Shown here: in pieces, positions 1-64,000 of the stretch | Numbering within the stretch: the first letter of the stretch is position 1 | How the letters are laid out: every line of letters begins with the position of its first letter | Virus record (IMG/VR): IMGVR_UViG_3300037010_001227 | Location: 62,001-126,000 of that record | DNA length: 64,000 bases | Strand: one strand, 5' to 3' | Translations under genes and position numbers: made by a program | Notes under the pieces: model-generated | The model's database searches: none | The model's input: the letters and a program-made list of their open reading frames with translations, nothing else | Told to the model about the DNA's origin: nothing

Positions 1-1
1 A

Positions 2-97
2 TGCGTCTAAATCATCACGTTCGTCTTCTATCATCTGTAAGTAAGCTAACTCATTATAATCAGTATCTTCTGCATCATAGTCATTATAGTTCTTCAT
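2..97 (-). CDS. acidic hypothetical protein, runs off the window (MKNYNDYDAEDTDYNELAYLQ...)
   Basis: Hand translation; GAGGA SD upstream of the ATG at 97. Confidence 0.6.
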   Translation of the reverse strand, partial: MKNYNDYDAEDTDYNELAYLQMIEDERDDLDA

Positions 98-147
98 TTA
101 TATTCCTCTATGTTATTGTATCGGACTATAAATATAAAAATATAAAT

Positions 148-176
148 AAAAAGAGCCCCTATGTTAATATAGGGCA
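148..176 (-). terminator. intrinsic terminator after tRNA-Thr
   Basis: GCCCT/AGGG(G)C hairpin followed by a U-rich run on the minus strand. Confidence 0.55.
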
Positions 177-183
177 TTTAATT

Positions 184-270
184 TGGCGCGTAGTGAGAGA
201 TTTGAACTCCCGGTAGACTTTCATCGACGGATTACAAAACCGTTCCAATTGACCACTATGGGAACTACGC
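184..270 (-). tRNA. tRNA with UGU (Thr) anticodon and long variable arm
   Basis: Acceptor GCGTAGT/ACTACGC, G73, encoded CCA; anticodon arm ACGGT-TTTGTAA-TCCGT; 15-nt V region with GAT-GAAA-GTC hairpin; T-arm GGGAG-TTCAAAT-CTCTC. Confidence 0.85.
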
Positions 271-320
271 AAGTAAAAATCGCTCCCTGCCTTTGTCAGG
301 GTTTGCGCTCATGTTTGCGC

Positions 321-623
321 TCATGTTTGGTCATTATCTTGTTTATCAAGATTGATACCAAAACGAGCTGCTATCAATTTAATTACATCTTTCAACATTG
401 TAATACTATAACCACCAAGTACTAAATAAAATAAATAATCATTTACTTGACTAATATAGGTTAAAGTGTCAAAAATCTTCCATGGATTTACTGCAATACA
501 CCAATTTAATGTAATAAATGCTATAAACGCGGCGGTACTTATTACTCTTCCATAAGATGCATCAGTATTAGTACTATATACTTTTTTCCACCAATGTAAC
601 ATAAAATACCTAAACCTTACCAA
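321..623 (-). CDS. small two-TM membrane protein (holin-like size and topology)
   Basis: Two hydrophobic segments and a charged C-terminus; start may be the ATG at 602. Confidence 0.55.
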   Translation of the reverse strand: MVRFRYFMLHWWKKVYSTNTDASYGRVISTAAFIAFITLNWCIAVNPWKIFDTLTYISQVNDYLFYLVLGGYSITMLKDVIKLIAARFGINLDKQDNDQT

Positions 624-721
624 AACTTATTTAGAACTCTTCGATATCGGTATATCTTCATGGAAAAGCTATAGGTGTTTCTTTAAAGATTTTTGGAATC
701 TTTTAAAGAAGACCCCACACC

Positions 722-1798
722 CTAATGAGAACTGAATTGTCTAACCCAAACTTTAATAGATTTTTTCACATAAAAACGTAGTTTAATCAAATTTAATAAC
801 TGAATAATTCTAAAGTTACGTAAAAACCAAACCCTGTTCATTACTTTAACAATATCTTTTGTAGACGTTGGATCAGCTTTTGCAAAATTACTTACCCAAG
901 AAACTTCTGGGGACACAACAATTGGTAATTCTGACATTACCATGTCCGCTGATACAATATTAAAAGTTTCAGTAAAAGATACTTGCATACCCATATCCAT
1001 ATCTTTTATAAATTCTAAAAAATCATCATGAGATAACCATTCATGTGTTACTAAATGATGACGATAGGAATTTTTAAATAATCCTCTAAGATTATTTAAA
1101 GCTGGTTCACTTTTATTTTCTATTCTGGTTCCATTAATATGGAAATAAAGAGTCAACTGGTTTTTATCTGCAAATTCTATAGCTGCTATAGCTTGTGTTA
1201 AGTGATTTTTCAAATGTCTAACAGCACCAAAACACATTATATGAATTTCATTCTCTCTATCTCTGAATCTTACATAAGGTTCATAAAATTCCATAGGATA
1301 ACAATTAGGCAGATATAAAACTTTTTTGTCTATTTTTGATTCATCCCAATAAGGGTGGGCAGATTTAACAATAGTTTTGATATCATGGTAACTGCGCTTT
1401 GAATTACCAGAAACAGAAACATTATCGTAACCTACGTATCGTGAAATCCAATCCATAGCCATACCTTCAGTTGCTAAGAAAGGCATTTCACTATGATTTC
1501 TAATAATCCACTGTACTTTAGGATGAAGTTTATGAAGAATCTCAAATTTTTCTGGGACTACCCAAAAGGCTTCTATAACTACATGAGTAGGTTTATACTC
1601 TGTCACTAGTCTATCAATACAATTATTATCAATAGCATGAACAACTTTTACAGAAAAACCTTTTTTTCTCAAAGCATCTGCAACAAAGTTAGCACTATTT
1701 ACTAACCCAGATGACAATCCAGTTCTACAACTATATGTAGAGTTACCATAAGAGTCTTCTCTAAATTTTAAAATAAATAAAATTTTTGCCATTTCCAT
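722..1798 (-). CDS. GT-B fold glycosyltransferase (GT4-like)
   Basis: C-terminal SFTETFNIVSADMV nucleotide-sugar motif, FGAVRHLKNH strand, two-domain 358-aa size. Confidence 0.75.
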   Translation of the reverse strand: MEMAKILFILKFREDSYGNSTYSCRTGLSSGLVNSANFVADALRKKGFSVKVVHAIDNNCIDRLVTEYKPTHVVIEAFWVVPEKFEILHKLHPKVQWIIRNHSEMPFLATEGMAMDWISRYVGYDNVSVSGNSKRSYHDIKTIVKSAHPYWDESKIDKKVLYLPNCYPMEFYEPYVRFRDRENEIHIMCFGAVRHLKNHLTQAIAAIEFADKNQLTLYFHINGTRIENKSEPALNNLRGLFKNSYRHHLVTHEWLSHDDFLEFIKDMDMGMQVSFTETFNIVSADMVMSELPIVVSPEVSWVSNFAKADPTSTKDIVKVMNRVWFLRNFRIIQLLNLIKLRFYVKKSIKVWVRQFSSH

Positions 1799-1817
1799 TT
1801 CAGCCTCATATTAATGC

Positions 1818-1894
1818 TGTAGCGGGTTAAGAAATTTGAATTCTTATCGTAAGTTTGGTAGACTTTCATGCTAACTGTTGAACATCACACTCGC
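1818..1894 (-). tRNA. degenerate tRNA-Gly(ACC), possibly a pseudogene
   Basis: AAGT-CTACCAA-ACTT anticodon arm, T-arm AAGAA-TTCAAAT-TTCTT, U73; two acceptor mismatches and ACA instead of CCA. Confidence 0.6.
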
Positions 1895-1900
1895 ATAAAC

Positions 1901-2125
1901 TTAAACTTCCTTTAAAAACTCTCTTACTTCATCAGCATAACTTCTAACAATTTTTTGAATGATTAATGTTTGACCTTCATGAGAACAGCTATTAAAGAAA
2001 TGTTTAAACTCTTCTAATTCCTGATCCATACTTTTGGGAACTGCATAAATAGTTTTACCAAATTTATCAGTTGTTTTTACTGTGTCAATATAATCATTAG
2101 GATGGGTATAATCTTCAGTAGTCAT
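1901..2125 (-). CDS. hypothetical protein (MTTEDYTHP...)
   Basis: ORF track; start moved to 2125 because the 5' extension overlaps tRNA-Ser. Confidence 0.6.
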   Translation of the reverse strand: MTTEDYTHPNDYIDTVKTTDKFGKTIYAVPKSMDQELEEFKHFFNSCSHEGQTLIIQKIVRSYADEVREFLKEV

Positions 2126-2146
2126 AAAAGTCTCTAAAACTAATTC

Positions 2147-2236
2147 AGGCGGAAAACAAGAGGATCGAACTCTCATGCCCTTTCAGGTATCTTGTTTAGT
2201 AAACAAGTGCAACAAACCAGTATTTGCCTGTTTTCC
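2147..2236 (-). tRNA. tRNA-Ser(ACT), class II
   Basis: GGAAAAC/GTTTTCC acceptor, G73, CTTGT-TTACTAA-ACAAG anticodon arm, long V-arm, TTCGATC loop; ends CCT. Confidence 0.85.
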
Positions 2237-2241
2237 ATAAA

Positions 2242-2422
2242 TGACGGGCCGTTTAATCCCGTCTCTCCTTGTCGGTCATGACTCCGACTCATCTTGTAAT
2301 TTCAAGAATGCTTAATCTATGTAAGAACGTATAACACAAATCAATTATCTAGTTAGCTAGCATTTTCAATAATTGAAAACGAACTTGATTACAGCGGTTC
2401 AAACAGGAAGATCGAGGAAACC
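2242..2422 (-). ncRNA. candidate structured ncRNA, rod-like, about 180 nt
   Basis: Nested long-range complementarity (2384-2393 with 2295-2306; 2359-2364 with 2307-2312; partial end-to-end pairing) plus local hairpins; no ORF. Confidence 0.35.
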
Positions 2423-2432
2423 TATAATTTAA

Positions 2433-3029
2433 TTATAGTAGTTTCAGCCCTTTTATACGAAAAATGTCACCAAAGTTGTTCATCAGAGCTAAAGCAGTTA
2501 CTCGGTTATCTAAATCAGGTTCACTCCATTCTGTATAAAAATCAAACCTACAACTATCATAGCGTTGAAGAATCTGTTTAAGACTCTGAGAACCTTCCGG
2601 TGTTAATAATATAATCGTACCATTAGTCCAAGGCGCTAATGGATGCTCTTTCTGAAATTGAGCAACAGCATGAGCTGACTGAACTGCTTTCTGTGACTCA
2701 GATAAAGTCTCATCACAAATAATATAAAGCTTCTTTGCACCTGGATTGTTAAAATACTCTTTCCAAGTATCAATACGCTCACGTAATTTATCACTCAAAT
2801 CACGTAATCTATGTTCATATGCCTTACTGGCATTTTTTGATATAACTTCAATTGGACCTTTGTGAGTCCTATACTTGCTACGTAATTCTGACATAGCTAT
2901 ATGAAGTGCTCTATACTGAACCGTATTAGTTCCAGCGTAGGTTTTAAGTAACAGTTTAGCCTTTTTCCAAGCTTCTTTTTGTTCAGCAGTGAAATTAGGA
3001 CGAGTTTTAATAGTAGTTTCGATAGCCAT
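2433..3029 (-). CDS. PTH2-like peptidyl-tRNA hydrolase domain protein with N-terminal extension
   Basis: C-terminal QKAVQSAHAVAQF...WSEPDLDNRVTALAL pattern of phage PTH2-like proteins; SD AAGGAG before the ATG at 3029. Confidence 0.7.
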   Translation of the reverse strand: MAIETTIKTRPNFTAEQKEAWKKAKLLLKTYAGTNTVQYRALHIAMSELRSKYRTHKGPIEVISKNASKAYEHRLRDLSDKLRERIDTWKEYFNNPGAKKLYIICDETLSESQKAVQSAHAVAQFQKEHPLAPWTNGTIILLTPEGSQSLKQILQRYDSCRFDFYTEWSEPDLDNRVTALALMNNFGDIFRIKGLKLL

Positions 3030-3036
3030 TTGATGG

Positions 3037-3143
3037 TCTCCTTGAAAAATTGGCACTTTATAAAGGTGTAACTCTTCACAAGATCAAGGCGATCTACTTA
3101 CAACCTAAAGATGATTAAAGCTCATAAACATGATGTTACTCCT
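3037..3143 (-). promoter_or_regulatory. leader peptide MFMSFNHL* (3105-3131) with putative translational attenuator of the PTH2-like gene
   Basis: SD AGGAGT 6 nt before the uORF ATG; AGATC/GATCT hairpin competes with anti-SD TCGCCTTGA pairing to TCAAGGAGA (8 of 9 bp). Confidence 0.5.
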
Positions 3144-3155
3144 AATATATAATTC

Positions 3156-3229
3156 TGGTGTTTCTGACAGGAATTGAACCCGTATAAACTATTTTAGAGA
3201 TAGCTGCTCTACCGTTGAGCTACAGAAAC
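3156..3229 (-). tRNA. amber suppressor tRNA (CTA anticodon)
   Basis: GTTTCTG/CAGAAAC acceptor, A73, CCA; GCTAT-CTCTAAA-ATAGT anticodon arm; canonical D- and T-arms. Confidence 0.9.
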
Positions 3230-3319
3230 ATTTTATAGATGATAAAACCAGGGAGGTTAGCCTCGCCAATACCTGCGGTTTTATATTCCGCTATTCTATA
3301 TAGAAAGAGCTATATTAAT

Positions 3320-3410
3320 TGGCGGCAGGTGTCCGATTCGAACGGACGAAACGCTTTCACGTTTGGATGTTTTCAAGACATCTGGGTTGTAACCACTTCC
3401 CTAACCTGCC
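3320..3410 (-). tRNA. tRNA-Ser(TGA)
   Basis: GATGT-CTTGAAA-ACATC, long V-arm, G73, CCA. Confidence 0.95.
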
Positions 3411-3510
3411 TATAGTTCTTCTTTACCGTAATGTTGTAACACATGACAATTAGAACAAATCAATTGTAAGTTATCCAAATCATTTGTGCCAATGTTACAG
3501 GTTTCTACTA
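3411..3510 (-). pseudogene. C-terminal fragment of an HNH endonuclease
   Basis: Translates as GTNDLDNLQLICSNCHVLQHYGK; no intact 5' part. Confidence 0.6.
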
Positions 3511-3541
3511 TATAATAAACAACTAAGTTTTTAGTTGATTA

Positions 3542-3784
3542 TCATACTTCCTCAACTCTAAATTGATTTTTAGCTGGAACCCAACCACCGCGTTTATGCC
3601 TATATTCAATAAAATTATCAATCCAATCATGTGCCTCTAAAGAGGTTTCAAATTCCCAGTACTCCATAGTTGGAGGAATTGGATCAAATATTGGCATTCC
3701 CAACAAATCATATTGCCAACCTAAGACTTTAGGTAGATAACATTCGCCAAATGGTTGTCCTAAGTTAGTCCAAATTCTATACAT
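3542..3784 (-). CDS. hypothetical protein
   Basis: ORF track, co-oriented with the tRNA array. Confidence 0.65.
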   Translation of the reverse strand: MYRIWTNLGQPFGECYLPKVLGWQYDLLGMPIFDPIPPTMEYWEFETSLEAHDWIDNFIEYRHKRGGWVPAKNQFRVEEV

Positions 3785-3797
3785 ATAATCCTCAAAA

Positions 3798-3871
3798 TGG
3801 TTGGGAAGCTAGGAGTTGAACCTAGGCTAAGACTTTCAAAGAGTCCGGTGCTACCGTAACACTTCTTCCCA
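3798..3871 (-). tRNA. tRNA-Gln(TTG)
   Basis: T1-A72 acceptor TGGGAAG/CTTCCCA, GGACT-CTTTGAA-AGTCT, CCA. Confidence 0.9.
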
Positions 3872-3877
3872 ATAATA

Positions 3878-4171
3878 TTAATCTACTTGCTCATAAGTAG
3901 CTGTAAAGATATCTGGTTTACAAGGATAAATCTCACCAAAAGCACCTTTAATAATCCAATCATTCCAAGAAACCAAAAGATTACCTTCCAGCGTTCCAAT
4001 AGAAAGAGTTCCATCCCTAGTCCCAGCTTCTGTAGGAAATAAGGAACCTTCTGTTCCTCGTTCTAATTGCCAAGCTTGATTTAACCAAGAAGGCCAATCC
4101 GTATTACTTGCTCTACGTTCTTTAGTCATTTGAAATGCTTCAATGACCACTGGTTTCTTTCGAAATTTCAT
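3878..4171 (-). CDS. conserved phage protein (KFRKKPVVIEA...WIIKG..GE.YPCKPDIF family)
   Basis: Recognisable widespread phage family motif; SD GAGGA. Confidence 0.8.
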   Translation of the reverse strand: MKFRKKPVVIEAFQMTKERRASNTDWPSWLNQAWQLERGTEGSLFPTEAGTRDGTLSIGTLEGNLLVSWNDWIIKGAFGEIYPCKPDIFTATYEQVD

Positions 4172-4208
4172 ATCGTCCTCTACATTATATCGGACTGAAT
4201 AAAAATTT

Positions 4209-4721
4209 CTAAACCTCTTTCAACATCTGTGGGCCTTTTACGATTCCACGATCTTGGAAGAATGAAATATACTTTTTAGTTTCTTCTGGGGCATTTTTAA
4301 GACCTTTTCTGATAACATTTCCACGACCCCAATTATATGCTGCCAAAGCTTCAGAATAGTTTCCAAATGTATCAAGTAAAGATTTTAATGTTTTAGCTGC
4401 CCACTCTGCTGCTTCTAGTGGATTAAATGGATCTCCATTAAATCCACTAATATGTGCTGGCATAATCTGAAATAAACCCTTCGCCCCTCGCTGGGATTTA
4501 GCATGAGGATTTCCCTTTGACTCAATTTCAATCATATGCTTGAGAATACCTGGAGCTAATCCATATGCCTTCTCTAATGAATTCAATCCTAATTTAGCAT
4601 ACCAAACATCAGGTGATTCCTGCTGTTTGTGCGTAATTGCAGGAGGCATTGTTGTAGTTTGGTGAATCTGTTCTTGAATAATATATTGTGATTTAATAAA
4701 TTCTTCTAGTTTTAATGACAT
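4209..4721 (-). CDS. soluble lytic transglycosylase (SLT domain)
   Basis: IESKGNPHAKSQRGAKGLFQIMP and ALAAYNWG motifs. Confidence 0.9.
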   Translation of the reverse strand: MSLKLEEFIKSQYIIQEQIHQTTTMPPAITHKQQESPDVWYAKLGLNSLEKAYGLAPGILKHMIEIESKGNPHAKSQRGAKGLFQIMPAHISGFNGDPFNPLEAAEWAAKTLKSLLDTFGNYSEALAAYNWGRGNVIRKGLKNAPEETKKYISFFQDRGIVKGPQMLKEV

Positions 4722-4743
4722 ATAAATCTCTACTATTTAGTTC

Positions 4744-4830
4744 TGATGCGAGAATTGGGAGTGGAACCCACACATCACAAGGATATCACTTTCTAAGAAT
4801 GAAACGTCGAGCTAGGTCTGCCATTCTCGC
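4744..4830 (-). tRNA. tRNA-Leu(TAG) with aberrant T-loop
   Basis: GCGAGAA/TTCTCGC, A73, TCATT-CTTAGAA-AGTGA, V-arm; T-loop TTCCACT; no CCA. Confidence 0.75.
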
Positions 4831-4832
4831 AT

Positions 4833-4917
4833 GGGTGCTGATTACAGGAATCGAACCTGGTTACTTTCACGCCAGATTTACAGTCTGGTACCAAGTCCAG
4901 TAGAGAGCAGAATCAGC
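4833..4917 (-). tRNA. tRNA-Tyr(GTA)
   Basis: GCTGATT/AATCAGC, A73, CCAGA-CTGTAAA-TCTGG, V-arm, TTCGATT loop; weak D-stem. Confidence 0.85.
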
Positions 4918-4920
4918 AAA

Positions 4921-4948
4921 TAAAAAGGCCCTAAACTAATAGGGCCTA
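4921..4948 (-). terminator. intrinsic terminator immediately 5' of tRNA-Tyr
   Basis: AGGCCCT/AGGGCCT stem followed by a T run on the minus strand. Confidence 0.65.
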
Positions 4949-4968
4949 GTATAGGATATTTAGTTCGC

Positions 4969-5130
4969 TTAACTGATAGGAGTCTTGTCAATATAACCAG
5001 AAGTTTGTTGCCAAGAAATTTCCCGATTTAACTCTACTTGAGTAGGAGTCAGTGGAGTAAAAATATCAGCTGGAACTTCATATTGAAGTTTAAGGGGATC
5101 TTCTTTATCTAGTAGATAGGTTTGTGACAT
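4969..5130 (-). CDS. 53-aa hypothetical protein (MSQTYLLDKEDPLK...)
   Basis: Hand translation; SD GAGGT; below the ORF-track size cutoff. Confidence 0.6.
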   Translation of the reverse strand: MSQTYLLDKEDPLKLQYEVPADIFTPLTPTQVELNREISWQQTSGYIDKTPIS

Positions 5131-5202
5131 GGTTAGAATACCTCTATAATTTAGTTAAACTTAATTTACTTAATTATTCAAGTAAAATAAGATTTTATTT
5201 TT

Positions 5203-5280
5203 TGGTGGATCTTGTCGGTAACGATCCGACCTGTATTCTCCTTGCAAAAGAGACAACCACCCCGTGCAGTTCCAAGACCC
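5203..5280 (-). tRNA. tRNA-Ala(TGC)
   Basis: G3.U70 pair, TCTCT-TTTGCAA-GGAGA, A73, CCA; T-loop ATCGTTA. Confidence 0.9.
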
Positions 5281-5284
5281 AAAA

Positions 5285-5880
5285 TTATTTGTGTTTTATG
5301 TATCTACTACTGTCAGTAAGAAAATGTATCTCTTCATGACAGGTAGGCACAAAATTTGAAGATTTTCAATACTATTGTTTGTTCTGTCTTTATCTATACG
5401 ATAAACAATTAACAATTCCGGTAACTTATCATATCCGCAATTATTACAGTTATTTGTATTATTTCTTTTTCTATTTCTCTGTAACTATAATCTCCACTTT
5501 TAAAATCTATTCTAACTAATAAATTTCGTTCAGTTTGTTTAGCTAAATCACAACATTTATGAGAACAAAAATGTAGTCCAGATTTTTTAGAATCAAATAA
5601 TTTACTAATATAATAAGATTTTCCACATAATGAACAAACACAATTATGTGGCTTGTCTTATTTTGTAAACAGCTTATTATATAACAATATGTGCAAGATT
5701 TACAACAAAACTTAGCTCTCACTCTATTAAGTTATTTATTTTCAGCTTCAATATATCTTGCAATATAAACATTTTACAATAGTTTTTGATATATTGGCAG
5801 ATATCCTTTGTATTTATTTACAAAGAAGACAGACCATCCACTAAATAAAAGTTTACAGTCAAATACACAAACTTCTACAA
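5285..5880 (-). pseudogene. decayed HNH endonuclease with N-terminal Cys-rich repeats
   Basis: Fragments CSLCGKSY..FCSHKC, CNNCGYDK..LIVYRIDKDRTNNSIENLQILC(fs)PTCHEEIH, broken by stops and frameshifts. Confidence 0.75.
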
Positions 5881-5907
5881 AAGTCTACCAAGATTAACCT
5901 GGTTAAT

Positions 5908-5982
5908 TGGTCGGAGTAGGAGAGATCGAATCTCCGGCTTCCTGTATCCAAAACAGGCTGTCTACCACTGACTTACACTCCG
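5908..5982 (-). tRNA. tRNA-Pro(TGG)
   Basis: C1-G72, CCTGT-TTTGGAT-ACAGG, A73, CCA. Confidence 0.95.
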
Positions 5983-6043
5983 TATTTTAACATATTATCA
6001 CATATGTTGGGGAAGAACCTAACGCTTCAAATGTGAAGGTTAC

Positions 6044-6119
6044 AGGTTGCCCAAAGTAGGATTGAACTACTAACCTCACGATTATCGGTCGTGCGCTCTA
6101 CCAGTTGAGCTATTAGGCA
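6044..6119 (-). tRNA. tRNA-Ile(GAT) with C33
   Basis: CACGA-CCGATAA-TCGTG; TGCCTAA/TTGGGCA acceptor. Confidence 0.85.
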
Positions 6120-6122
6120 ATA

Positions 6123-6197
6123 TGGTGGGCTAGATTAGTATCGTCTAACCTCTCGGGATTTTCAGTCCACGCGCTAATACATCTCAGCTACTAACCC
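6123..6197 (-). tRNA. tRNA-Phe(GAA) with degenerate T-loop
   Basis: GGGTTAG/CTAGCCC, A73, CCA, CTGAAAA loop; weak anticodon stem; T-loop ACGATA. Confidence 0.75.
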
Positions 6198-6227
6198 ATA
6201 AAATAAACCATTATTTGATTTTCAAAC

Positions 6228-6406
6228 AACAAAAAACCCGCTTTTTTTTGGCGGGTTCTTGTGAAAGGAGCAAAGATGAAGCTTTATGAACAAGAACCCG
6301 CTCTAGTATGAATGGAGAAAATTGCTGGGCTAAATTGGGCATAAAAACTACGACCAACGTTGTCGTTAGTTGCAAGTAGTGATGTCTGTCCAACTTGAAA
6401 GTTCAT
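6228..6406 (-). promoter_or_regulatory. leader-peptide transcription attenuator upstream of tRNA-Phe/Ile/Pro
   Basis: 40-aa uORF 6284-6406; 12-bp antiterminator (6290-6301 with 6251-6262) mutually exclusive with terminator (6251-6257 with 6235-6241 plus U run). Confidence 0.65.
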
Positions 6407-6465
6407 ACAATTAATTCCTATTTGTATACTGGTGGATAGGAAGAAAACTTAAGATATTTATTTTT

Positions 6466-6540
6466 TGGTGCGCCCGGAGGATCTCGAAACCTCAACCCTT
6501 TCGTTAAAAGCGAAATGCTCTTCCTTTGAGCTACGGGCAC
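6466..6540 (-). tRNA. tRNA-Lys(TTT)
   Basis: TTTCG-CTTTTAA-CGAAA, A73, CCA; T53/T61 mismatch at the T-stem closing pair. Confidence 0.85.
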
Positions 6541-6544
6541 AGAA

Positions 6545-6770
6545 TAATGACAGAGATAACCTTGAAGTATTATGTCCAAACTGCCATTCATTAATAGATA
6601 CTTGAAGAGGTAAAACCAAGGAAATTCAAAACAAGGAAAATACCATACCATACCAGATGATACTTTAATTGAGGCACTAAAAGCAACTGAAACAGTAGGA
6701 CAAGTAGGTATTGTAGTAAGATTATCTCCCAAAGGTAATAACTATGTTAGAGCAAAGAGATACATGTAAA
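6545..6770 (+). pseudogene. HNH endonuclease fragments, antisense to the tRNA array
   Basis: DNLEVLCPNCHSLIDT*RGK, then (frameshifted) TLIEALKATETVGQVGIVVRLSPKGNNY. Confidence 0.6.
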
Positions 6771-6781
6771 CGTTACTAATT

Positions 6782-6864
6782 TGGCTGAGGATATTGGAAT
6801 CGAACCAATCAGGTCAAAGACGAAAGCTTAACAGGCTTTTGTACCACCACTGTACTAATCCTCA
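6782..6864 (-). tRNA. tRNA-Asn(GTT) with extended variable arm
   Basis: TGAGGAT/ATCCTCA, G73, CCA; AAAGC-CTGTTAA-GCTTT; 13-nt V region with GTC-TTT-GAC hairpin. Confidence 0.9.
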
Positions 6865-6875
6865 AAACATTAACA

Positions 6876-15815: not shown

Positions 15816-16108
15816 TGGTAAACCTTAGTTTAGATTTACATGAATACATGGCAAAGTCAGCTAAAACGTCTTTGTCTATATTAGAATTTTTAAATTTATC
15901 AGAGGATTTATTTTCTTTTTTACACGAACTTGATGAACATTTTAGTTTCTTTTATATTAATGAAACAGCATATGATTCTGTTGTATATACTGGAGGAAAT
16001 AATATTTATTTTTGCAGTGATTTCAATGTCACAACTGGACGAGTAACTAGCGAAATCTTACTTATTCTTTCCGTTTTAAAAATAGACAGAACATCCGATA
16101 TTAACTGA
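15815..16108 (+). CDS. hypothetical protein
   Basis: ORF track; coupled start/stop. Confidence 0.65.
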   Translation: MVNLSLDLHEYMAKSAKTSLSILEFLNLSEDLFSFLHELDEHFSFFYINETAYDSVVYTGGNNIYFCSDFNVTTGRVTSEILLILSVLKIDRTSDIN

Positions 16109-16152
16109 AGGTATGTCAAAAATAGTATTTACAGTATCATTAAAGGATTAGC

Positions 16153-16560
16153 GTGGGTAAAAATTCGAAACGTATTGTTGATGATTTATACGATTGTTCC
16201 ACTTTAGATGAATTAGAACCTTTAGAAGATGCTATTAGTTCTAATAGACTCGCTAAAAGATTACAACAGAATATTAAAAAAATAGATTCACAGAATAAAA
16301 AAGAAAATAAAATGAAGAAATCTTCGGATTCTGCAAATAAAGCCAGTATTTATATGTCCACGGTAGAAGTTCCTGCTAAATGCAACGGATGTGGAAAACA
16401 AATGACAGGTAAATTATTAGATTATTTTTATCAACCTGATGCAAGAATTGTTATCCCTTTTATAGAATACACTTGCTGCCATTGTGGAAAACATGGAAAG
16501 CGTGCTGTAACTGCAGCTGCTTTGTCCCCACACGATTTTGATATGAAATACTTTAACTAA
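16153..16560 (+). CDS. Zn-ribbon hypothetical protein
   Basis: CNGC and CCHC motifs. Confidence 0.7.
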   Translation: MGKNSKRIVDDLYDCSTLDELEPLEDAISSNRLAKRLQQNIKKIDSQNKKENKMKKSSDSANKASIYMSTVEVPAKCNGCGKQMTGKLLDYFYQPDARIVIPFIEYTCCHCGKHGKRAVTAAALSPHDFDMKYFN

Positions 16561-16573
16561 TAAATTAAGTTTT

Positions 16574-17026
16574 ATGGTTAAAATTCAAACAGGAAATGTA
16601 TACCAATTAATAGGGACTACTAGACTGTGCATTGTTGAAAGTCTAATGATATTAGACAACAATAAATTCGCTGTTGTCTATCCACTATCCAATGCTGTAT
16701 ACATGGCTTCTGATATGGATTTTATAATGTTAGATGAACCCTGCTTTAATAATATTTCAACTATGGCAGAAAGCTGGAACAGTTTAGCATTGCCAGTAGA
16801 ATGTTTAGATAACTTAGTAGGAAAATTAAGTTCTAAGTATAAACAATACTTTTCTTCTTTTATTTATTTTAAATATCAGAATGCAAAAAATAAAACTTTA
16901 CGAGTTTTAACTGGTCCTCCACTTAAGAGTAATACTGATATCAGATACTTATTTAGAGCACAGGAACTAGAAGACATTTCTGCAATTAGGGACCAATTAA
17001 TATCGACCGTTTCGCTATCCGAGTAG
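16574..17026 (+). CDS. hypothetical protein, possible PemK/MazF-like fold
   Basis: GNVY...RLCIV...AVVYPLS pattern resembles the PemK N-terminal strands. Confidence 0.4.
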   Translation: MVKIQTGNVYQLIGTTRLCIVESLMILDNNKFAVVYPLSNAVYMASDMDFIMLDEPCFNNISTMAESWNSLALPVECLDNLVGKLSSKYKQYFSSFIYFKYQNAKNKTLRVLTGPPLKSNTDIRYLFRAQELEDISAIRDQLISTVSLSE

Positions 17027-17030
17027 TATA

Positions 17031-17360
17031 ATGGGCATTTCTTTTGTCACACGAAAATATATTTGTAATGATTGTAACCACCATGGATTTGTTTCCTCAG
17101 CAATAAAAAATCATAGTGATATTTCACTATATTTTACTGAAGAGAACAGACCAAAGAACATATCGACAGATCGGCTGTATGTAGAAGTTTTAGAGCGTGA
17201 TGAGATTGGTATAGTTTCAAAACGTGAAATTGTTGAAGCAGTCTGTGAAAATTGTGGTTCTTCAGATTATACACCAGAAGTAGTTCAGAGGTTTGAGAAT
17301 GTTTTGAACTTCTATCCTCTTTGTGAAGCAGCTAAATGGTATAATGGCTTTAACAAGTAA
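17031..17360 (+). CDS. Zn-ribbon hypothetical protein
   Basis: CNDC and CENC motifs. Confidence 0.7.
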   Translation: MGISFVTRKYICNDCNHHGFVSSAIKNHSDISLYFTEENRPKNISTDRLYVEVLERDEIGIVSKREIVEAVCENCGSSDYTPEVVQRFENVLNFYPLCEAAKWYNGFNK

Positions 17361-17410
17361 TCCAATTACTCAATTAAGTCAGTATAAGCTAAATTCTTGG
17401 AAAGTTGTAA

Positions 17411-20400
17411 ATGTCAAAATCATTGATCTCTGCGTTATTCGCTAATAGAATATATAAAGATAATTTCTTAAAGACTTTTCTAAAAGAAGACGTTAAAAAG
17501 CCTTCTATCGGTCAAGATACTTGGGAACGCCTAAAAGCAAGTAAGTTAGTATATATCAATATACCAGCTACTGATTTTATTGCAAATATTTCAGCAACTA
17601 TTGACGCTATCCAAGCATATGCAGCAAAATCTGTTGAACTCAAGAAGTTTAAAGATTATCTAGACACTCTCCGTGCTGATATTAAAGATAGACTTACACC
17701 CAATAGTAATTTAGTAGCTTTTCCAAGTAAGGACGTAAATGAGGATACTCCAGAACATGAAGTTCTAGCATCCGCCAATTTTCCAGTCTCTTTACGAACT
17801 GTATATAGAGATATTATAACAAATTCAAAAGGTATTGATTTTGCTAACTACGGTGTTTCAAAGTTAGCTGTAGAAAGACTTAAGAGTTTCATAGAAACTC
17901 AACTAGAGTATATGAAATCAGAATATGAGAAGCCTGATCGTCAAAGTTTACAGGCCGTTATTAAGAATCCAGAACAGTTCTATAAAGTAATAGTTCCTGT
18001 GAGACCTGATGAATCTACCGTATTAAAACCTCTAAATCTAAATCATTATGCTGAAGAGAAATCTAAAGAAGGTAGAACTTTAAAGAACGCTATTTTTAAT
18101 ATCACTCAAGATTTAGATTCTTTACTTGCATCACCCGCAGTAAAAAATGTTGTTAATAGAGAAACTGGTAAGCATGTCTGGCCAGAAATTGAGAAATATT
18201 TTAGCAAAGGTAAAGTATTATTTACTGACTATCTTAAAATTGCATTATTTTTAGCCTCTCCAGAAGATTTTAAAGCCTTTATAGAGAATAACAACTTAAT
18301 CAATATTATTGGTCAGACTGAAAAAGAGTTCCGAGCACGAGCTGGACAGAGATATACAAATTCTATCTATTCAATCCGAACCGGAGGACAGGATAATATC
18401 TTTAAGGATGCTAATGTTGCTTATCTTTTCACAAGAATCAAACATAGTGAACCAAAAGAACGTAATGGTGTTGTAGTAAATCAATCATTAATTGACCAGA
18501 GAAATGATATTGCAACTTCTGTAAAAGAAATAGCTTCACTTCCAACTGAATTTTATAGGGGTAGATTTTCTTCTTCAACTAATACAAATATTGCTGATAA
18601 CATCTACTATTCTATTATTAGTTCCTTCGGAACCTCTAAAGACTTACAGAAACTTGAAAAGCTACCAGGAATTCCTGATAAGACAGAGGGTTTCTTAACT
18701 CCTGATGCGCGTAGGCATTTACAAAAAGATCTTGGTTATGTAAGTTCTAAACGTAAGTTAGGTGAAAAAGTAACTGATATTATTGACACTTCATTCTCTT
18801 CTGACTATCAAGTAATCCGAGACGTTGCTCAAACTCTTCGGATGAGTTTAGAAACATTACACTCTGAGACAAATAAAGGATATGAATATATTTTCAAGGC
18901 ATTAAGCCGAGCATTAGAACAACATAAGATTTTAAGCCTTGTTGAAAATATTAAGACTCTGAAAGACCAAGCTCTAGTAGATGCTTTCAGAGAAGGTATG
19001 TTCCATAACATTGAAACTGAATTAGGACTAGTAGGCGCGAATTCATTAAAACTAATGTTTGCTTCTAGCTCACGTAAAGAGCTCCTATCACCAGGTTCAA
19101 AAAACATATTTGATGTTTCCAGAGCTGTTAAAAATAAGCTAATTGAAACAAAGAAAGCTATTGAAGCACTAACTGCTAAAGATTTAACTACAATAGTTTC
19201 TGTCTTATCAAAGTCAAATGAGATTTTAGACTATTCAAAAAAGATGCAGAAACCTCTTGAGTTCTCTACTGAATTTTTGGATGAGGCTTTAGCTACCTGC
19301 AATAAATTACACATGCTTGTAATGGATGTTAATGATAATGAAGCAGTTCAAAAAGTTATCATGGATTCAGCGGAAGCTCTACGCAAAGGAGAATATTCCT
19401 TACGAACATTAAATATTATTAAAAATGCTATTAACAAAGATCCAGAGTTAACCTCAAATGAAGGTATCGCTACTTGTTTAGTAAAATTAGACAACATTTT
19501 TGGTTCTTCTACTGAAATTGAACAATATAATGAACTTGTTAAGCAATACTTAGAAATTAAAACAAGTATTAAAAATCTTATTTCTTATAAAACTAACGAA
19601 AAAATTAGTTCTGACTCAGATCGTAGTTTAGGATTTGATTTAGTTATCCATCCTTTTGATAAACTACTTCAAAATATCAACAACTGGATTGAACTTTTAG
19701 ATGAAGATGAAATAGAATCCTGGAGAGAACAGCGTAAAGAAGGCGTCATTAAGTCTGAAGAAGATATTAAAGATGCTATAATTTCAGCTCAGATCCGAAT
19801 GAATACTGAACGAGCACAGAAAGAAGCTGCGAAAAGACGGCTTGTTCCTGGAAGTTCTCTATCAGGAAATGCTTATACTACTACTGAGCAAGAATTACGT
19901 AAAGTTTTTGAAGCTAACCTACGTCAAGCAGGTGATAGAGCCAAAGAATTTTATAATGACATTCTCAAGATAGTTGAATCAGACAAGAAGTTCCAAGAAT
20001 ACTTAAAGTATGCTGGAAAAGAAGAGTTCGACGAAGAGACTGGCGAAAAGAAAGATGCCTTCAATGATGAAGAATTAAAAAATTATCTTTTCGATACTTT
20101 TAGTAAGGTTATTCAAAAGTTCCAAAGTGGTCTAGCTACAGAAAATCCTGAACTTGAAGCTGAAATGGCTCCAATACAAGCACAAGCTCTTCAGAAAACT
20201 GATAGACCTGGAGGAGTATTACGTGATGGTATTTCTGGTAAATCTCGCACTATTACAGAGTTTCCCGATGGTTCTGCTCTAACAATTTTTAAAACTACTC
20301 CAAGTAAGGAACTTCTAGATAATTTTTCTGATCTATTCCCAGATGCAACAGTTGACACATTCACTGATTACCGAAATGGTAAAGCTTTTGGTCATGATGG

Positions 20401-23344
20401 ACTACGTTTAGCTGATTTCGTTACAATTTTACCTGAAGCCGAGTTCAAAATTTTTAAAGAACGTTTACGTGCTATTGAGAGCAAGAAACGTATTATCAAA
20501 ACAAAAGCATTCACAACATTTAGCACAATTATTAAAAATGCTATTGATACTGGAAATATTGTATATCCAGTTAGAGTAGAAATAGCTTCAACTATCACTA
20601 ATCTTGATCTAAAGAGTTCCGCATTTTTAAATATTGCAACTGCTATTTCTCATTATGAGGATATTAATAATTTTACATTAGGTAACCATGGTCGTTCAGC
20701 TGATGTAATCAATGCATTATTTAATATGTCAGAATATCCTGTTATTCTTAACCAGGATCGTTGTGTTGCATTAGCTGTTAAGTGTTATATTCTTGAACTT
20801 CTTTTAGATGCAATCAAAAAATCATCTGTAGATAGTTTAATATCTGCAGCCTCTATAAACTTCTTAGATACTTCAACCACAGAAAACGTCAAACTCAATA
20901 AAGAAGCTACTGACATTTTTCGTTCAAGTGTTGCTAAAGCAATTGAAAAAGACTTTAATCCTACTTCAGGCACTTTTGCCAAAGAGTATGAAGTTACCAA
21001 AAAGATGCTACTGTCAGCTATTGATGGTTCAGCAAATGCTGTATCTATTCTAGTAGCTTCTGGTTCTATTGTAGGTAAGACTACTATAAATCCAAAAAAT
21101 GAAAGTCAAGTAGAAGGTATCATTAAGTCTCGCGGTATTGCTGGTCTATCAATCATTAAGAATAGTGACAAGACTTCAGATTCTGTTAAACTGTTTATTA
21201 CTAAGCTAATGGCAAATACCTCCACAATAGCAGACAATTTAAAGGCTACTGTTAATATCATCACAAGCGGTATTTCATATACTTTAGCCAGACAAGCTCT
21301 CATCACCTCAGCACAGAAAAATAATGAGAGAGTTAGTGATAAATTAGAAGAATTTGATCGAAACGAAAAGTGGGTTCAGTTTACTAGTAAGTTCAAACTT
21401 ACTAAAGATAAGATAGCAAACAAGAGTGTTATCGTTCAAGACGATGATTCAGGTGCTTCTAACCTACGAAATATTTATCTGAATTCTTTCTTAACAGATT
21501 TTGAAAGACTATTCAAAAATATTCAAAAACTGAAGATTGACAGAGAAACACAAGAAGTTGAAGAGACAGAAGATCAGTCCGCCTTTGATGAAAAGCAAGA
21601 AATTGAAGCTACTGGAGTTGCTATTTTAGGTTTATACCAGTCTGGTGAAACCGAGAAACTACAAAGTGGCTCTATTCTCCCTGGAAGTGAGGCAGAGAAG
21701 CTAGTAAATAAACAACGTTCTAAGCAAGGTGATAGTTCAGTTAAACGGGCTATTAAACAGGGTGGTACGGTAACTCTTCCAAAGTCAATGGTTAAACCTT
21801 CTAAATCTGGTGGTTTAGAAGCAGTAGTAAATCTAAGCGTTGGTAGAACTTACAAGAATGTTACAAAGGAATTACTATCTGGCCAATCTCGTTCTATGGA
21901 TATGACTGGGATTAAGGGAGTTGCAAAAGCTTCCTTCAATGAACATAAAAACATTAAGCAGATTTATGATAGTATTGAAGCTGAGTTAGTAACAATTAAC
22001 AAAATATTATCACTATCTTGTGGCGCATTTGAAAATCCAGAAAAGGCCAAAGCTGATCTGTTTGAATATAGTAACAATATTTCTAGATCAGTAACTATTG
22101 TAGAAAGCGCTTTGCGAGACTTTTATATAGATGGTAAGGTAGTTTTCAATAAGAAAGAAGTTCAAGCAGCAGCAAGACAAAAATTAACCGCCATCCCGCA
22201 TCCTCTAATATCTCCAGAAAGTTCTTTCGCTTTCTTACTACACCCAGATTTAGGTAAACAAGCTCTTGCTACACATGAATCTTCTTATAAAAAGATTGAT
22301 GAGGGTATTAAAGAACATTGGAAGATTTTAATCAATTCCTTACTTGTAGATGGTAAAGCTTCAATAGACGAAATTTTTACTGCAATCCGAACTAAATTTG
22401 AAGTTGTTGAAGCACCTCTCGGAAAAACCGAATTACCAGAAAAACCAGCTCAAGAAAAAGTTAAGTTTAGCGTGGAAGATTTAACCAACTTTGAAGACTC
22501 TTTCTTTAGTAATGCAGTATCTACAAAAGTTTTAAATACTTTTGTTGTTGCTTTACTTGACAAATATAAAGATGTTGAAAAAACTAGTCCTGATAAATTA
22601 GCGAAAACTAAGGAAGCTGTTAATGCAAGTTTAGTAAAAATACTAGAATTCTGTGGACAAAAGATTAAATTCTTTAAAAACTTACTAACTTCTGATATGG
22701 ACGCAGTTAGTCTACAAACCAAGTATAATGATTCTATTCAACCCATAGTAAACCACTTGTTTACTCTTGAAAACATTATAAATGCTGTAGGGTTAGATGG
22801 TAGTTTGTCTTCTAGTGTTGATGCAGTTGAAAAAGAATTAGATACACTTCAAAAAGAAATGGATTCACGTAAGACAGTAGAATCTATTTTATATAATTTC
22901 TTCAAAGTTATTAATGAAGTAAATGATGCTGGAAATGATGAAGCTGCAATAATGCAGAAAGATTCAGAGCTACTCCCAACTGCTGGAAAATCAGAAGAAG
23001 CTAAGTCAAAGAAATATGACTTCAGTAAAAACTCTACAATAGATGATATAGCAAAAGATTATAAGTTCATCTATAAAAATTCTGCATGGGATATAATTTT
23101 CCCAAATATTAAGAATGAATTTATTGCAGTATTTGTAACAGAGTTTGTCCGTGGTCCTCTCTACAGACACTATATGCAAAGCTTATTCAAGAGTGCATAT
23201 TACATTAAAGTATTAGCAAAAGCTGGTACTATAAATGAAGAATCTGTTACTGGTAAATTCTTAATTAGTATAGGTGATTTCGAGTTGCTTCATGATTTCG
23301 CTAATGGCGAAGATTTGACAGATAGAGCAATAGCAACCAAGTAA
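17411..23344 (+). CDS. 1977-aa helical hypothetical protein (probable virion/internal protein)
   Basis: Uninterrupted ORF; no catalytic motif recognised. Confidence 0.85.
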   Translation: MSKSLISALFANRIYKDNFLKTFLKEDVKKPSIGQDTWERLKASKLVYINIPATDFIANISATIDAIQAYAAKSVELKKFKDYLDTLRADIKDRLTPNSNLVAFPSKDVNEDTPEHEVLASANFPVSLRTVYRDIITNSKGIDFANYGVSKLAVERLKSFIETQLEYMKSEYEKPDRQSLQAVIKNPEQFYKVIVPVRPDESTVLKPLNLNHYAEEKSKEGRTLKNAIFNITQDLDSLLASPAVKNVVNRETGKHVWPEIEKYFSKGKVLFTDYLKIALFLASPEDFKAFIENNNLINIIGQTEKEFRARAGQRYTNSIYSIRTGGQDNIFKDANVAYLFTRIKHSEPKERNGVVVNQSLIDQRNDIATSVKEIASLPTEFYRGRFSSSTNTNIADNIYYSIISSFGTSKDLQKLEKLPGIPDKTEGFLTPDARRHLQKDLGYVSSKRKLGEKVTDIIDTSFSSDYQVIRDVAQTLRMSLETLHSETNKGYEYIFKALSRALEQHKILSLVENIKTLKDQALVDAFREGMFHNIETELGLVGANSLKLMFASSSRKELLSPGSKNIFDVSRAVKNKLIETKKAIEALTAKDLTTIVSVLSKSNEILDYSKKMQKPLEFSTEFLDEALATCNKLHMLVMDVNDNEAVQKVIMDSAEALRKGEYSLRTLNIIKNAINKDPELTSNEGIATCLVKLDNIFGSSTEIEQYNELVKQYLEIKTSIKNLISYKTNEKISSDSDRSLGFDLVIHPFDKLLQNINNWIELLDEDEIESWREQRKEGVIKSEEDIKDAIISAQIRMNTERAQKEAAKRRLVPGSSLSGNAYTTTEQELRKVFEANLRQAGDRAKEFYNDILKIVESDKKFQEYLKYAGKEEFDEETGEKKDAFNDEELKNYLFDTFSKVIQKFQSGLATENPELEAEMAPIQAQALQKTDRPGGVLRDGISGKSRTITEFPDGSALTIFKTTPSKELLDNFSDLFPDATVDTFTDYRNGKAFGHDGLRLADFVTILPEAEFKIFKERLRAIESKKRIIKTKAFTTFSTIIKNAIDTGNIVYPVRVEIASTITNLDLKSSAFLNIATAISHYEDINNFTLGNHGRSADVINALFNMSEYPVILNQDRCVALAVKCYILELLLDAIKKSSVDSLISAASINFLDTSTTENVKLNKEATDIFRSSVAKAIEKDFNPTSGTFAKEYEVTKKMLLSAIDGSANAVSILVASGSIVGKTTINPKNESQVEGIIKSRGIAGLSIIKNSDKTSDSVKLFITKLMANTSTIADNLKATVNIITSGISYTLARQALITSAQKNNERVSDKLEEFDRNEKWVQFTSKFKLTKDKIANKSVIVQDDDSGASNLRNIYLNSFLTDFERLFKNIQKLKIDRETQEVEETEDQSAFDEKQEIEATGVAILGLYQSGETEKLQSGSILPGSEAEKLVNKQRSKQGDSSVKRAIKQGGTVTLPKSMVKPSKSGGLEAVVNLSVGRTYKNVTKELLSGQSRSMDMTGIKGVAKASFNEHKNIKQIYDSIEAELVTINKILSLSCGAFENPEKAKADLFEYSNNISRSVTIVESALRDFYIDGKVVFNKKEVQAAARQKLTAIPHPLISPESSFAFLLHPDLGKQALATHESSYKKIDEGIKEHWKILINSLLVDGKASIDEIFTAIRTKFEVVEAPLGKTELPEKPAQEKVKFSVEDLTNFEDSFFSNAVSTKVLNTFVVALLDKYKDVEKTSPDKLAKTKEAVNASLVKILEFCGQKIKFFKNLLTSDMDAVSLQTKYNDSIQPIVNHLFTLENIINAVGLDGSLSSSVDAVEKELDTLQKEMDSRKTVESILYNFFKVINEVNDAGNDEAAIMQKDSELLPTAGKSEEAKSKKYDFSKNSTIDDIAKDYKFIYKNSAWDIIFPNIKNEFIAVFVTEFVRGPLYRHYMQSLFKSAYYIKVLAKAGTINEESVTGKFLISIGDFELLHDFANGEDLTDRAIATK

Positions 23345-23362
23345 CAATATAAAGGTAACTTT

Positions 23363-23395
23363 AAAGCCTCCGACAAAAAGGAGGCTTTAATTTTT
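23363..23395 (+). terminator. intrinsic terminator
   Basis: AAAGCCTCC/GGAGGCTTT stem plus T run. Confidence 0.75.
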
Positions 23396-23406
23396 AATTA
23401 AATGAT

Positions 23407-25542
23407 ATGAATACAGTAACTTTCCACGTCGATAATATATTAAAACGATTAGATGAAACTCTGATGAATCTAAATATCCCTAATAAGTTAGACACAGGGA
23501 TGGATACTTCTACCACAGCACAAAATATGAAAACTGGTTCAACATTCAAGAACTGGATTGGCCCAGATTATAATCCTGGTGAGGTTCATTTGAATAAACC
23601 TCGATCATATTCTGGCGGAGCCTTAACAAGTATGTCAAAAAATGTAGCTTCTATATTATTTGATAATAATGTTAGAAAACAAAAAGTAACTTTGTTACGT
23701 ATTTTAAAAACTGTTCCCATGCGAGAATTTCATACTCCAGTATTAAATTACAAGTTTATTAATTTAATGGAAGCTTCTAATATGTATCCATTAAGTAATA
23801 AATTTTTTCAATCTTTTGGTGATGCACATAATGTGTATGTAGAATACAAAGGAGCTTTAGCTACAGTAGTTTCTGGTGGTACCTATCGGAATTATCTAAC
23901 TACTAGTCAGGGAAATAATAGTAGCACTCATGAATATCTTCAAAAGATTAGTGATCCAATTCTACAACAAATTAAACAAAAAGCATTGCAGTTGTTTAAA
24001 CATCCTGAAGATATTGAATTTATTAACACTGCTATAGGAACGGAAGTCATACCTTCTGTGGTGTATGATGGTATATCTCTTGGTGTTATTGATACGGCAA
24101 ATCTAAATATTTCTAATAATGCCCTATCAACGTCTCCGATTAAAAATATCTTACCAGCACATTTACGAAATAAAGCATCGGTCATTATGCATGCAAATTA
24201 TACTTCATCTAGTGAATTTGCGAGTTTGTCACAGGAAATTATTAATGACTTACATGCACACTTACACGCTGTAGATACAATGTCACCAACAGTTTATAGT
24301 AACAACATAATGGATGATATGAATCAGGTGTTCCAGTTAAGTAAACGAGATCCTTCAAATACATACAGAACTATTTACAAATCTACAGTTACTGTTTGTA
24401 ACTGGATAGTAAATGACTTGAACAATGCTATTGATTCAAGCACTAATAAGCCTGACTTATATTTTAGTAATCCACCGATGGAAAAAATCATTCCTTTACT
24501 TAAAAAGGGTAAGAATGATAACATGCCGTTTATTGTTGTTAGAGCATTGACTGAACGAGATGGTAAAAATGATCCTCTTCAGATTCGATGTTTTGGAACA
24601 GAATGTCAGAAACGAGCAGAAACTGGATACAAAGCATATAAAAAAGTAAACAAAGTAGCTATCATTCCACCTGGATTTAATAACTATATTACTTCAAAAG
24701 CTAATGGTGCAGCTTCTGTAGAAGACTATATTAATCAATTAAGACAGCTCCTTCCCTCAGAAGCTAACTCATATAAAGGTAGTTCAGAAGGAACTGAAAT
24801 TTTTTATACTGCATTACGTAGTTGCTATGCTGGAAACGGTAAGTTCAAGTCAATGCCTTTGTTTAAATATCTACCTCCTATTCTCTATCAAGATACTGAA
24901 AACAAATTTGAGTTATACACTTCGTTTAAAGATTTATCTATGTCAGCTTTACCTTATATGGAAAAACTCAAAGACAAATCTTTACTTAATGCTGAACAAT
25001 TTCAAGCACTTCCAAGAAATATGAACCAAGCTGCGTTCATGTTATTTGTGCCTTTAGATAAACAGGATAATCTTTCGACTACCATACGTCCTATTCAACC
25101 AGATTCTGTTGATTCTATTGAAGCGCAACGTGCAATAACTATGTCTGATGAAGAAACACCTTCTGGAAATAGAATTCCTACAATGATTCCTATGAAAGTA
25201 ATCAGAGAACAGTTATCAAAAGATCTAGATCGAGTAAGAGATTTAAATGACTTAATGACTGTAAGTACAAAATTTTCAATAGTTCTTAAGAATCTATCTA
25301 GAGGTTTTTGGACCGCTAAGGGTGGAACATTAGAAGGTATTAAAAACCTAGAAGAAGGAACTCTTCTGGGTATGTATAATATTTTACTTCCAGATAACGT
25401 AGCAACTTCAGATAAACCAGTAGACATTGATGTTCTTGGTGGAAGATTAAATATTTTAAGCTTACAAGATGCTGCATATTTCAAAAAATTAAGAGATGCA
25501 GCTATAGAGTCCGCCAGCGCTTCTTTTAGCAAGGGTCAATAA
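23407..25542 (+). CDS. 711-aa hypothetical protein
   Basis: Long ORF with phage-like codon usage. Confidence 0.8.
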   Translation: MNTVTFHVDNILKRLDETLMNLNIPNKLDTGMDTSTTAQNMKTGSTFKNWIGPDYNPGEVHLNKPRSYSGGALTSMSKNVASILFDNNVRKQKVTLLRILKTVPMREFHTPVLNYKFINLMEASNMYPLSNKFFQSFGDAHNVYVEYKGALATVVSGGTYRNYLTTSQGNNSSTHEYLQKISDPILQQIKQKALQLFKHPEDIEFINTAIGTEVIPSVVYDGISLGVIDTANLNISNNALSTSPIKNILPAHLRNKASVIMHANYTSSSEFASLSQEIINDLHAHLHAVDTMSPTVYSNNIMDDMNQVFQLSKRDPSNTYRTIYKSTVTVCNWIVNDLNNAIDSSTNKPDLYFSNPPMEKIIPLLKKGKNDNMPFIVVRALTERDGKNDPLQIRCFGTECQKRAETGYKAYKKVNKVAIIPPGFNNYITSKANGAASVEDYINQLRQLLPSEANSYKGSSEGTEIFYTALRSCYAGNGKFKSMPLFKYLPPILYQDTENKFELYTSFKDLSMSALPYMEKLKDKSLLNAEQFQALPRNMNQAAFMLFVPLDKQDNLSTTIRPIQPDSVDSIEAQRAITMSDEETPSGNRIPTMIPMKVIREQLSKDLDRVRDLNDLMTVSTKFSIVLKNLSRGFWTAKGGTLEGIKNLEEGTLLGMYNILLPDNVATSDKPVDIDVLGGRLNILSLQDAAYFKKLRDAAIESASASFSKGQ

Positions 25543-25892
25543 TGGATAACAGTATTGCTAATTTACCAACCCATCCCGCGCTAATACTCTACGCTCTAAC
25601 AGTATATGGCTATTGCCTGGCTGCTGAGAAAACCAAGACAGATATTCAGTCCAATGATCCGACTGCAAATGGCCTTTTTTATTCGACAGAAGCCAATTAC
25701 AAGACTTTGCAGACATACGACACCACTGAAACACGAGATGCAGATGAAGACTTGGATGACATAATAAACGGCTTGGACCCTGAAATAGCTGAAACATATA
25801 GGAAAGCCATGGAGGAAAATGAAACTCCTCAAGCTGGCGAGGAATCGTCCGATATAGAACAACGGGACTATGACCCGGCCATGGGCACGTAA
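25542..25892 (+). CDS. acidic hypothetical protein
   Basis: ORF track; coupled start. Confidence 0.7.
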   Translation: MDNSIANLPTHPALILYALTVYGYCLAAEKTKTDIQSNDPTANGLFYSTEANYKTLQTYDTTETRDADEDLDDIINGLDPEIAETYRKAMEENETPQAGEESSDIEQRDYDPAMGT

Positions 25893-25913
25893 TCCGCTTC
25901 TATATAGGTTCAG

Positions 25914-27314
25914 ATGATAACCCGAGAGACACTTGAATACCTTTCAGTTGGTACATTTTATTCTATTAAAGAATACCTACCAGTTGAACAGAAAAGTCTA
26001 TTACTGGATATTTTATATTTTCTATCAATTAAAACAAAAACTCCACAACTTTGTATTGAAAATGATATTAAGTCAATAGAGATTCTGTTTGAATATTGTA
26101 ATCAAATGAATATTGAACCAGAAAATTATGTTTCTTGTGCATATGACTATATTGGTAAATTTGTAAATAAAGGTCATAAGATTCATGTATCATATTTACT
26201 AAATGAAAAAGTTATTGAGTTTTGTGCAAAGCATATTAAATCATGTTCTAGTGATGCTTTGATTTTTAACCAAATAAGAACAGATATTCTTGTAACTGAA
26301 AAACAAATCAGAAACTATAGTAAAGAGCAAGGTATTTCATATACGGATTCTTTACTATTTTTCTATAGAACTGGAAAAGTATCTGAAATATTTCTACTGT
26401 ATAAAGTCTATATGGGAGTTGAACCATTTGTAGATATTAAATTATCTGAAACTTTAGATAAGATGTTCATTCTTGTGAAACCTATTTTTATTCAAATGAC
26501 TTCACGATATGGATTATATCCAAGTAATAAAATTCAGGAATGGAACAATTCTAAAATTGAATCTTTTAGTTTTTGCCCTATTTACTTTAGAGATGTTTAT
26601 CTGAATGAAGAAATTCCACATAGCTATCTTGGAAATGAATCTACCAGAATTGGAACTAATGTTCACAAGATTTTTGAAGATGTTATTTACAAATATACTA
26701 AAGCAAAAGTAAAAGACTTTGAAGCTATTTATAAAAGACATTTAACCTGTAAAGCATTTTTAGAAGTTGAACACAGTATTATGGAACATAAGAAAGGTTT
26801 AGATGATTTCTTTCTTGGACCTAACAGTATAGTTAAGAAGTATTTTAAACCTGACACACAAATTTTTATTGAAGAAACAATGCATTACACAGATCCTATT
26901 ACTGGTTTAAAGTTTTATGGAACTGCTGACTTGATTCTGATAAATGGCGATGAAGCAATTCTTCTTGACTATAAAACTTCTAAAATCGACGACCAGAAGT
27001 GGATTGATAAAAATAATGAAAAGTATCACAAGCAGTTAAGTTTATATGCAAAATTTATAAAAGAACGTTTTAATGTTTCTTCTGTTAAAGCAGTTATTAT
27101 TTACACGCGTGGTTTAATTCATGAGTTTCCGAGTATAAACGAGTTCATTATAGAAGAACGAGCAGTAGATATTCAAAAGATTAAAAACGCCATGAAAATG
27201 AATAGCTTCAGAAGCAACACAAGCTCATGCACACTTTGTCGCCATCCAAATTGTAAAGATAGAGCAAGAATTTCTATGTGGGATACTAATGGTAATCGTA
27301 AACCAAAAAAGTAG
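25914..27314 (+). CDS. PD-(D/E)XK nuclease, Cas4/RecB-like, with N-terminal extension
   Basis: GTNVHKIFE, GTADLI, LDYKTSK, QLSLYA; Cys at FSFCP plus C-terminal CTLCRHPNC. Confidence 0.85.
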   Translation: MITRETLEYLSVGTFYSIKEYLPVEQKSLLLDILYFLSIKTKTPQLCIENDIKSIEILFEYCNQMNIEPENYVSCAYDYIGKFVNKGHKIHVSYLLNEKVIEFCAKHIKSCSSDALIFNQIRTDILVTEKQIRNYSKEQGISYTDSLLFFYRTGKVSEIFLLYKVYMGVEPFVDIKLSETLDKMFILVKPIFIQMTSRYGLYPSNKIQEWNNSKIESFSFCPIYFRDVYLNEEIPHSYLGNESTRIGTNVHKIFEDVIYKYTKAKVKDFEAIYKRHLTCKAFLEVEHSIMEHKKGLDDFFLGPNSIVKKYFKPDTQIFIEETMHYTDPITGLKFYGTADLILINGDEAILLDYKTSKIDDQKWIDKNNEKYHKQLSLYAKFIKERFNVSSVKAVIIYTRGLIHEFPSINEFIIEERAVDIQKIKNAMKMNSFRSNTSSCTLCRHPNCKDRARISMWDTNGNRKPKK

Positions 27315-27329
27315 CCAGAAGATTTATTG

Positions 27330-27855
27330 TGGTTGTAAACAATTAAAAGACATAATAGAATTTTATGTGGCAAATAACAGAAAGTATAAAGATAAAGTGC
27401 AAGGTCAATGTAAAATGTCAATCCACTAAAGCAAAAGCAGCTAGGAAAGCTAAAAGAAACCTAAAGTAGTTAATAACATAACTTGTATTTGTAGTAAATG
27501 TAAAATAGAAAAACCTATCTCAAACTTTATTAAAGCTAAATCTATGTTGAATGGTCATAGGCCAAAATATAAATCTTGTTATAAAGTAATCAATACTCCT
27601 ATTAGAAGAAATAGATTACTACAGCAAAACTTTGGTATAGACCTAGAGATATATAATCAAATGTTAGAAAGTCAAAATAGTGTTTGTGCTATTTGTGGTG
27701 GTGAAGAAAAACCTTGTTCTGGTTTAGCAGTAGATCACGATCATGCTACTGGAAAAATTAGAGCATTGTTATGTAGCCATTGTAATCTGCAATGGATTCT
27801 ATTGATATACTCAACGCTGCTATATAGTATTTGATAAAGCATGCAGAAAAGTGAA
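27330..27855 (+). pseudogene. decayed endonuclease VII-type HNH homing endonuclease
   Basis: CAICG...LAVDHDHATGKIRALLCSHCN core; N-terminal CSKCKIEKP ribbons broken by stops; C-terminus frameshifted with an internal TAG. Confidence 0.8.
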
Positions 27856-27893
27856 GTAATTAAGTTTTGTTAGCATATATGTAGGAATAATAC

Positions 27894-28412
27894 ATGTCCT
27901 TATTTAGTCCAAAATCAACCATTCGGCAATTAATACAAGAAACTGAAGAGTTCACTGTTACACCTGAAATGGAAATGCCTTCAGATACTGGCGTTGACGT
28001 TGGTGATATTACAACTGATTTAGCTTCCCGACCATCAGCACCTCAACCTGGAAATGGTGCTCCTCAGATTCAAATTAGTTCTATCCCACAACCACAGTCT
28101 AATGTTCCTACTACTATGACAAAGACTGTTTCTAATGCCGAAGCCATTAGAACCCAACTTACACAGTTAAAGAGTGTAATTGTAACTTATGAAAAAGAAT
28201 TCCAAGATAACGATCTTTCTCCAGAAAGTGCTAAAGTTGCAATAGGTGGATTGCTTAACGTAATAATTTATCATGCAAAAGAATTAGAAAAATATCTTAG
28301 TATTGGAGAAGCTTCAGCAGAAGAACCAGTAGCTCCTGATACTGAAGCCTCTCCAATGCCTCCTATGAATGCAGCTCCAGCAAAAGAATCAACTAGCGGA
28401 GATGTTGTTTAA
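27894..28412 (+). CDS. low-complexity hypothetical protein (probable virion protein)
   Basis: ORF track; N-terminal LIQE motif. Confidence 0.75.
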   Translation: MSLFSPKSTIRQLIQETEEFTVTPEMEMPSDTGVDVGDITTDLASRPSAPQPGNGAPQIQISSIPQPQSNVPTTMTKTVSNAEAIRTQLTQLKSVIVTYEKEFQDNDLSPESAKVAIGGLLNVIIYHAKELEKYLSIGEASAEEPVAPDTEASPMPPMNAAPAKESTSGDVV

Positions 28413-28675
28413 TGGCTACTTTAACTACAAAATTTGGTATTGGCGATACTCTTTATCTGTTCGATTCTGAGACTGGTATAATTTCCAGAGATGTAGTTTA
28501 TGGTATTGCTGTTTTCTCTAAGACTTTAGATTGTCAACCAGAGATTCAATATATTCTTAGGACTCATGGAAAGATTTCTGAACAAGATACATTTACAGAT
28601 GTAGAAGTAAAAGATTTAGGTAATGCTTGGCTGGCTGAACGTTCAGTAGCTATGTTCTCTTCTGTAGGAATTTAA
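28412..28675 (+). CDS. hypothetical protein (KF..G..Y SH3-like start)
   Basis: ORF track; resembles the next ORF. Confidence 0.7.
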   Translation: MATLTTKFGIGDTLYLFDSETGIISRDVVYGIAVFSKTLDCQPEIQYILRTHGKISEQDTFTDVEVKDLGNAWLAERSVAMFSSVGI

Positions 28676-28962
28676 TGTCTGCTCCAGTTCCTAAGTTTCT
28701 CGAGGGCCAGCGTGCTTATTATGTATTATTTTCTACAGTAGAAATAGTGCCAGTAGAGATTATTACTACTCACTTTTATTCACATAATAGTGCAGAGCCT
28801 GTGTCCTATAAAGTTCAATTTGTTAATAGACTAAAACCAACGTTTGTTGATTTTGTTGAAGAATCTAAACTTCTAACCTTTTCGCAAGCTAAACTATATT
28901 TACTTTCTTGGTTAGAAACTCAAAGAGTAAGAATTACCAACCTAACAGAACCTACAATATAA
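28675..28962 (+). CDS. hypothetical protein, likely paralog of the preceding ORF
   Basis: KFLEGQRAYY versus KFGIGDTLY; similar size. Confidence 0.7.
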   Translation: MSAPVPKFLEGQRAYYVLFSTVEIVPVEIITTHFYSHNSAEPVSYKVQFVNRLKPTFVDFVEESKLLTFSQAKLYLLSWLETQRVRITNLTEPTI

Positions 28963-29642
28963 TGGCTACTTTTAAAAAGAAACATCGCATTGGCTCGGAC
29001 TCAAGTATCTTTGAGTCCTTTTCCGCGTTATCTAAAAAAGATGTATCAAATGGAAATATCGCTGGAGTAGAAAGTCCCTATTCAGCTAGTCATAAACAGA
29101 GTGTGAGTTTAGCTCTTTTAAATGCTGATGAACAAGCAACAGAATTATCAAGTGACATAGTAAAATTACATAATAAACTTGAGGAATACATTAAGTTAGG
29201 CTCTGTAAAATATTTTGAAGGGTTTAACAGATTTTCAATGTTATTACTTCAGGCGTTAAAGATAAATGATGTTCTTTCTGGTGATGATTTAGTTTTAAAG
29301 AAATTAGCAGATATTGTTACTTATTCATATCTAAGAAAAAATAAAGGTAAGTTTAAAATTTACACCGACTTTGATGAAGCTAAATCAGTTACCATGCTGG
29401 TATTTGAAGCTGCACAAAAATTAGGATTGACTTTTTTGACTTCTGATATTGAAGACCTCCTTCAAAAAATTGTCTTTTCTGTTCTCTATAAACCAAAGGA
29501 TGAGGATAAAAAAGATAAGAAATCAGAGACTCAGAAAGGTGACAAAAAAGAACCTTTACCAAATCCCACATCAGACGATAAACTTGAAGAGAAACCTGGA
29601 GAGGTAATTCCTAATGACCCCAACAAGCTTGATACTAAGTAA
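28962..29642 (+). CDS. hypothetical protein
   Basis: Start moved to the coupled ATG at 28962. Confidence 0.75.
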   Translation: MATFKKKHRIGSDSSIFESFSALSKKDVSNGNIAGVESPYSASHKQSVSLALLNADEQATELSSDIVKLHNKLEEYIKLGSVKYFEGFNRFSMLLLQALKINDVLSGDDLVLKKLADIVTYSYLRKNKGKFKIYTDFDEAKSVTMLVFEAAQKLGLTFLTSDIEDLLQKIVFSVLYKPKDEDKKDKKSETQKGDKKEPLPNPTSDDKLEEKPGEVIPNDPNKLDTK

Positions 29643-30312
29643 ACCAATACAGATTGTTATTTCAGTAGTTATAGCTGCAGCTCTTGCGGCTTTTACGGTT
29701 TCTTATGTTAAAGACCAGAGTTGGAAGAGGACTGTTGAAAGTAAAACACAACAAATTCAACTTTTAGAAGAGTCTGTTGCTAAGAAAAATATGGAAATTG
29801 CTGCATTAAATATAAAGATTGGTGAAGCGACTATTGCTACAGCTGAAGCTACCAAAATTGCTAAGAATGCTCAGGCTAATACAAATGAGCTACTTAAAAA
29901 ATGGAAAGAACTACAAGCGCAATTACACCCAAATATTCCACCTGATTCACTGCCATCTATTCCACCAGTAGAAAGTGATTATACACCTATCGCTAATATA
30001 ACTACTTTAACTGACTGCACAAAGACTTTAGAAGCAGAGAGAAAACAATGCACTGAAGAAAAGACTGTATTAGTTGAAGAGATTGTTGCGGATAGAAATC
30101 TTATCACAACAGTTACAACAGAGAAAGACTTGATCTCTCAAAAAGCTGATATTCTTACTACTGAAGTAACTGGCTTAAAAGAAATTAAAACAGAGCAGGA
30201 AGTTATTATTGATACCCAAGGTAAACAAATAAAATCTGAAGTTCGAAGAAAGAAGATTTATAGAGGCGCGTCTGGCATCTTGGCCCTGATAGTCACTGTT
30301 TTATTACTTTAG
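29614..30312 (+). CDS. membrane-anchored coiled-coil protein (spanin-like architecture)
   Basis: N-terminal TM, two coiled coils around a Pro-rich hinge, C-terminal hydrophobic tail. Confidence 0.55.
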   Translation: MTPTSLILSKPIQIVISVVIAAALAAFTVSYVKDQSWKRTVESKTQQIQLLEESVAKKNMEIAALNIKIGEATIATAEATKIAKNAQANTNELLKKWKELQAQLHPNIPPDSLPSIPPVESDYTPIANITTLTDCTKTLEAERKQCTEEKTVLVEEIVADRNLITTVTTEKDLISQKADILTTEVTGLKEIKTEQEVIIDTQGKQIKSEVRRKKIYRGASGILALIVTVLLL

Positions 30313-30356
30313 TAAAATTAAAAACGTTCGATATATAAGGTGAGGATACAAAAAAT

Positions 30357-30587
30357 ATGGAAGAAAATCACGTAAACACTCTACTACTTAGCGATGAAGA
30401 ACTCAAGGCTCTAAGCGATGCAATTCGAGCTAGTAAAGTTACCGCCACTACAGAAGAGATCATTCTTGTGAAGATGGGTAAATCAGCTGCTCCACTTCTT
30501 GATGTTACCTTTAAGGTAGTTTCTGCTTGGGAAGCTCGATATCAGGAACTCCAGGCTTCCGTAGCAGCTTCTAAAGCAGAAGCTTAA
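30357..30587 (+). CDS. hypothetical protein
   Basis: SD GAGGA; ORF track. Confidence 0.7.
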   Translation: MEENHVNTLLLSDEELKALSDAIRASKVTATTEEIILVKMGKSAAPLLDVTFKVVSAWEARYQELQASVAASKAEA

Positions 30588-30628
30588 TTTGTAAGTGAAT
30601 TAAGTTAATATCATTTATAGGAATTCAT

Positions 30629-30775
30629 ATGGATAAGATTAAGCCAGTAACCACTGCACCCGCCACAGGAAAAGGAAAGATTTTTTCCACTCCCAAGACT
30701 CAAGCAGGTATCACTAATGCTAAGAGTCATAAGAACGGTAGAGTAACCACCAGCGGTATGAGCGGAAGCAAGTAA
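30629..30775 (+). CDS. 48-aa basic peptide (MDKIKPVTTAPATGKGK...)
   Basis: Hand translation; AGGA SD; followed by a terminator. Confidence 0.6.
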   Translation: MDKIKPVTTAPATGKGKIFSTPKTQAGITNAKSHKNGRVTTSGMSGSK

Positions 30776-30794
30776 ACCAGTTAAATAGCGACAG

Positions 30795-30824
30795 AAGTGG
30801 CACCTGAGTGGTGCCACTTTTTTT
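30795..30824 (+). terminator. intrinsic terminator
   Basis: AAGTGGCACC/GGTGCCACTT stem plus T run. Confidence 0.85.
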
Positions 30825-30896
30825 GTCTATTTTCCTATATGTAGTGCGGGTTTCGGACGATATACCTTTACGACGTTTTTTATGAGGCATCAAGGA

Positions 30897-33800
30897 ATGA
30901 CATTTCAAACACTACAGCAGCAATACTTAGAAGCTAAAGGCAAAACATTAGAGACTGCATCGGAGGCTATGATAAGCGATGCAACTGCGTATGCTTCTTG
31001 TTATGATTGGTATATTACTAAGCAGTTAGTATCAGATAGTACCGCAGATTTGGCCTCTAAAGTATGGGTTAATAAGTATGCTCTGCATGATAAGAATGGT
31101 ATTTGCAGAGAGCGAACACTAGAAGATACTTGGAAGCGTATTGCTAAAACTCTGGCCGAAGTAGAAGTAGCCAACAGTGGTGATTCCGCTAATGAGTTTT
31201 CTAAATGGAATGATATTTTCTTAGACGCTCTTCAGGATTTTAAGTATGCTCCGGGTGGTAGTGGACTATACAGTATTGGAAACCCGTATACCTGTTCCAG
31301 CGTTTCTAACTGCTTCGTAATGAATCCTCCACAGGATAATCTTGAGTCTATCTTTGATGTTGCTAAAAGTATGGCAAGAGTTTACGCTAACCGTGGGGGC
31401 TGTGGTGTAGATATTTCTAATCTACGCCCCTGTAATGCTCCTACAAATAACGCTGCAAAGTCTTCTACTGGCGCTGCTAGTTTTATGGACTTCTATAGTT
31501 ATGTTACAGGAAAGATTGGTCAAGAAGGCAGACGTGGTGCCCTTCTGATGTCAATGCGTATTGACCATCCTGATATTTTTAAGTTCATTAAAATGAAACG
31601 TGACGAAGACAAGCAATGGTTTATTACTGAACTTGAAGAGGCTGGAATTGATCTTAAAGATTATAAATATTCAGCTATTGCTGATAGACTCAAGTCTTGC
31701 TCACAGTCAAACGTATCTGTAAAAATTACAGATAAGTTCATTTCTGCATTAGAAAAAGATGAGATGTTTGAACTTTGGTTTGAATATGATAATGGCTACC
31801 CAAGATACTCTGAATTTGTGAGAGCAAAAGATATTTGGGATGCTCTTATTGAAGGTGCTTGGGCTTCTGCTGAACCAGGAATGTTTAACTGGGATCATAT
31901 CCTACGAGAGTCTACTTCTGGAAAATACGATGGAGTAATATATAAAGGTAAGAAAGTTCAGGGTAAAGAAATTACAAGTAATCCTTGTCAACCGGGGTTT
32001 GCTACTGTTCTTACTCCAAATGGGATCAGAACCTTCGATGACATCACTGTTGGCTCTACAATTTGGTCTGGTAACCAATGGACAAGAGTTGTAAATAAAG
32101 TAGCAACTGGGATTAAAAAAGTTTTTCGTTATACCACTAATGCTGGTGAGTTCATCGGCACAGAAAACCATCGTGTTGTAAGTAATGGTACTAAAGTTGA
32201 AGTTGGAAAAACTGATAGTATTGATATTTGTATTGGTAACCCTTCTTTTCTACGGTTGGATATTGAAGGGTGTAGAATGGCTGAAAATAGTCAAACTATT
32301 ATGGATGGTTGGGTAATTGGAGATGGTTCTGTTCATACTGCAAGTAACAATTTAGTTTTTATCTGTGTTGGAGAAAATGATTACGACATTCATACAGCAT
32401 TACCAGAGTATCTGATAAAAGCTCGCCCTGACATTAAAGAGACCGCTTGGGAAGTTAACACTACTATTACAGCAGATGAGCTTTCTCTTACTTATAGTAG
32501 AAGAGTTCCAAGTAGATTTAAATTTGGTAGTTTTGATACTGTTGCAGATTTTCTTTGCGGATTATACTCGGCTAACGGATCTATTACTGAAAATAGAGTA
32601 ACGTTAAAGTCAGCTTCTGTTGGATTAATTAAAGATGTTCAAGAGATGCTTTCTTCGTTAGGTATTTCTTCTTACGTTACTATAAATAAGGAAAAAGAAG
32701 TAGAATTTTCTGAAGGTTCTTATACCTACAAAGAACCTTATGTTTTAAACATCGGTGACATAGTTAATAAAACTAAATTTTGTAAGCTTATAGGATTTAA
32801 GCAAGACTATAAACTTGATAACTTAATCAACGTTATTAAGGATGAGTCTCATGGTGGAAAAACTACATATGATATCACCACTATTACTGAAGTAGGAGAC
32901 TTAGAAGTATTTGATATTACCGTAGATGCAGATGAGCATACCTATTGGACTGGCGGACTTTTAGTGTCAAACTGTGGCGAAATTGTAATGCCTCCAGATA
33001 GTTGCAACCTTGGTCAGATGTATCTTCCTGCTTTCGTAGAATATCCTTATACCCCAGAGGCATATTTTAACCGGGAGAAATACGAGAAGTACGCTGCTAT
33101 TGCAGTTAGAATGCAAGACAATATTAAACAACTTGATATTGATTCTGGTCTACTGCTTCCTGAACATCAGTTATCTGCTGAAGCTTTTAGACGTTTAGGA
33201 CTGGGTAATACTGGTTATGGTGATATGTTTGCAATGCTAGGAATCAAATATGGTTCTGATGAATCTATTGCTTGTGCTGAAAACATTGCAGAAATTTATA
33301 AAGAGGTTGTCTATAATGCTTCTGTAGATCTAGCAATTGATAAAGGTTCTTTCCCTGTTTTTGATTGGGATCGTCATAAGCAAAGTCCGTTCATTCAGAG
33401 ACTGAAACCAGAAACTCAGCAGCGTATTGCATCTTTTGGTATTAGAAATATTGCACTACTAACACAAGCTCCTAATGGAACTGGTTCTATTCTTTGCAGA
33501 AACACTACTTCTGGTCTTGAACCAATGTTCTTTGCTGAATCAAATAGAAATGTTAAGAATCCTGACGGTTCAATTACTCGTTATACTGTTTACCATCAGG
33601 GAATTGAAGATTGCAAACGTGCTGGTGGCGATCCTTCTGTTTATGTTGCTGCTCATGATGTTTCTTATGAGAAGAAGATTGAACTTCAGGCAGCAATGCA
33701 GAAGCACATTGATCACTCAATCAGCGTTACAGCTAATCTTCCAGCAGAAATCAGTAAAGAAGAAATTGGAAGTCTTTATCTAAAAGCTTTTAAACTTGGT

Positions 33801-34445
33801 TGTAAAGGTTTCACAGTGTATCGTGAAGGTTCAAGAGGAAGTGTTTTATCTGCTTTAGATGAAAAGAAAGTTGTAAAGCGGTTACTCGATAAACCACTTG
33901 AACGTCCTAAGACAACTGAAGTTGATATTCATAAGGTAAAATATAAGGATAAGCCTTGGTCAGTTCTTGTTGGAAGTCTTGATGGGATTCCAATTGAAGT
34001 ATTTGCTGGTATTGAAGAAGACACTCCGCTCCCAAATAAATACCATAAGGCCGAACTGACTAAGAAGTCTAAAGGTCATTATTCCCTAACTGTTTATCTT
34101 TCTGCTGATTCACAAGAAGATGTTATTAAGATAAACAATATTGGCGCAAGATTCCCATCACCGGAAGGTTTAGTTCTTACACGGTTCATTTCATTATTAC
34201 TTCGTAATCGTGTTCCAATTTCTGATATTGTTGAGCAGCTTCAGAAATCAGCAAGTTCTATGTTTGATTACCCAGCTGTTCTAGCAAGAGTTCTTAAGCA
34301 GTATGCTTCGGATGAAGAGTTAGCTGCTAAAATTAAAGGAACACCATGTCCTGACTGTGGTAAAGAACTTAAAATAAAACGAGAGAGTGGTTGCTCTGTA
34401 GTATATTGTGAAAATTGTAATTACGTAGATAGTAAGTGTGGTTAA
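30897..34445 (+). CDS. nrdJ: class II (B12-dependent) ribonucleotide reductase with intein
   Basis: SNCF, NPC(intein)GE, APNGTGS, TTSGLEP, QKHIDHSISVT, YREGSR; C-terminal Zn ribbon; start at 30897 after AAGGA. Confidence 0.95.
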   Translation: MTFQTLQQQYLEAKGKTLETASEAMISDATAYASCYDWYITKQLVSDSTADLASKVWVNKYALHDKNGICRERTLEDTWKRIAKTLAEVEVANSGDSANEFSKWNDIFLDALQDFKYAPGGSGLYSIGNPYTCSSVSNCFVMNPPQDNLESIFDVAKSMARVYANRGGCGVDISNLRPCNAPTNNAAKSSTGAASFMDFYSYVTGKIGQEGRRGALLMSMRIDHPDIFKFIKMKRDEDKQWFITELEEAGIDLKDYKYSAIADRLKSCSQSNVSVKITDKFISALEKDEMFELWFEYDNGYPRYSEFVRAKDIWDALIEGAWASAEPGMFNWDHILRESTSGKYDGVIYKGKKVQGKEITSNPCQPGFATVLTPNGIRTFDDITVGSTIWSGNQWTRVVNKVATGIKKVFRYTTNAGEFIGTENHRVVSNGTKVEVGKTDSIDICIGNPSFLRLDIEGCRMAENSQTIMDGWVIGDGSVHTASNNLVFICVGENDYDIHTALPEYLIKARPDIKETAWEVNTTITADELSLTYSRRVPSRFKFGSFDTVADFLCGLYSANGSITENRVTLKSASVGLIKDVQEMLSSLGISSYVTINKEKEVEFSEGSYTYKEPYVLNIGDIVNKTKFCKLIGFKQDYKLDNLINVIKDESHGGKTTYDITTITEVGDLEVFDITVDADEHTYWTGGLLVSNCGEIVMPPDSCNLGQMYLPAFVEYPYTPEAYFNREKYEKYAAIAVRMQDNIKQLDIDSGLLLPEHQLSAEAFRRLGLGNTGYGDMFAMLGIKYGSDESIACAENIAEIYKEVVYNASVDLAIDKGSFPVFDWDRHKQSPFIQRLKPETQQRIASFGIRNIALLTQAPNGTGSILCRNTTSGLEPMFFAESNRNVKNPDGSITRYTVYHQGIEDCKRAGGDPSVYVAAHDVSYEKKIELQAAMQKHIDHSISVTANLPAEISKEEIGSLYLKAFKLGCKGFTVYREGSRGSVLSALDEKKVVKRLLDKPLERPKTTEVDIHKVKYKDKPWSVLVGSLDGIPIEVFAGIEEDTPLPNKYHKAELTKKSKGHYSLTVYLSADSQEDVIKINNIGARFPSPEGLVLTRFISLLLRNRVPISDIVEQLQKSASSMFDYPAVLARVLKQYASDEELAAKIKGTPCPDCGKELKIKRESGCSVVYCENCNYVDSKCG
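31986..32972 (+). mobile_element. 329-aa intein with LAGLIDADG homing endonuclease, inserted at the RNR catalytic Cys
   Basis: Begins CQPGFATVLT after NP; GTENHRV block B; GWVIGDG and GLYSANG LAGLIDADG-like motifs; ends LLVSN before CGE. Confidence 0.93.
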
Positions 34446-34455
34446 GGAGAACCAA

Positions 34456-34728
34456 ATGAATTTTAGTGATGCTCTTATTAGTGTAAAAGCAGGTAATCGT
34501 ATTGCTCGTAAAACTTGGAATGGTAAAAATATGTTTATTGTTTACCAGCCGGGATATCCAAAAGGAATTAGTATTAATGAAAATACTCAAAAAGCTTTTA
34601 ATCTTCCAGCTGGATCTATTTTAGCATTCAAACCTTACTTAACAATGTATACCGCTCAAGGTGATTGTGTCCCTTGGGTTGCGTCACAAAGTGATTTGTT
34701 AGAAGATGATTGGTATATTTTAGAATAA
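34456..34728 (+). CDS. tad2: DUF2829 protein, Tad2-like (Thoeris anti-defence sponge family)
   Basis: MNFSDAL..VKAG.RIARKTWNGKNM...PYL...PW.ASQSDLLEDDW signature; SD AAGGAG. Confidence 0.8.
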   Translation: MNFSDALISVKAGNRIARKTWNGKNMFIVYQPGYPKGISINENTQKAFNLPAGSILAFKPYLTMYTAQGDCVPWVASQSDLLEDDWYILE

Positions 34729-34734
34729 ATAATT

Positions 34735-34757
34735 AAGCCCTCGAAAGAGGGCTTTTT
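34735..34757 (+). terminator. intrinsic terminator
   Basis: AAGCCCTC-GAAA-GAGGGCTT plus T run. Confidence 0.85.
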
Positions 34758-34876
34758 GCAGCTACCAATAGATTATAACTATTTTGATTTCTAGTTGTTT
34801 AAGATAGTAATCTGACCTGGAGATAACCTGCTAAAAACCTCGTACGCCGTAGGATCCCAGTTATCTGTACCTTGAT

Positions 34877-35281
34877 TTATTCTTCAGTCTCATCAATTAC
34901 AACTTCCTCTTCTGGTTCTTGAAGGGCCGTTGTAGTAGATGCTTGAATGTCTAGTTTAATACCATGTTTCTCGGCTTCAGCAACTAAATCTTTAATAGCA
35001 GCTTTAAGAGCTTTATATTTAGCATTTGCTGGTTTTTTAGCGGATTTGATATTATGAAGTTTACTGATATGATGACCTAACACACCAAAAACTCTTCCTA
35101 CTTCTCGTTGAACATCGTCGTAATCAGACTTAGTAGATGGTGAGAAAGTATCTTCTGGAGTAATGGATGCTTCTGGTGCTGGACCTGAAGAAGGAATTGG
35201 AAACAAAGTAAATTCTTCTTCTACAGCATCATATTGCTGCTCTAGAAACCTATCGAGTTTATTGTTGTGTAGTTGCGCCAT
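34877..35281 (-). CDS. hypothetical protein
   Basis: ORF track; acidic tail. Confidence 0.7.
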   Translation of the reverse strand: MAQLHNNKLDRFLEQQYDAVEEEFTLFPIPSSGPAPEASITPEDTFSPSTKSDYDDVQREVGRVFGVLGHHISKLHNIKSAKKPANAKYKALKAAIKDLVAEAEKHGIKLDIQASTTTALQEPEEEVVIDETEE

Positions 35282-35283
35282 AG

Positions 35284-35463
35284 TTATTTATGTTTCTCTA
35301 TAAAAGCTTCAATCTCTGATTTGGAGATAATTGCTTTTGAGGACTGCACTTTTTCTACTAACTCATTTATGATGAGTGTAGCCTTTGCATTGTTCTTTCT
35401 GAACACTAATGCGATACCGATTCCACCAATGACCAGACCTAAGATAAGTCCAAATAAAAACAT
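35284..35463 (-). CDS. 59-aa single-TM protein (MFLFGLILGLVIGGIGIALVF...)
   Basis: Hand translation; SD AAGGAG. Confidence 0.7.
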   Translation of the reverse strand: MFLFGLILGLVIGGIGIALVFRKNNAKATLIINELVEKVQSSKAIISKSEIEAFIEKHK

Positions 35464-35496
35464 TTCTTCTCCTTATTAATTTATTGCTTTATTAAT

Positions 35497-35835
35497 TTAT
35501 TTCTTTAGTTCAGCGGCTTCTTCATTCTTTAGTTTAGCTGAGTCAATTTCAAGAGCTCGGATTTCTTCCTCTAATTTTTCTAGAGATTCTAAAACAAGTC
35601 TTGCTAATTTTAAATTGCCAGTTTCTAAATGGCTTTTAACTGCATTAAGTCCAGCAGTCAATTCACCTTTTACTCGTTCAAGTTGCTGTGAAATATGACC
35701 TAGCTTAACTTCATGCTCATGATTTGGAGCTACTTTTACTTCTTTGGTCATAGGAATAGAAGCTCCAGTTTCAGAACCTAATGGATTTGAAAATCCATCC
35801 AATTCCTCAATAATTGTATCAATAAATCGTTTCAT
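35497..35835 (-). CDS. coiled-coil hypothetical protein (MKRFIDTIIEE...)
   Basis: Start moved to the internal ATG at 35835. Confidence 0.7.
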   Translation of the reverse strand: MKRFIDTIIEELDGFSNPLGSETGASIPMTKEVKVAPNHEHEVKLGHISQQLERVKGELTAGLNAVKSHLETGNLKLARLVLESLEKLEEEIRALEIDSAKLKNEEAAELKK

Positions 35836-35895
35836 TAGTGCCACCAAAAAAAAAAGTATCTTCAAAAACTTAATTACCAAGTTTAAATTAAGTTT

Positions 35896-36285
35896 ATGGC
35901 TACTATTAACTACAATAAAACTATCTATTCAGGAATTAGTTTCCCTCCTCGTAAAGATGGCAACGCAGGATTTTTTGCTATTTCTACTGACTTAGAACTA
36001 ATCAAAGAGAGTGTCTATATTATTTTAAACACTCGTAAAGGGGAAATGGTGATGTATCCTGAGTTTGGATCGGCAGCTATGGACTCTCTGTTCGAGAACA
36101 TGGACACAAATTCTCAGGCTATTTTATGCCAACAGATTAAGAAAGACATCGAAACTTTCGAAAAACGCATAACCGTTAAATCAGTGGCGGCTTATTCAAA
36201 AGACAATACTCGAATTATTATAGTAACCGCCTTAGTAAACGTAACCGGGCAGGAAACGACCCTAGAATACAACCTGGCCGCATAA
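35896..36285 (+). CDS. baseplate wedge subunit, T4 gp25-like
   Basis: GISFP...IKESVYIILNTRKGEMVMYPEFGS...FEKRI signature. Confidence 0.9.
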   Translation: MATINYNKTIYSGISFPPRKDGNAGFFAISTDLELIKESVYIILNTRKGEMVMYPEFGSAAMDSLFENMDTNSQAILCQQIKKDIETFEKRITVKSVAAYSKDNTRIIIVTALVNVTGQETTLEYNLAA

Positions 36286-36372
36286 ATCCCTTGAGTCCTG
36301 GCCACGAAGGCCCGATATACTTGTAGATGATTGGCAGGAATCGCATCCTGCCTGCATTCTATGAGACTGGAT

Positions 36373-37416
36373 ATGACAAAGGTTCTAATTTGCTCAGATT
36401 TACATTTTAACTTCAATTCTCCTTTTAGTAAGACCAATAATGATGGAATCTCAAGCAGACTGCAAGAGATTCTTGATTCGTTATTATGGGCTGCTGAAGT
36501 TGGTAAAAGTAAAGATGCAAAACTATTTGTAATCACTGGTGATCTATTTGAACGCGCTGAGAAGTTGCCTACCAAAGAAGGTCTTGCTATTATAGATGCT
36601 TTTAAGAAGATAAAATCACTATACGCTGGCAAATTCTATGCTTTGGTTGGTAATCACGATCAGATTAGTTCTGATAATAACATTCTTGATTTGTTTAGTA
36701 ATATAATGACTGTAATTAGTAAGCCTACTTTCTTAGATATAGACGGAGGCAGACTTTTCTTTATTCCGTATATTCGAGAACCTGATGAGCTTTACAAGAC
36801 TGTTCAATCCTTTGAACAGCATGACTGTATAGGCAGAAAGTATCTATTTGGTCACTTTTGGGACTCCACTGTAATGGGAGTAGATGCAGAAGCTATTGAT
36901 ATCACAAAGATAAATACTGCTTTCTTCGATAGAATTTTTCTTGGTCACTATCATGTTCCAACTATAGATTTGAATAACCTTATTATCTATTCTGGAACTC
37001 TTCTTAATCACAAGTTCAGTGAGACTGGTCCTAAAGGTTGTTGGGTATTAGAGACTGATACCAATGCTATTGAGTTTATTAAGAATCCACACTCGCCTGA
37101 GTTTTATTCTACCCAAGATGACATTTTACTTAGTGACCCTTCTGTAGTGGAGTCAAGAGCATATTACAGAGTATATTGTGACGCTAATAATGTTGTAGAT
37201 ATCTCTAAGATTCTTACTCTTGCTAAAGGTTACGAGATTCTTTCCAAGAAAGCTGCAAGCGCCGATTCTTCTGCCGTATCTATTGATTCAGTAGAGAAAC
37301 GTAACTCTCTTACACTAAAAGAGTTTATCTTTAAAAACTGCACTCTATTTACTCCAGAAGGTGTTTCTGAAGATGATTTTAAAAAGCGTGGTTTAGAATT
37401 ACTATCTGACTTATAA
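36373..37416 (+). CDS. sbcD: SbcD/Mre11 (gp47-like) metallophosphoesterase nuclease
   Basis: SDLH, GDLF, GNHD, GH, GHYH motifs. Confidence 0.93.
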   Translation: MTKVLICSDLHFNFNSPFSKTNNDGISSRLQEILDSLLWAAEVGKSKDAKLFVITGDLFERAEKLPTKEGLAIIDAFKKIKSLYAGKFYALVGNHDQISSDNNILDLFSNIMTVISKPTFLDIDGGRLFFIPYIREPDELYKTVQSFEQHDCIGRKYLFGHFWDSTVMGVDAEAIDITKINTAFFDRIFLGHYHVPTIDLNNLIIYSGTLLNHKFSETGPKGCWVLETDTNAIEFIKNPHSPEFYSTQDDILLSDPSVVESRAYYRVYCDANNVVDISKILTLAKGYEILSKKAASADSSAVSIDSVEKRNSLTLKEFIFKNCTLFTPEGVSEDDFKKRGLELLSDL

Positions 37417-37425
37417 GGTAATGTT

Positions 37426-39210
37426 GTGAGCTATAAAATAAAATCATTAACCGTAAAGAACTTTGTAGTTTTCGTGGATGAGGTCACTGTTGACTTCTCT
37501 GCCATAACTTTAAATCAGATAGAAGCTATTTTCAAGACTGACACCAAACAATCAAATGGCGCTGGTAAATCTGTTTTGTTATGTGCTATTTCCTTGGCTT
37601 TGTTTGGTAAGGGAATACGAAGTAACTATATTTCTGATTACATTGCACCTACTAATCCTACTGGCGGTATCTATATTGGTTTGGAATTAGTCGATGACTC
37701 TGGTAATATCTTAAAAATAGAACGTTGGCGTAGACCAGGATCTGATATTAATAAGGCTAAAGTTTGGTTTAACTCTGCTCATATCTCTAAGGATATGACT
37801 ATTTCAAAGATTGATGATCTAGTAGCTTCTTATGCTGGAGTTACACATTCCAACTTTCTTTCTTGTATTTTCTCTGTAATGCTTCCAGGTTTTCTAGCTC
37901 TGCGTCCAGCACAACGATTTGAAGTGTTGGAAAATGCTTTAGCGGTAAAGAAAATGGAAACTATTATTAAAAAGCTAAACACTGCTCAGAAGGTTGCAGA
38001 AGAAAAGCTTACTAACACCAATCTTGCATTAACTGAGAAACACCAGTTACTAGGACAGGAACTTGCCAAACGAGATATTTACTCTCAAAATAGGGATGCT
38101 CTTGTTCGATCTATTGCTTCTCAAGAAGAAGAATTACGTGGTTTATATAAGGAAGAGGAGAAGCTAATTAAGAAACGAAATGATTATGCTGTTTTGATTG
38201 ATCTAGCTACTAACAAACTCAAAACTCAAAGAGAAAAGTTATCTTCTGCGTCTTCTGAGAAGTTTTCTCTTGATTCTTCAAAGTCAAAATTAGTTTCTAC
38301 CATAAATTCTCTCGCAAAGAATTTCAAGTCGGTTAGTGACGCTGAGATAGAGTGTTTAGTGTGCCACTCCACCCTCGATAAGACCTCAGAAGTGTCTATC
38401 AAGCGTCATTACCAGTCTGAACTTTCGGACTTATTAGGTAAGCTCGCTATAGTGGAGACAACTATCACTACTATAATGGAGGCTATAGAACGTGACGAGA
38501 AGTCCTTAGCATTAGCACAGAAAAGTTTATCAAAAGTTGTTAGTGATATGAACATTAATAGTGCTTCCGCTATGGCTTGCGAACGAACTATTAAGTCAGC
38601 TAAAGAATCTTTATCTATTGCCGAGTCATCTTTTGATACAACTTTACTAGATTTTCTAAACGTTGACATCAATAATCTGAATACTCAAAAAGATGCTTTG
38701 TTGAAAGAAACAAAAATTGTAGCTTCTTGGAAACAAGCAATGTCAAAAAACGGTTTGCGTCTTGCTTATCTGAGAGAAGAAGTAGGGACTCTTAGCGCAA
38801 TTGCTTCTAAGTTTGCATCTTCTGTTTATTCTAAACCTACTCAAGTTGAGTTCTTTATTAATGAAGAACGTGATACACCACAGCTTGATTTCACTGTAAA
38901 TGGTAATGGTTCTGGAACATTCTCTACTGGAGAGCGAAGACTATTAGAAGTAGCTATTACGTTATCTTTGATGACTCTGTTGAAATCAGCTGGAATGAAC
39001 TTAGAGTTCTTGATTTTAGATGAGGCATTAGATGGGCTTTCTGAGACAAGTAAGCACAATGTATTATCTATAATTGGAGAGTTATCTAAAGAATATCAGG
39101 TCATAATGATTTCTCACGATGACATGATTAAGAAGACTTCTGGTAATATTATTAGAGTTATTAAGGATGATGCAACTAAGACTTCAACTATTGAACAGTA
39201 TGTTCGCTAA
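37426..39210 (+). CDS. sbcC: SbcC/Rad50 (gp46-like) ATPase
   Basis: SNGAGKS Walker A, CLVC Zn hook, FSTGE signature, LILDEALDG, ISH. Confidence 0.93.
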   Translation: MSYKIKSLTVKNFVVFVDEVTVDFSAITLNQIEAIFKTDTKQSNGAGKSVLLCAISLALFGKGIRSNYISDYIAPTNPTGGIYIGLELVDDSGNILKIERWRRPGSDINKAKVWFNSAHISKDMTISKIDDLVASYAGVTHSNFLSCIFSVMLPGFLALRPAQRFEVLENALAVKKMETIIKKLNTAQKVAEEKLTNTNLALTEKHQLLGQELAKRDIYSQNRDALVRSIASQEEELRGLYKEEEKLIKKRNDYAVLIDLATNKLKTQREKLSSASSEKFSLDSSKSKLVSTINSLAKNFKSVSDAEIECLVCHSTLDKTSEVSIKRHYQSELSDLLGKLAIVETTITTIMEAIERDEKSLALAQKSLSKVVSDMNINSASAMACERTIKSAKESLSIAESSFDTTLLDFLNVDINNLNTQKDALLKETKIVASWKQAMSKNGLRLAYLREEVGTLSAIASKFASSVYSKPTQVEFFINEERDTPQLDFTVNGNGSGTFSTGERRLLEVAITLSLMTLLKSAGMNLEFLILDEALDGLSETSKHNVLSIIGELSKEYQVIMISHDDMIKKTSGNIIRVIKDDATKTSTIEQYVR

Positions 39211-39616
39211 TATCTACGGTAACTAATACAGGCTCACCAAACTCTTTAATGAACGAAAGTTTCCAGATGTAGCAATCGTCTAGATCTGGAAATTTTTCTT
39301 TGAACTCAGTAAAAACAGAGTCTATTAATGCTTTACCTTGGTTTTCAATGTCTTTCTTTCTAACGCTTTTTTTATCTTTGAGTAGCCATGTTGGTGATCT
39401 TACTGTGATACAAACTTCTAAAGGTTTGTCCACAAGGTTCGATAAGATAGTAAGGTTTGGCTTTGTCAGTTGTTCCAGAACAGCATCTTTGACTTGCGCT
39501 TTAAATCGTTTACCATCTGTTGATATGAATCGTCTTGATTGTCCAGGAATATTACAATACAGTTTGTTCATACTAATAGGTTCAAAATCAAAATTTATAG
39601 TAAGTTTATTAGTCAT
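39188..39616 (-). CDS. rusA: RusA-like Holliday junction resolvase
   Basis: EPISMNKLY, KDIENQGKALIDSV, DDCYI pattern. Confidence 0.75.
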   Translation of the reverse strand: MTNKLTINFDFEPISMNKLYCNIPGQSRRFISTDGKRFKAQVKDAVLEQLTKPNLTILSNLVDKPLEVCITVRSPTWLLKDKKSVRKKDIENQGKALIDSVFTEFKEKFPDLDDCYIWKLSFIKEFGEPVLVTVDISEHTVQ

Positions 39617-39641
39617 ATAAAATTAATTTGAGGAATAACAA

Positions 39642-40205
39642 ATGTTTTGGAACAAGCCAATTAAGATTAAAGTAACAAGGACTCATGAATTTGCTACTTT
39701 GCCACGCAAAACTCATACTAATATGTTTGCTGATGCTGCTTATGATTTATTTCCTTTTGAAGCCGCCCCAACATACCCATTAGAAGCTATAGATGCGTTA
39801 ACTGGTTCTTCTTTGTGGAGAACCCCCTCAGTTGATATAGAGTTTCCAGAAGAGAAGACTTTTGTTTTAGAAGCTAACTCAAGGAAACTAGTTGGAACTG
39901 GGATACGGTTAGCAATACCAGATGGCTATTGGGTTAAGTTTCATGAACGTTCTGGTCTTGCTAATAAAGGTATTCATATTCTTGGTGGAGTTATTGATTC
40001 AGGTTATACTGGTGAATTAAAAGTTATTATGTATAATTCCAGTAATAGTGCTTATGAGCATGATTGCTCTAAAGCGATTTGTCAGTTTACTGTAGAGAAG
40101 GTGACTGATTCTGTATTAGAACTTGTTTCTATTGAAGACATGGACTACCAGGCAGAACTAAGAGAACGTAAAGATAAGGGTTTTGGTTCTTCAGATGGGA
40201 AATAA
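39642..40205 (+). CDS. dut: trimeric dUTPase with an insertion after motif 1
   Basis: AAYDL, RSGLA, GGVIDSGYTGE, ICQ, RKDKGFGSS. Confidence 0.93.
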   Translation: MFWNKPIKIKVTRTHEFATLPRKTHTNMFADAAYDLFPFEAAPTYPLEAIDALTGSSLWRTPSVDIEFPEEKTFVLEANSRKLVGTGIRLAIPDGYWVKFHERSGLANKGIHILGGVIDSGYTGELKVIMYNSSNSAYEHDCSKAICQFTVEKVTDSVLELVSIEDMDYQAELRERKDKGFGSSDGK

Positions 40206-40662
40206 GTTACTTCCACTCGATAAGTGCATTGAGATAGTTAATGCAGCTATCGAGAATAAAGAAATTAATTTTGTATTTTTAGAGGATGCTCCGAAATTAG
40301 TAAAACTATTAAGTTCAGGAGAGTATTGTGCTTACAAGAATACAGTATACGTTCCATCAATTCACCTTAAACTATCTACTTCCGCCAATGAATCAGACCG
40401 TGCTGTTGCTACTGCTAAGTTATTACCTTGGATAATGGCAATAAAAGATGGTAAAACTAGCTCTCTATATCAAATGAGGAAGTTATTAACAGATTATAAG
40501 CTGCGTTCATTTTATTTTATGTATGAGTATGTCTTTCTAGTAGCGTCAGAAAATCCTTATGCAGATACTATATTCGGAGGCTTTGTTTGTTCTAGAAAAG
40601 GTTGGTTAGGTAAAAGATACCCGACAGAGCAAATAATAGATTATCTTCAAACACTCTTATAA
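40183..40662 (+). CDS. hypothetical protein
   Basis: ORF track. Confidence 0.7.
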   Translation: MVLQMGNKLLPLDKCIEIVNAAIENKEINFVFLEDAPKLVKLLSSGEYCAYKNTVYVPSIHLKLSTSANESDRAVATAKLLPWIMAIKDGKTSSLYQMRKLLTDYKLRSFYFMYEYVFLVASENPYADTIFGGFVCSRKGWLGKRYPTEQIIDYLQTLL

Positions 40663-40666
40663 TAAC

Positions 40667-40694
40667 AAAGCCCTCTTTCGAGGGCTTTTGTTTT
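40667..40694. terminator. bidirectional terminator between convergent genes
   Basis: AAAGCCCTC-TTTC-GAGGGCTTT with A and T flanks. Confidence 0.8.
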
Positions 40695-43245
40695 AGATAT
40701 CATCGTCGAAAAGTTCTAATTTTTGTAGATCTTTTCGGCGTTTTGCTTTTAATCCTCTAGCTTCTCTAGTCTTTAAAGTAGCATCAATTCTACCTTGATA
40801 GTCTGGATGAATATCGCCATCTTTATTAATAATATAGGCAATATTTTTGGAAACCAATTCAATAATTTCTGTTGTCTCAGGATCTTTAGCAGTAGCTTCA
40901 GCCTGGACTAAGTAAGCTTTATCTTCTTTAGGTAGCTGTTCGATAGAGTCAGTGAAAAGGTTTACAATTTCTTCTACATAATCACTAAACTCTTTGATGG
41001 CTACTAAGAAAGTTAATCGAGTGTGAAGGATACCTAAGAAAAGTAGTTTTCTATTTCTGGTTTCTGTGTTAGTCACCTTCTGTGGTTGCTCTACTACTTC
41101 AGCTTCAGCTTCAGTAGCAGGTTTCTTAGTGCATAAACCTAGTAATAATGGTGTAGATTCATTGCGAATGTAGTTAAAGTAAGATTTTGAATCACTTACT
41201 TTATTATTGATTAAGTCTATTACTACAGGGTTTGGCAATAACAGATTTGCAATAGTTGCCTTAGAATTTGTTGTAATACATCTAGATAAGGCTTTTAGAG
41301 CTGGCCCAAAAGCAGTTTCAAAAATATTTCTAATAATTTCTGAAACTTTATTAGGATCTGTCGCTGCTAAAAGTTCCCCGTGATTTGATTCTATACTAGA
41401 AACAACAGTATTTACCTTAGAATCAAAATCTTCCTTACTAGGAAATATGAATCTATATTTTTCTGGATTAGGTTGACCAGCAGGATATAAGAAATAATAA
41501 GTTGATGGAGCACTAGCATTTGTGCCAATCTTCTGCTTCACAGCAACTGGAATAGCTTCTAAATTTGCTTTTACTCTATTCTTGTAGGTTTCAATTACAG
41601 TATCTTTATTTACAGCAGTAGATTTTGATGCTGACTTAAATTCTTTAGATACAATATTAAAGGTAGAATTTAAGTCATCAGCTAAAGCTGAGTTAAAAGG
41701 TCTTTCTGCAATATTTAGAGAAAAGATGTCAGTAAAATCATCTTTTATTCTAGATACTTTATCACCAGTATTGTTCAATACTTTATTAAAAGTATAATAA
41801 GCTACTTTAATACCTTCATTACTATTTATGAAGTTTGCAAAACTTGTGTTATCTCTTGAGATATCTACATCATCAACATTTTTTGGTAGGTCATATAAGA
41901 ATCGTTTTAATTCATTGACTGAATATGGTAAGTTATTATCAATACCGTTATATAACTGGTTTACAAAAATAGCACCTTCGGGTGAATACGCGAAGGAAGC
42001 AAACTTACTATCAAAGAAGTCATAAAAAAGGTTTCGTTTTTCTAAGTTACCGATGTTATTTATAACGATAAAATCGAAACTAGTTCTAACTGGAGAACCA
42101 GTTGTTTTACATAGAAGTTCTAAGGTATTTCTAACAGCACTTGTAACATATTCTCTATGAATATCACCAAGAATACGATTAGAATCTATGTTGATATAAT
42201 CTTCGTAAGTGGCATAATCTTCATAAGTATCAGTATCTCCCTTACCATCTACTTCGGAAGGATCTAACTCACCACTTTCAGGTTTTCTTTTCTCTTCTGC
42301 TTCTTTCTTACTTAACCCATTATCGGCTTGTTTTAATACAGATTTTAATTCTGTAATAGGAGTATTAGATAATAATGCTTTTAAAAAGAAAATCAAAGAA
42401 AGAACTGGGTATTCAGTAATAGACAGTAGCATTTTGTTGCCAATATCTGTTGCAGTTTCAGTTCCTTTAGCTTCATATAAATGTTGTTTATCTGCATTCA
42501 TTGGATAAACAGTATTAACATAATCCTCATCTATCTGATAAATATCTTTGATATACTTAACAAAACTTGTGTTGCGATGTAAGAAAATAGATAAAGTTTC
42601 ATTGCTTAAATTAGTAGCAGGAAGTTTCTTTTCCATACCACCCATTGCTGCTTTGGCATACTTTGTAGTATCTAATGGAGAGTTAATGGATTTTAAATTG
42701 AACATATTACGCAGAGATTGTTTCTGCGTATTTTGTGACAACTCACCAATAGCGTCATAAGACATAATAATAAAGATATGGTGTCCTCTAATTACAGAAG
42801 CTATCATTAAATCTCTGACGAGTCTATCAAAGTCATCCTTACTTAAAACATTCTCTACTTTGTAACCACCTAAAGCATTGGTGACTGTTTTAATTACAGT
42901 AGAAAATGATTTTTTAGCTAACTGGTCTTCTTCATCAATCTCCTCAATATCAGTTTCCACTTCAGATTCATCTTCGCCAGTGTTCTCTGGAAATGTTAGT
43001 TCTCCTGAAATTGGATTCCCAGGATTATTAATAAACGCTACACAATCAGTGTAAATTTTATATAATTTATCAATTATCTGTGTAATTGCAATAGTTTCTT
43101 TTGTATTCTGAGATTTGTAAAAAGTTGAGTAAGAAGATAGTTTCTCTAACTCTTTTACAAAGCCTCTGTTTTTATTACAGAAGAAAACTTTGTTTAGGAC
43201 GGCAGTAATTTTTCCGTGGTGCTTTGTTTCTAATTGTATGCTCAT
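40693..43245 (-). CDS. 850-aa hypothetical protein
   Basis: Long ORF downstream of the baseplate hub gene. Confidence 0.8.
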   Translation of the reverse strand: MSIQLETKHHGKITAVLNKVFFCNKNRGFVKELEKLSSYSTFYKSQNTKETIAITQIIDKLYKIYTDCVAFINNPGNPISGELTFPENTGEDESEVETDIEEIDEEDQLAKKSFSTVIKTVTNALGGYKVENVLSKDDFDRLVRDLMIASVIRGHHIFIIMSYDAIGELSQNTQKQSLRNMFNLKSINSPLDTTKYAKAAMGGMEKKLPATNLSNETLSIFLHRNTSFVKYIKDIYQIDEDYVNTVYPMNADKQHLYEAKGTETATDIGNKMLLSITEYPVLSLIFFLKALLSNTPITELKSVLKQADNGLSKKEAEEKRKPESGELDPSEVDGKGDTDTYEDYATYEDYINIDSNRILGDIHREYVTSAVRNTLELLCKTTGSPVRTSFDFIVINNIGNLEKRNLFYDFFDSKFASFAYSPEGAIFVNQLYNGIDNNLPYSVNELKRFLYDLPKNVDDVDISRDNTSFANFINSNEGIKVAYYTFNKVLNNTGDKVSRIKDDFTDIFSLNIAERPFNSALADDLNSTFNIVSKEFKSASKSTAVNKDTVIETYKNRVKANLEAIPVAVKQKIGTNASAPSTYYFLYPAGQPNPEKYRFIFPSKEDFDSKVNTVVSSIESNHGELLAATDPNKVSEIIRNIFETAFGPALKALSRCITTNSKATIANLLLPNPVVIDLINNKVSDSKSYFNYIRNESTPLLLGLCTKKPATEAEAEVVEQPQKVTNTETRNRKLLFLGILHTRLTFLVAIKEFSDYVEEIVNLFTDSIEQLPKEDKAYLVQAEATAKDPETTEIIELVSKNIAYIINKDGDIHPDYQGRIDATLKTREARGLKAKRRKDLQKLELFDDDI

Positions 43246-43268
43246 GAAATTTAATTTCCTAATCTTTC

Positions 43269-45839
43269 TTACAAGCGAGAATAGATCCAGTTTAGTGTTG
43301 GAACATATTCTAAATGGACTTGCGCATTATTGCTGAAAGGATGCGCTGCTTTGTAACTAGCCTCAACTGCTGGGTATGTTACAGTCTGTTCGATATTGTT
43401 AGAAATTCTTCTTCTCACCTCTCCAGAACCAACGTTATAAACGAAGAAACAAATATTTCGTATATCTTCTTTGTTTATTTCAGAGAAAGGTGTAGCATTG
43501 TTGATTCGACTGTTTCTATCTTCAATTGCTTTCTTAGCATGATAGTAACATCTAGTCATAAATTGAATACCAAGATCAATATTAGCTTTTGGATCAAAAT
43601 AATAGTTAAAGGAAGCTGTTCCAATATTTACCATACCTTTAACTTCTTCAACTGCTGATGGGCCTATCTGGAATAATCCAATAGTTCCACCTGATTTAGC
43701 TTTAGGATCTCCGTTACTTTCAAGTAACATTTGAGCCTTAAAATATTTCCAATTTGGGAATACTTGTTGTAACTCTCCAGTAATATATGTATTATAAGCT
43801 TTTTGAATTTCATCATCATAAGTAGTTAAATTAAAATTACGTGGAGTTGTTTTAGCTGCTGTAGCAATACCTTTGCAAGTTTCTGAATATGAGTTAAGAA
43901 TTCGCATTGGTGAAGAATCTTTATTTACATAAAACGCATTACCAAGAGTTGACCTGACAGCATTAGCCATATCAATTTTTCTAAACTCTTCAGCTCGTTT
44001 AAAGAAGTCTGGGTATGAATTATCAGCAACAGGTTTGTTTTTAAGCTGTGAAAATATTTTAGCCCAAGTTCTTGTTACAGTCTTGATTCTGCTGAATTTT
44101 GCATAGCAACTTTCTAATATTCCGCCTAAAACATCCCAATTAACAGAACGATTTACTCTGTGATTTTCGTCACCTGGAGTATATGATTGTAAATTACCAT
44201 CAACATCAAACCCAATAAAGGCTCCTGATGGATGTCTTAAATATACTGTTTCTTGTCCTGGAACAGTTGAGATTTCAAGTCCAATAGGTTTAGAAAAATT
44301 AACGTCGCTAGAATTTGCATACAAGGTTGTATGATCAATATAGCTTCTAATCTGTTCTGGAGTCCCTTGGATGATTGTTGTCGGTGTAGCTATACTTCCT
44401 ATCCATTCCAAAGGATTATAGAAAGCTGAGGTTCCTATTACTTGAGCTTTATTACGAATTGCTAATAGACTGTTGGCATCTATAGTCTCACCAGCCCCTT
44501 TAAAGATTTCCCAATGTAAGTGGTATCCACCATTGTTACCAAATACGTGTCCTGTATTACCACAGAATCCTAATGGTGTTCCAGCCTTTACTAAGGTTCC
44601 AGCATGATTTTGTATAATCTTAACAATACTGTCATTTATAGCAGCTAGGTGGAAGAAACCGTGTCCAGTCCCATCAACTGCTCTACAGAATAAAGCATTT
44701 CCCATAGAATTATTATTATATATAAAAGTAACAGGATACATGTCAATAGGAGCAAGGCAAATAGTGCTGTTATCTGTAGCTGCCGATATATCAATACCCA
44801 TATGACGTTTTTCAGCGTTTCTATAATAAGGCCGAGGTGCGCCGAAGTTACCTTTGATTGGATCTCCCGATAATGGTGGTGTTGGGCGCCCAGGTCCAGG
44901 TTTAATAGGCCACATTTTTATTACATGAGTATCAACTGGTGTAGTTTTTTCTGGCGTTGGTTCTGCAACAGGAGCTGGTAAAGCTTGTCGTAATGCTTCA
45001 GGAATAACTAAAGTATCTGTAGGAGCAACATATGTTGTTGTTTCAGGAACTGTTAAAGTGACAGCATCTTTACTTAAAATAACACGTTTGGCAAAAGGCG
45101 CAGAAGCAGTTGTTGGGAATCCAGGATATGCAGCAGTAATTTTACTGTATTTAGCAGTAGTTAAAGTATCAATATCTGTTAGATTAATTTGGCCGGATAG
45201 AAATATTGCTGACTCGCCAATAGTATCAGAAATGTAAAGCATAGACTTATTTTCTGCTCTAATACTAAAAGCATTTGCTACTTTCGTAACATAATCATCT
45301 TCGTCATTTGTAAGAATCTGTGTATTACTTTCAGTTTCAGTTCTAATAGATTGTTCAGCTACTTCAAGTCCAGGAATGATTTCTAATGGTCTATCCTTAT
45401 CATATTTAAACTCATTGGCATGAATTATTGCACCAACAAGAATAGGTAAGTTTGGATCATCATTTTCAAATATTACATAAACTTCAGTTCCTTGTTTGGG
45501 TGTGCTAAATACTCCGCTAATAGTAGCAACTTCATTTTCATTCTTTTTTGGACCCCAATTTTGAGATAGTGGTTTTGCCCAAGGTAATAAATCTTCTGCA
45601 TCAGAAGCTTTCCAAGTATTGATATATTTGGCTCCATCAGGTATAGAAATACTATTAGGACTATCTTGAGCCGTATCAATAAACTCATCTGGAAATGTTC
45701 CATGAATAGCAGGGATCCAAACTTTAACTCTACCACTAAATAAAGGATCTTTATTAGATACAACAATAGCTCTCGTTAAAGAGCCTTTAATTATATTTTT
45801 TAGACTATAATTATATTCATTTATTTCGTGATTAAGCAT
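43269..45839 (-). CDS. baseplate hub / tail spike: gp5-like OB-fold plus M23 peptidase plus SLT transglycosylase
   Basis: VVSNKDPLFSGRVKVWIP..FENDDPNLP..G; HMGIDIS, FFHL, YHLHWE; RHPSG; LESNG...GLFQI...YNVG. Confidence 0.85.
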   Translation of the reverse strand: MLNHEINEYNYSLKNIIKGSLTRAIVVSNKDPLFSGRVKVWIPAIHGTFPDEFIDTAQDSPNSISIPDGAKYINTWKASDAEDLLPWAKPLSQNWGPKKNENEVATISGVFSTPKQGTEVYVIFENDDPNLPILVGAIIHANEFKYDKDRPLEIIPGLEVAEQSIRTETESNTQILTNDEDDYVTKVANAFSIRAENKSMLYISDTIGESAIFLSGQINLTDIDTLTTAKYSKITAAYPGFPTTASAPFAKRVILSKDAVTLTVPETTTYVAPTDTLVIPEALRQALPAPVAEPTPEKTTPVDTHVIKMWPIKPGPGRPTPPLSGDPIKGNFGAPRPYYRNAEKRHMGIDISAATDNSTICLAPIDMYPVTFIYNNNSMGNALFCRAVDGTGHGFFHLAAINDSIVKIIQNHAGTLVKAGTPLGFCGNTGHVFGNNGGYHLHWEIFKGAGETIDANSLLAIRNKAQVIGTSAFYNPLEWIGSIATPTTIIQGTPEQIRSYIDHTTLYANSSDVNFSKPIGLEISTVPGQETVYLRHPSGAFIGFDVDGNLQSYTPGDENHRVNRSVNWDVLGGILESCYAKFSRIKTVTRTWAKIFSQLKNKPVADNSYPDFFKRAEEFRKIDMANAVRSTLGNAFYVNKDSSPMRILNSYSETCKGIATAAKTTPRNFNLTTYDDEIQKAYNTYITGELQQVFPNWKYFKAQMLLESNGDPKAKSGGTIGLFQIGPSAVEEVKGMVNIGTASFNYYFDPKANIDLGIQFMTRCYYHAKKAIEDRNSRINNATPFSEINKEDIRNICFFVYNVGSGEVRRRISNNIEQTVTYPAVEASYKAAHPFSNNAQVHLEYVPTLNWIYSRL

Positions 45840-46188
45840 TTTGTAGACTATTTAAAAGTTTTAAAAGATATGTAATGTCAATAATCTTAATAATTTCGCC
45901 ACCACCAGGTCTTCCAAAAGGATCGACAATACCATTACTCCAGTAAATAACCCACCACAAATCAGACGATTGATAAAGTTCGTTAGCAATAAGATCAGGT
46001 CTATCTGCAAAATTATTGGGAACTTTATAATAACCAACCACGGGAACTAGTTTACTATAAATAGGAGCAATTGGAAAATAAGTTACAGTATTATGAACTC
46101 CCTTAAAAGTCCCACCTTTAGTAGTTCTCTCGTATGAAGATTTGGCTGGTTGAATTATTGATCCATCCCAAGAAAAAATCGCTGGCAT
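45832..46188 (-). CDS. baseplate wedge protein, gp53/LysM-like
   Basis: DRPDLIANELYQSSDLWWVIYWSNGIVDPF signature. Confidence 0.8.
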   Translation of the reverse strand: MPAIFSWDGSIIQPAKSSYERTTKGGTFKGVHNTVTYFPIAPIYSKLVPVVGYYKVPNNFADRPDLIANELYQSSDLWWVIYWSNGIVDPFGRPGGGEIIKIIDITYLLKLLNSLQNA

Positions 46189-46256
46189 ATAATAAATTCC
46201 CTATAAAAGTTAATTGATTTTTTTCTTCAGAATCCGATATGTAGTAAGAGGCTATT

Positions 46257-46673
46257 ATGGATAAACAAACCGGATTGGAAATTAGAGCGTTAAACGAAGC
46301 ATTAAACACAGCCATGCACCGCATTATGTTACTAGAAACCAGAGTTTCCCAACTAGAAACTATTACCAACCAAAATACATTTAAATGGCAACCTCATACT
46401 ACGCTAGATACAATCCAGTATGGAGCACCAGGAGAATTTTCTGGAATGAATTATCCTGTTTATCCTGTTTGGCAACCAGCTACTCCAGAGTATTTCGTTA
46501 CTAAACCAGATCCTAATAAATATTATACTGGAACACCTCCGCAAACGTTTTCATCTGTTTCTTCAGGAACAATATTGGTAGCTGATTCAGAAGGTGGTGT
46601 TCATTGGGAACATTGTGAACCTTTAGTAAGTGGCTCAATAACAACTTCTGAGCCTGTATGGAACCCCGAATAA
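46257..46673 (+). CDS. hypothetical protein
   Basis: SD GAGG; ORF track. Confidence 0.7.
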   Translation: MDKQTGLEIRALNEALNTAMHRIMLLETRVSQLETITNQNTFKWQPHTTLDTIQYGAPGEFSGMNYPVYPVWQPATPEYFVTKPDPNKYYTGTPPQTFSSVSSGTILVADSEGGVHWEHCEPLVSGSITTSEPVWNPE

Positions 46674-46735
46674 TCGAAAAAGTCCTTTGTAGTCATGGCC
46701 TTCCGTCCGATATGTATGTACGGAAGGTCATTCTC

Positions 46736-47635
46736 ATGTCAACAATACGAAAGCCTATGTTAGCAGGAACCATTAAAGACGTTACCAAGCTTATATTTCC
46801 CTTGGGTGCAACGTACAAATTAGATGGGATTCGTTGTTTACGCCCTGAACCTAAAGACGTAGTTAGTAGATCGTTTAAACCAATTGCAAACGTTTACATT
46901 AGAAACATTCTCAGTAAAGACTTAAAAGTAGGAATGGATGGAGAGATTATATCAGGATTGACATTTCAAGATGTGACTCACGCCGTAATGTCTTATGAAG
47001 GTGAACCAGACTTTAAGTATTATGTCTTTGATTACGTTGTAGATGACCTTACTAAAGGTTACATGGACAGAATGAAGGATCTTAAAGCATGGTATGACGC
47101 TGAAGGTCATAAGTATCCTTACATTGTTCCTCTCTTTCCAACAATTATTAACAATCTTGAAGAACTTCAAGAGTTTGAAGCAAAAGCTCTTGGTGAGGGT
47201 TATGAAGGAGTTATTCTCAGGTCACTTAATGGCCCTTACAAAAATGGTAGAAGTTCTTTTAAAGAACATTATCTGTTAAAGCTAAAGCAGTTCCTTGATA
47301 GTGAAGCAATAATTATTGGGTTTGAAGAACTTCTGATAAATAATAATGTTGCAACTACTAACGAACTAGGTCATACAGAACGATCTTCTTGCAAAGATAA
47401 TCTAGCTCCTGGCTATAAACTAGGTTCTATTTATGTTCAGGATTTGAAATCTCGTTGTTGTTTTAGTATTGGAACTGGATTCGATGATGCACTTCGTTGT
47501 GAGATTTGGAACAATAAAGCTAAGTATCTTGGAAAAATTGCAAAATATTCTTACTTCCCAATTGGTGTAAAAGAAAGTACTGGAGTGCCAAGACACCCAG
47601 TATTTAAAGGTATTAGAGATAAAGACGATATGTAA
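46736..47635 (+). CDS. minimal ATP-dependent DNA ligase
   Basis: YKLDGIR, DGE, FD, EGVILR, LLKLK, IGTGF, PRHPVF motifs. Confidence 0.93.
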   Translation: MSTIRKPMLAGTIKDVTKLIFPLGATYKLDGIRCLRPEPKDVVSRSFKPIANVYIRNILSKDLKVGMDGEIISGLTFQDVTHAVMSYEGEPDFKYYVFDYVVDDLTKGYMDRMKDLKAWYDAEGHKYPYIVPLFPTIINNLEELQEFEAKALGEGYEGVILRSLNGPYKNGRSSFKEHYLLKLKQFLDSEAIIIGFEELLINNNVATTNELGHTERSSCKDNLAPGYKLGSIYVQDLKSRCCFSIGTGFDDALRCEIWNNKAKYLGKIAKYSYFPIGVKESTGVPRHPVFKGIRDKDDM

Positions 47636-48060
47636 TATGACTAATACTTTAAGTGATATTTAACAGAAAATAAATACGCTTTCTACAAACGGTTGTTGGG
47701 TTTGGACTGGTTACAAAACTAATGGTGGGCTATGGTAGAATACAATGGTGAGTCTATATTATCTACAGAGTGATATATTCTATGGAGAATAGACCAATAT
47801 TTCCACTTTTAGATTTAGACTACTTGTGCAAAAACAGAGCTTGTTGTAATCTAGTTCATCTAGAACCAGTTACTTACTTGAAAATGTATTGCGAGGTAAT
47901 CCAGGGAAGCATAACTTAACTAAACCTGTTATCGGCAAGGACATGAATATTCAGATAGTAATATTGCTATAATTACGAGCAAGAACGGTGAGCCTGAACG
48001 TGTTTGTAAACAATGTAGATTGGAAAGTTATAAACGATACGAGCTATTACATCCAAACCG
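47635..48060 (+). pseudogene. decayed HNH endonuclease
   Basis: Fragments CWVWTG, GYG, LDYLCKNRACCNLVHLEPVT, ENVLRG, GHEY, RVCKQC across frameshifts. Confidence 0.75.
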
Positions 48061-48078
48061 TAAAAGGAATATTAAATA

Positions 48079-48357
48079 ATGGAATATACTAAATTTAGAA
48101 TAGAAGTTGAGACAGTAAATAAAGGCTTCTTTACGAAACCTATTACCAGTGATGTAGAGGATATTAGAGTTTTCGTAGCAAGGACTTTTGCTAATACTGC
48201 TAGTATACCTCTCGACCAATGCTGGAAAATATTAGAACAACATTTATATCAATTGGCTTTGTTTACTCATGAAAAACCGTTAGTTATAAAATTAAACGGA
48301 AATAATCGTTACTTCAATCCAGCAAATGTTGTTAGTCTGGCTATTATTAAGGAATAA
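48079..48357 (+). CDS. hypothetical protein
   Basis: SD AAGGA; ORF track. Confidence 0.7.
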   Translation: MEYTKFRIEVETVNKGFFTKPITSDVEDIRVFVARTFANTASIPLDQCWKILEQHLYQLALFTHEKPLVIKLNGNNRYFNPANVVSLAIIKE

Positions 48358-48380
48358 AAAGCCCTACTCTGTAGGGCTAT
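48356..48380. terminator. terminator hairpin
   Basis: AGCCCTAC/GTAGGGCT with a 5' A run. Confidence 0.6.
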
Positions 48381-48523
48381 TCAAAGAATGATGATCGTTC
48401 TAGGTTATATTTAGGAGGATTATCCAAGTTAGATATATCGTAAATGGTTTCAGTAATTCTATACATTCTTCCATTTATTAATACGTGATCTTTTTCATTA
48501 TATGTGTAAACACTATCTCGCAT

Positions 48524-49051
48524 TTACTTAGCAGCAAGTGATATGAGTTTTGAGATTTCACTAGAGAAGTCTAGTTTAGCTTCGTCTCCACGCTTCTGCA
48601 TATTAGGGACGGTGGATATAATCTTTGTAAACTCATCAAATAAGCCAGCAAGAGTTGGAGAAGCTTTTCTAATAAATATATCAACTTCTTCCTTGCTTAG
48701 ATCATACTTACTCATAATAGTTTTCATAGCTCTCATAGCCTGAATAAAATTATCACCAGTATAGTTAGTAAGAACTTCGTCTCTAATATTCTTGGCAAGT
48801 TCTTGTTCCTGAGCAAATGGAATTAAGAGTCTTCCAGTTTCGATATTAAATACATTGTTAGGAACCTGATTAGATTTAGCTAAGTCCAGTTTAATACCTG
48901 TAGAAGCGTCACCATTTTTTAATGAGATTTGCTTACTATCAACTCTATCATTCCAGATATCATTGAGTAGAGGATTTCGCATCCCAGCTTCATCAAGCAC
49001 AAATTCTGCTTGTTCCATATAACAAAGTTCAAGAAATGTTTCGTTGTCCAT
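48524..49051 (-). CDS. hypothetical protein
   Basis: ORF track. Confidence 0.75.
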   Translation of the reverse strand: MDNETFLELCYMEQAEFVLDEAGMRNPLLNDIWNDRVDSKQISLKNGDASTGIKLDLAKSNQVPNNVFNIETGRLLIPFAQEQELAKNIRDEVLTNYTGDNFIQAMRAMKTIMSKYDLSKEEVDIFIRKASPTLAGLFDEFTKIISTVPNMQKRGDEAKLDFSSEISKLISLAAK

Positions 49052-49109
49052 TTTAAGCCTATTAGTAGTTTGAATGTCTATATAAAGTAATTCACGAAAG
49101 GGAAAGACT

Positions 49110-49307
49110 ATGTTTAAAATTACCCATGAAAATCCAGATGTAAAACGGATTCATCGAGTATCTACAAAAGAAGATAAGATTAGTGGAACCTTTGATTTTG
49201 GAGATCTTACCTTTGATACTGTTGAAGAAGCAAAGGATCTGATAGAATATCATACTAACGAAAGAACAATACTAATGTCAGATCAGCTATCGGTAGTTAA
49301 AACTTAA
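49110..49307 (+). CDS. hypothetical protein
   Basis: Purine-rich SD; followed by a terminator. Confidence 0.65.
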   Translation: MFKITHENPDVKRIHRVSTKEDKISGTFDFGDLTFDTVEEAKDLIEYHTNERTILMSDQLSVVKT

Positions 49308-49313
49308 ATAACT

Positions 49314-49337
49314 AGGGACTCGAAAGAGTCCCTTTTG
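49314..49337. terminator. terminator between convergent genes
   Basis: AGGGACTC-GAAA-GAGTCCCT plus T run. Confidence 0.8.
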
Positions 49338-49904
49338 TTATTCTTTTATTGCTAAAAGTTTATCAACTACGCTCTTGAAATATTCCCATCCATTTGTGCC
49401 ACCATTTACTTTCTCTCGTACAGCAACCCAATCTTGACAGATAGCTGCCTGATCGACATGATGGGATTCAAAATAGTTAATAGCTTCTTTAGCTGCGGCA
49501 GTAGGTTCTAAAATAAGGTCTGGGTTATTAACTAAATCCAGACCTAATCTTTTGCCTGCAAGCGTATAATTAGCTTTTCCAGTGGTTTGAATAAAACCTC
49601 TTCCGTGATACTTGGCACCGTCATTGATAGCTGTATTTCCTAGTCTCTTCCCAATAGCGGTCATGTAACCATAATGGGTTTCAAAGTAAGAATCACTACC
49701 AAGTTCATTGATAGGTAAAAATCCTTTCTTTACATTACCAACAGTTATATTAGTCTCTGTTGCTACTGTAGCAATCATGGCAATATGAATATTTTTGTTA
49801 GTCCAACCTTTATCATTCATTAGTTTTTCTAATATCGGCCAAGATTGTTGTATGTTCTCTACTGGAATACCAGTAGCTTTTGATATTTGTTCACATGTAA
49901 ACAT
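49338..49904 (-). CDS. GH19 (chitinase-like) endolysin
   Basis: ATVATET, INELG, YHGRGFIQTTGKANY, VNGGTNG motifs. Confidence 0.9.
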   Translation of the reverse strand: MFTCEQISKATGIPVENIQQSWPILEKLMNDKGWTNKNIHIAMIATVATETNITVGNVKKGFLPINELGSDSYFETHYGYMTAIGKRLGNTAINDGAKYHGRGFIQTTGKANYTLAGKRLGLDLVNNPDLILEPTAAAKEAINYFESHHVDQAAICQDWVAVREKVNGGTNGWEYFKSVVDKLLAIKE

Positions 49905-50476
49905 TATTCAAACCTCTTTAATTGTGCATTATAAATTAAACCAAATTCCTTAGCATATCTTTGTGCCCATTCAGGAGCTGTGGCAATAGTAGATTCAGCT
50001 TTCCAGAATCTTTTATGTGTTAACTTAGTAGCATAAAATGTAGCATACTTAGGACTTTGCATTATGTAATATTCACCATCTGGCCACTCAGTCCCAATAT
50101 CATATTTTGCATGCTCCCATGCTCCTTGTGGAGTTTGATATTTTTCTGGGATCTTAATTATAGTATCTTTAGAACCTTTACGTTGAAATGCTTGTTTAGC
50201 TGGAATAGGAATAAGTTTATCAGATTCTTTTGGTCGATATCTTTCTTGCTGATATATATCTGAATCCCATGTAAATAGCTGTGGAGTTCCACTAGGTCTT
50301 AATATCTTTCCACGTAAAACTTTAAAAGTCCAACCTAATGAAGTCTGTTCTACAGCTTGCAACTCTCTACCGGCATAATAGATAATAGTTCCTGGAACTA
50401 TATCTCCCAAATACTTAGCTAAGTTGGCTTCTGTAATATACTTGAAATTTACGAAGGACAGGATAGATAAGGACAT
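49904..50476 (-). CDS. hypothetical protein with N-terminal F..YITEA motif
   Basis: Start moved to the ATG at 50476. Confidence 0.7.
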   Translation of the reverse strand: MSLSILSFVNFKYITEANLAKYLGDIVPGTIIYYAGRELQAVEQTSLGWTFKVLRGKILRPSGTPQLFTWDSDIYQQERYRPKESDKLIPIPAKQAFQRKGSKDTIIKIPEKYQTPQGAWEHAKYDIGTEWPDGEYYIMQSPKYATFYATKLTHKRFWKAESTIATAPEWAQRYAKEFGLIYNAQLKRFE

Positions 50477-50527
50477 AAAATTAATTGTCAACCGTACTCT
50501 AATTAAGTTCAGAGGACACCTTGAGGT

Positions 50528-52738
50528 ATGTATACAAGCAAGAAATCACTTAAGAGAGTTTCTATACGGTCTATTGTGCCTTATAGCACAAGTTTGTATA
50601 TAAACAGAGATGAATTACTTGTTTTAACTCCAGGCGAAATTGTCCCGTATGATGATTTTGTTGATTCCGATATTGAGAGTTCTGGATATAACTTAGATTT
50701 GATTGAAGGTTATATTAGAGAAAAGATTATTACTGTATTAAATGAAGAAACCTCTGATTTAGTCTTAGTTGAAGATGACGATATTGTTCTAAACCCAAAT
50801 ACAAATATTCCGCAAAGTCCTCCAATTAAAATAAGCACTGATGTATTCAAATGTTTATACTTGAATTCAGTTGCTACCGCTTCTGTAACTACATATGATA
50901 ATGCAACATATACTTGGAAGATTTCCAATGGAATAATTATATCTGGTCAAGGAACTTTTACCATTAAGTTTACAGCTACAGTAGCTGGACTTCCTGTAGT
51001 TTTATCTTGTGCTGTTGTTACTGATAACATAACTAGAAATGCATCTGCTACAATTTTAGGTAGTAATGTATTACCAGCACCCATCCCAGTTACAATTTCA
51101 ATTACTCCTGATAACGTAGAAGTAACACAAAATACATCTATAACCTTAGCTGCACATGTTACTGGAAATGCTAACACTAATGTAACTTGGTATGCTTCAG
51201 CAGGAACTTTCGTTGAAGGCCCAAATAATACAATTGTATATACTGCACCAGATAACGATGGTATTTATAGTGTAACTGCGACTAGCGTAGCAGATCCAAC
51301 TAAAATGGCTAGTGCTAAGATCAATTGCACTAAAGTAGAAATCTCATTATTACCATCCTCATCTAAATCTGTTCAGGTATTGGATACATTACAATACACA
51401 GCTATTGTAAAAGGAACAATAGATCCAACAGTAACTTGGACTGTTGATGAAATTCCTAATGGTAATTTAACGGTAGGAACTATTATTGGTTCTGGAAATA
51501 CTATTAATTACATGGCTCCATACTTTACTGGAACTCATACAATAAAAGCTACCAGTGCTGTTAATCCTACTAAATATGCCGCTGCAACGATTACATGTGT
51601 CCATGCTCCTGTATTAGATGTATCCATATTCCCTTCAAACACTTCTATACAAGTTTCTACATCTTTACAAATGACTGCCAACGTCACTGTAGGAGGTCCA
51701 GGAAGCACAGATGTTATCTGGAAAGTAAATGGAGTTCTTTATGGAACTGCTGAAACCGGAACTATAAGTGTGAGTAGTAATAGTAATTTTGTAGTATATC
51801 ATGCTCCATCTATTCCAGGAACATATGAAATTACTGCAGTTAGCGTTATAGATCCAACTAAATATTTCACTTCCACAGTTGTTTGCACAGCCGTACCTGT
51901 TGTAGCAGTCACATTAACTCCTGCCACACCAGTAAATACCTTTGTAGATGGCTCATTAGCATTTGATGCTGTTGTTACTAATGCTGTTGATACCTCAGTT
52001 GTTTGGAAAGTAAATAACGTTGTCCATGGTAATGAAACTGTAGGAACAATAACGACTGGAGTTGCAAACACTTGCACATATAATGCTCCTTCTACTCCAG
52101 GTATCTATACAATTTCTGCAACAAGTGTAGCAGATCCGACTAAATATGCATCTACTACTATTGTTTGTTCTACTATTCCAATTACAGTTACTGTATTACC
52201 AGCAACAGCAAATGTTCTCTTGTCTGATACACTTCGATTAACAGTTGATGTAACAGGAACTGGTAGCCATAATGTAATTTGGACCGTAGATGGTATAGTA
52301 GATGGTAATACTACTGTAGGTTCAATTAGTTACAGCGAAGGAACTATATGGTATATAGCACCAGAAACTAAAGGTGTTCATGTTATTAAAGCAACTAGTG
52401 TGGAAGACGATTCTAAATTTGATTCTACCATAGTCACTTGTTCAGAAGTAGTAGATATTCAGGTTACTCTAACTCCTAATGGAATACAACATATTCCAGT
52501 TATGACTAGTTTAGAATTTACAGCTGAAGTAACTGGAACTTCTAATACAGTAGTAACTTGGACTGTTAATGGTGTTGCAAATGGTAATGCTACATTAGGA
52601 ACAATTACTTCATTTGCTGGTAACACACAGACATATACAGCACCTTCAACAGGCGGCACAAGAACAATTACTGTAACAAGTGTTGCAGATCCTACTAAGA
52701 GTGCATCAACTACTGTTGACTGCATATTACAATCTTAG
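50528..52738 (+). CDS. Ig-like (Big-type) tandem-repeat virion surface protein
   Basis: About six repeats of W.V.G...GN.T.GTI...Y.AP...G...I.ATSV.DPTK. Confidence 0.85.
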   Translation: MYTSKKSLKRVSIRSIVPYSTSLYINRDELLVLTPGEIVPYDDFVDSDIESSGYNLDLIEGYIREKIITVLNEETSDLVLVEDDDIVLNPNTNIPQSPPIKISTDVFKCLYLNSVATASVTTYDNATYTWKISNGIIISGQGTFTIKFTATVAGLPVVLSCAVVTDNITRNASATILGSNVLPAPIPVTISITPDNVEVTQNTSITLAAHVTGNANTNVTWYASAGTFVEGPNNTIVYTAPDNDGIYSVTATSVADPTKMASAKINCTKVEISLLPSSSKSVQVLDTLQYTAIVKGTIDPTVTWTVDEIPNGNLTVGTIIGSGNTINYMAPYFTGTHTIKATSAVNPTKYAAATITCVHAPVLDVSIFPSNTSIQVSTSLQMTANVTVGGPGSTDVIWKVNGVLYGTAETGTISVSSNSNFVVYHAPSIPGTYEITAVSVIDPTKYFTSTVVCTAVPVVAVTLTPATPVNTFVDGSLAFDAVVTNAVDTSVVWKVNNVVHGNETVGTITTGVANTCTYNAPSTPGIYTISATSVADPTKYASTTIVCSTIPITVTVLPATANVLLSDTLRLTVDVTGTGSHNVIWTVDGIVDGNTTVGSISYSEGTIWYIAPETKGVHVIKATSVEDDSKFDSTIVTCSEVVDIQVTLTPNGIQHIPVMTSLEFTAEVTGTSNTVVTWTVNGVANGNATLGTITSFAGNTQTYTAPSTGGTRTITVTSVADPTKSASTTVDCILQS

Positions 52739-53553
52739 TAACTCCCGCTACACCTCCAGCTACCTTTGTTGAAAAGACCACTGAATTTACTTCTCTTGTA
52801 CTAGGTTGCTCAGGTTCTCATGAAGTAACTTGGGACGTTAATGGTATAACTAATGGTAATAGTACTGTAGGAACAATCACAGGCTCTGGAAATACAGTAA
52901 CTTGTACAACACCTAATACTTCAGGAACTTATGTAGTTATGGCTACAAGTGTTGAAGATGCTACTAAGAATGCTACAACATCAGTTACTTGTTAGCTACT
53001 TGTGGAACAACTAAAGTCCATGCAGCAACTCTCAATGATACAGGAACTGGATCATTACGTGATGTATTTCTACAAGTGGTAATCATGTCGTTTCGATGTC
53101 TCTGGAGAAATAGCTTTATCTTCTGCACTTTACATACCTTCTAACACAACTATAGATGGAGCATCAGCCCAAGTTCTGGTATTACTTTAACAGGACATTC
53201 TTTAAATTTGATTACGATTAGTAATATTACTATTAATAATCTTAGACATAGCGGTGGATGGAATTGGTGGAGGCCATACAGATCGTATTAGTATCTATAA
53301 TATTGTATTAGACCATTTATCTCTATCTGGTTCTTATGATGGACGCTTAGGTATATTCCGAGATAACTATGATATAACTGTTCAAAATTGTATAATTAGT
53401 AGTAATGAAGAAACTCCTTATTCTGTAGATGAATATGTTCAAATTACAGCATCTTCTGCTGCTGATGCATTAACTTATGTTAAAGCGAATGCCGGTTGCA
53501 GAGTTGGTGGATTAGATACTTTCGACCAGGCTATTATTGATGCAATGGTGTAA
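52727..53553 (+). pseudogene. frameshifted continuation: one more Ig repeat, then a decayed pectate lyase (PL1-like) domain
   Basis: ITILVTP..EVTWDVNGITNGNSTVGTI; LNDTGTGSLRD, FDVSGEI, SNTTIDG, NIVLDHLSLSGSYDG, ITVQNCII across several frameshifts. Confidence 0.8.
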
Positions 53554-53558
53554 CCTAT

Positions 53559-53834
53559 ATGACATTACCAGAATTACAAGTAGAGATTAAAAGATATATT
53601 CTTGACCGTCCAGGAGTCTTTACAGGTAAAAGGTTGAATGCCTATAATATAGGTGTTTATACCTAGTATATTAGAATCTTAGAAAATATCAGTTCTAGTC
53701 ACGTTCAACATAGTATTAAGTATATAAACTTGACAATAAATCAATTAATGGAATACAAAACAAATAGATGGAGAGAACTTATCAGCGCAAGGTTACTCTC
53801 CATTTCTATTCGGAAAGATATAGTAGTAGATTAA
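53559..53834 (+). pseudogene. 91-codon ORF interrupted by a single in-frame TAG (53664-53666)
   Basis: Hand translation. Confidence 0.35.
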
Positions 53835-53936
53835 ACGTGGAACATTACCAAAGAATGTAGACTGTCGCACCTTTTCGCAACAAAGTTCTTATATTCTAGC
53901 CATCATCGCTCGATAAGTAAATATCTAGGTGTTTCA

Positions 53937-54125
53937 ATGACGGTCTATAAGCTCTTTACAAGTGAGAATAAGTATGTAGGCGAAATAGAATGCACTTCAC
54001 CCGAAGAGGCTATAACTATGTTCCGTATGCTAACGGGTGACCTATTTGATTCAGCTACTTTAGCGGCTAAAGTAAAGACTGACAGACGTAAGACCCCTAG
54101 AAAGGGTTGGAACTTGCTGCGGTAG
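53937..54125 (+). CDS. hypothetical protein
   Basis: SD AGGTG; ORF track. Confidence 0.65.
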   Translation: MTVYKLFTSENKYVGEIECTSPEEAITMFRMLTGDLFDSATLAAKVKTDRRKTPRKGWNLLR

Positions 54126-54220
54126 TGATGATATAAGATAATACATTTAGGAACAAGTGCAGAGTATTTAGGTTGTGCTGCTATTCAAGATAAGGCTTAT
54201 GCAGTATTTCTTTAGAACCT

Positions 54221-54430
54221 ATGCCATATACCTTAGTCTACCGGCATCTAATGTTAATAAGGGGTGGTAATGTTGATCACTTTACTCATATCCGTGCGTT
54301 TGAAGCCTATTATGCAGCATTACAAGAAATAGCATTACTTTATCATTATAATAGGATGGCGTTTAAAGAAAACTTAAAAGTAATAGAACCAATTTATATA
54401 AGTGAATTTGATGTAGTGAAGATATGTTAG
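54221..54430 (+). CDS. hypothetical protein
   Basis: ORF track. Confidence 0.45.
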   Translation: MPYTLVYRHLMLIRGGNVDHFTHIRAFEAYYAALQEIALLYHYNRMAFKENLKVIEPIYISEFDVVKIC

Positions 54431-54557
54431 AAGAGATTGGGTTGATACTTTCTAGTTATTTAATGGTGTGTATCTTAGATGAGTTTTTACCCTAACTAAA
54501 TAACTAGATTTTTTTTAATAAGTGGTGGTAATTATTAATACTAACACGGAGAATAAA

Positions 54558-54740
54558 ATGACTAAAGTAGAAGTAGGATCAGTAGTAAGACTAAAATCAG
54601 GCTCACCTAAGATGGTAGCTTTAAGAGAATCAGGCAATGGTTGGGACTTTATGTTCTTTTATGACGAGAGTCATGGCCCAGTAGAACCAAAGATTCTAAC
54701 AGGTGTTCCAGCAGATTGTGTAGTATTAGCTGGAGATTAG
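54558..54740 (+). CDS. DUF2158/YodC-like small protein
   Basis: VGSVVRLKSGSPKM signature; SD GGAG. Confidence 0.75.
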   Translation: MTKVEVGSVVRLKSGSPKMVALRESGNGWDFMFFYDESHGPVEPKILTGVPADCVVLAGD

Positions 54741-54803
54741 CCAACATTAAGTTGAAATAGGCCAATCTAGTTAATGAACTCCGGTAAAGTCACATCACAC
54801 TGA

Positions 54804-54837
54804 TAAAAATCCCAGCCATAATAAGCTGGGATTTTTA
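54804..54837. terminator. bidirectional terminator
   Basis: AAAAATCCCAGC/GCTGGGATTTTT. Confidence 0.85.
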
Positions 54838-54859
54838 TTCTCTAATTATAGTTCAACTA

Positions 54860-55295
54860 TAACATACTAAGTTACAGCCGCAAACTTGTGTAGGCATCTA
54901 TCCAGTTCTTTTAGACAACCTATTCATTCCAGATTCAGGTCTTAATTCAATGATACCTGTTCTACCTACCGACCAAAATCCCTCTATTACTTGATCTTTA
55001 GTAAAACTCCATAACCAAGTTCTTGGTTTAGTTTAATAATAGATCAGCTATAATATTCAGTATTAAAGTTAGTACCATGTCAACTTTTATATGTGTATCA
55101 ATAAGTTCTAGTATACTATTCTTTAATGCAGAATAATGTTCAATACGGTATTGTGATTTAATAAACAATTACGCAGGTAACGTAGACATAACCTTAATTT
55201 GAACTACCTTTCATTCTTCGTATTGCTTCTTGTCGTTTAGTAGGGTCTTCCAATAGATTAGCAACAGCCTTGAAACACTGATCATCTGTTAATTG
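54860..55295 (-). pseudogene. eroded gene remnant of unknown family
   Basis: Protein-like fragments (QLTDDQCFKAVANLLEDP..., FWSVGRTGIIELRP...) separated by stops and frameshifts. Confidence 0.35.
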
Positions 55296-55311
55296 TCTAT
55301 TACATCCTTCT

Positions 55312-56343
55312 TTATATATATATAGGGAAATACTGGTTTCGATGTAAATATAGGTTATGAAGCACCAGACTATAATCTATACACTCAGTAATAGGTTTAT
55401 CATACATATTCATGTCTTTAAATGCCTGTATAATCTTAGGATTCACTGGCTCACCATTGCCACGGAATGATACAACAAGGTTTCTATTATTCCCATCGTT
55501 AGGATCAATATAATACTGTGCAATAAGACTAGGGTATTGACATCCTAAAGCTGTGAAAAAGCAGTCAGTTAAACAATTCCAGTCTATATCATCTCTAATC
55601 ATGTCAGAACCTTTAAAGTCCATGGCATACCCAACTAGATTATTACAAGCTTTTACTATAGTCTCTTCTATCTCAGATGATGAATATTCGACGGTACTGA
55701 AGTAACCAACAGACTCATCTGCTGCATTCATAAATTGATTAGATTCGGTATCATATTGATAGGCTGGTTTATCATTAATAAGTATAATACATGCATCTGG
55801 ATAATCTGCACAAGAATTTATTAATTCTATCTTACTAGATTCAAAATTTAGTAATTTAACCTCTCTAGTTTCAAGAACACCAGACTGTAGACTAGGAATC
55901 GATGTACACCATCGTGTTCCAAAACCATATTTAATATAGGTTATTTTATCTAGTGGATGTATAATATCAATACCATCCTTAGAATAAACTAAATCAAATT
56001 TACAATCAGATTTATCAACTATCCATTGCATTAATTGTTGTATAATAACAGATCTATCACCAGCTTCAGGATTATCAATAAATCGTTGTAGGTACTTATC
56101 GACAGGCACTAAACCTTCATTTGGAACAGAATATTGAATACCTTTTAGTTTTTGTCCTAGTTTATCTATAGTATCTGGCAACCGGTCATTAATCATGTTT
56201 AGTTTAACGCCTAAATCCCATATCTGTAACCAACGTAAATATTTATCACAATCCTGTATACCAAATTCAAAACTGTAATGAATACTATTAAGTATATTTG
56301 ACTTATCATTATAGGTTTCAATTTTACTATTTAGTAGTTTCAA
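55312..56343 (-). CDS. large-phage protein with a G.GT.WCT...YQ....QFM...D (PcfJ-like) module
   Basis: KYGFGTRWCTS and YQYDTESNQFMNAAD motifs. Confidence 0.65.
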   Translation of the reverse strand: MKLLNSKIETYNDKSNILNSIHYSFEFGIQDCDKYLRWLQIWDLGVKLNMINDRLPDTIDKLGQKLKGIQYSVPNEGLVPVDKYLQRFIDNPEAGDRSVIIQQLMQWIVDKSDCKFDLVYSKDGIDIIHPLDKITYIKYGFGTRWCTSIPSLQSGVLETREVKLLNFESSKIELINSCADYPDACIILINDKPAYQYDTESNQFMNAADESVGYFSTVEYSSSEIEETIVKACNNLVGYAMDFKGSDMIRDDIDWNCLTDCFFTALGCQYPSLIAQYYIDPNDGNNRNLVVSFRGNGEPVNPKIIQAFKDMNMYDKPITECIDYSLVLHNLYLHRNQYFPIYI

Positions 56344-56650
56344 CGTGGTATGAAAAATAATAGATATTCTGTGTATTTATTAGGATTAAATGATTCCTTA
56401 CCCTTACCTTAATAGATGGATATTTTCTATTAGTTAAATAAACTAATTTTTCACAATACAAATCTAAATCTTGTATAGTTTTCATCAATATTTGAGGAAA
56501 TTCTGTACCAGCAAATTTTGTACCAGCAAATTTTGTGAGCTTGTTTTGAATTTGAGCTTTAAAAAAATTGCATTTTTGTTCAGAAATACCCTCTTCCAAT
56601 ATAAAGAAGTTAGATTTAATGAACGAATTGATAGGTAGATTCGTAGGCAT
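56327..56650 (-). CDS. hypothetical protein
   Basis: ORF track; contains a short TKFAG tandem duplication; start moved to the second Met. Confidence 0.55.
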   Translation of the reverse strand: MPTNLPINSFIKSNFFILEEGISEQKCNFFKAQIQNKLTKFAGTKFAGTEFPQILMKTIQDLDLYCEKLVYLTNRKYPSIKVRVRNHLILINTQNIYYFSYHVETTK

Positions 56651-57499
56651 GAATTTAATTCCTGGCAATAGATGTTCATAATATTTCTAAAGGTTATATA
56701 ACTATAATCAGGGAATTATCTACATAAAACAGACCATAGGTGATTTTATATACTTCGGTAGTAGTTCTACAGATAATTTGTTTTGTATATGTTTACTATT
56801 GCATCTACTAATAGACCAGTAATGTTTAGTACTCAATTAGACGCTGACTACTATCTTGATATTGATAAAATACTGATTCGTAATAGACTGTACAATGATG
56901 ATACAGATACTATACAGATACTATAATAACACCAATATGTAGAGGAGAGTTTGTAATAGTATTGTGTTAATCCAAAGAAGAAGTTAAGAAAAAGCTGGAG
57001 TAGTAAATCAATTAATAAGTTTAACGAGTAATAAGATAAATCCAACCAAAAAGGAATAATACAGGATTACATTAATAAGTCTACCGGCATATACCTACAT
57101 AATCTATTTATAGTATAGTACATCAGTAACACCACCTGGTAATATATAATATAACTATTATAGACCTATCAAAAGTACGATATCTTGAGATTAAATATTA
57201 GTACTACACATGTCTCATAAGTAGAGAAATGAATTCAAATAACACTAAATTTATTAGTATAATTTCTTTAAAATAGGATTTGATTTTATGTGACATTCTA
57301 GTACAATACGATTTAACATCTACAGGATTAGATATCTAATCCTATTAGAACTGTTGATGATTTATATAGATACGAAACTCTTGTAGAAATTTTTAAACCT
57401 TTGGTAGAGATAACCTATAGCGCGCCAAGTTTTGAAGGGTTTATTAAAATAAGAATGTAAGGTTAAAAAAATTATCTACTGTTATTTCAGTACTTCCAA

Positions 57500-57737
57500 T
57501 AAATTGAATTTTTTTTGAATTTTTTTTTTGAATTTTTTTTTGAATTTTTTTTTTATTGATTTTTTTTTAATTTTTTTATTACCATCTGGAAACCTTTTAG
57601 TTTCCTTTGGAAAATTTTTAGTTTTCTCTGGAAAATTTTTTAAAATTTTTTATTTACCCTCTGGAAACCTTTTAGTTTTCTCTGGAAAATTTTTTAAAAT
57701 TTTTTATTTACCCTCTGGAAAATTTTAAAAAATTTTT
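57500..57737. repeat. T-tract / AT-rich repeat zone (ttgaatttttt x4; ~50-bp ctctggaaa unit x2 plus partial copies)
   Basis: Direct reading of the sequence. Confidence 0.85.
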
Positions 57738-57794
57738 TGTTGAAAAACGAGTTCATGTGGTGCGAGGACAATTTGCCCAGTCATGAATCTTGCA

Positions 57795-58013
57795 TGGTAT
57801 CCCCATTGCATAACTACGGCAGTTTTTACCTGGAATTTTCTGCCGATTTCATCAAAATTCGTGCCAATTTGAGCGAATGCAACCTTTATGCCAAAATCCG
57901 CTGGAACGTTTTGATTACTTCAATAATCCTTGCAATGGCTCCAGGGTATCAAGTGAAGCAAGCAAGCGCGGCACGGCGAGCCTAGAGCATGGCGTGCTGC
58001 AAAGATCATGCCA
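57795..58013. promoter_or_regulatory. cluster of four sigma54-type -24/-12 motifs
   Basis: TGGTAT-CCCCA-TTGCA (+57795), TGGCAC-GAATT-TTGAT (-57866), TGGCAT-AAAGG-TTGCA (-57893), TGGCAT-GATCT-TTGCA (-58013). Confidence 0.6.
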
Positions 58014-58155
58014 AGGTGGCGTGATTACTTCAGTAATCCTTGTAATGGTTCCAAGGTATCAAGTGAAGCAAGCAAACGGAACACAAAGGAAAGCTGATTA
58101 CTTCAGTAATCCTTGTAATGGTTCCAAGGTATCAAGTGAAGCAAGCAAACGGAAC
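57912..58155. repeat. three ~57-61-bp direct repeats (tgattacttcagtaatccttgtaatggttccaaggtatcaagtgaagcaagcaa)
   Basis: Copies start at 57912, 58022 and 58095; internal GATTAC/GTAATC palindrome. Confidence 0.9.
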
Positions 58156-58234
58156 AAATATCACGTTCCAAAGTAACCAAGCTAACATGGGATAAGCTGG
58201 TTACTTAAACCATCCCAAACGAAAGGGGTCTATC

Positions 58235-58822
58235 ATGGCTCTTATCAAGACTGTCTCTCTCTGCGGGCTGACCTGCAACGTCGAAACCAACGACGACAAA
58301 GAGAAGGAAAGTGTTTCCTTCGTTTTCCCCGAACTGACTTTCGAGAAGGGGGTCAGGGGCTCGAAGGAAAAGGAAATCAAGACTGTTTCCATCGGCAAGC
58401 GCAGTTTCAATGCGGTGCTTGATCTTTTCGAGCTGGTGAAGGACCCCGCCAGCAGGGCCGCTATCTCCGATGGCAAGCTGAAGGAATTGAGCCCGGTTCT
58501 TTACAAGGCCGTGATCAATTCGGGGAATGATCCCGAAGAGTTTTACCTCTCTGCTGGCAGTATCATTGCAGAGATGGAATCTGAGGAAGAGAATCTTTCT
58601 GCAAGCAATCCCAACAACATTGCAGCCCGTGCCATTGCTTCCGTGTTTACCATGGAAGATACGGCGGAATCCTGCAATCCGCAGGATCTTCTCCAGAAGT
58701 TTATGGAGAAGCTGGACATGGCAGAAGTGAAGAAACTTCTGTCCAAGTTTGAGGAACTGGGACGGTTCGATGATGGGAGTCTCAGGACCCGCAAGCAGAA
58801 GGCAACCTCGAAGGCCGCGTAA
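58235..58822 (+). CDS. hypothetical protein with GC-rich codon usage
   Basis: SD AAGGGG; visibly higher GC3 than neighbouring genes. Confidence 0.75.
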   Translation: MALIKTVSLCGLTCNVETNDDKEKESVSFVFPELTFEKGVRGSKEKEIKTVSIGKRSFNAVLDLFELVKDPASRAAISDGKLKELSPVLYKAVINSGNDPEEFYLSAGSIIAEMESEEENLSASNPNNIAARAIASVFTMEDTAESCNPQDLLQKFMEKLDMAEVKKLLSKFEELGRFDDGSLRTRKQKATSKAA

Positions 58823-59003
58823 CACCTGGAGTAATAGCCGGGACTCAGTAATGGGTTCCGGCTATTGCTTTGTCTATTTTTAGGATGTTTGTTATGTAAC
58901 ATACATCCTGGTTTTAATTCATTAGATACATTCGCATTCTTAAAATACATCCAGGTATCTATACAGTATTAGATACACCGAGGTATTTTAACAATGTGGT
59001 TTT

Positions 59004-59242
59004 ATTAACCCCGGAGAAAATGTCATTAATTAATCCGGATTTTATTAAATATAGTAATATATACACTTACGATTTTTCATCGTAAACCAATTTAAAATAA
59101 TTTTCATTAACCCCGGAGAAAATGTCATTAATTAATCCGGATTTTATTAAATATAGTAATATATACACTTACGATTTTTCATCGTAAAACAATCCGGAAT
59201 AATTTTAATACATCCCGGAAAAATGTCATTAATTAATCCGAA
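59004..59242. repeat. two identical 83-bp direct repeats plus a partial third copy
   Basis: 59004-59086 = 59106-59188; internal ccgga/tccgg and ttacgat/atcgtaa inverted repeats. Confidence 0.9.
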
Positions 59243-59351
59243 TATCTATTAATAGCCCGATGATATATGCAGCTGAAGTTATGGCTGATATGTTATCGGG
59301 CTATTTTTGTATTGGATTTAATACTTACAATCAGAAATACAATTAAGATTT

Positions 59352-59414
59352 TGGTATGGAAATTGGATGTAATAAATAAATAAATACAATTAAGATTTTG
59401 GTATGGAAATTGCT
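59352..59414 (+). promoter_or_regulatory. tandem sigma54-type motifs upstream of the small-gene cassette array
   Basis: TGGTAT-GGAAA-TTGGA (59352) and TGGTAT-GGAAA-TTGCT (59399) inside a duplicated segment. Confidence 0.55.
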
Positions 59415-59569
59415 CGTGTTCATCCGATAATAAACACTCTACAATTTACTAAACTTGCTCATGAGTTTAGTAACTGTGATTATCGCCCATAAGCCAGAAA
59501 TTGCTATTAGTGATTCAGTTAGGGCACTGAATAAATCACTAACAATATACATACCTATGGAGGTATCAT

Positions 59570-60265
59570 ATGTCACTTGAACAACCCATCGTAGAAAGAG
59601 TAAAGAAACTCTTGGCATTATCTAAATCTTCCAATCCTGCTGAAGCTGAATTGGCAATGATGAAAGCCAATGAACTGATTCAGAAGTGGAATATTAACAT
59701 TATCGAACACCTGGATGAAAAAACTAACAAATGGACATTCCAGGTTCATGATAACGATGGGAAGGATAGTATATTTTATGGTAATAGATTGCAGGAATGG
59801 GAACTATTTCTTATGATGAAATTAGCTACCTACTGTGATGGTAAAATTGTGCAGTACGGTTATTCAGATACAACGCGGTATTGTTTCGTTGGTCTGGAAA
59901 CTGATGCTCAATTGTGCAAGATGCTATTCTGGGATATTAATAATCGTATTCGTAGTATCTTTAACAAAATGAAGAAGGCAATGCAGCTAAAAGATCGAAA
60001 TGCTTTTAGTCTTGGTGTTGTTCTTTCTCTTTGTAATCGAATGATTGAAGCAAAAAAAGTAATGCTTCAAACCCAGATTACTGAACGTGGTCTTATTACT
60101 ATTGACCATAAGAATAATGAATTTGCTGAATACTATTCTAATCTATCTAAGGGTTTTGTTAATTCCAATCATCGATTCAATCAAGAACGAGATTGGGATT
60201 CGTTTAAGGTTGGTACGAAGGTTGGTAATGATATGGAAATGTCCGTTGTTAATCCTACTGTTTAG
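59570..60265 (+). CDS. DUF2786-domain protein
   Basis: ERVKKLLALSKSSNPAEAELAMMKANELIQKWNI signature; ...VGLETDA... Confidence 0.8.
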   Translation: MSLEQPIVERVKKLLALSKSSNPAEAELAMMKANELIQKWNINIIEHLDEKTNKWTFQVHDNDGKDSIFYGNRLQEWELFLMMKLATYCDGKIVQYGYSDTTRYCFVGLETDAQLCKMLFWDINNRIRSIFNKMKKAMQLKDRNAFSLGVVLSLCNRMIEAKKVMLQTQITERGLITIDHKNNEFAEYYSNLSKGFVNSNHRFNQERDWDSFKVGTKVGNDMEMSVVNPTV

Positions 60266-60346
60266 TATTCTAGTCAGCACATTGTATTAGAATGTGCTGA
60301 ATAGTTTACTAATCCCGGTAAACTATATATCCTATGGAGGTATATC

Positions 60347-60424
60347 GTGAGTATTGAGATTTTGTTGGACGGTGAATGGGTTCTGTTGGTTTCGGAATCT
60401 GAACAAGAGTCACACCAGGGTTAA
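60347..60424 (+). CDS. 25-aa peptide (VSIEILLDGEWVLLVSESEQESHQG)
   Basis: GTG start 6 nt after GGAGG. Confidence 0.5.
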   Translation: MSIEILLDGEWVLLVSESEQESHQG

Positions 60425-60523
60425 ATCTGAAGCTAGTATTCTGGCTAACACATTCAGTTTAAATACTTGATGTGTTAGATAGTTTACTAATCACGGTAAA
60501 CTACACGTCCTATGGAGGACACG

Positions 60524-60853
60524 ATGTCAGCAAACCAGCAGGATATGTTCTACAGTATTCTCAGCGGTAGTGGATTTCTTACCACTACCCAAGCTGAAGA
60601 ATTGGCTGAAAAATGTGCCAATTCTGTTCAGCATTTCACGGATGACCAGGACCCGTTTCCTGTTCTTTACGAGGATAGGAATGTGGTTATCTATACCAAT
60701 GGGTCCAACGAAATCTTCATTAAGGAGAAGAACACACTCTCCGAAATGAGGATGAATTTCGACAACGGGATTCAGTTCACGGCCCAGGGTCACTACGTGG
60801 AACCATACTCCACCAATGGTTTAATTGGTTGGAGGGTGAAGAAGCGGAAGTAG
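60524..60853 (+). CDS. hypothetical protein
   Basis: Start moved downstream of the GGAGG SD; GC3-rich codons. Confidence 0.75.
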   Translation: MSANQQDMFYSILSGSGFLTTTQAEELAEKCANSVQHFTDDQDPFPVLYEDRNVVIYTNGSNEIFIKEKNTLSEMRMNFDNGIQFTAQGHYVEPYSTNGLIGWRVKKRK

Positions 60854-60928
60854 TAGTTCAGTCAACACATCATCTCAACTATTAAGATGATGTGTTGAAT
60901 CAACTACTATCCTATGGAGGATACCATA

Positions 60929-61120
60929 ATGTTTCTCTTAATTACCACTGTCTTTACCAAGAAACGAGTTATTAAACTTGTTGATAAAGTTGGTGAAAGC
61001 GGTAAAGAAACAAGTAATACATTGAAAGCATTTGGCTTTAAAGGGCCGGATGTGCATTCACTATTTGAAGGATATCCAGTAGAAGTAAGTAATAAGACAT
61101 TTTCATTACAGAAACAGTAG
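60929..61120 (+). CDS. hypothetical protein
   Basis: Start moved downstream of the GGAGG SD. Confidence 0.7.
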   Translation: MFLLITTVFTKKRVIKLVDKVGESGKETSNTLKAFGFKGPDVHSLFEGYPVEVSNKTFSLQKQ

Positions 61121-61192
61121 TAGCTCAGTCAACACATCCTCTTAATATAGATGATGTGTTGAATCAACTACTATCCTATGGAGGATATAACA

Positions 61193-61324
61193 ATGAGAAT
61201 ACAATTCATATGTGGTTGTGGAGTTCGCAACTACAATCTTGGAGATTGGCTCTGCCATTTTAAACAAAGTGGATTTTTGCGTGGAATGAGACACCTGTTA
61301 AAAACAAAGATTCAATTCAAGTAA
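61193..61324 (+). CDS. 43-aa Cys/His-containing peptide (MRIQFICGCG...)
   Basis: Hand translation; GGAGG SD. Confidence 0.65.
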   Translation: MRIQFICGCGVRNYNLGDWLCHFKQSGFLRGMRHLLKTKIQFK

Positions 61325-61341
61325 TATCCTATGGAGGATAT

Positions 61342-61494
61342 ATGTTAACTCTTTATCTAATCAGAGATATATACGGAACGGTGTTAGCTGCATGGAAAAT
61401 GGCTCTAACTACAGAGTCTATTTCTCCGAGTAAAAGAATCAAGGCCGCCGACGATCAGCTGATTGAATATGCAAAACAAGAGTCATATCAGTAA
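61342..61494 (+). CDS. 50-aa peptide (MLTLYLIRDIYG...)
   Basis: Hand translation; GGAGG SD. Confidence 0.65.
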   Translation: MLTLYLIRDIYGTVLAAWKMALTTESISPSKRIKAADDQLIEYAKQESYQ

Positions 61495-61540
61495 GTTAGT
61501 CAATAATTGTAACTCAAAGTTCTATATGAAAGGATAAGTC

Positions 61541-61690
61541 ATGAGTTTAGCTGACATTTGTTCTCAATGCTCAGATAGTCTTACTTGTTTAACAGCATAT
61601 ATAAAACCATGTGCTGTTTTATCACAAAACAACGCATCTCTGGAGACGTGTGATGACAATACAACGAATGTTCAGGATTTGGAACGTTAA
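61541..61690 (+). CDS. 49-aa Cys-rich peptide (MSLADICSQC...)
   Basis: Hand translation; AAGGA SD. Confidence 0.55.
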   Translation: MSLADICSQCSDSLTCLTAYIKPCAVLSQNNASLETCDDNTTNVQDLER

Positions 61691-61853
61691 TACTATTAAG
61701 GTTCCAGTTCATAGATTTCATAGATAGTCTTTCATCCTGGATATTCTAAATATATCCAGGCTAAAGGACTATTAATCCTATGGAGGGTTAAATGTAGAAA
61801 GTAAAACTTCTTTGTTACAATAGATGTATCTGATTTTTGGTAGTATTATTAAT

Positions 61854-61939
61854 GGCCCTATGGTGAAATTGGTAGACACAAAGCACTCAAAATGCTTCGC
61901 TCACAAAGCGTTTCGGTTCGAATCCGAATAGGGCCACCA
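61854..61939 (+). tRNA. tRNA-Leu(CAA)
   Basis: GGCCCTA/TAGGGCC, AAGCA-CTCAAAA-TGCTT, V-arm, A73, CCA. Confidence 0.95.
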
Positions 61940-62078
61940 ATTCTATTTAAACAACCACTGTTAATGCTGGTATAAGAATAGTCTTATACTGGTGTGTTTG
62001 TTGATCCTTGTAGTGAGAGAGTGTGGGAACACAACAAGACAGTGGTTATTTAAATAGAATTGCAGCATCTTCTATAAG

Positions 62079-62363
62079 ATGTATGAATGCAAAACAATGT
62101 TAAACACTTTCTATAACTACGCCAGGAAAGTGTTAGGAAGTATATTTGGCGTAGATAAACAATCATTCTATAGGTGTTCTATGAATTGCAGTAATTGTGG
62201 TTCTGAACTGATTTATAACGCTGGTTACGCATGGAATAGTAAGAAACTCTGTGAGGCTTGTTTTCACAATGAGTATTCGAGTGTGATTTCCCTTAAATTT
62301 AAAAGTAACCAGTGCCAGGATACATCCGACACGCTTGTACTGCAATCTGAGACTAGGAGATAA
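62079..62363 (+). CDS. Cys-rich hypothetical protein (CSNC...CEAC); start uncertain
   Basis: ORF track; Zn-ribbon Cys pairs. Confidence 0.5.
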   Translation: MYECKTMLNTFYNYARKVLGSIFGVDKQSFYRCSMNCSNCGSELIYNAGYAWNSKKLCEACFHNEYSSVISLKFKSNQCQDTSDTLVLQSETRR

Positions 62364-62486
62364 CCTAGTGTGATTGGAAGTTTTGAAACGGAGAATTATG
62401 CGAGCGACAATCACACATGCAGAGACTAACTGTAATCTGCGCTTGGTTGAAGTAAGAGTAAATGGGTTTCTACAGGAGAATAACTA

Positions 62487-62696
62487 ATGCCAAGAGGAAA
62501 CGAAAAGTTTAAACCCGTCTTAAAGTTTGCACTGGTTGTTGATCCTGACGGGAAAGAACCAGATATTGAAGTTTTTGATACCCTTAAAGAACGCTGTGCG
62601 TATGTTAATGTATTGAGGTCAATTGATACTCCATATATATTGTTTCCATCTCCTGCTGTTAGTTTTGAGATGGCTAATTATGAAGAGTTAGCTTAG
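62487..62696 (+). CDS. hypothetical protein
   Basis: SD AGGAG. Confidence 0.7.
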   Translation: MPRGNEKFKPVLKFALVVDPDGKEPDIEVFDTLKERCAYVNVLRSIDTPYILFPSPAVSFEMANYEELA

Positions 62697-62864
62697 TTCT
62701 TTAGCATCCAGATTCTTAATATCTGGATGATAAATAACTAACACAAAGAAGGTAAGCTAGTTAAATTAGCAAAAAGCAAAGAATAGAACCATCAACAGAA
62801 GTATTAGTTCTGAGATGGATTGGTTAGAGGATAATTACTACCCACCCACCATACGGAGGATAGA

Positions 62865-63221
62865 ATGCTCTATCTAGTAACAATTCCTATTCCTAATTCC
62901 TACGGGGATGGAGTTTTCGAGCAACCTTATTATTTCAGTGCTGACAAGTTTCCTTCTTGGGAGACAATCAAAACTGAAATTAAGAAGCTACATGAACGGG
63001 ATCTTAATTATCCTGAATATCGTGGTTGTCACGATCATGCACTATACACACTGAAAATGGCAGAAATGAAAAAGATTGAATTGCCGAGATTATGGGGCAA
63101 TCTCTGTCAATCTGCGGTTCCTTACGAACATGCGTGTGGTCATAGTTTTATTTCTGCAAGATCTATTCGACCTATTGTGGTCGAAGAACCTGTTGCAGAG
63201 ATGCAAATGTATTCTGTGTAA
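62865..63221 (+). CDS. hypothetical protein
   Basis: SD GGAGG. Confidence 0.75.
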   Translation: MLYLVTIPIPNSYGDGVFEQPYYFSADKFPSWETIKTEIKKLHERDLNYPEYRGCHDHALYTLKMAEMKKIELPRLWGNLCQSAVPYEHACGHSFISARSIRPIVVEEPVAEMQMYSV

Positions 63222-63318
63222 ACAGGATATTCCACATAGTAGTTGTGATAACAACTGATACAGATTATTCAGCACATTCTCTTAGGATGATGTGCTGTAT
63301 TAATTTGTAGGAGGATGT

Positions 63319-63465
63319 ATGGACGTTCTCGTTATCTACCGTATATTGACTGACTTTAGGCAACTACAATTAGACATTCTGGAGGTAGAAGTAACAGATG
63401 TTAAAGCTGAATTTAATGAAAGAAAAGAACAGTTAAAGAAACGGCATCCACAACAAGAAGAATAG
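63319..63465 (+). CDS. 48-aa peptide (MDVLVIYRILTDF...)
   Basis: Hand translation; SD AGGAGG after a cassette stem-loop. Confidence 0.65.
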   Translation: MDVLVIYRILTDFRQLQLDILEVEVTDVKAEFNERKEQLKKRHPQQEE

Positions 63466-63474
63466 GAGGCAGTT

Positions 63475-63738
63475 ATGAAACTGCATATCTATCAAATCGA
63501 CAAGAAAGAATACACCAGAGATTTAGTTGCACTTCTTACAGTATCCTTGAGGATCATGTTTAATGATTCTCTTGAACTGGAAGAAGTAACTAAGACTTGC
63601 ATTACCGCTACAATCAAACACCTTGGTTTTCAAGAAGAGGATGAGTATTATCTTACTGAGATGTTAAGCAATGTAACTGGAACTGATAACCTGACATTGA
63701 TCTTAACAGAACAGACTGAGGAACAACATGTGGCATAG
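63475..63738 (+). CDS. hypothetical protein
   Basis: SD AGGAGG. Confidence 0.75.
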   Translation: MKLHIYQIDKKEYTRDLVALLTVSLRIMFNDSLELEEVTKTCITATIKHLGFQEEDEYYLTEMLSNVTGTDNLTLILTEQTEEQHVA

Positions 63739-63864
63739 AAACCCAAATGTTTATAGAAAGGAACCTTATTGGTATTGTAATCCTACCTTTAGAGTATCCT
63801 TTCTACTCTCTACACTAAGCATATTAACGTTCTTTGGAATGTATTTATTACTGCGGTAACCAAT

Positions 63865-63941
63865 GGACCCTTAGCTCAGTTGGTTAGAGCATTTCCCTTT
63901 TAAGGAAGTGGTCATCGGTTCAAATCCGATAGGGTCCACCA
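63865..63941 (+). tRNA. tRNA-Lys(TTT), second copy
   Basis: GGACCCT/AGGGTCC, TTTCC-CTTTTAA-GGAAG, A73, CCA. Confidence 0.95.
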
Positions 63942-63964
63942 ACTCTTTCTTTCAGGAGGATGTT

Positions 63965-64000
63965 ATGAAACGTCTACTTGGACACGAAACACGAGAAACT
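63965..64000 (+). CDS. 5' end of an ORF running off the window
   Basis: SD GGAGG then ATG AAA CGT... Confidence 0.5.
   Translation, partial: MKRLLGHETRET

What the first reader, a model, noticed from the sequence alone, without database searches (positions are those of the whole stretch)
57795..59414. Six sigma54-type -24/-12 motifs clustered in the non-coding region
Four full TGGYAT-N5-TTGCW matches (+57795, -57893, -58013, +59399) and two near matches (-57866, +59352) fall within 1.6 kb, in both orientations. The last one points into the small-gene cassette array. Established: sigma54 holoenzyme binds such sites as a stable closed complex and needs an AAA+ enhancer-binding protein. Inference: either sigma54-dependent early transcription, rarely described for phages, with the adjacent palindromic repeats as enhancer sites, or a decoy array titrating host sigma54.
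Basis: partly seen in the sequence, partly recalled or inferred. Interest (0 to 1): 0.72.

Follow-up and report, generated by a model that had tools for sequence, protein, structure and literature searches.

The report
Conserved sigma54-type sites in a phage leader
A 213-kb uncultured phage carries a real, conserved cluster of DNA motifs that look exactly like binding sites for the bacterial sigma-54 RNA polymerase, placed around one GC-rich orphan gene; nothing like it turned up in the phage literature I searched, but binding has not been tested.

Summary
TGGYAT-N5-TTGCW occurs four times in the window (57795+, 57893-, 58013-, 59399+). These are the only four matches in the whole 213-kb phage genome. 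Both near matches are also there, plus a seventh site at 58555+.

The cluster beats dinucleotide shuffles of the local sequence, on each strand taken separately.

It is also a conserved property of the locus. Relatives whose ORF195 protein is only 30-80% identical carry the same motif in the same leader. One relative (L132) has four tandem copies, one of them the perfect consensus TGGCACG-N4-TTGCT.

The one site kept in every lineage with a sequenced long leader is 57893- (M2). It varies at the spacer and hardly at all at the sigma54-critical bases. It matches the published Clostridiales consensus TTGGCAT-N5-TTGCT.

The sites sit in a self-contained GC-rich unit: AT-rich tract, conserved 5' box, about 480-nt leader, covarying pseudoknot before the ribosome-binding site, orphan 195-aa gene, terminator.

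The phage encodes no rpoN and no enhancer-binding protein. The host is unknown and no RNA data were available.

Best reading: these are host sigma54-holoenzyme binding sites, and the conserved core points antisense into the start of the leader. This is not shown. The enhancer-palindrome and decoy-array ideas are not supported as stated.

The parts
57480..57740 (.). AT/T-rich tandem repeats at 17-28% GC: TTGAATTTTTTT x6, then a 54-nt unit x2.3 carrying CTCTGGAAA. An AT-rich tract of this kind precedes the unit in every relative.
57752..57764 (+). Conserved 5' box TTCATGTGGTGCG (TTCATG[GT]G[GA]TGCG in L001, L132 and L135). It occurs once in the genome and marks the start of the GC-rich unit.
57795..57810 (+). 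M1, sigma54-like site TGGTATCCCCATTGCA. It is TGGCCT...TTGCA in L001/L002/L004 and absent in L132/L135. It is also self-complementary (GCATGG/CCATTGC). Predicted start about 57821.
57851..57866 (-). M2b, near match TGGCACGAATTTTGAT, 27 nt downstream of M2 on the minus strand. It is identical in L001. Its counterpart in L132 is the perfect consensus TGGCACGGCCCTTGCT.
57878..57893 (-). M2, sigma54-like site TTGGCATAAAGGTTGCA. It is the only site conserved in all four lineages with long leaders. Predicted start about 57867, reading leftward.
57912..58156 (+). Three 62-nt direct repeats (57912-57973, 58022-58083, 58095-58156) with a GATTAC-N4-GTAATC dyad and an invariant GGTATCAAGTGAA core. No consensus RNA structure was found for them.
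57998..58013 (-). M3, sigma54-like site TTGGCATGATCTTTGCA, specific to this lineage. L001 instead has a plus-strand TGGCACGATCCATGCA nearby.
58171..58217 (+). H-type RNA pseudoknot in the 5' UTR. S1 pairs 58171-58179 with 58198-58206. The loop segment TGGGAT (58188-58193) pairs with ATCCCA (58212-58217), which ends 17 nt before the ATG. It covaries in 7 lineages.
58235..58822 (+). ORF195, an orphan 195-aa protein with an N-terminal four-stranded sheet, a helical remainder, and a conserved C-terminal GRFDxGxIRxRK motif. It has no Pfam or PHROG family. Its family numbers 11 proteins in 1.8 billion representatives.
58555..58570 (+). Extra sigma54-like site TGGCAGTATCATTGCA inside ORF195. It is not conserved in L001.
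58827..58882 (+). Intrinsic terminator of the ORF195 unit: a 20-pair hairpin followed by a T run. It is conserved in L001/L002/L004.
59000..59252 (.). 102-nt tandem repeat x2.5 with CCGGA-N18-TCCGG dyads. It is absent in L001.
59251..59312 (+). Second hairpin plus T run (terminator-like), conserved in L001/L002/L004.
59352..59367 (+). Near match TGGTATGGAAATTGGA, in the first copy of a 31-nt direct repeat (59335-59365).
59399..59414 (+). M4, sigma54-like site TTTTGGTATGGAAATTGCT, in the second copy of the 31-nt repeat. It is exact in L001/L002/L004 and absent in L132/L135. Predicted start about 59425.
59420..59446 (+). Box TCATCCGAT..ACACTCTACAATTT immediately after M4. Unlike M4, it is kept in L001, L132 and L135, so it may be the conserved promoter element of the array.
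59570..60265 (+). First gene of the rightward array of small genes with strong GGAGG ribosome-binding sites (DUF2786/DUF7168, phrog_421).

Best explanation
The motifs are binding sites in double-stranded DNA for the host's sigma54 (RpoN/SigL) RNA polymerase holoenzyme. They are built into the regulatory region of a self-contained, GC-rich phage gene unit.

That unit runs: AT-rich tract, 5' box, about 480-nt leader, pseudoknot, ORF195, terminator.

The evolutionary core is a tandem pair, M2 and M2b. It lies on the strand opposite ORF195, about 75-105 nt downstream of the 5' box (measured from the predicted antisense start sites), and points back at the box and at the AT-rich tract. The other copies (M1, M3, 58555+, M4 and its degenerate twin) are lineage-specific additions in either orientation.

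The likely working is as follows. Host sigma54 holoenzyme sits on these sites as a closed complex. When a host enhancer-binding protein fires it, it transcribes antisense, convergent with the ORF195 mRNA. This ties ORF195 expression to the host's sigma54 state. In this lineage M4, which overlaps the conserved array promoter box, would do the same for the early gene array.

ORF195 translation is separately gated by the pseudoknot directly in front of its Shine-Dalgarno sequence.

**Shown:** motif presence, enrichment, conservation pattern, both orientations, the pseudoknot, and the absence of rpoN and enhancer-binding-protein genes in the phage.

**Inferred:** sigma54 binding, antisense transcription, and any regulatory effect.
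For: 1. The four exact sites are the only ones in 213 kb. The three best-scoring sites genome-wide are all in the island.
2. Enrichment survives local dinucleotide shuffles in the window, L001 and L132, and on each strand separately.
3. Relatives with 30-80% protein identity keep the motif in the same leader. L132 has four tandem sites including the perfect TGGCACG-N4-TTGCT. L135 has one. L001 has four.
4. Across M2 orthologues the spacer varies and the critical bases do not: 3 of 54 against 15 of 42 differences. This is the pattern reported for functional sigma54 sites in E. coli (PMC4591121).
5. The motif stays the same while ORF195 diverges to 24-35% identity. That fits a universally conserved host factor better than a co-evolving phage protein.
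6. M2, M3 and the L132/L135 sites match the published Clostridiales consensus TTGGCATNNNNNTTGCT (PMC6615313). Other features hint at a Bacillota host: strong GGAGG ribosome-binding sites, and nearest cultured relatives by the UvsX-like protein that are all phages of Bacillota.
7. Sites occur in both orientations, and one lies beyond two terminators. This argues for a DNA-level rather than an RNA-level function.
8. The phage's own genes appear to use another promoter class, with a sigma28-like -10 (CCGATAT), which fits its FliA/WhiG-like sigma factor. The sigma54-like sites are therefore a separate, local class.
Against: - There are no binding or transcript data.
- The host is unknown, so the presence of rpoN is unverified.
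- The phage has no enhancer-binding-protein domain (PF00158, PF14532) and no sigma54 domain. No conserved upstream activator site was found.
- The conserved sites are antisense to the only adjacent gene, and no conserved gene or terminator lies downstream of them.
- In L001 and L135 the left-hand neighbours are on the plus strand.
- In E. coli, intragenic sigma54 sites had no measurable roadblock effect (PMC4591121).
- M1 is also a hairpin and is complementary to M2, so part of the pattern could come from RNA or DNA secondary structure.
- My site score is a home-made weighting of the textbook consensus, not a trained matrix.
Confidence: 0.45

Rival explanations
1. The sites bind some other DNA-binding protein, phage-encoded (possibly ORF195 itself) or host. 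That protein would recognise two similar half-sites, T[GT]GCA, one helical turn apart, as operators, iterons or centromere-like repeats do. The match to sigma54 would be a coincidence of sequence.
For: The cluster always lies next to ORF195, as autoregulatory operators and iterons lie next to their gene. Sites vary in number, spacing and orientation between lineages, as homotypic binding-site clusters do. TGGCA and TTGCA are near-repeats with 11-bp phasing (direct reading). The N-terminal four-strand-plus-helix domain of ORF195 gives weak, non-significant matches to PC4/Pur-alpha nucleic-acid binders.
Against: The motif is unchanged while ORF195 diverges to 24-35% identity. The match extends to sigma54-specific detail: TGGCACG, TTGCT, the leading T, and one perfect consensus site. 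ORF195 has no recognisable DNA-binding fold or family. The protein-DNA complex job was not folded, so it gives no evidence either way.
Confidence: 0.2
2. The minus-strand sites are really a plus-strand RNA motif (GCAA-N5-RUGCCA) within the structured 5' UTR. It could be a repeated binding site for ORF195 in translational autoregulation, or one strand of RNA helices. The plus-strand copies would be their pairing partners or chance.
For: The 3' part of the leader is certainly a plus-strand RNA structure. The pseudoknot covaries in 7 lineages, with 130 paired bases against 49 +/- 15 in shuffles, and a G-U pair in L004 fits only the plus strand. All sites in L132 and L135 have one orientation. M1 and M2 are mutually complementary, and M1 folds on itself. 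The leader folds better than shuffles (z = -3.3).
Against: Plus-orientation sites are independently enriched (3 against 0.12 expected, 1 of 5000). M4 lies beyond two terminators. L132 has four same-strand copies with no partner. RNAalifold finds no covariation in this part of the leader and none for the 62-nt repeats. The minus strand folds almost as well (z = -2.5). A GCA/UGC stem of 3 pairs is too weak to be a structural element.
Confidence: 0.12
3. The sites bind sigma54 holoenzyme but are never fired. As the phage DNA replicates, they would titrate host sigma54 (or RNA polymerase) away from host promoters.
For: There are multiple consensus-grade sites in both orientations with turnover between lineages. 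There is no phage enhancer-binding protein. Sigma54 closed complexes are stable without an activator, and most E. coli sites are transcriptionally inactive (PMC4591121).
Against: L135 has one site only. The conserved part is a precisely placed pair, not a count of sites. In L132 two sites are 26 bp apart, too close for two holoenzymes at once (established footprint size, own knowledge). Four to seven sites per genome make a small sponge unless copy number is very high.
Confidence: 0.1
4. The arrangement is a promoter plus an unwinding element, that is, a T4-type replication origin. Transcripts started at M2/M2b would run leftward into the AT-rich repeats, form a persistent R-loop and prime DNA synthesis.
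For: In all four lineages the conserved minus-strand site points at an AT-rich tract 60-140 nt away. The phage has a T4-like replication and recombination set: gp32-like protein, UvsX-like protein, primase, 5'-3' exonuclease and Mre11/Rad50-like proteins. T4 oriF and oriG have this anatomy (own knowledge).
Against: There is no GC-skew inflection here; cumulative skew turns near 10-16 kb of the window. No replication data exist. The AT-rich tract could equally be an upstream element of the ORF195 promoter. A sigma54 promoter would make origin firing depend on a host activator.
Confidence: 0.06
5. The cluster is chance, or a by-product of GC-rich composition and recent duplication.
For: Three sites lie in a GC-rich island. 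M4 and its twin are copies within one 31-nt duplication.
Against: Local dinucleotide shuffles reject it. M2 and M3 share only the motif positions. Independent lineages carry the motif.
Confidence: 0.01

Closest known systems
Sigma54 (RpoN/SigL) -24/-12 promoters, especially the low-GC Firmicute form TTGGCATNNNNNTTGCT (PMC6615313)
   Same: The GG and GC doublets are exactly one helical turn apart. The TGGCA[CT] and TTGC[TA] halves, the leading T and the variable 5-nt spacer all match. One relative has the textbook TGGCACG-N4-TTGCT.
   Different: The sites are in a phage genome with no rpoN or enhancer-binding protein of its own. They are clustered. The conserved copies are antisense to the adjacent gene. 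No upstream activator site could be identified. Neither binding nor firing has been shown.
Intragenic and antisense sigma54 binding sites of E. coli and Salmonella (PMC4591121, PMC3844500)
   Same: The sites lie away from gene starts, are often inactive, and are conserved only at the critical bases. Some drive mRNAs with 360-760-nt 5' UTRs. M1 is 425 nt from the ORF195 start codon.
   Different: The E. coli and Salmonella sites are scattered single sites in host chromosomes. Here there is a tight cluster in a phage regulatory leader, kept across divergent phages.
Phage morons (a self-contained unit of promoter, gene and terminator with a base composition unlike the rest of the phage)
   Same: The ORF195 unit has its own leader and strong terminator. 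It is 47-53% GC within 25-41% GC flanks in all four lineages. In L135 it sits next to an HNH endonuclease gene.
   Different: The composition difference persists across deep divergence, so it is maintained by selection rather than left over from recent transfer. No bacterial homologue exists.
T4 gene 32 mRNA translational operator (a 5' pseudoknot ahead of the ribosome-binding site)
   Same: There is an H-type pseudoknot directly upstream of the Shine-Dalgarno sequence of a small phage protein, and its position is conserved while its sequence changes.
   Different: ORF195 is not gp32; a gp32-like gene lies elsewhere, at 8583-9428(-). Autoregulation is untested.
T4 oriF/oriG (a promoter plus a downstream DNA-unwinding element)
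   Same: A promoter-like site points into an AT-rich repeat tract in a phage with T4-like replication genes.
   Different: The T4 origins use MotA-dependent sigma70 promoters. No origin evidence exists here.

Membership tests
sigma54-dependent promoter | GG at -24 and GC at -12 with fixed spacing, inside TGGCAC-N5-TTGCW | tested here: met
   There are four exact TGGYAT-N5-TTGCW sites and three further GG/GC or near sites. A perfect consensus site occurs in relative L132.
sigma54-dependent promoter | Purifying selection confined to the critical bases of orthologous sites | tested here: met
   Across M2 orthologues, 3 of 54 critical positions differ against 15 of 42 other positions. This rests on only four lineages.
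sigma54-dependent promoter | The organism that transcribes it encodes rpoN | not testable with these tools
   The phage has no Sigma54_DBD or Sigma54_CBD domain. The host is unknown. Hints point to Bacillota, many of which have SigL.
sigma54-dependent promoter | An AAA+ enhancer-binding protein and its upstream activator site about 80-150 bp upstream | tested here: inconclusive
   The phage has no PF00158 or PF14532 domain. The candidate dyads (GATTAC-N4-GTAATC and CCGGA-N18-TCCGG) are not conserved in L001. Host enhancer-binding proteins are unknown.
sigma54-dependent promoter | Transcription start about 12 nt downstream of the GC | not testable with these tools
   No RNA run was listed.
sigma54-dependent promoter | A gene or RNA in the right orientation downstream | tested here: inconclusive
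   M1 and M4 face ORF195 and the gene array. The conserved M2/M2b, and M3, face away from ORF195, and no conserved ORF or terminator lies downstream of them.
sigma-factor decoy or titration array | Many sites whose number, rather than position, is conserved | tested here: not met
   Sites per leader are 1 in L135, 3 in L001, 3-4 in the window (M1, M2, M3, plus the near match M2b) and 4 in L132. What is conserved is one positioned pair.
structured RNA leader or translational operator | Base pairs kept through compensatory change on the mRNA strand | tested here: met
   This holds for the 3' 70 nt only. An H-type pseudoknot occurs in 9 sequences from 7 lineages, and its 3' arm ends 17-23 nt before the ATG. 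It does not hold for the part of the leader that carries the motifs.
known RNA families (Rfam 15) | A match at or near the gathering score | tested here: not met
   Only tRNAs reach the gathering score in the window. Nothing credible appears in 57300-59600 at E <= 1.

The most novel reading that the evidence does not exclude
A lineage of uncultured jumbo phages has wired the host's sigma54 holoenzyme into its own control region without carrying an enhancer-binding protein. This could work in one of three ways. The sites could act as a sensor that couples an orphan gene, ORF195, and the early gene array to the host's sigma54 and activator state through convergent antisense transcription. They could prime a T4-type origin. 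Or ORF195 could itself be a new kind of sigma54 partner that is not an AAA+ protein. Any of the three would be a mode of phage-host transcriptional coupling I did not find described in the searched literature.
Probability: 0.15. Interest if true: 0.85.

Novelty: new variant of a known kind. Interest (0 to 1): 0.62.

Why it matters
Phages are known to take over sigma70-type transcription in many ways. Use of the activator-dependent sigma54 system by a phage is almost undescribed: two literature searches found no report of sigma54 site clusters in phage genomes.

A conserved, consensus-grade sigma54 site pair in a phage control region would mean one of two things. Either phages can read the host's sigma54 and activator state (nutrient, stress or motility signals), or they exploit the unusually stable sigma54 closed complex for another purpose.

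Sigma54 recognition is nearly universal, so the claim can be tested in vitro with standard E. coli or B. subtilis holoenzyme, even though this phage and its host are uncultured.

The locus also yields two further findings. One is a well-supported new 5' UTR pseudoknot. The other is an orphan protein family that is kept GC-rich inside AT-rich genomes.

Tried and rejected
- **Collection scans.** A 15-mer of the 62-nt repeat against metagenome contigs, a 20-mer of the conserved leader block against viral and genome contigs, and a gapped M2b-M2 pattern against viral contigs all gave only chance hits. This spent the metagenome and genome caps.
- **Searches for more relatives.** The search for related loci with ORF195 or with its family alignment found none in IMG/VR. 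A second word-index protein search added no members. P0002 and P0005 have contigs but no retrievable DNA.
- **Complex prediction.** The ORF195 dimer with the M2b-M2 DNA was not folded by the tool and gives no evidence.
- **ORF195 function.** Pfam, PHROGs, Foldseek against PDB and BFVD, the ESM Atlas and tblastn against cultured phages all gave nothing significant.
- **RNA structure.** RNAalifold found no consensus for the 62-nt repeats. The whole-leader fold has many broken pairs outside the 3' hairpin. Fold z-scores do not tell the strands apart.
- **Upstream ORF reading.** The plus-strand ORF 57773-57985 (70 aa) was rejected as coding. It is 46 aa in L001, shows about 1 synonymous against about 19 non-synonymous differences, and is absent in L132 and L135 (direct reading). 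A 27-aa minus-strand ORF downstream of M2 was rejected likewise.
- **Sigma70 promoter scan.** 11 hits against 11.2 expected, so it is uninformative.
- **TGGTAC-N5-TTGC tandem at 56500-56536(-).** It lies in a repeated peptide of a probable ORF and was treated as incidental.
- **Moorella phage MTATph1, the nearest cultured relative by the UvsX-like protein.** It has one motif match against one for the control pattern, so no cluster.
Full report
**What the window is.** The window is bases 62001-126000 of a single 213,189-bp virus record from IMG/VR. The record is estimated 95% complete and is 34% GC. Near-identical DNA is held by microbial-mat and sediment metagenomes.

The phage carries a T4-like replication and recombination set: a UvsX/RecA-like protein, a gp32-like protein, a 5'-3' exonuclease, a primase domain and Mre11/Rad50-like proteins. 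It also carries a ribonucleotide reductase with a LAGLIDADG insert and 12 tRNA genes, one with a CTA anticodon. It encodes a FliA/WhiG-like sigma factor. It has no RNA polymerase of its own.

Nearly every gene has a strong GGAGG ribosome-binding site. The closest cultured phages by the UvsX-like protein infect Moorella, Staphylococcus and Enterococcus, at 28-31% identity. This is a weak pointer to a Bacillota host.

**The observation.** TGGYAT-N5-TTGCW matches at 57795+, 57893-, 58013- and 59399+, exactly as reported. Window shuffles expect 0.13 matches. These are the only four matches in the whole genome. The near matches at 57866- and 59352+ are also real, and a seventh site sits at 58555+.

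Three of the four exact sites lie in a 1.1-kb GC-rich island, so I re-tested against dinucleotide shuffles of the local sequence. The results were 5 sites against 0.25 expected (0 of 5000 shuffles) for 57740-59420, and 3 against 0.18 for the leader alone. Each strand is enriched separately.

**Anatomy of the region.** Leftward genes end near 56650 and rightward genes start at 58235, so the region is a large divergent control region. From left to right it contains:
- T-rich tandem repeats at 57480-57740;
- a 5' box, TTCATGTGGTGCG, at 57752, which occurs once in the genome;
- a GC-rich leader of about 480 nt holding M1 (+), M2b (-), M2 (-), three 62-nt repeats and M3 (-);
- a hairpin and pseudoknot, then a ribosome-binding site;
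- ORF195 at 58235-58822;
- a 20-pair terminator;
- a 102-nt repeat x2.5;
- a second terminator-like hairpin at 59251-59312;
- a duplicated 31-nt element carrying the near match and M4;
- an array of small genes separated by hairpins.

**Relatives.** ORF195 is an orphan. A word-index search found four homologues. An exhaustive profile search of 1.8 billion representatives found six more, at 24-35% identity. Contigs were retrievable for most of them.

In all four lineages with enough flank, the unit is 47-53% GC inside flanks of 25-41% GC. In each it is preceded by an AT-rich tract and the 5' box.

**The key comparative result.** Scanning the relatives with a weighted sigma54 consensus (GG and GC required) gave the following:
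- L001/L002/L004 have TGGCCTCCCCATTGCA (+), TGGCATGAAACCTGCT (-), TGGCACGATCCATGCA (+) and TGGTATGGAAATTGCA (+).
- L132 has four minus-strand sites within 120 nt, one of them the perfect TGGCACGGCCCTTGCT.
- L135 has one, TGGCATAAAACTTGCT (-).

Local shuffles give 4 against 0.08 expected in L132 (0 of 5000) and 3 against 0.10 in L001 (1 of 5000).

M2 is orthologous in all four lineages, and a second site lies 26-27 nt downstream of it in three of them. Among M2 orthologues the critical positions differ at 3 of 54 pairwise comparisons and the other positions at 15 of 42.

The cluster is therefore a conserved property of this locus, with turnover in the number, position and orientation of sites.

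**Is it sigma54?** The sites fit the general consensus. In the TTGGCAT-N5-TTGC[TA] form they fit the consensus used for Clostridiales (PMC6615313).

The motif does not change while ORF195 diverges to about 25-35% identity. That is expected for a universally conserved host factor and unexpected for a co-evolving phage DNA-binding protein.

Sites occur on both strands, and M4 lies beyond two terminators, so the function is most simply at the level of double-stranded DNA.

The phage's own genes appear to use a different promoter class: CCTTnAGG, 14-15 nt, then tCCGATAT, a sigma28-like -10. It lies just upstream of several genes, including the UvsX-like gene, and it fits the phage's FliA-like sigma factor.

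Against the sigma54 reading:
- The phage has no rpoN and no enhancer-binding-protein domain.
- The host is unknown.
- No conserved upstream activator site was found.
- No transcript data could be obtained.

**What the sites do.** The deep conservation belongs to the M2/M2b pair. It points away from ORF195, back toward the 5' box and the AT-rich tract. Predicted starts are near 57867 and 57840.

The 55 nt just downstream of M2 on that strand are identical between the window and L001, although the ORF differs by about 26% at the nucleotide level. I therefore favour convergent or antisense sigma54-dependent transcription, or stable occupancy, acting on the start of the ORF195 leader.

M4 overlaps the upstream edge of a box that is conserved in all lineages (59420-59446). 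That box may be the real array promoter. Sigma54 binding at M4 could compete with it; repression by overlapping sigma54 sites is reported in the E. coli ChIP-seq paper (PMC4591121).

The decoy-array idea is weakened by L135 having a single site. The enhancer-palindrome idea is weakened because the dyads are not conserved. A T4-type origin (promoter plus unwinding element) remains a low-probability alternative.

**RNA level.** The last 70 nt of the leader form an H-type pseudoknot. The 3' arm of its second helix ends 17-23 nt before the start codon in all nine sequences, which come from seven lineages. The helix sequences are unrelated between lineages: TGGGAT/ATCCCA, TGAGAGTTG/TAACTCTCA, TGAATGGT/ACCATTCA, GTGAGG/CCTCAC and others.

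The paired bases total 130, against 49 +/- 15 in shuffles with a maximum of 87 in 200. A G-U pair in L004 assigns the structure to the mRNA strand. This is good evidence for a translational operator in front of ORF195.

The motif-bearing part of the leader shows no such covariation.

**Verdict.** Assigning the motifs to sigma54 is the best single explanation but is untested, at about 0.45. A further 0.16 goes to two variants that also rest on sigma54-holoenzyme binding at these sites, the decoy array and the T4-type origin.

The finding is a new variant of a known kind, and it can be tested in vitro without culturing the phage.

Noticed in passing
window 58171-58217 (and L001, L004, L131, L133, L135, L137, L139, L141): An H-type pseudoknot lies directly upstream of the ORF195 Shine-Dalgarno sequence. 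It covaries across seven lineages and looks like a translational operator.
   Followed up: yes
window 8527(-), 46707(+), 36312(+), 12444(+), 25849(+), 11320(+), 4193(-), 46234(+); sigma gene at G000:C1:209613-210377: A candidate phage promoter class, CCTTnAGG-N14-15-tCCGATAT (a sigma28-like -10), lies 15-30 nt before several genes. It fits the phage-encoded FliA/WhiG-like sigma factor (131 bits against TIGR02479).
   Followed up: partly
window 3156-3229(-) and 184-6864(-): There is a cluster of ten tRNA genes, one with a CTA anticodon (an amber suppressor, which ARAGORN calls 'Pyl'). This suggests TAG may be read through or recoded in part of the genome.
   Followed up: no
window 30882-34445(+): The ribonucleotide reductase large subunit is interrupted by a LAGLIDADG homing-endonuclease (intein-like) insert at residues 553-606.
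   Followed up: no
window 56500-56536: A 15-nt tandem repeat reads TGGTACAAAATTTGC x2.5 on the minus strand, which is also -24/-12-like. It lies inside a probable small ORF (56485-56679-) that encodes a KFAGT peptide repeat.
   Followed up: partly
window 57480-57740: This is an extremely T-rich stretch (17-28% GC) of tandem repeats with six CTCTGGAAA words. Similar GAAAATTTTTT repeats precede the unit in L001, L132 and L135. It could be an upstream element, bent DNA or an unwinding element.
   Followed up: partly
window 59000-59252: A 102-nt tandem repeat x2.5 lies between two terminators. Each copy has a CCGGA-N18-TCCGG dyad and an ACGAT-N5-ATCGT hairpin. It is absent from L001 and its function is unknown.
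   Followed up: no
window 60266-61193 and onward: The small early genes are separated by near-identical cassettes: a hairpin (CAGCACAT...ATGTGCTG or CAACACATC...GATGTGTTG) followed by a short conserved spacer and CCTATGGAGG. There is no obvious promoter per gene, which suggests one long transcript that is processed or attenuated at the hairpins.
   Followed up: no
L135 139-615; L132 and L135 leaders: In L135 an HNH endonuclease gene sits directly upstream of the ORF195 unit, which may indicate mobility of the unit. The L132 and L135 leaders share TATGTAAGACTA, an AUG-UAA start-stop that the window lacks.
   Followed up: no
window 57812-57866: A 55-nt non-coding stretch is nearly identical (one difference) between the window and L001/L004, although the neighbouring ORF differs by about 26% at the nucleotide level. 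It is the most conserved element of the locus and lies just downstream of M2 on the minus strand.
   Followed up: partly
window 58235-58822 and homologues: The ORF195 family is kept at about 50% GC inside 30-35% GC phages across deep divergence. It ends in a conserved GRFDxGxIRxRK motif, which may be a docking peptide.
   Followed up: partly

What the first reader, a model, noticed from the sequence alone, without database searches (positions are those of the whole stretch)
59551..61790. Seven SD sequences locked in a covarying CCT-ATGG-AGG hairpin: a shared translational operator
Flanks change in compensatory fashion: ATACCT/AGGTAT, GTCCT/AGGAC, TATCCT/AGGATA, ATATCCT/AGGATAT, TAATCCT/AGGGTTA. 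The hairpin, not only the SD, is therefore under selection. It presents AUGG(A) at the loop, similar to but not matching the CsrA/RsmA ANGGA site. Inference: one RNA-binding protein (host Csr/Rsm or a phage factor) or temperature co-regulates translation of the whole array.
Basis: partly seen in the sequence, partly recalled or inferred. Interest (0 to 1): 0.66.

Follow-up and report, generated by a model that had tools for sequence, protein, structure and literature searches.

The report
Repeated ribosome-site hairpin in phage genes
A large phage from microbial mats starts each of a run of tiny genes with the same ten-base ribosome-binding motif folded into a short hairpin, a real and selected RNA structure that most likely damps and standardises translation and also serves as a recombination point for gaining and losing genes, with no evidence yet for a dedicated regulator.

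Summary
CCTATGGAGG occurs 7 times in the window, all on the + strand within 2.2 kb (0.04 expected). An 8th copy lies just past the window end. Each sits 4-8 nt before a start codon. CCU pairs with the AGG of the GGAGG ribosome-binding site (Shine-Dalgarno, SD), the loop is AUGG, and 2-5 further flanking pairs covary, also at an orthologous site in the only close relative found.

"Locked" overstates it. Predicted hairpin energies (-4.3 to -7.3 kcal/mol) are weaker than the predicted SD:anti-SD pairing (-9 to -13). One copy needs a bulge, and one precedes only ATG-TAG.

The hairpin is the last part of duplicated intergenic cassettes: a long hairpin right after the upstream stop codon, then the SD hairpin. 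They sit in a block of small genes of unknown function in a 213-kb phage that encodes its own RNase III. A variant contig lacks one gene precisely between two motif copies.

Best reading: a cis-acting, half-occluding initiation hairpin that spreads with the cassette. It combines two known themes, T4-style SD sequestration and T4-type PeSL (promoter-early stem-loop) cassettes.

No CsrA, S21, S1 or cold-shock gene was found in the phage. The CsrA loop register does not fit. Predicted melting lies above 55 C, which argues against a thermosensor. A trans-acting factor is neither supported nor excluded.

The parts
59551..59566 (+). SD hairpin copy 1 (ATACCT / AUGG loop / AGGTAT), 3 nt before the ATG of gene A
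   Evidence: -6.2 kcal/mol with an outer stem that also pairs the AUG
59570..60265 (+). gene A, 231 aa, DUF2786 + DUF7168
   Evidence: orthologues at 64%, 48% and 47% identity
60262..60325 (+). intergenic cassette a: a long hairpin that holds the stop codon of gene A (CAGCACAT...ATGTGCTG core), then a second 8-bp hairpin at 60302-60325
   Evidence: (z -4.0)
60325..60345 (+). SD hairpin copy 2; pairs only with a 1-nt bulge
60347..60424 (+). gene B, 25 aa, GTG start
   Evidence: a variant strain in run X4 has 60347 G>A, which makes the start ATG
60446..60503 (+). intergenic cassette b, a paralogue of cassette a (86% over 49 nt): CTAACACAT...ATGTGTTAG hairpin plus a second hairpin at 60480-60503
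   Evidence: (z -3.9)
60507..60520 (+). SD hairpin copy 3 (GTCCT / AGGAC)
60524..60853 (+). gene C, 109 aa; automatic gene calls start it at the in-frame loop ATG at 60512
   Evidence: 44% identical homologue in L035
60851..60909 (+). intergenic cassette c: a hairpin of about 22 bp with a 3x3 internal loop, whose 5' arm starts in the TAGTAG stop codons. It looks like an RNase III site.
   Evidence: (-35.6 kcal/mol, z -6.6)
60908..60923 (+). SD hairpin copy 4 (TATCCT / AGGATA); it competes with an alternative UAUGG/CCAUA hairpin
60929..61120 (+). gene D, 63 aa
   Evidence: 44% tblastx match in L038
61117..61174 (+). intergenic cassette d, a paralogue of cassette c (94% over 47 nt)
   Evidence: (z -3.7)
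61172..61187 (+). SD hairpin copy 5 (TATCCT / AGGATA)
61193..61324 (+). gene E, 43 aa; absent from a variant contig that joins copy 5 to copy 6
   Evidence: (joint 61171>61325, 18 nt shared)
61324..61341 (+). SD hairpin copy 6 (ATATCCT / AGGATAT). It begins at the last base of the TAA stop of gene E and ends at the base before the ATG of gene F.
61342..61494 (+). gene F, 50 aa
61723..61773 (+). long two-tier hairpin directly upstream of copy 7
   Evidence: z -3.7
61772..61791 (+). SD hairpin copy 7 (TTAATCCT / AGGGTTAA, 8 bp with one G-U). This is an orphan site followed by ATG-TAG at 61792-61797.
61854..61939 (+). tRNA-Leu(CAA) downstream of the orphan copy

Best explanation
The element is a standard translation-initiation cassette, specific to this phage lineage. 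It serves a run of tiny early-type genes on what is probably one polycistronic mRNA. In each cassette an upstream CCU acts as a built-in anti-SD. It pairs with the AGG of a strong GGAGG SD. Another 2-5 pairs extend into the SD-to-AUG spacer, leaving AUGG, including the first two G of the SD, as a tetraloop.

The 30S subunit must melt this 5-8 bp helix to initiate. Predicted SD:anti-SD pairing is stronger than the helix, so the hairpin damps and equalises initiation rather than blocking it. It probably also keeps the SD out of long-range pairings with the heavily structured intergenic RNA.

The cassette (post-stop long hairpin plus SD hairpin) has spread by duplication. Its identical 10-18 nt core acts as a recombination point where genes are lost or gained. 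No dedicated trans-acting factor is required.

Shown: the repeat, its position at gene starts, the covariation, the duplicated cassettes, the deletion joint and the phage RNase III gene. Inferred: that the genes are early, that they share one transcript, and the damping or insulating effect on translation.
For: - Seven (eight in the genome) exact copies, all sense-strand, 4-8 nt before start codons.
- Covarying stem with G-U pairs; flank complementarity above chance.
- Orthologous compensated site in L035, which carries 4 more exact copies plus degenerate variants of the type YCU(N)UGGAGG.
- Hairpin energies of -4.3 to -7.3 kcal/mol against SD:anti-SD duplexes of -9.3 to -13.1.
- The stem ends 0-5 nt before the AUG, inside the 30S footprint.
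- GGAGG SDs are rare in the genome (35) and 18 lie in this block, while other genes mostly use weaker AGGA-type sites.
- The intergenic cassettes are pairwise paralogous.
- A variant contig deletes exactly the 153 nt between the 18-nt repeats of copies 5 and 6.
- No RNA-binding regulator gene was found.
- SD sequestration in phage initiation regions has precedent in T4 genes e, soc, 49 and I-TevI (PMC3014915). Cassette-mediated shuffling has precedent in PeSLs (PMC2839356).
Against: - There are no expression, structure-probing or translation data, and no RNA run holds this sequence.
- In full intergenic context the minimum-energy fold sometimes replaces the local hairpin with alternatives, at copies 1, 4 and 7.
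- The exact invariance of the loop AU and of CCU in 12 copies across two phages that differ by 36% in the neighbouring protein exceeds what a plain hairpin needs. It could reflect sequence-specific recognition by a protein or nuclease.
- Covariation rests on few independent, TA-rich sequences.
- The deletion joint rests on one contig at depth 2.9.
Confidence: 0.45

Rival explanations
1. Shared translational operator. A host or phage RNA-binding protein, such as CsrA/RsmA or an unknown factor, recognises the invariant CCUAUGGAGG hairpin and switches the whole array on or off together.
For: The loop and core are invariant in 12 copies while the flanks drift, which suits sequence-plus-shape recognition. 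AUGGA fits ANGGA, and 5 of the 8 own copies carry tandem GGAGGA. The first array gene, conserved in both phages, carries the motif itself, so autoregulation is conceivable.
Against: No csrA, S1, S21 or cold-shock gene is in the 95%-complete phage record. The CsrA rules are not met (GGA unpaired in a mostly 6-nt loop, stems of 4 bp or fewer, two spaced sites): here the A is paired, the loop is 4 nt, stems are 5-8 bp and there is no consistent second GGA. The DUF2786/DUF7168 model (pLDDT 80) matches no RNA-binding fold. The host is unknown.
Confidence: 0.18
2. RNA processing and stability module. The long post-stop hairpins are cut by the phage's own or the host's RNase III, as in the T7 early transcript. 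The SD hairpin plus strong SD then forms the protected 5' end of each monocistronic mRNA. Alternatively, the GGAG in the motif is itself the target of a RegB-like nuclease that shuts early genes off.
For: The phage encodes a complete RNase III with a dsRNA-binding domain. Four of the intergenic regions in the window carry hairpins of about 20 bp with internal loops, z -3.7 to -6.6, that abut the SD hairpin. T7 processing is a precedent (PMC3867540), as are 5' roadblocks against RNase J1 (PMC3997798). Copies w5, r1 and r2 match 10 of 11 positions of the T4 RegB consensus GGAGRAYARAA.
Against: Copies 6 and 8 have no long hairpin upstream, so the SD hairpin exists without a processing site. After a cut in the 3' arm the SD hairpin would sit about 10 nt from the new 5' end, which is not ideal for protection. 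No RegB family match was found, although that control was silent. RegB prefers an unpaired GGA, and here the A is paired. There are no 5'-end data.
Confidence: 0.17
3. RNA thermometer. The hairpins melt with temperature in the mat environment and release the SDs of all array genes together.
For: The SD is partly paired in a short helix, and microbial mats see temperature swings (for habitat only).
Against: The core pair probability stays at or above 0.9 from 10 to 55 C for 10 of 12 copies folded in isolation. The stems are canonical, with three G-C/A-U core pairs and few mismatches, unlike fourU or ROSE elements. This is a prediction only.
Confidence: 0.05
4. No RNA-level function beyond the SD. 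The palindromic flanks are by-products of TA-rich sequence and of recent duplication or gene conversion of the cassette, or the repeat is kept only as a DNA recombination site.
For: Copies 4 and 5, and the cassettes of copies 2 and 3, are clear duplicates. Flanks are TA-rich, so permutation among sites still gives a mean of 12 extra pairs against 22 observed. Copy 2 does not pair cleanly. There is a recombination joint at the repeat.
Against: Pairing exceeds the permuted and slid controls. Non-TA compensations occur: GT/AC, TT/AA, and TAAT/GTTA with G-U. The orthologous site in L035 changed on both arms and still pairs. Strict strand and position bias is seen at start codons.
Confidence: 0.12

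Closest known systems
SD-sequestering hairpins in phage T4 initiation regions (genes e, soc, 49, I-TevI; PMC3014915)
   Same: A local helix in a phage mRNA pairs the SD and/or the AUG. The expected effect is reduced 30S binding.
   Different: In T4 each is a single-gene device that is relieved when a late promoter inside the helix yields a shorter transcript. Here one identical motif is repeated before 8 genes. No internal promoter is evident, only half of the SD is paired, and the helix is weak.
PeSL mobile regulatory cassettes of T4-type phages (PMC2839356, PMC4122927)
   Same: Repeated intergenic cassettes run from the upstream stop codon through a stem-loop to the SD and start of a small gene of unknown function in a plastic region. 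Recombination between copies deletes or swaps genes.
   Different: PeSLs are defined by a strong sigma-70 promoter plus a terminator stem-loop. Here no promoter-like hexamers are found, the stem-loops lack T-runs, and the conserved core is the SD hairpin itself.
CsrA/RsmA binding hairpins (GGA in loop; PMC7652899)
   Same: A short hairpin overlaps an SD, with AUGGA fitting ANGGA.
   Different: The loop is 4 nt rather than 6. The A of GGA is paired. The stems are longer and more stable. There is no consistent second site, no csrA in the phage, and the host is unknown.
RNase III processing signals of the T7 early polycistronic mRNA (PMC3867540)
   Same: Irregular hairpins of about 20 bp lie between small early genes, and an RNase III gene is at hand, here in the phage itself.
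   Different: This applies to the neighbouring long hairpins, not to the 6-bp SD hairpin. Cleavage is untested.
T4 RegB endoribonuclease sites (GG*AGRAYARAA in early SDs; PMC3014915)
   Same: GGAG lies within the SD of early-type genes, with an A/U-rich 3' side. Three copies match 10 of 11 positions.
   Different: No RegB homologue was detected (control silent). The A of GGA is paired here, whereas RegB prefers an unpaired GGA.

Membership tests
SD-sequestering cis hairpin (translational attenuator) | SD and/or start codon base-paired in a local helix inside the 30S footprint | tested here: met
   The AGG of GGAGG plus 2-5 spacer nt are paired and the stem ends 0-5 nt before the AUG. Only 3 of the 5 SD bases are paired.
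SD-sequestering cis hairpin (translational attenuator) | Pairing kept by compensatory change | tested here: met
   Covariation 0.254 against 0.105 for shuffles (0 of 500) and at most 0.125 for slid controls. The three pairs next to the invariant core each show double changes and hold in 8-11 of 12 copies; the two outermost positions tested pair in only 3-6 of 12. Orthologous compensation is seen in L035.
SD-sequestering cis hairpin (translational attenuator) | Helix lowers translation initiation | not testable with these tools
   Energies only: hairpin -4.3 to -7.3, SD:anti-SD -9.3 to -13.1 kcal/mol.
T4-type temporal SD sequestration | Alternative promoter inside the 5' arm that frees the SD on a shorter transcript | tested here: not met
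   No promoter-like site at or in the motifs in the sigma-70 consensus scan. Phage-specific promoters are not covered by that scan.
CsrA/RsmA binding site | GGA unpaired in the loop of a short (4 bp or less), mostly 6-nt-loop hairpin | tested here: not met
   The loop is AUGG (4 nt), the A of GGA pairs with the U of CCU, and stems are 5-8 bp.
CsrA/RsmA binding site | Two or more spaced GGA sites per target | tested here: not met
   Only the overlapping GGAGGA occurs, in 5 of 8 own copies. No second GGA sits at a consistent distance.
CsrA/RsmA binding site | CsrA present in the phage or host | tested here: inconclusive
   None in the phage record (control rang). The host was not identified.
RNA thermometer (fourU/ROSE type) | Weak, mismatch-containing SD helix that melts in the physiological range | tested here: not met
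   Predicted core pair probability is at or above 0.9 up to 55 C in 10 of 12 copies. Prediction only.
PeSL mobile regulatory cassette | Strong sigma-70-like early promoter in the cassette | tested here: not met
   No hit at the cassettes. By eye, TTTACT or TTGAAT have no properly spaced -10 box.
PeSL mobile regulatory cassette | Stem-loop between the stop codon and the next SD, upstream of small unknown-function genes in a plastic region | tested here: met
   array proteins have no family hits apart from gene A.
PeSL mobile regulatory cassette | Recombination between copies creates indels | tested here: met
   The joint 61171>61325 across the 18-nt repeat removes gene E. It rests on a single contig at depth 2.9.
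RegB nuclease target | GGAG in an early SD with the 3' context RAYARAA and an unpaired GGA | tested here: inconclusive
   GGAG is present in all copies. Three copies match 10 of 11 positions, others fewer. The A is paired.
RegB nuclease target | regB gene in the phage | tested here: inconclusive
   No match, but the family rang in no control genome either.
RNase III processing signal (the neighbouring long hairpins) | Irregular helix of about 20 bp in a polycistronic mRNA, with an RNase III available | tested here: met
   Hairpins at 60262-60312, 60446-60477, 60851-60909 and 61117-61174. Phage RNase III with dsRBD. Cleavage itself is not testable here.

The most novel reading that the evidence does not exclude
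The invariant CCUAUGGAGG hairpin is the recognition site of a still unidentified phage or host factor. This could be an RNA-binding repressor or activator, or a GGAG-specific endoribonuclease analogous to T4 RegB. It would switch a whole early gene set off or on together. That would amount to a new post-transcriptional regulon in an uncultivated jumbo phage, with the site built into a mobile gene-boundary cassette.
Probability: 0.18. Interest if true: 0.65.

Novelty: new variant of a known kind. Interest (0 to 1): 0.4.

Why it matters
If the reading is right, this phage lineage has merged two known ideas into one portable unit. One is SD occlusion to tune translation. The other is repeated gene-boundary cassettes that drive modular gene exchange. 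Every small gene that enters the array would then receive the same pre-tuned start signal.

That would be a natural counterpart of the standardised, insulated ribosome-binding parts used in synthetic biology. It would also help explain how plastic early regions of large phages stay expressible while genes come and go.

In practice, the motif misleads gene callers, which take the loop ATG as the start of two or three of these genes.

The element is lineage-specific and its effect is untested. Its importance is therefore moderate unless a dedicated trans-acting factor is found.

Tried and rejected
- **Close relatives for more covariation.**
  - megablast of the array against GenBank phages found no match.
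  - tblastn of the DUF2786 protein against phages found none.
  - The search for related loci with single proteins found none.
  - Profile scans of viral and metagenome contigs returned only homologues at 34% identity or less over full length, none with the motif.
  - The gene C search returned only an identical-sequence strain.
  - Identical-protein contigs L033, L034 and L086 are 100% identical in the array.
- **The 16-mer in viral contigs.** A scan for TATCCTATGGAGGATA gave 23 hits, about chance level, all single copies. Some lie in initiation regions of unrelated phages, and one is the tip of a terminator-like hairpin.
- **Diverged copies.** The covariance model found nothing convincing beyond the 12 training copies.
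- **Rfam.** Only tRNAs were found.
- **AUGG as a general loop motif.** It is not enriched outside the family.
- **SD occlusion across the block.** It is not a general property of the block. Mean energies are close to shuffles, and 34% of sites against 13% elsewhere have a hairpin of -4 kcal/mol or stronger that pairs the SD.
- **Expression evidence.** No RNA run holds the sequence.
- **Host identification.** The UvsX-like protein gave only hits below 31% identity, to phages of Firmicutes. The RNR scan of genomes found nothing.
- **DUF2786/DUF7168 as a candidate RNA-binding protein.** The model has pLDDT 80, with no Foldseek hit at E of 0.001 or better and only helical-hairpin matches at Z 6 or less.
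- **TAG recoding.** This was checked because of a tRNA with a CUA anticodon and the ATG-TAG after copy 7. There is no genome-wide signal.
- **Sigma-70 promoters inside the cassettes.** None were found.
- **Recurring 12-mers.** A search for 12-mers recurring elsewhere in the genome returned only chance-level noise.
Full report
**What is in the sequence**

The 10-mer CCTATGGAGG occurs exactly seven times in the 64-kb window, at 59554, 60331, 60509, 60911, 61175, 61328 and 61777. All copies are on the + strand. Shuffles predict 0.04 copies, and none of 100 reached 7.

The window is bases 62001-126000 of a 213,189-bp IMG/VR phage record with 34% GC and an estimated completeness of 95%. The whole record has only one further copy, 552 nt past the window end, also on the + strand.

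Every copy ends 4-8 nt before ATG or GTG. The six real downstream reading frames are small: 231, 25, 109, 63, 43 and 50 aa. The seventh copy precedes only ATG-TAG (61792-61797), 56 nt before a tRNA-Leu gene. The eighth precedes a 76-aa frame.

**The hairpin**

CCU pairs with the AGG of the GGAGG ribosome-binding site (SD). The loop is AUGG, so the first two G of the SD are unpaired. The last extends to 8 bp and includes one G-U pair. The eighth copy adds TTCCT/AGGAA.

Copy 2 (60331) is the exception. It has a T-T clash next to the core and pairs only with a one-base bulge. Local folds give -4.3 to -7.3 kcal/mol.

**Is the pairing more than chance?**

- Seven of 8 copies have at least two extra contiguous pairs. 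For random genome positions the chance of that is 0.16, so P is about 2e-5.
- The harsher test permutes the right flanks among the sites and so keeps their TA-richness. It gives 22 extra pairs observed against 12.1 expected, P about 0.007.
- On an alignment of 12 copies (8 own plus 4 from a relative), the covariation score is 0.254. Shuffles average 0.105 and none of 500 reach the observed value. Slid controls reach at most 0.125.
- The three pairs outside the invariant core show UA/UG/AU, AU/UA/GC and UA/AU.

G-U pairs and the strict strand bias point to + strand RNA. They argue against a DNA palindrome read by a dimeric protein, which would favour conserved half-sites rather than compensated ones.

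**Relatives**

The lineage is poorly sampled. There was no DNA match in GenBank phages. Single-protein scans also found nothing.

The first array gene encodes a DUF2786/DUF7168 protein. A word search found three homologues at 64%, 48% and 47% identity.

The 64% relative, L035 (5.7 kb), is again a run of small + strand genes. It carries four exact copies of the 10-mer. It also carries degenerate versions such as CCTTGGAGG, TCTGTGGAGG and CCTGGAGG.

At the orthologous site before the DUF2786 gene, the window reads ATACCT...AGGTAT and L035 reads TATCCT...AGGATA. The two arms differ at all three positions and still pair.

The 48% relative has CCTAT and GGAGG separated by five extra loop bases. The 47% relative instead shows AGGAG in the loop of a different 4-bp hairpin. 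The exact motif is therefore confined to the closest pair of phages.

A covariance model built from the 12 copies found no further convincing copy in the window, the next 11.5 kb of the genome, or the relatives.

The 16-mer with TAT/ATA flanks occurs at about chance frequency in IMG/VR, always as a single copy. In a few unrelated phages it lies in an initiation region, and once it forms the tip of a 13-bp terminator-like hairpin. The design can therefore arise elsewhere, but the array is particular to this lineage.

**Context**

GGAGG followed by a start codon is rare in this genome. There are 35 cases, and 18 of them lie on the + strand between genome positions 121.5 and 137 kb. This is a block of small genes of unknown function that begins with this array. 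Elsewhere the SD sites are weaker AGGA/AAGGAG types, or absent.

Downstream the block also holds a RadC-like JAB protein and a DPBB lytic transglycosylase. That these are early genes is an inference from this make-up.

The intergenic regions are themselves repeated cassettes. A long hairpin begins in or right after the upstream stop codon. Its core belongs to the family CA(A/G)CACAT...ATGTG(C/T)TG, with five copies in the window and one in L035. In two cassettes a second 8-bp hairpin follows, and then the SD hairpin.

Cassettes a and b are 86% identical over 49 nt. Cassettes c and d are 94% identical over 47 nt. The long hairpins are about 20 bp with internal loops. They fold well below shuffles (z -3.7 to -6.6) and are not followed by T-runs.

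The phage encodes a complete RNase III with a dsRNA-binding domain, at genome positions 141828-142493. This layout resembles the T7 early transcript, which RNase III cuts at five intergenic signals (PMC3867540). No sigma-70-like promoter lies in the cassettes, so I infer one transcript from upstream.

**Energetics**

- Predicted pairing of the motif with a 16S 3' tail is -9.3 kcal/mol for GGAGGA and -13.1 for GGAGGU. That is stronger than the hairpins.
- Folded alone, the core pair stays at least 0.9 probable from 10 to 55 C in 10 of 12 copies.
- In full intergenic context the minimum-energy fold keeps the local hairpin at copies 3, 6 and 8, and copy 5 keeps only the 3-bp core (5 bp in the centroid fold). 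At copies 1, 4 and 7 it is replaced by alternatives.

The SD is therefore half-occluded by a helix that the ribosome should be able to displace. "Locked" is too strong, and a thermometer is unlikely on these predictions.

**Search for a trans-acting factor**

- The phage record has no CsrA, S21, S1-domain or cold-shock gene. The controls rang for all four.
- The RegB family gave nothing, but its control was silent too.
- The array proteins and ten further block proteins have no RNA-binding domain.
- The DUF2786/DUF7168 protein folds with pLDDT 80 but matches no solved fold beyond helical hairpins.
- Against the CsrA rules summarised in PMC7652899, the motif fits ANGGA in letters. It fails on loop size, on pairing of the A, on stem length and on a second site.
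- Against the T4 RegB consensus GGAGRAYARAA (PMC3014915), three copies match 10 of 11 positions. RegB prefers an unpaired GGA, however.

**Recombination**

Contigs of four public metagenome runs (microbial mat and sediment) were laid on the array. One lower-identity strain shows a joint from 61171 to 61325 that skips 153 nt, with 18 nt fitting both sides.

The two sides are the identical 18-nt stretches of copies 5 and 6, at 61172-61189 and 61325-61342. The missing piece is exactly gene E plus one copy of the motif. This is the signature of recombination between motif copies, as described for PeSL cassettes in T4-type phages (PMC2839356). It rests on one contig at depth 2.9.

The same strain has G>A at 60347, which turns the GTG start of the 25-aa frame into ATG. 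This supports that tiny gene.

**Interpretation**

The best-supported reading is a cis-acting initiation cassette. A strong SD is half-buried in a short selected helix that damps and standardises initiation. The helix probably also shields the SD from the surrounding structured RNA. The cassette spreads with the gene-boundary repeats, which also mediate gene gain and loss (confidence 0.45).

Rivals:
- an operator for an unidentified protein (0.18);
- a processing or stability module tied to RNase III or to a RegB-like nuclease (0.17);
- no RNA function beyond the SD (0.12);
- a thermometer (0.05).

The strongest argument for a trans-acting factor is that CCU and the loop AU are invariant in 12 copies across two diverged phages. 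A plain hairpin would not need that. Gene conversion between cassettes is the alternative explanation.

**Novelty and score**

SD sequestration in phage mRNAs and repeated gene-boundary cassettes are both known. A promoter-less cassette whose conserved core is the SD hairpin itself, repeated before eight genes of a jumbo phage that carries its own RNase III, is a new variant. No paper in the library mentions the motif in this sense. Interest is moderate (0.4). It would be about 0.65 if a dedicated factor were found.

Noticed in passing
window 59000-59310: Three tandem repeats of about 102 bp (100/98/75% over 52 nt), each with CCGGA...TCCGG and ACGAT...ATCGT hairpins. They are followed by a terminator-like hairpin with a T-run at about 59245-59310, just upstream of the array. 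They could be a promoter cluster, iterons or a small RNA unit. On the minus strand they hold the best sigma-70-like hexamers of the region.
   Followed up: partly
window 59335-59412: Two identical 31-nt direct repeats 47 nt apart, immediately before a weak promoter-like site (TGGAAA-16-GATAAT at 59404-59431). This is a possible start of the array transcript.
   Followed up: no
G000 141828-142493 (outside the window; L084:129-794): The phage encodes a complete RNase III (catalytic domain plus dsRNA-binding motif, 221 aa).
   Followed up: partly
window 60278, 60449, 60866, 61133, 63273; L035 5315: A second repeated hairpin family, CA(A/G)CACAT...ATGTG(C/T)TG, with an A-T to G-C covarying pair. 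It always lies right after a stop codon and has no T-run. These are candidate RNase III or stability elements.
   Followed up: partly
window 61171-61325: A variant strain contig in a sediment metagenome run lacks the 153 nt between the two 18-nt motif repeats, which is gene E (one contig, depth 2.9). The same strain changes the GTG start at 60347 to ATG.
   Followed up: yes
window 61792-61797: An orphan SD hairpin is followed by a start-stop pair (ATG TAG), 56 nt before tRNA-Leu(CAA). It is either a remnant of a lost gene or a minimal ORF that loads ribosomes ahead of the tRNA.
   Followed up: partly
window 60512, 60914, 61178: The ATG inside the hairpin loop is in frame with genes C, D and E. 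Automatic gene calls on the source contig use it as the start for C and D (113 and 68 aa). The SD position argues for the downstream ATGs (109 and 63 aa).
   Followed up: yes
window 184-6864 (minus strand), especially 3156-3229: A cluster of ten tRNA genes includes one with a CUA anticodon (an amber suppressor type, labelled Pyl by ARAGORN) and a tRNA-Ser with anticodon ACT. No genome-wide TAG recoding signal was found.
   Followed up: partly
window 47680-48050: A gene-poor stretch after the DNA ligase gene contains a near-copy of the hairpin with C-G changed to U-A (TATTCT ATGG AGAATA at 47779-47794), but it is not before a start codon. The translated frames look like a decayed HNH-type gene. 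This was not checked.
   Followed up: no
G000 131346-132167 and 134292-134699 (outside the window; L085): The same small-gene block holds a RadC-like JAB domain protein and a DPBB lytic transglycosylase. Together with DUF2786 this resembles the early or leading-region gene sets of other mobile elements.
   Followed up: no
L017 and L028 (IMG/VR contigs of unrelated phages): The same 16-mer, TATCCTATGGAGGATA, forms the tip of a 13-bp GC-clamped terminator-like hairpin. In a family of roughly 110-kb phages (L009 and others) it is the initiation region of a 211-aa gene.
   Followed up: partly
G000 170211 and 161909 (outside the window): Two other genes have much stronger hairpins that bury the SD (-11.6 and -10.3 kcal/mol). 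The first pairs the SD and the AUG in a 14-bp stem.
   Followed up: no

What the first reader, a model, noticed from the sequence alone, without database searches (positions are those of the whole stretch)
59505..63320. Array of small-gene cassettes each led by a conserved long stem-loop
Related 25-40-nt hairpins precede successive small ORFs: ca(a/g)cacat/atgtg(t/c)tg at 60275, 60445, 60862, 61129 and 63270; (cat)cc(a/t)g(g)at variants at 61736 and 62705; ttagtgatt/aatcactaa near 59506. Two carry a second tagtttac/gtaaacta hairpin. Stems are conserved while the AT-rich loops vary. Established analogues are T7 early RNase III sites and the T4-type PeSL elements that shuffle gene modules. Inference: a modular host-takeover or anti-defence cassette array of mostly unannotated 25-120-aa proteins, with repeats acting as both processing and recombination sites.
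Basis: partly seen in the sequence, partly recalled or inferred. Interest (0 to 1): 0.74.

Follow-up and report, generated by a model that had tools for sequence, protein, structure and literature searches.

The report
Hairpin linkers between phage gene cassettes
An uncultivated 213-kb phage separates its small unknown genes and tRNAs with conserved RNA linkers (stop codon, long hairpin, masked ribosome-binding site) that look like RNase III cutting sites and mark where genes are swapped between related phages.

Summary
The window lies in a 213-kb jumbo-phage contig from a microbial-mat metagenome. Between same-strand small ORFs and tRNAs sit long imperfect hairpins, with 20-27-nt arms and z-scores of -4 to -8. 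Each starts at or near the upstream stop codon. Each ends just before a conserved ribosome-binding motif, CCTATGGAGG, found 7 times in the window against 0.04 expected, and that motif folds into a small hairpin masking the Shine-Dalgarno sequence. Three relatives from other metagenomes share this design. Covariation is strong (12 of 25 and 11 of 21 pairs compensatory), mismatch positions are fixed, and G·U substitutions point to plus-strand RNA. There is no U tract, no room for a promoter and no integrase. The phage encodes its own RNase III, which is rare in phages. Gene content between the hairpins differs sharply among relatives, and one environmental variant lacks exactly one 153-nt cassette, with the junction inside the repeated ribosome-binding module. 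Best reading: promoterless stop-hairpin-SD linkers in a polycistronic array. They most likely serve as RNase III-type processing sites (untested) and as homology for cassette shuffling (supported by comparison). This is a new variant of T7/SP82 RNase III sites and T4 PeSLs. A host-takeover or anti-defence role for the genes is unsupported.

The parts
59507..59542 (+). Leader hairpin before the first array gene. Its 3' half (AAATCACTAAC) is shared with the F3-type hairpin at the same place in relative L030.
   Evidence: (z -4.1)
59550..59567 (+). SD mini-hairpin (AUACCU-AUGG-AGGUAU) containing CCTATGGAGG. It is the first of 7 such modules in the window; the others contain the motif at 60331, 60509, 60911, 61175, 61328 and 61777.
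59570..60265 (+). 231-aa ORF with DUF2786/DUF7168 domains (phrog_421). It is the anchor gene shared with the relatives (64% and 48% identity).
60262..60312 (+). F1 long hairpin starting at stop codon TAG 60263. A competing second hairpin lies at 60302-60325, followed by the SD module.
60347..60424 (+). 25-aa ORF with a GTG start (ATG in the X4 variant). This cassette is absent at the equivalent place in relatives L030 and L033.
60434..60489 (+). F1 long hairpin, with a second hairpin at 60480-60503 and then the SD module.
60524..60853 (+). 109-aa ORF. Its C-terminal ~70 aa form a small-protein family of unknown function (49 representatives) and are homologous to the 100-aa ORF of L030.
60851..60909 (+). 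F1 long hairpin (8 bp, 3x3 internal loop, 14 bp). It begins with TAGTAG stops and ends 1 nt before the CCTATGGAGG motif.
   Evidence: (z -8.2)
60929..61120 (+). 63-aa ORF, homologous (51%) to the ORF that directly follows the DUF2786 gene in L033.
61118..61173 (+). F1 long hairpin followed by the SD module. The hairpin 3' arm plus SD module is the only piece matching L074:290-334, which has unrelated genes on both sides.
61172..61324 (+). 153-nt cassette holding the SD module and the 43-aa ORF (61193-61324). It is bounded by 18-nt direct repeats TATCCTATGGAGGATATA and is skipped in one contig of sediment metagenome X4.
   Evidence: D5; joint 61171->61325
61342..61690 (+). Two small ORFs (50 aa at 61342-61494, 49 aa at 61541-61690) with no homologues in the relatives.
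61724..61772 (+). F3 long hairpin, followed by the SD module and a start-stop minicistron (ATG TAG, 61792-61797). This looks like a linker left without its ORF, upstream of tRNA-Leu.
61854..61939 (+). tRNA-Leu(CAA) embedded in the array.
61938..62062 (+). 125-nt Y-shaped structured element abutting the tRNA 3' end, with a 24-bp basal stem. It is more conserved in L030 than the adjacent tRNA.
   Evidence: I5; z -7.6
62079..62696 (+). ORFs 62079/62183-62363 (zinc-ribbon-like), 62398-62487 and 62487-62696. Relatives L073/L074 carry a ~930-nt insertion with two extra genes between 62405 and 62473.
62693..62741 (+). F3 long hairpin starting at stop codon TAG 62694. The hairpin and the following 124-nt spacer are absent in L073.
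62865..63221 (+). 118-aa ORF, 84% identical to a 130-aa protein in L073-L076.
63259..63309 (+). F1 long hairpin ending at the SD of the 48-aa ORF (63319-63465). Its orthologue in L073 is 96% identical.
63475..64000 (+). Continuation of the array: 87-aa and 43-aa ORFs, tRNA-Lys(UUU) at 63865-63941, and the start of a 120-aa ORF. In L073 that ORF is replaced by two other ORFs.

Best explanation
The region is the head of a long same-strand, apparently promoterless polycistronic array. It runs from about window 59,440 to at least 68,390, and a second block reaches about 72,970. It holds ORFan genes and tRNAs.

Adjacent units are joined by a portable RNA linker with three parts:
- the stop codon of the upstream ORF, sitting at the base of the hairpin;
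- a long imperfect hairpin of about 21-25 bp with mismatches at fixed positions;
- a small hairpin, UAUCCU-AUGG-AGGAUA, that half-masks the downstream Shine-Dalgarno sequence.

Shown here: the hairpins are selected as structures of the + strand RNA. They are conserved in relatives while the genes between them are not. At least one cassette indel has its junction inside the repeated linker.

Inferred: the long hairpins are endonucleolytic processing sites of the RNase III type, cut by the phage's own RNase III and/or the host enzyme. Cutting would split the transcript into gene-sized mRNAs and tRNA precursors, leave a protective hairpin at each upstream 3' end, and free the downstream translation start. 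Because the linkers are repeated, they also provide the short homologies at which homologous recombination or replication slippage gains, loses and swaps cassettes. Any incoming ORF then receives a stop codon, a processing site and a ribosome-binding site.
For: Structure:
- All 8 window hairpins have z-scores of -4.1 to -8.2, and none was matched by any of its 200 shuffles.
- Arms are 20-27 nt, about two helical turns.
- F1 alignment of 12 sequences from the window and L030: 82.7% of cells paired against 23-46% in slid controls, 12 of 25 pairs with compensatory changes, 0 of 500 shuffles. RNAalifold independently predicts the upper stem, with 8 of 12 pairs compensatory.
- F2 alignment of 9 sequences: 77% paired against 35-46%, 11 of 21 pairs compensatory.
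- Mismatches sit at fixed columns and there is a conserved U·G.
- Orthologous hairpins in L073 are 88-96% identical against 70-78% for the flanking DNA. All five substitutions in the 64339 hairpin keep pairing only through G·U, so the + strand RNA is the selected molecule.
- The SD mini-hairpin covaries in its three outer pairs, 0 of 500 shuffles.

Placement:
- The stop codon lies at the stem base and the SD directly follows the stem.
- Covariance models find members only inside the array in the 213-kb genome. They also find independent members in L073 and L074.

Not terminators or promoters: the scan calls no terminator-like or sigma70-like site in any module.

Enzyme:
- The phage encodes a full RNase III, with catalytic domain and dsRBD and the ERLELLGDS motif.
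- RNase III is rare in phages. Only 13 of 50,697 GenBank phage records match, and the one matching record inspected (H14) is bacterial DNA.

Precedents:
- The T7 early ~7-kb precursor is cut at five RNase III sites (PMC4858673).
- SP82 early mRNA carries B. subtilis RNase III sites (cited in PMC4838370).

Shuffling:
- Only the DUF2786 gene, the 109-aa gene and the tRNA-Leu element are shared with L030, and only the DUF2786 and 63-aa genes with L033.
- There are several replacements and insertions relative to L073/L074, with homology blocks starting at SD or hairpin modules or at a tRNA.
- A 153-nt cassette deletion lies between 18-nt SD-module repeats in run X4.
Against: - There is no RNA evidence at all. 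No RNA run was listed, so neither co-transcription nor cleavage is shown.
- The host is unknown.
- The phage RNase III carries Arg where E. coli has the metal ligand D114 (GRAFEALIG, read), so its activity is uncertain.
- The hairpins carry small 1x1 to 3x3 mismatches rather than the large asymmetric internal loop of T7 sites.
- The X4 deletion rests on one low-depth contig (depth 2.9, 33 nt on the shorter side).
- Breakpoints at gene boundaries are partly expected for any gene-wise turnover.
- One hairpin (62693) is followed by a 124-nt spacer rather than an SD, and several gene junctions have no hairpin. The linker is therefore not obligatory.
Confidence: 0.55

Rival explanations
1. The hairpins are RNA 3'-end stabilisers, or pause or attenuation signals, that work without RNase III. 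They could act as barriers to 3' exonucleases after cleavage by another nuclease such as RNase E or RNase Y. They could also be U-tract-less, factor-dependent terminators that set decreasing expression along the array.
For: - Stable plus-strand RNA hairpins sit right after stop codons.
- PeSL stem-loops in T4-type phages act as attenuators (PMC2839356).
- The phage RNase III lacks one canonical acidic ligand.
Against: - There is no U tract, and the stems are AU-rich rather than GC-rich. No module hairpin is called terminator-like.
- Simple stability does not explain mismatches conserved at fixed positions, or the uniform ~21-25-bp length.
- True terminator-like hairpins with T runs exist elsewhere in the genome and look different.
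Confidence: 0.2
2. The linker is mainly a translational device. The long stem places the upstream stop codon next to the downstream SD, so that terminating ribosomes re-initiate (coupling). The UCCU/AGGA mini-hairpin sets a low basal initiation rate. Processing would be secondary or absent.
For: - The stop codon lies in the first nucleotides of the 5' arm, and the SD follows 1-10 nt after the 3' arm in most modules.
- The SD mini-hairpin is conserved with covariation and folds at -4 to -7 kcal/mol.
- In two modules a second hairpin competes with the lower stem.
Against: - The same hairpins flank tRNA genes, and one precedes only a start-stop minicistron (61724-61797), where coupling has no role.
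- Hairpin 62693 lies 114 nt from the next SD.
- A 25-bp stem is not needed for coupling.
- This reading does not exclude the best explanation.
Confidence: 0.12
3. The repeats act at the DNA level, either as attC-like sites of an integron-like site-specific recombination system or as selfish miniature inverted-repeat elements that have spread between genes.
For: - The layout resembles an array of small, same-strand, promoterless ORFs separated by imperfect inverted repeats.
- Two copies contain GTTGAAT, which fits the attC R' core GTTRRRY.
- Cassette content varies among relatives.
Against: - The ~95% complete genome holds no tyrosine recombinase.
- The core-site match occurs in only 2 copies.
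- The observed junction lies in the SD repeat and shows 18 nt of homology, the signature of homologous recombination or slippage.
- G·U-preserving substitutions and conserved wobble pairs indicate selection on one RNA strand.
- No target-site duplications or terminal inverted repeats were noted around the units, and each begins at or near a stop codon.
Confidence: 0.05

Closest known systems
RNase III processing sites of the T7 early region (R0.3-R1.3) and of Bacillus phage SP82 early mRNA
   Same: - Intercistronic hairpins of about two helical turns with internal non-paired positions.
- They are placed between the genes of a multi-kb same-strand early-type array.
- Copies within one genome resemble each other.
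- No U tract follows them.
- The T7 early precursor is ~7 kb and is cut at five sites (PMC4858673). SP82 sites are cited in PMC4838370.
   Different: - Cleavage is not shown here.
- The mismatches are small and symmetric rather than one large asymmetric internal loop.
- The stem base contains the upstream stop codon, and the 3' arm abuts an SD-masking mini-hairpin.
- tRNA genes are interspersed.
- The phage carries its own RNase III, whereas T7 and SP82 use the host enzyme (own knowledge).
- The linkers also mark cassette turnover.
PeSL (promoter-early stem-loop) cassettes of T4-type phages (PMC2839356, PMC4122927)
   Same: [quoted passage not shown]
- They flank ORFans in a hyperplastic region.
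- Indels and replacements between related phages occur at the motifs through short homology.
   Different: - PeSLs are defined by a strong sigma70-like promoter plus a GC-rich stem-loop that terminates transcription.
- Here there is no promoter consensus, and often no space for one, since the SD follows 1-10 nt after the stem.
- The stems are AU-rich and 21-25 bp long, with conserved mismatches.
- The phage is not T4-like.
- Mini-circles were not tested.
Integron gene-cassette arrays with attC sites
   Same: Promoterless small ORFs of unknown function, all in one orientation and separated by imperfect inverted repeats, with cassette content that varies between relatives.
   Different: - There is no integrase and no conserved R''/R' core.
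- The junction shows 18-nt homology in the SD repeat.
- Selection acts on the RNA strand.

Membership tests
RNase III processing site (T7/SP82 type) | Double-stranded stem of about 20 bp or more (two helical turns) | tested here: met
   13 of 14 hairpins have arms of 19-27 nt with 17-23 pairs; the leader hairpin is shorter. The folds are significant.
RNase III processing site (T7/SP82 type) | Conserved internal loop or mismatches that define the reactive site | tested here: met
   Mismatches sit at fixed alignment columns in 10-11 of 12 (F1) and 7-9 of 9 (F2) sequences. They are smaller than the T7 internal loops.
RNase III processing site (T7/SP82 type) | Intercistronic position in a polycistronic precursor | tested here: inconclusive
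   The position between same-strand ORFs and tRNAs is met. No internal promoter or terminator is called. The transcript itself is not observed.
RNase III processing site (T7/SP82 type) | Specific cleavage by RNase III in vivo or in vitro | not testable with these tools
   No RNA run was listed. This needs an enzyme assay or end mapping.
RNase III processing site (T7/SP82 type) | An RNase III enzyme is available during infection | tested here: met
   The phage gene at L072:1828-2493 scores 90.8 bits on PF14622 and carries a dsRBD. Arg replaces the E. coli D114 equivalent, so activity is unproven.
PeSL (T4-type promoter-early stem-loop) | Strong sigma70-like early promoter with an AT-rich UP region inside the element | tested here: not met
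   No promoter-like hit falls in any module, and the region as a whole is not enriched (23 found against 28 expected). The SD follows 1-10 nt after the stem in most modules. Caveat: the host and its promoter type are unknown.
PeSL (T4-type promoter-early stem-loop) | GC-rich stem-loop acting as terminator or attenuator | tested here: not met
   The stems are AU-rich with no poly-G/poly-C and no T run, and none is called terminator-like.
PeSL (T4-type promoter-early stem-loop) | SD and start codon at the 3' end; element spans from stop codon to start codon | tested here: met
PeSL (T4-type promoter-early stem-loop) | Flanks ORFans in a hyperplastic region; indels and replacements between relatives occur at the elements | tested here: met
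PeSL (T4-type promoter-early stem-loop) | Excised mini-circles formed by recombination between flanking elements | not testable with these tools
   This needs inverse PCR or long reads. The contig-level data showed only a deletion joint.
Integron attC array | Adjacent IntI-type tyrosine recombinase | tested here: not met
   PF00589 is absent from the 213-kb genome, while the controls were positive.
Integron attC array | R''/R' core sites (RYYYAAC ... GTTRRRY) at the ends of each repeat | tested here: not met
   GTTGAAT occurs in only two copies (60851 and 61118). The other copies read GCTGAAT, GTTAGAT and similar.
Intrinsic (rho-independent) terminator | GC-rich stem followed by a U tract | tested here: not met
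   None of the module hairpins is listed by the terminator scan. Genuine candidates lie at 58827-58872, and by eye at 59251-59305.

The most novel reading that the evidence does not exclude
The phage runs a self-contained, orthogonal mRNA-maturation system. Its own RNase III, with an unusual Arg at the D114-equivalent position, would recognise family-specific hairpins through their fixed mismatches. The same stop-hairpin-antiSD/SD linkers would form a plug-and-play expression socket that lets promoterless ORFan and tRNA cassettes move between phage genomes by short-homology recombination. In effect this would be an integron-like gene-capture array that needs no integrase and no per-gene promoter.
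Probability: 0.2. Interest if true: 0.8.

Novelty: new variant of a known kind. Interest (0 to 1): 0.55.

Why it matters
Most genes of large uncultivated phages are small ORFans, and how they are expressed and exchanged is poorly understood.

This array offers a compact, testable design. A single reusable RNA linker supplies the stop codon, a probable processing and stabilising hairpin, and a tuned ribosome-binding site. The linker is conserved across relatives whose genes have been swapped.

If the hairpins are cut by the phage-encoded RNase III, this would be a rare case of a phage carrying both the enzyme and its cognate sites. It would be useful as an orthogonal RNA-processing tool. It would also explain how promoterless cassettes stay expressible after shuffling.

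If the hairpins are not cut, the conserved mismatch pattern still points to an unknown RNA-binding partner.

Tried and rejected
Searches for relatives:
- Megablast and blastn against GenBank phages found only tRNA-sized matches.
- Four of the five IMG/VR scans found no relative:
  - the 16-mer TATCCTATGGAGGATA gave 23 single chance hits that tblastn showed to be unrelated;
  - the hairpin-plus-SD pattern gave 0 hits;
  - the 125-nt element pattern gave 0 hits;
  - the DUF2786 protein gave 0 hits.
- The fifth scan, with the RNase III protein, found one 33%-identical homologue, L078. Its record is not held, so it could not be searched further.
The element pattern gave 0 hits, and the DUF2786 profile gave only relatives of 20-32% identity, of no use for synteny.

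Annotation searches:
- Rfam found only the two tRNAs.
- PHROGs and Pfam gave nothing for the ORFans, for the upstream neighbours, or for most downstream ORFs.

RNA evidence: none was listed.

Ideas rejected:
- An alternative genetic code. A tRNA with anticodon CUA is present, but reading TAG as sense gains less open frame than either other stop codon, so table 11 stands.
- An integron-like system. The genome has no integrase.
- Intrinsic terminators or sigma70 promoters inside the modules.
- Strand asymmetry of covariance-model scores as evidence. The models were trained on the + strand, so the asymmetry is trivial.
- GenBank "phage" RNase III hits as comparators. The one matching record inspected (H14) is a bacterial lepA-lepB-rnc-era locus.

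Full report
**Context.** The window is bases 62,001-126,000 of a 213,189-bp IMG/VR virus record that is about 95% complete. DNA runs from microbial-mat and sediment metagenomes hold it. It carries phage hallmarks: a baseplate hub/lysozyme-like protein, ribonucleotide reductase, an SbcC-like nuclease and exonucleases. It has 12 tRNA genes in the window and about 35% G+C. GenBank phages hold no near relative. The standard code applies, because reading TAG as sense gains less open frame than reading either other stop as sense.

**Observation check.**
- The hairpins are longer than described. The repeat finder reports arms of 21-28 nt at 84-90% complementarity for the hairpins at 60262, 60851, 61118, 61724 and 62693, and 25-nt arms at 76% for the one at 60434.
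- RNA folding gives -11 to -28 kcal/mol and z-scores of -4.1 to -8.2. No hairpin was matched by any of its 200 dinucleotide shuffles (independent script).
- In most cases the 5' arm begins at or beside the stop codon of the upstream ORF. The codon is TAG in the F1 and F3 families and TAG, TGA or TAA in F2.
- In most cases the 3' arm ends 1-10 nt before CCTATGGAGG. This motif occurs 7 times in the window against 0.04 expected. It occurs 8 times in the whole genome, all on the + strand within 5 kb.
- Long hairpins are enriched in genome 120-140 kb, at 25 of 87 hits, or 1.25 per kb against about 0.3 per kb elsewhere. The array continues beyond the window to about window-equivalent 72,970 with a second sequence family, F2.

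**Relatives.** IMG/VR and JGI scans found no close relative. Protein look-ups did find contigs from other samples:
- L030-L032: DUF2786 protein 64% identical.
- L033: 48% identical.
- L073-L076: about 77% nucleotide identity.
- L077: a more distant phage with the same style of hairpins.

All of them show the same design: a stop codon, a long two-tier hairpin, sometimes a second small hairpin, and then the SD.

**Selection on an RNA structure.**
- In the F1 alignment (12 sequences), 82.7% of cells pair against 23-46% when partners are slid. Twelve of 25 pairs show compensatory double changes, and no shuffle out of 500 reaches the observed covariation score. RNAalifold independently predicts the upper stem, with 8 of 12 pairs compensatory.
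- In the F2 alignment (9 sequences), 77% of cells pair against 35-46%, and 11 of 21 pairs are compensatory.
- Mismatches are conserved at fixed positions (F1 columns 15/53 and 26/42; F2 columns 9/47 and 12/44). F2 also keeps a U·G pair. This argues for recognition by a partner rather than stability alone.
- Orthologous hairpins in L073 are 88-96% identical, while the flanking DNA is 70-78% identical. All five substitutions in the 64339 hairpin keep pairing only through G·U, which would be C·A on the other strand. The folded molecule is therefore the + strand, the sense strand of every gene in the array.
- Covariance models built from the two alignments find only the 5 + 5 known members in the 213-kb genome. 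They also find independent members in L073 and L074.
- The SD motif forms a 6-7-bp mini-hairpin (UAUCCU-AUGG-AGGAUA) at -4 to -7 kcal/mol. Its three outer pairs covary.

**What the hairpins are not.**
- The scan calls no module hairpin terminator-like, and they have no T run. Genuine terminator-like hairpins lie outside the array.
- No sigma70-like promoter is called in any module, the region is not enriched for such sites, and there is often no room between stem and SD. The defining promoter and GC-rich terminator of T4-type PeSLs (PMC2839356, PMC4122927) are therefore absent.
- No tyrosine recombinase is present, which removes the integron reading.

**Most likely mechanism.**
- The uniform duplex length of about two turns fits RNase III substrates. 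So do the fixed internal mismatches, the intercistronic position and the association with tRNA genes. One full linker sits upstream of tRNA-Leu, followed only by an ATG-TAG minicistron, and a 24-bp stem abuts the tRNA 3' end.
- The closest known systems are the T7 early precursor, about 7 kb and cut at five sites (PMC4858673), and SP82 early mRNA (cited in PMC4838370).
- The phage encodes its own class-1 RNase III of 221 aa, with the ERLELLGDS motif and a dsRBD. Only 13 of 50,697 GenBank phage records match it, and the one I inspected is bacterial DNA.
- The enzyme has Arg where E. coli has D114 (read from the sequence), so its activity is not assured.
- Cleavage itself is an inference, because no RNA run could be listed.

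**Cassette turnover.**
- Against L030, only the DUF2786 gene, the C-terminal domain of the 109-aa gene and the tRNA-Leu plus 125-nt element are shared. The 4-10 ORFs between these anchors are unrelated.
- In L033 the homologue of the 63-aa ORF directly follows the DUF2786 gene, so the 25-aa and 109-aa cassettes are missing there.
- Against L073/L074 (about 77% identity) there are five differences:
  - a ~930-nt insertion with two genes, preceded by a CCTATGGAGG module;
  - loss of the 62693 hairpin and its spacer;
  - replacement of the 120-aa ORF by two other ORFs, between tRNA-Lys and the 64339 hairpin;
  - absence of three small ORFs, the tRNA-Leu and its element;
  - one place where the hairpin 3' arm plus SD module is the only sequence conserved between two pairs of unrelated genes.
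- In sediment run X4, one contig skips exactly 153 nt (61172-61324, the 43-aa ORF cassette). Eighteen shared letters (TATCCTATGGAGGATATA) lie at the joint. That is the signature of short-homology recombination or slippage in the linker. It is a single low-depth contig, so it is supportive rather than conclusive.

**Verdict.** The finding is real. Processing is the best mechanistic reading but is untested. The gene functions are unknown. I file this as a new variant of known kinds: it works like T7/SP82 RNase III sites and like PeSL linkers, but it fails PeSL membership for lack of a promoter and a terminator stem.

Noticed in passing
window 61938-62062 (and L030:4757-4885): A 125-nt Y-shaped structured element directly abuts the 3' end of tRNA-Leu(CAA). 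It has a 24-bp basal stem and two arms, folds at -49.3 kcal/mol and has a z-score of -7.6. By eye it is over 90% identical in relative L030, while the adjacent tRNA is only ~70% identical. It has no Rfam match. The tRNA and the element are both absent from relative L074, where an 85-aa ORF occupies the place. It is a candidate phage non-coding RNA or tRNA-linked mobile module.
   Followed up: partly
window 61792-61797: A start-stop minicistron (ATG TAG) sits 5 nt after a complete hairpin-plus-SD linker and 56 nt upstream of tRNA-Leu. It looks like a linker whose ORF was lost or displaced.
   Followed up: partly
window 59000-59412: There are three tandem ~102-bp repeats. Two encode an identical 21-aa mini-ORF with an SD, and the third is degenerate. 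A strong hairpin with a T run follows at 59251-59305 and looks like a + strand terminator. Two exact 31-nt repeats spaced 47 bp apart follow at 59335-59412. This could be the regulatory leader or origin-like region upstream of the array. A weak sigma70-like hit lies at 59404-59431.
   Followed up: partly
G000:C1:141828-142493 (L072:1828-2493), outside the window: The phage encodes an RNase III with a dsRBD. It keeps the ERLELLGDS motif and the E117 equivalent but has Arg at the E. coli D114 position. RNase III homologues are very rare in GenBank phage records, and the one matching record inspected is bacterial DNA labelled as phage.
   Followed up: partly
window 3156-3229 (- strand): A tRNA with anticodon CUA (called tRNA-Pyl by ARAGORN, so suppressor-like) lies in a cluster of 10 tRNA genes. 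The genome shows no sign of TAG reassignment. TAG is the stop codon built into many of the hairpin linkers.
   Followed up: partly
window 57960-58880: A G+C-richer island holds very stable hairpins (-26 to -33 kcal/mol). Long ORFs overlap on both strands (58235-58822 on +, 58205-58825 on -). Neither has a Pfam hit, and the coding strand is unclear.
   Followed up: partly
L077 (Logan ERR13731090), whole locus: A more distant phage contig carries a homologue of the 109-aa protein's C-terminal domain. It has several tRNAs, an HNH gene and the highest density of long two-tier intergenic hairpins seen (1.8 per kb). The design may be widespread in this phage group.
   Followed up: no
L071:5346-6167 (window-equivalent 69346-70167): A RadC-like JAB-domain protein (PF04002, 75 bits) lies in the second block of the array, downstream of a convergent minus-strand 267-aa gene.
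   Followed up: no
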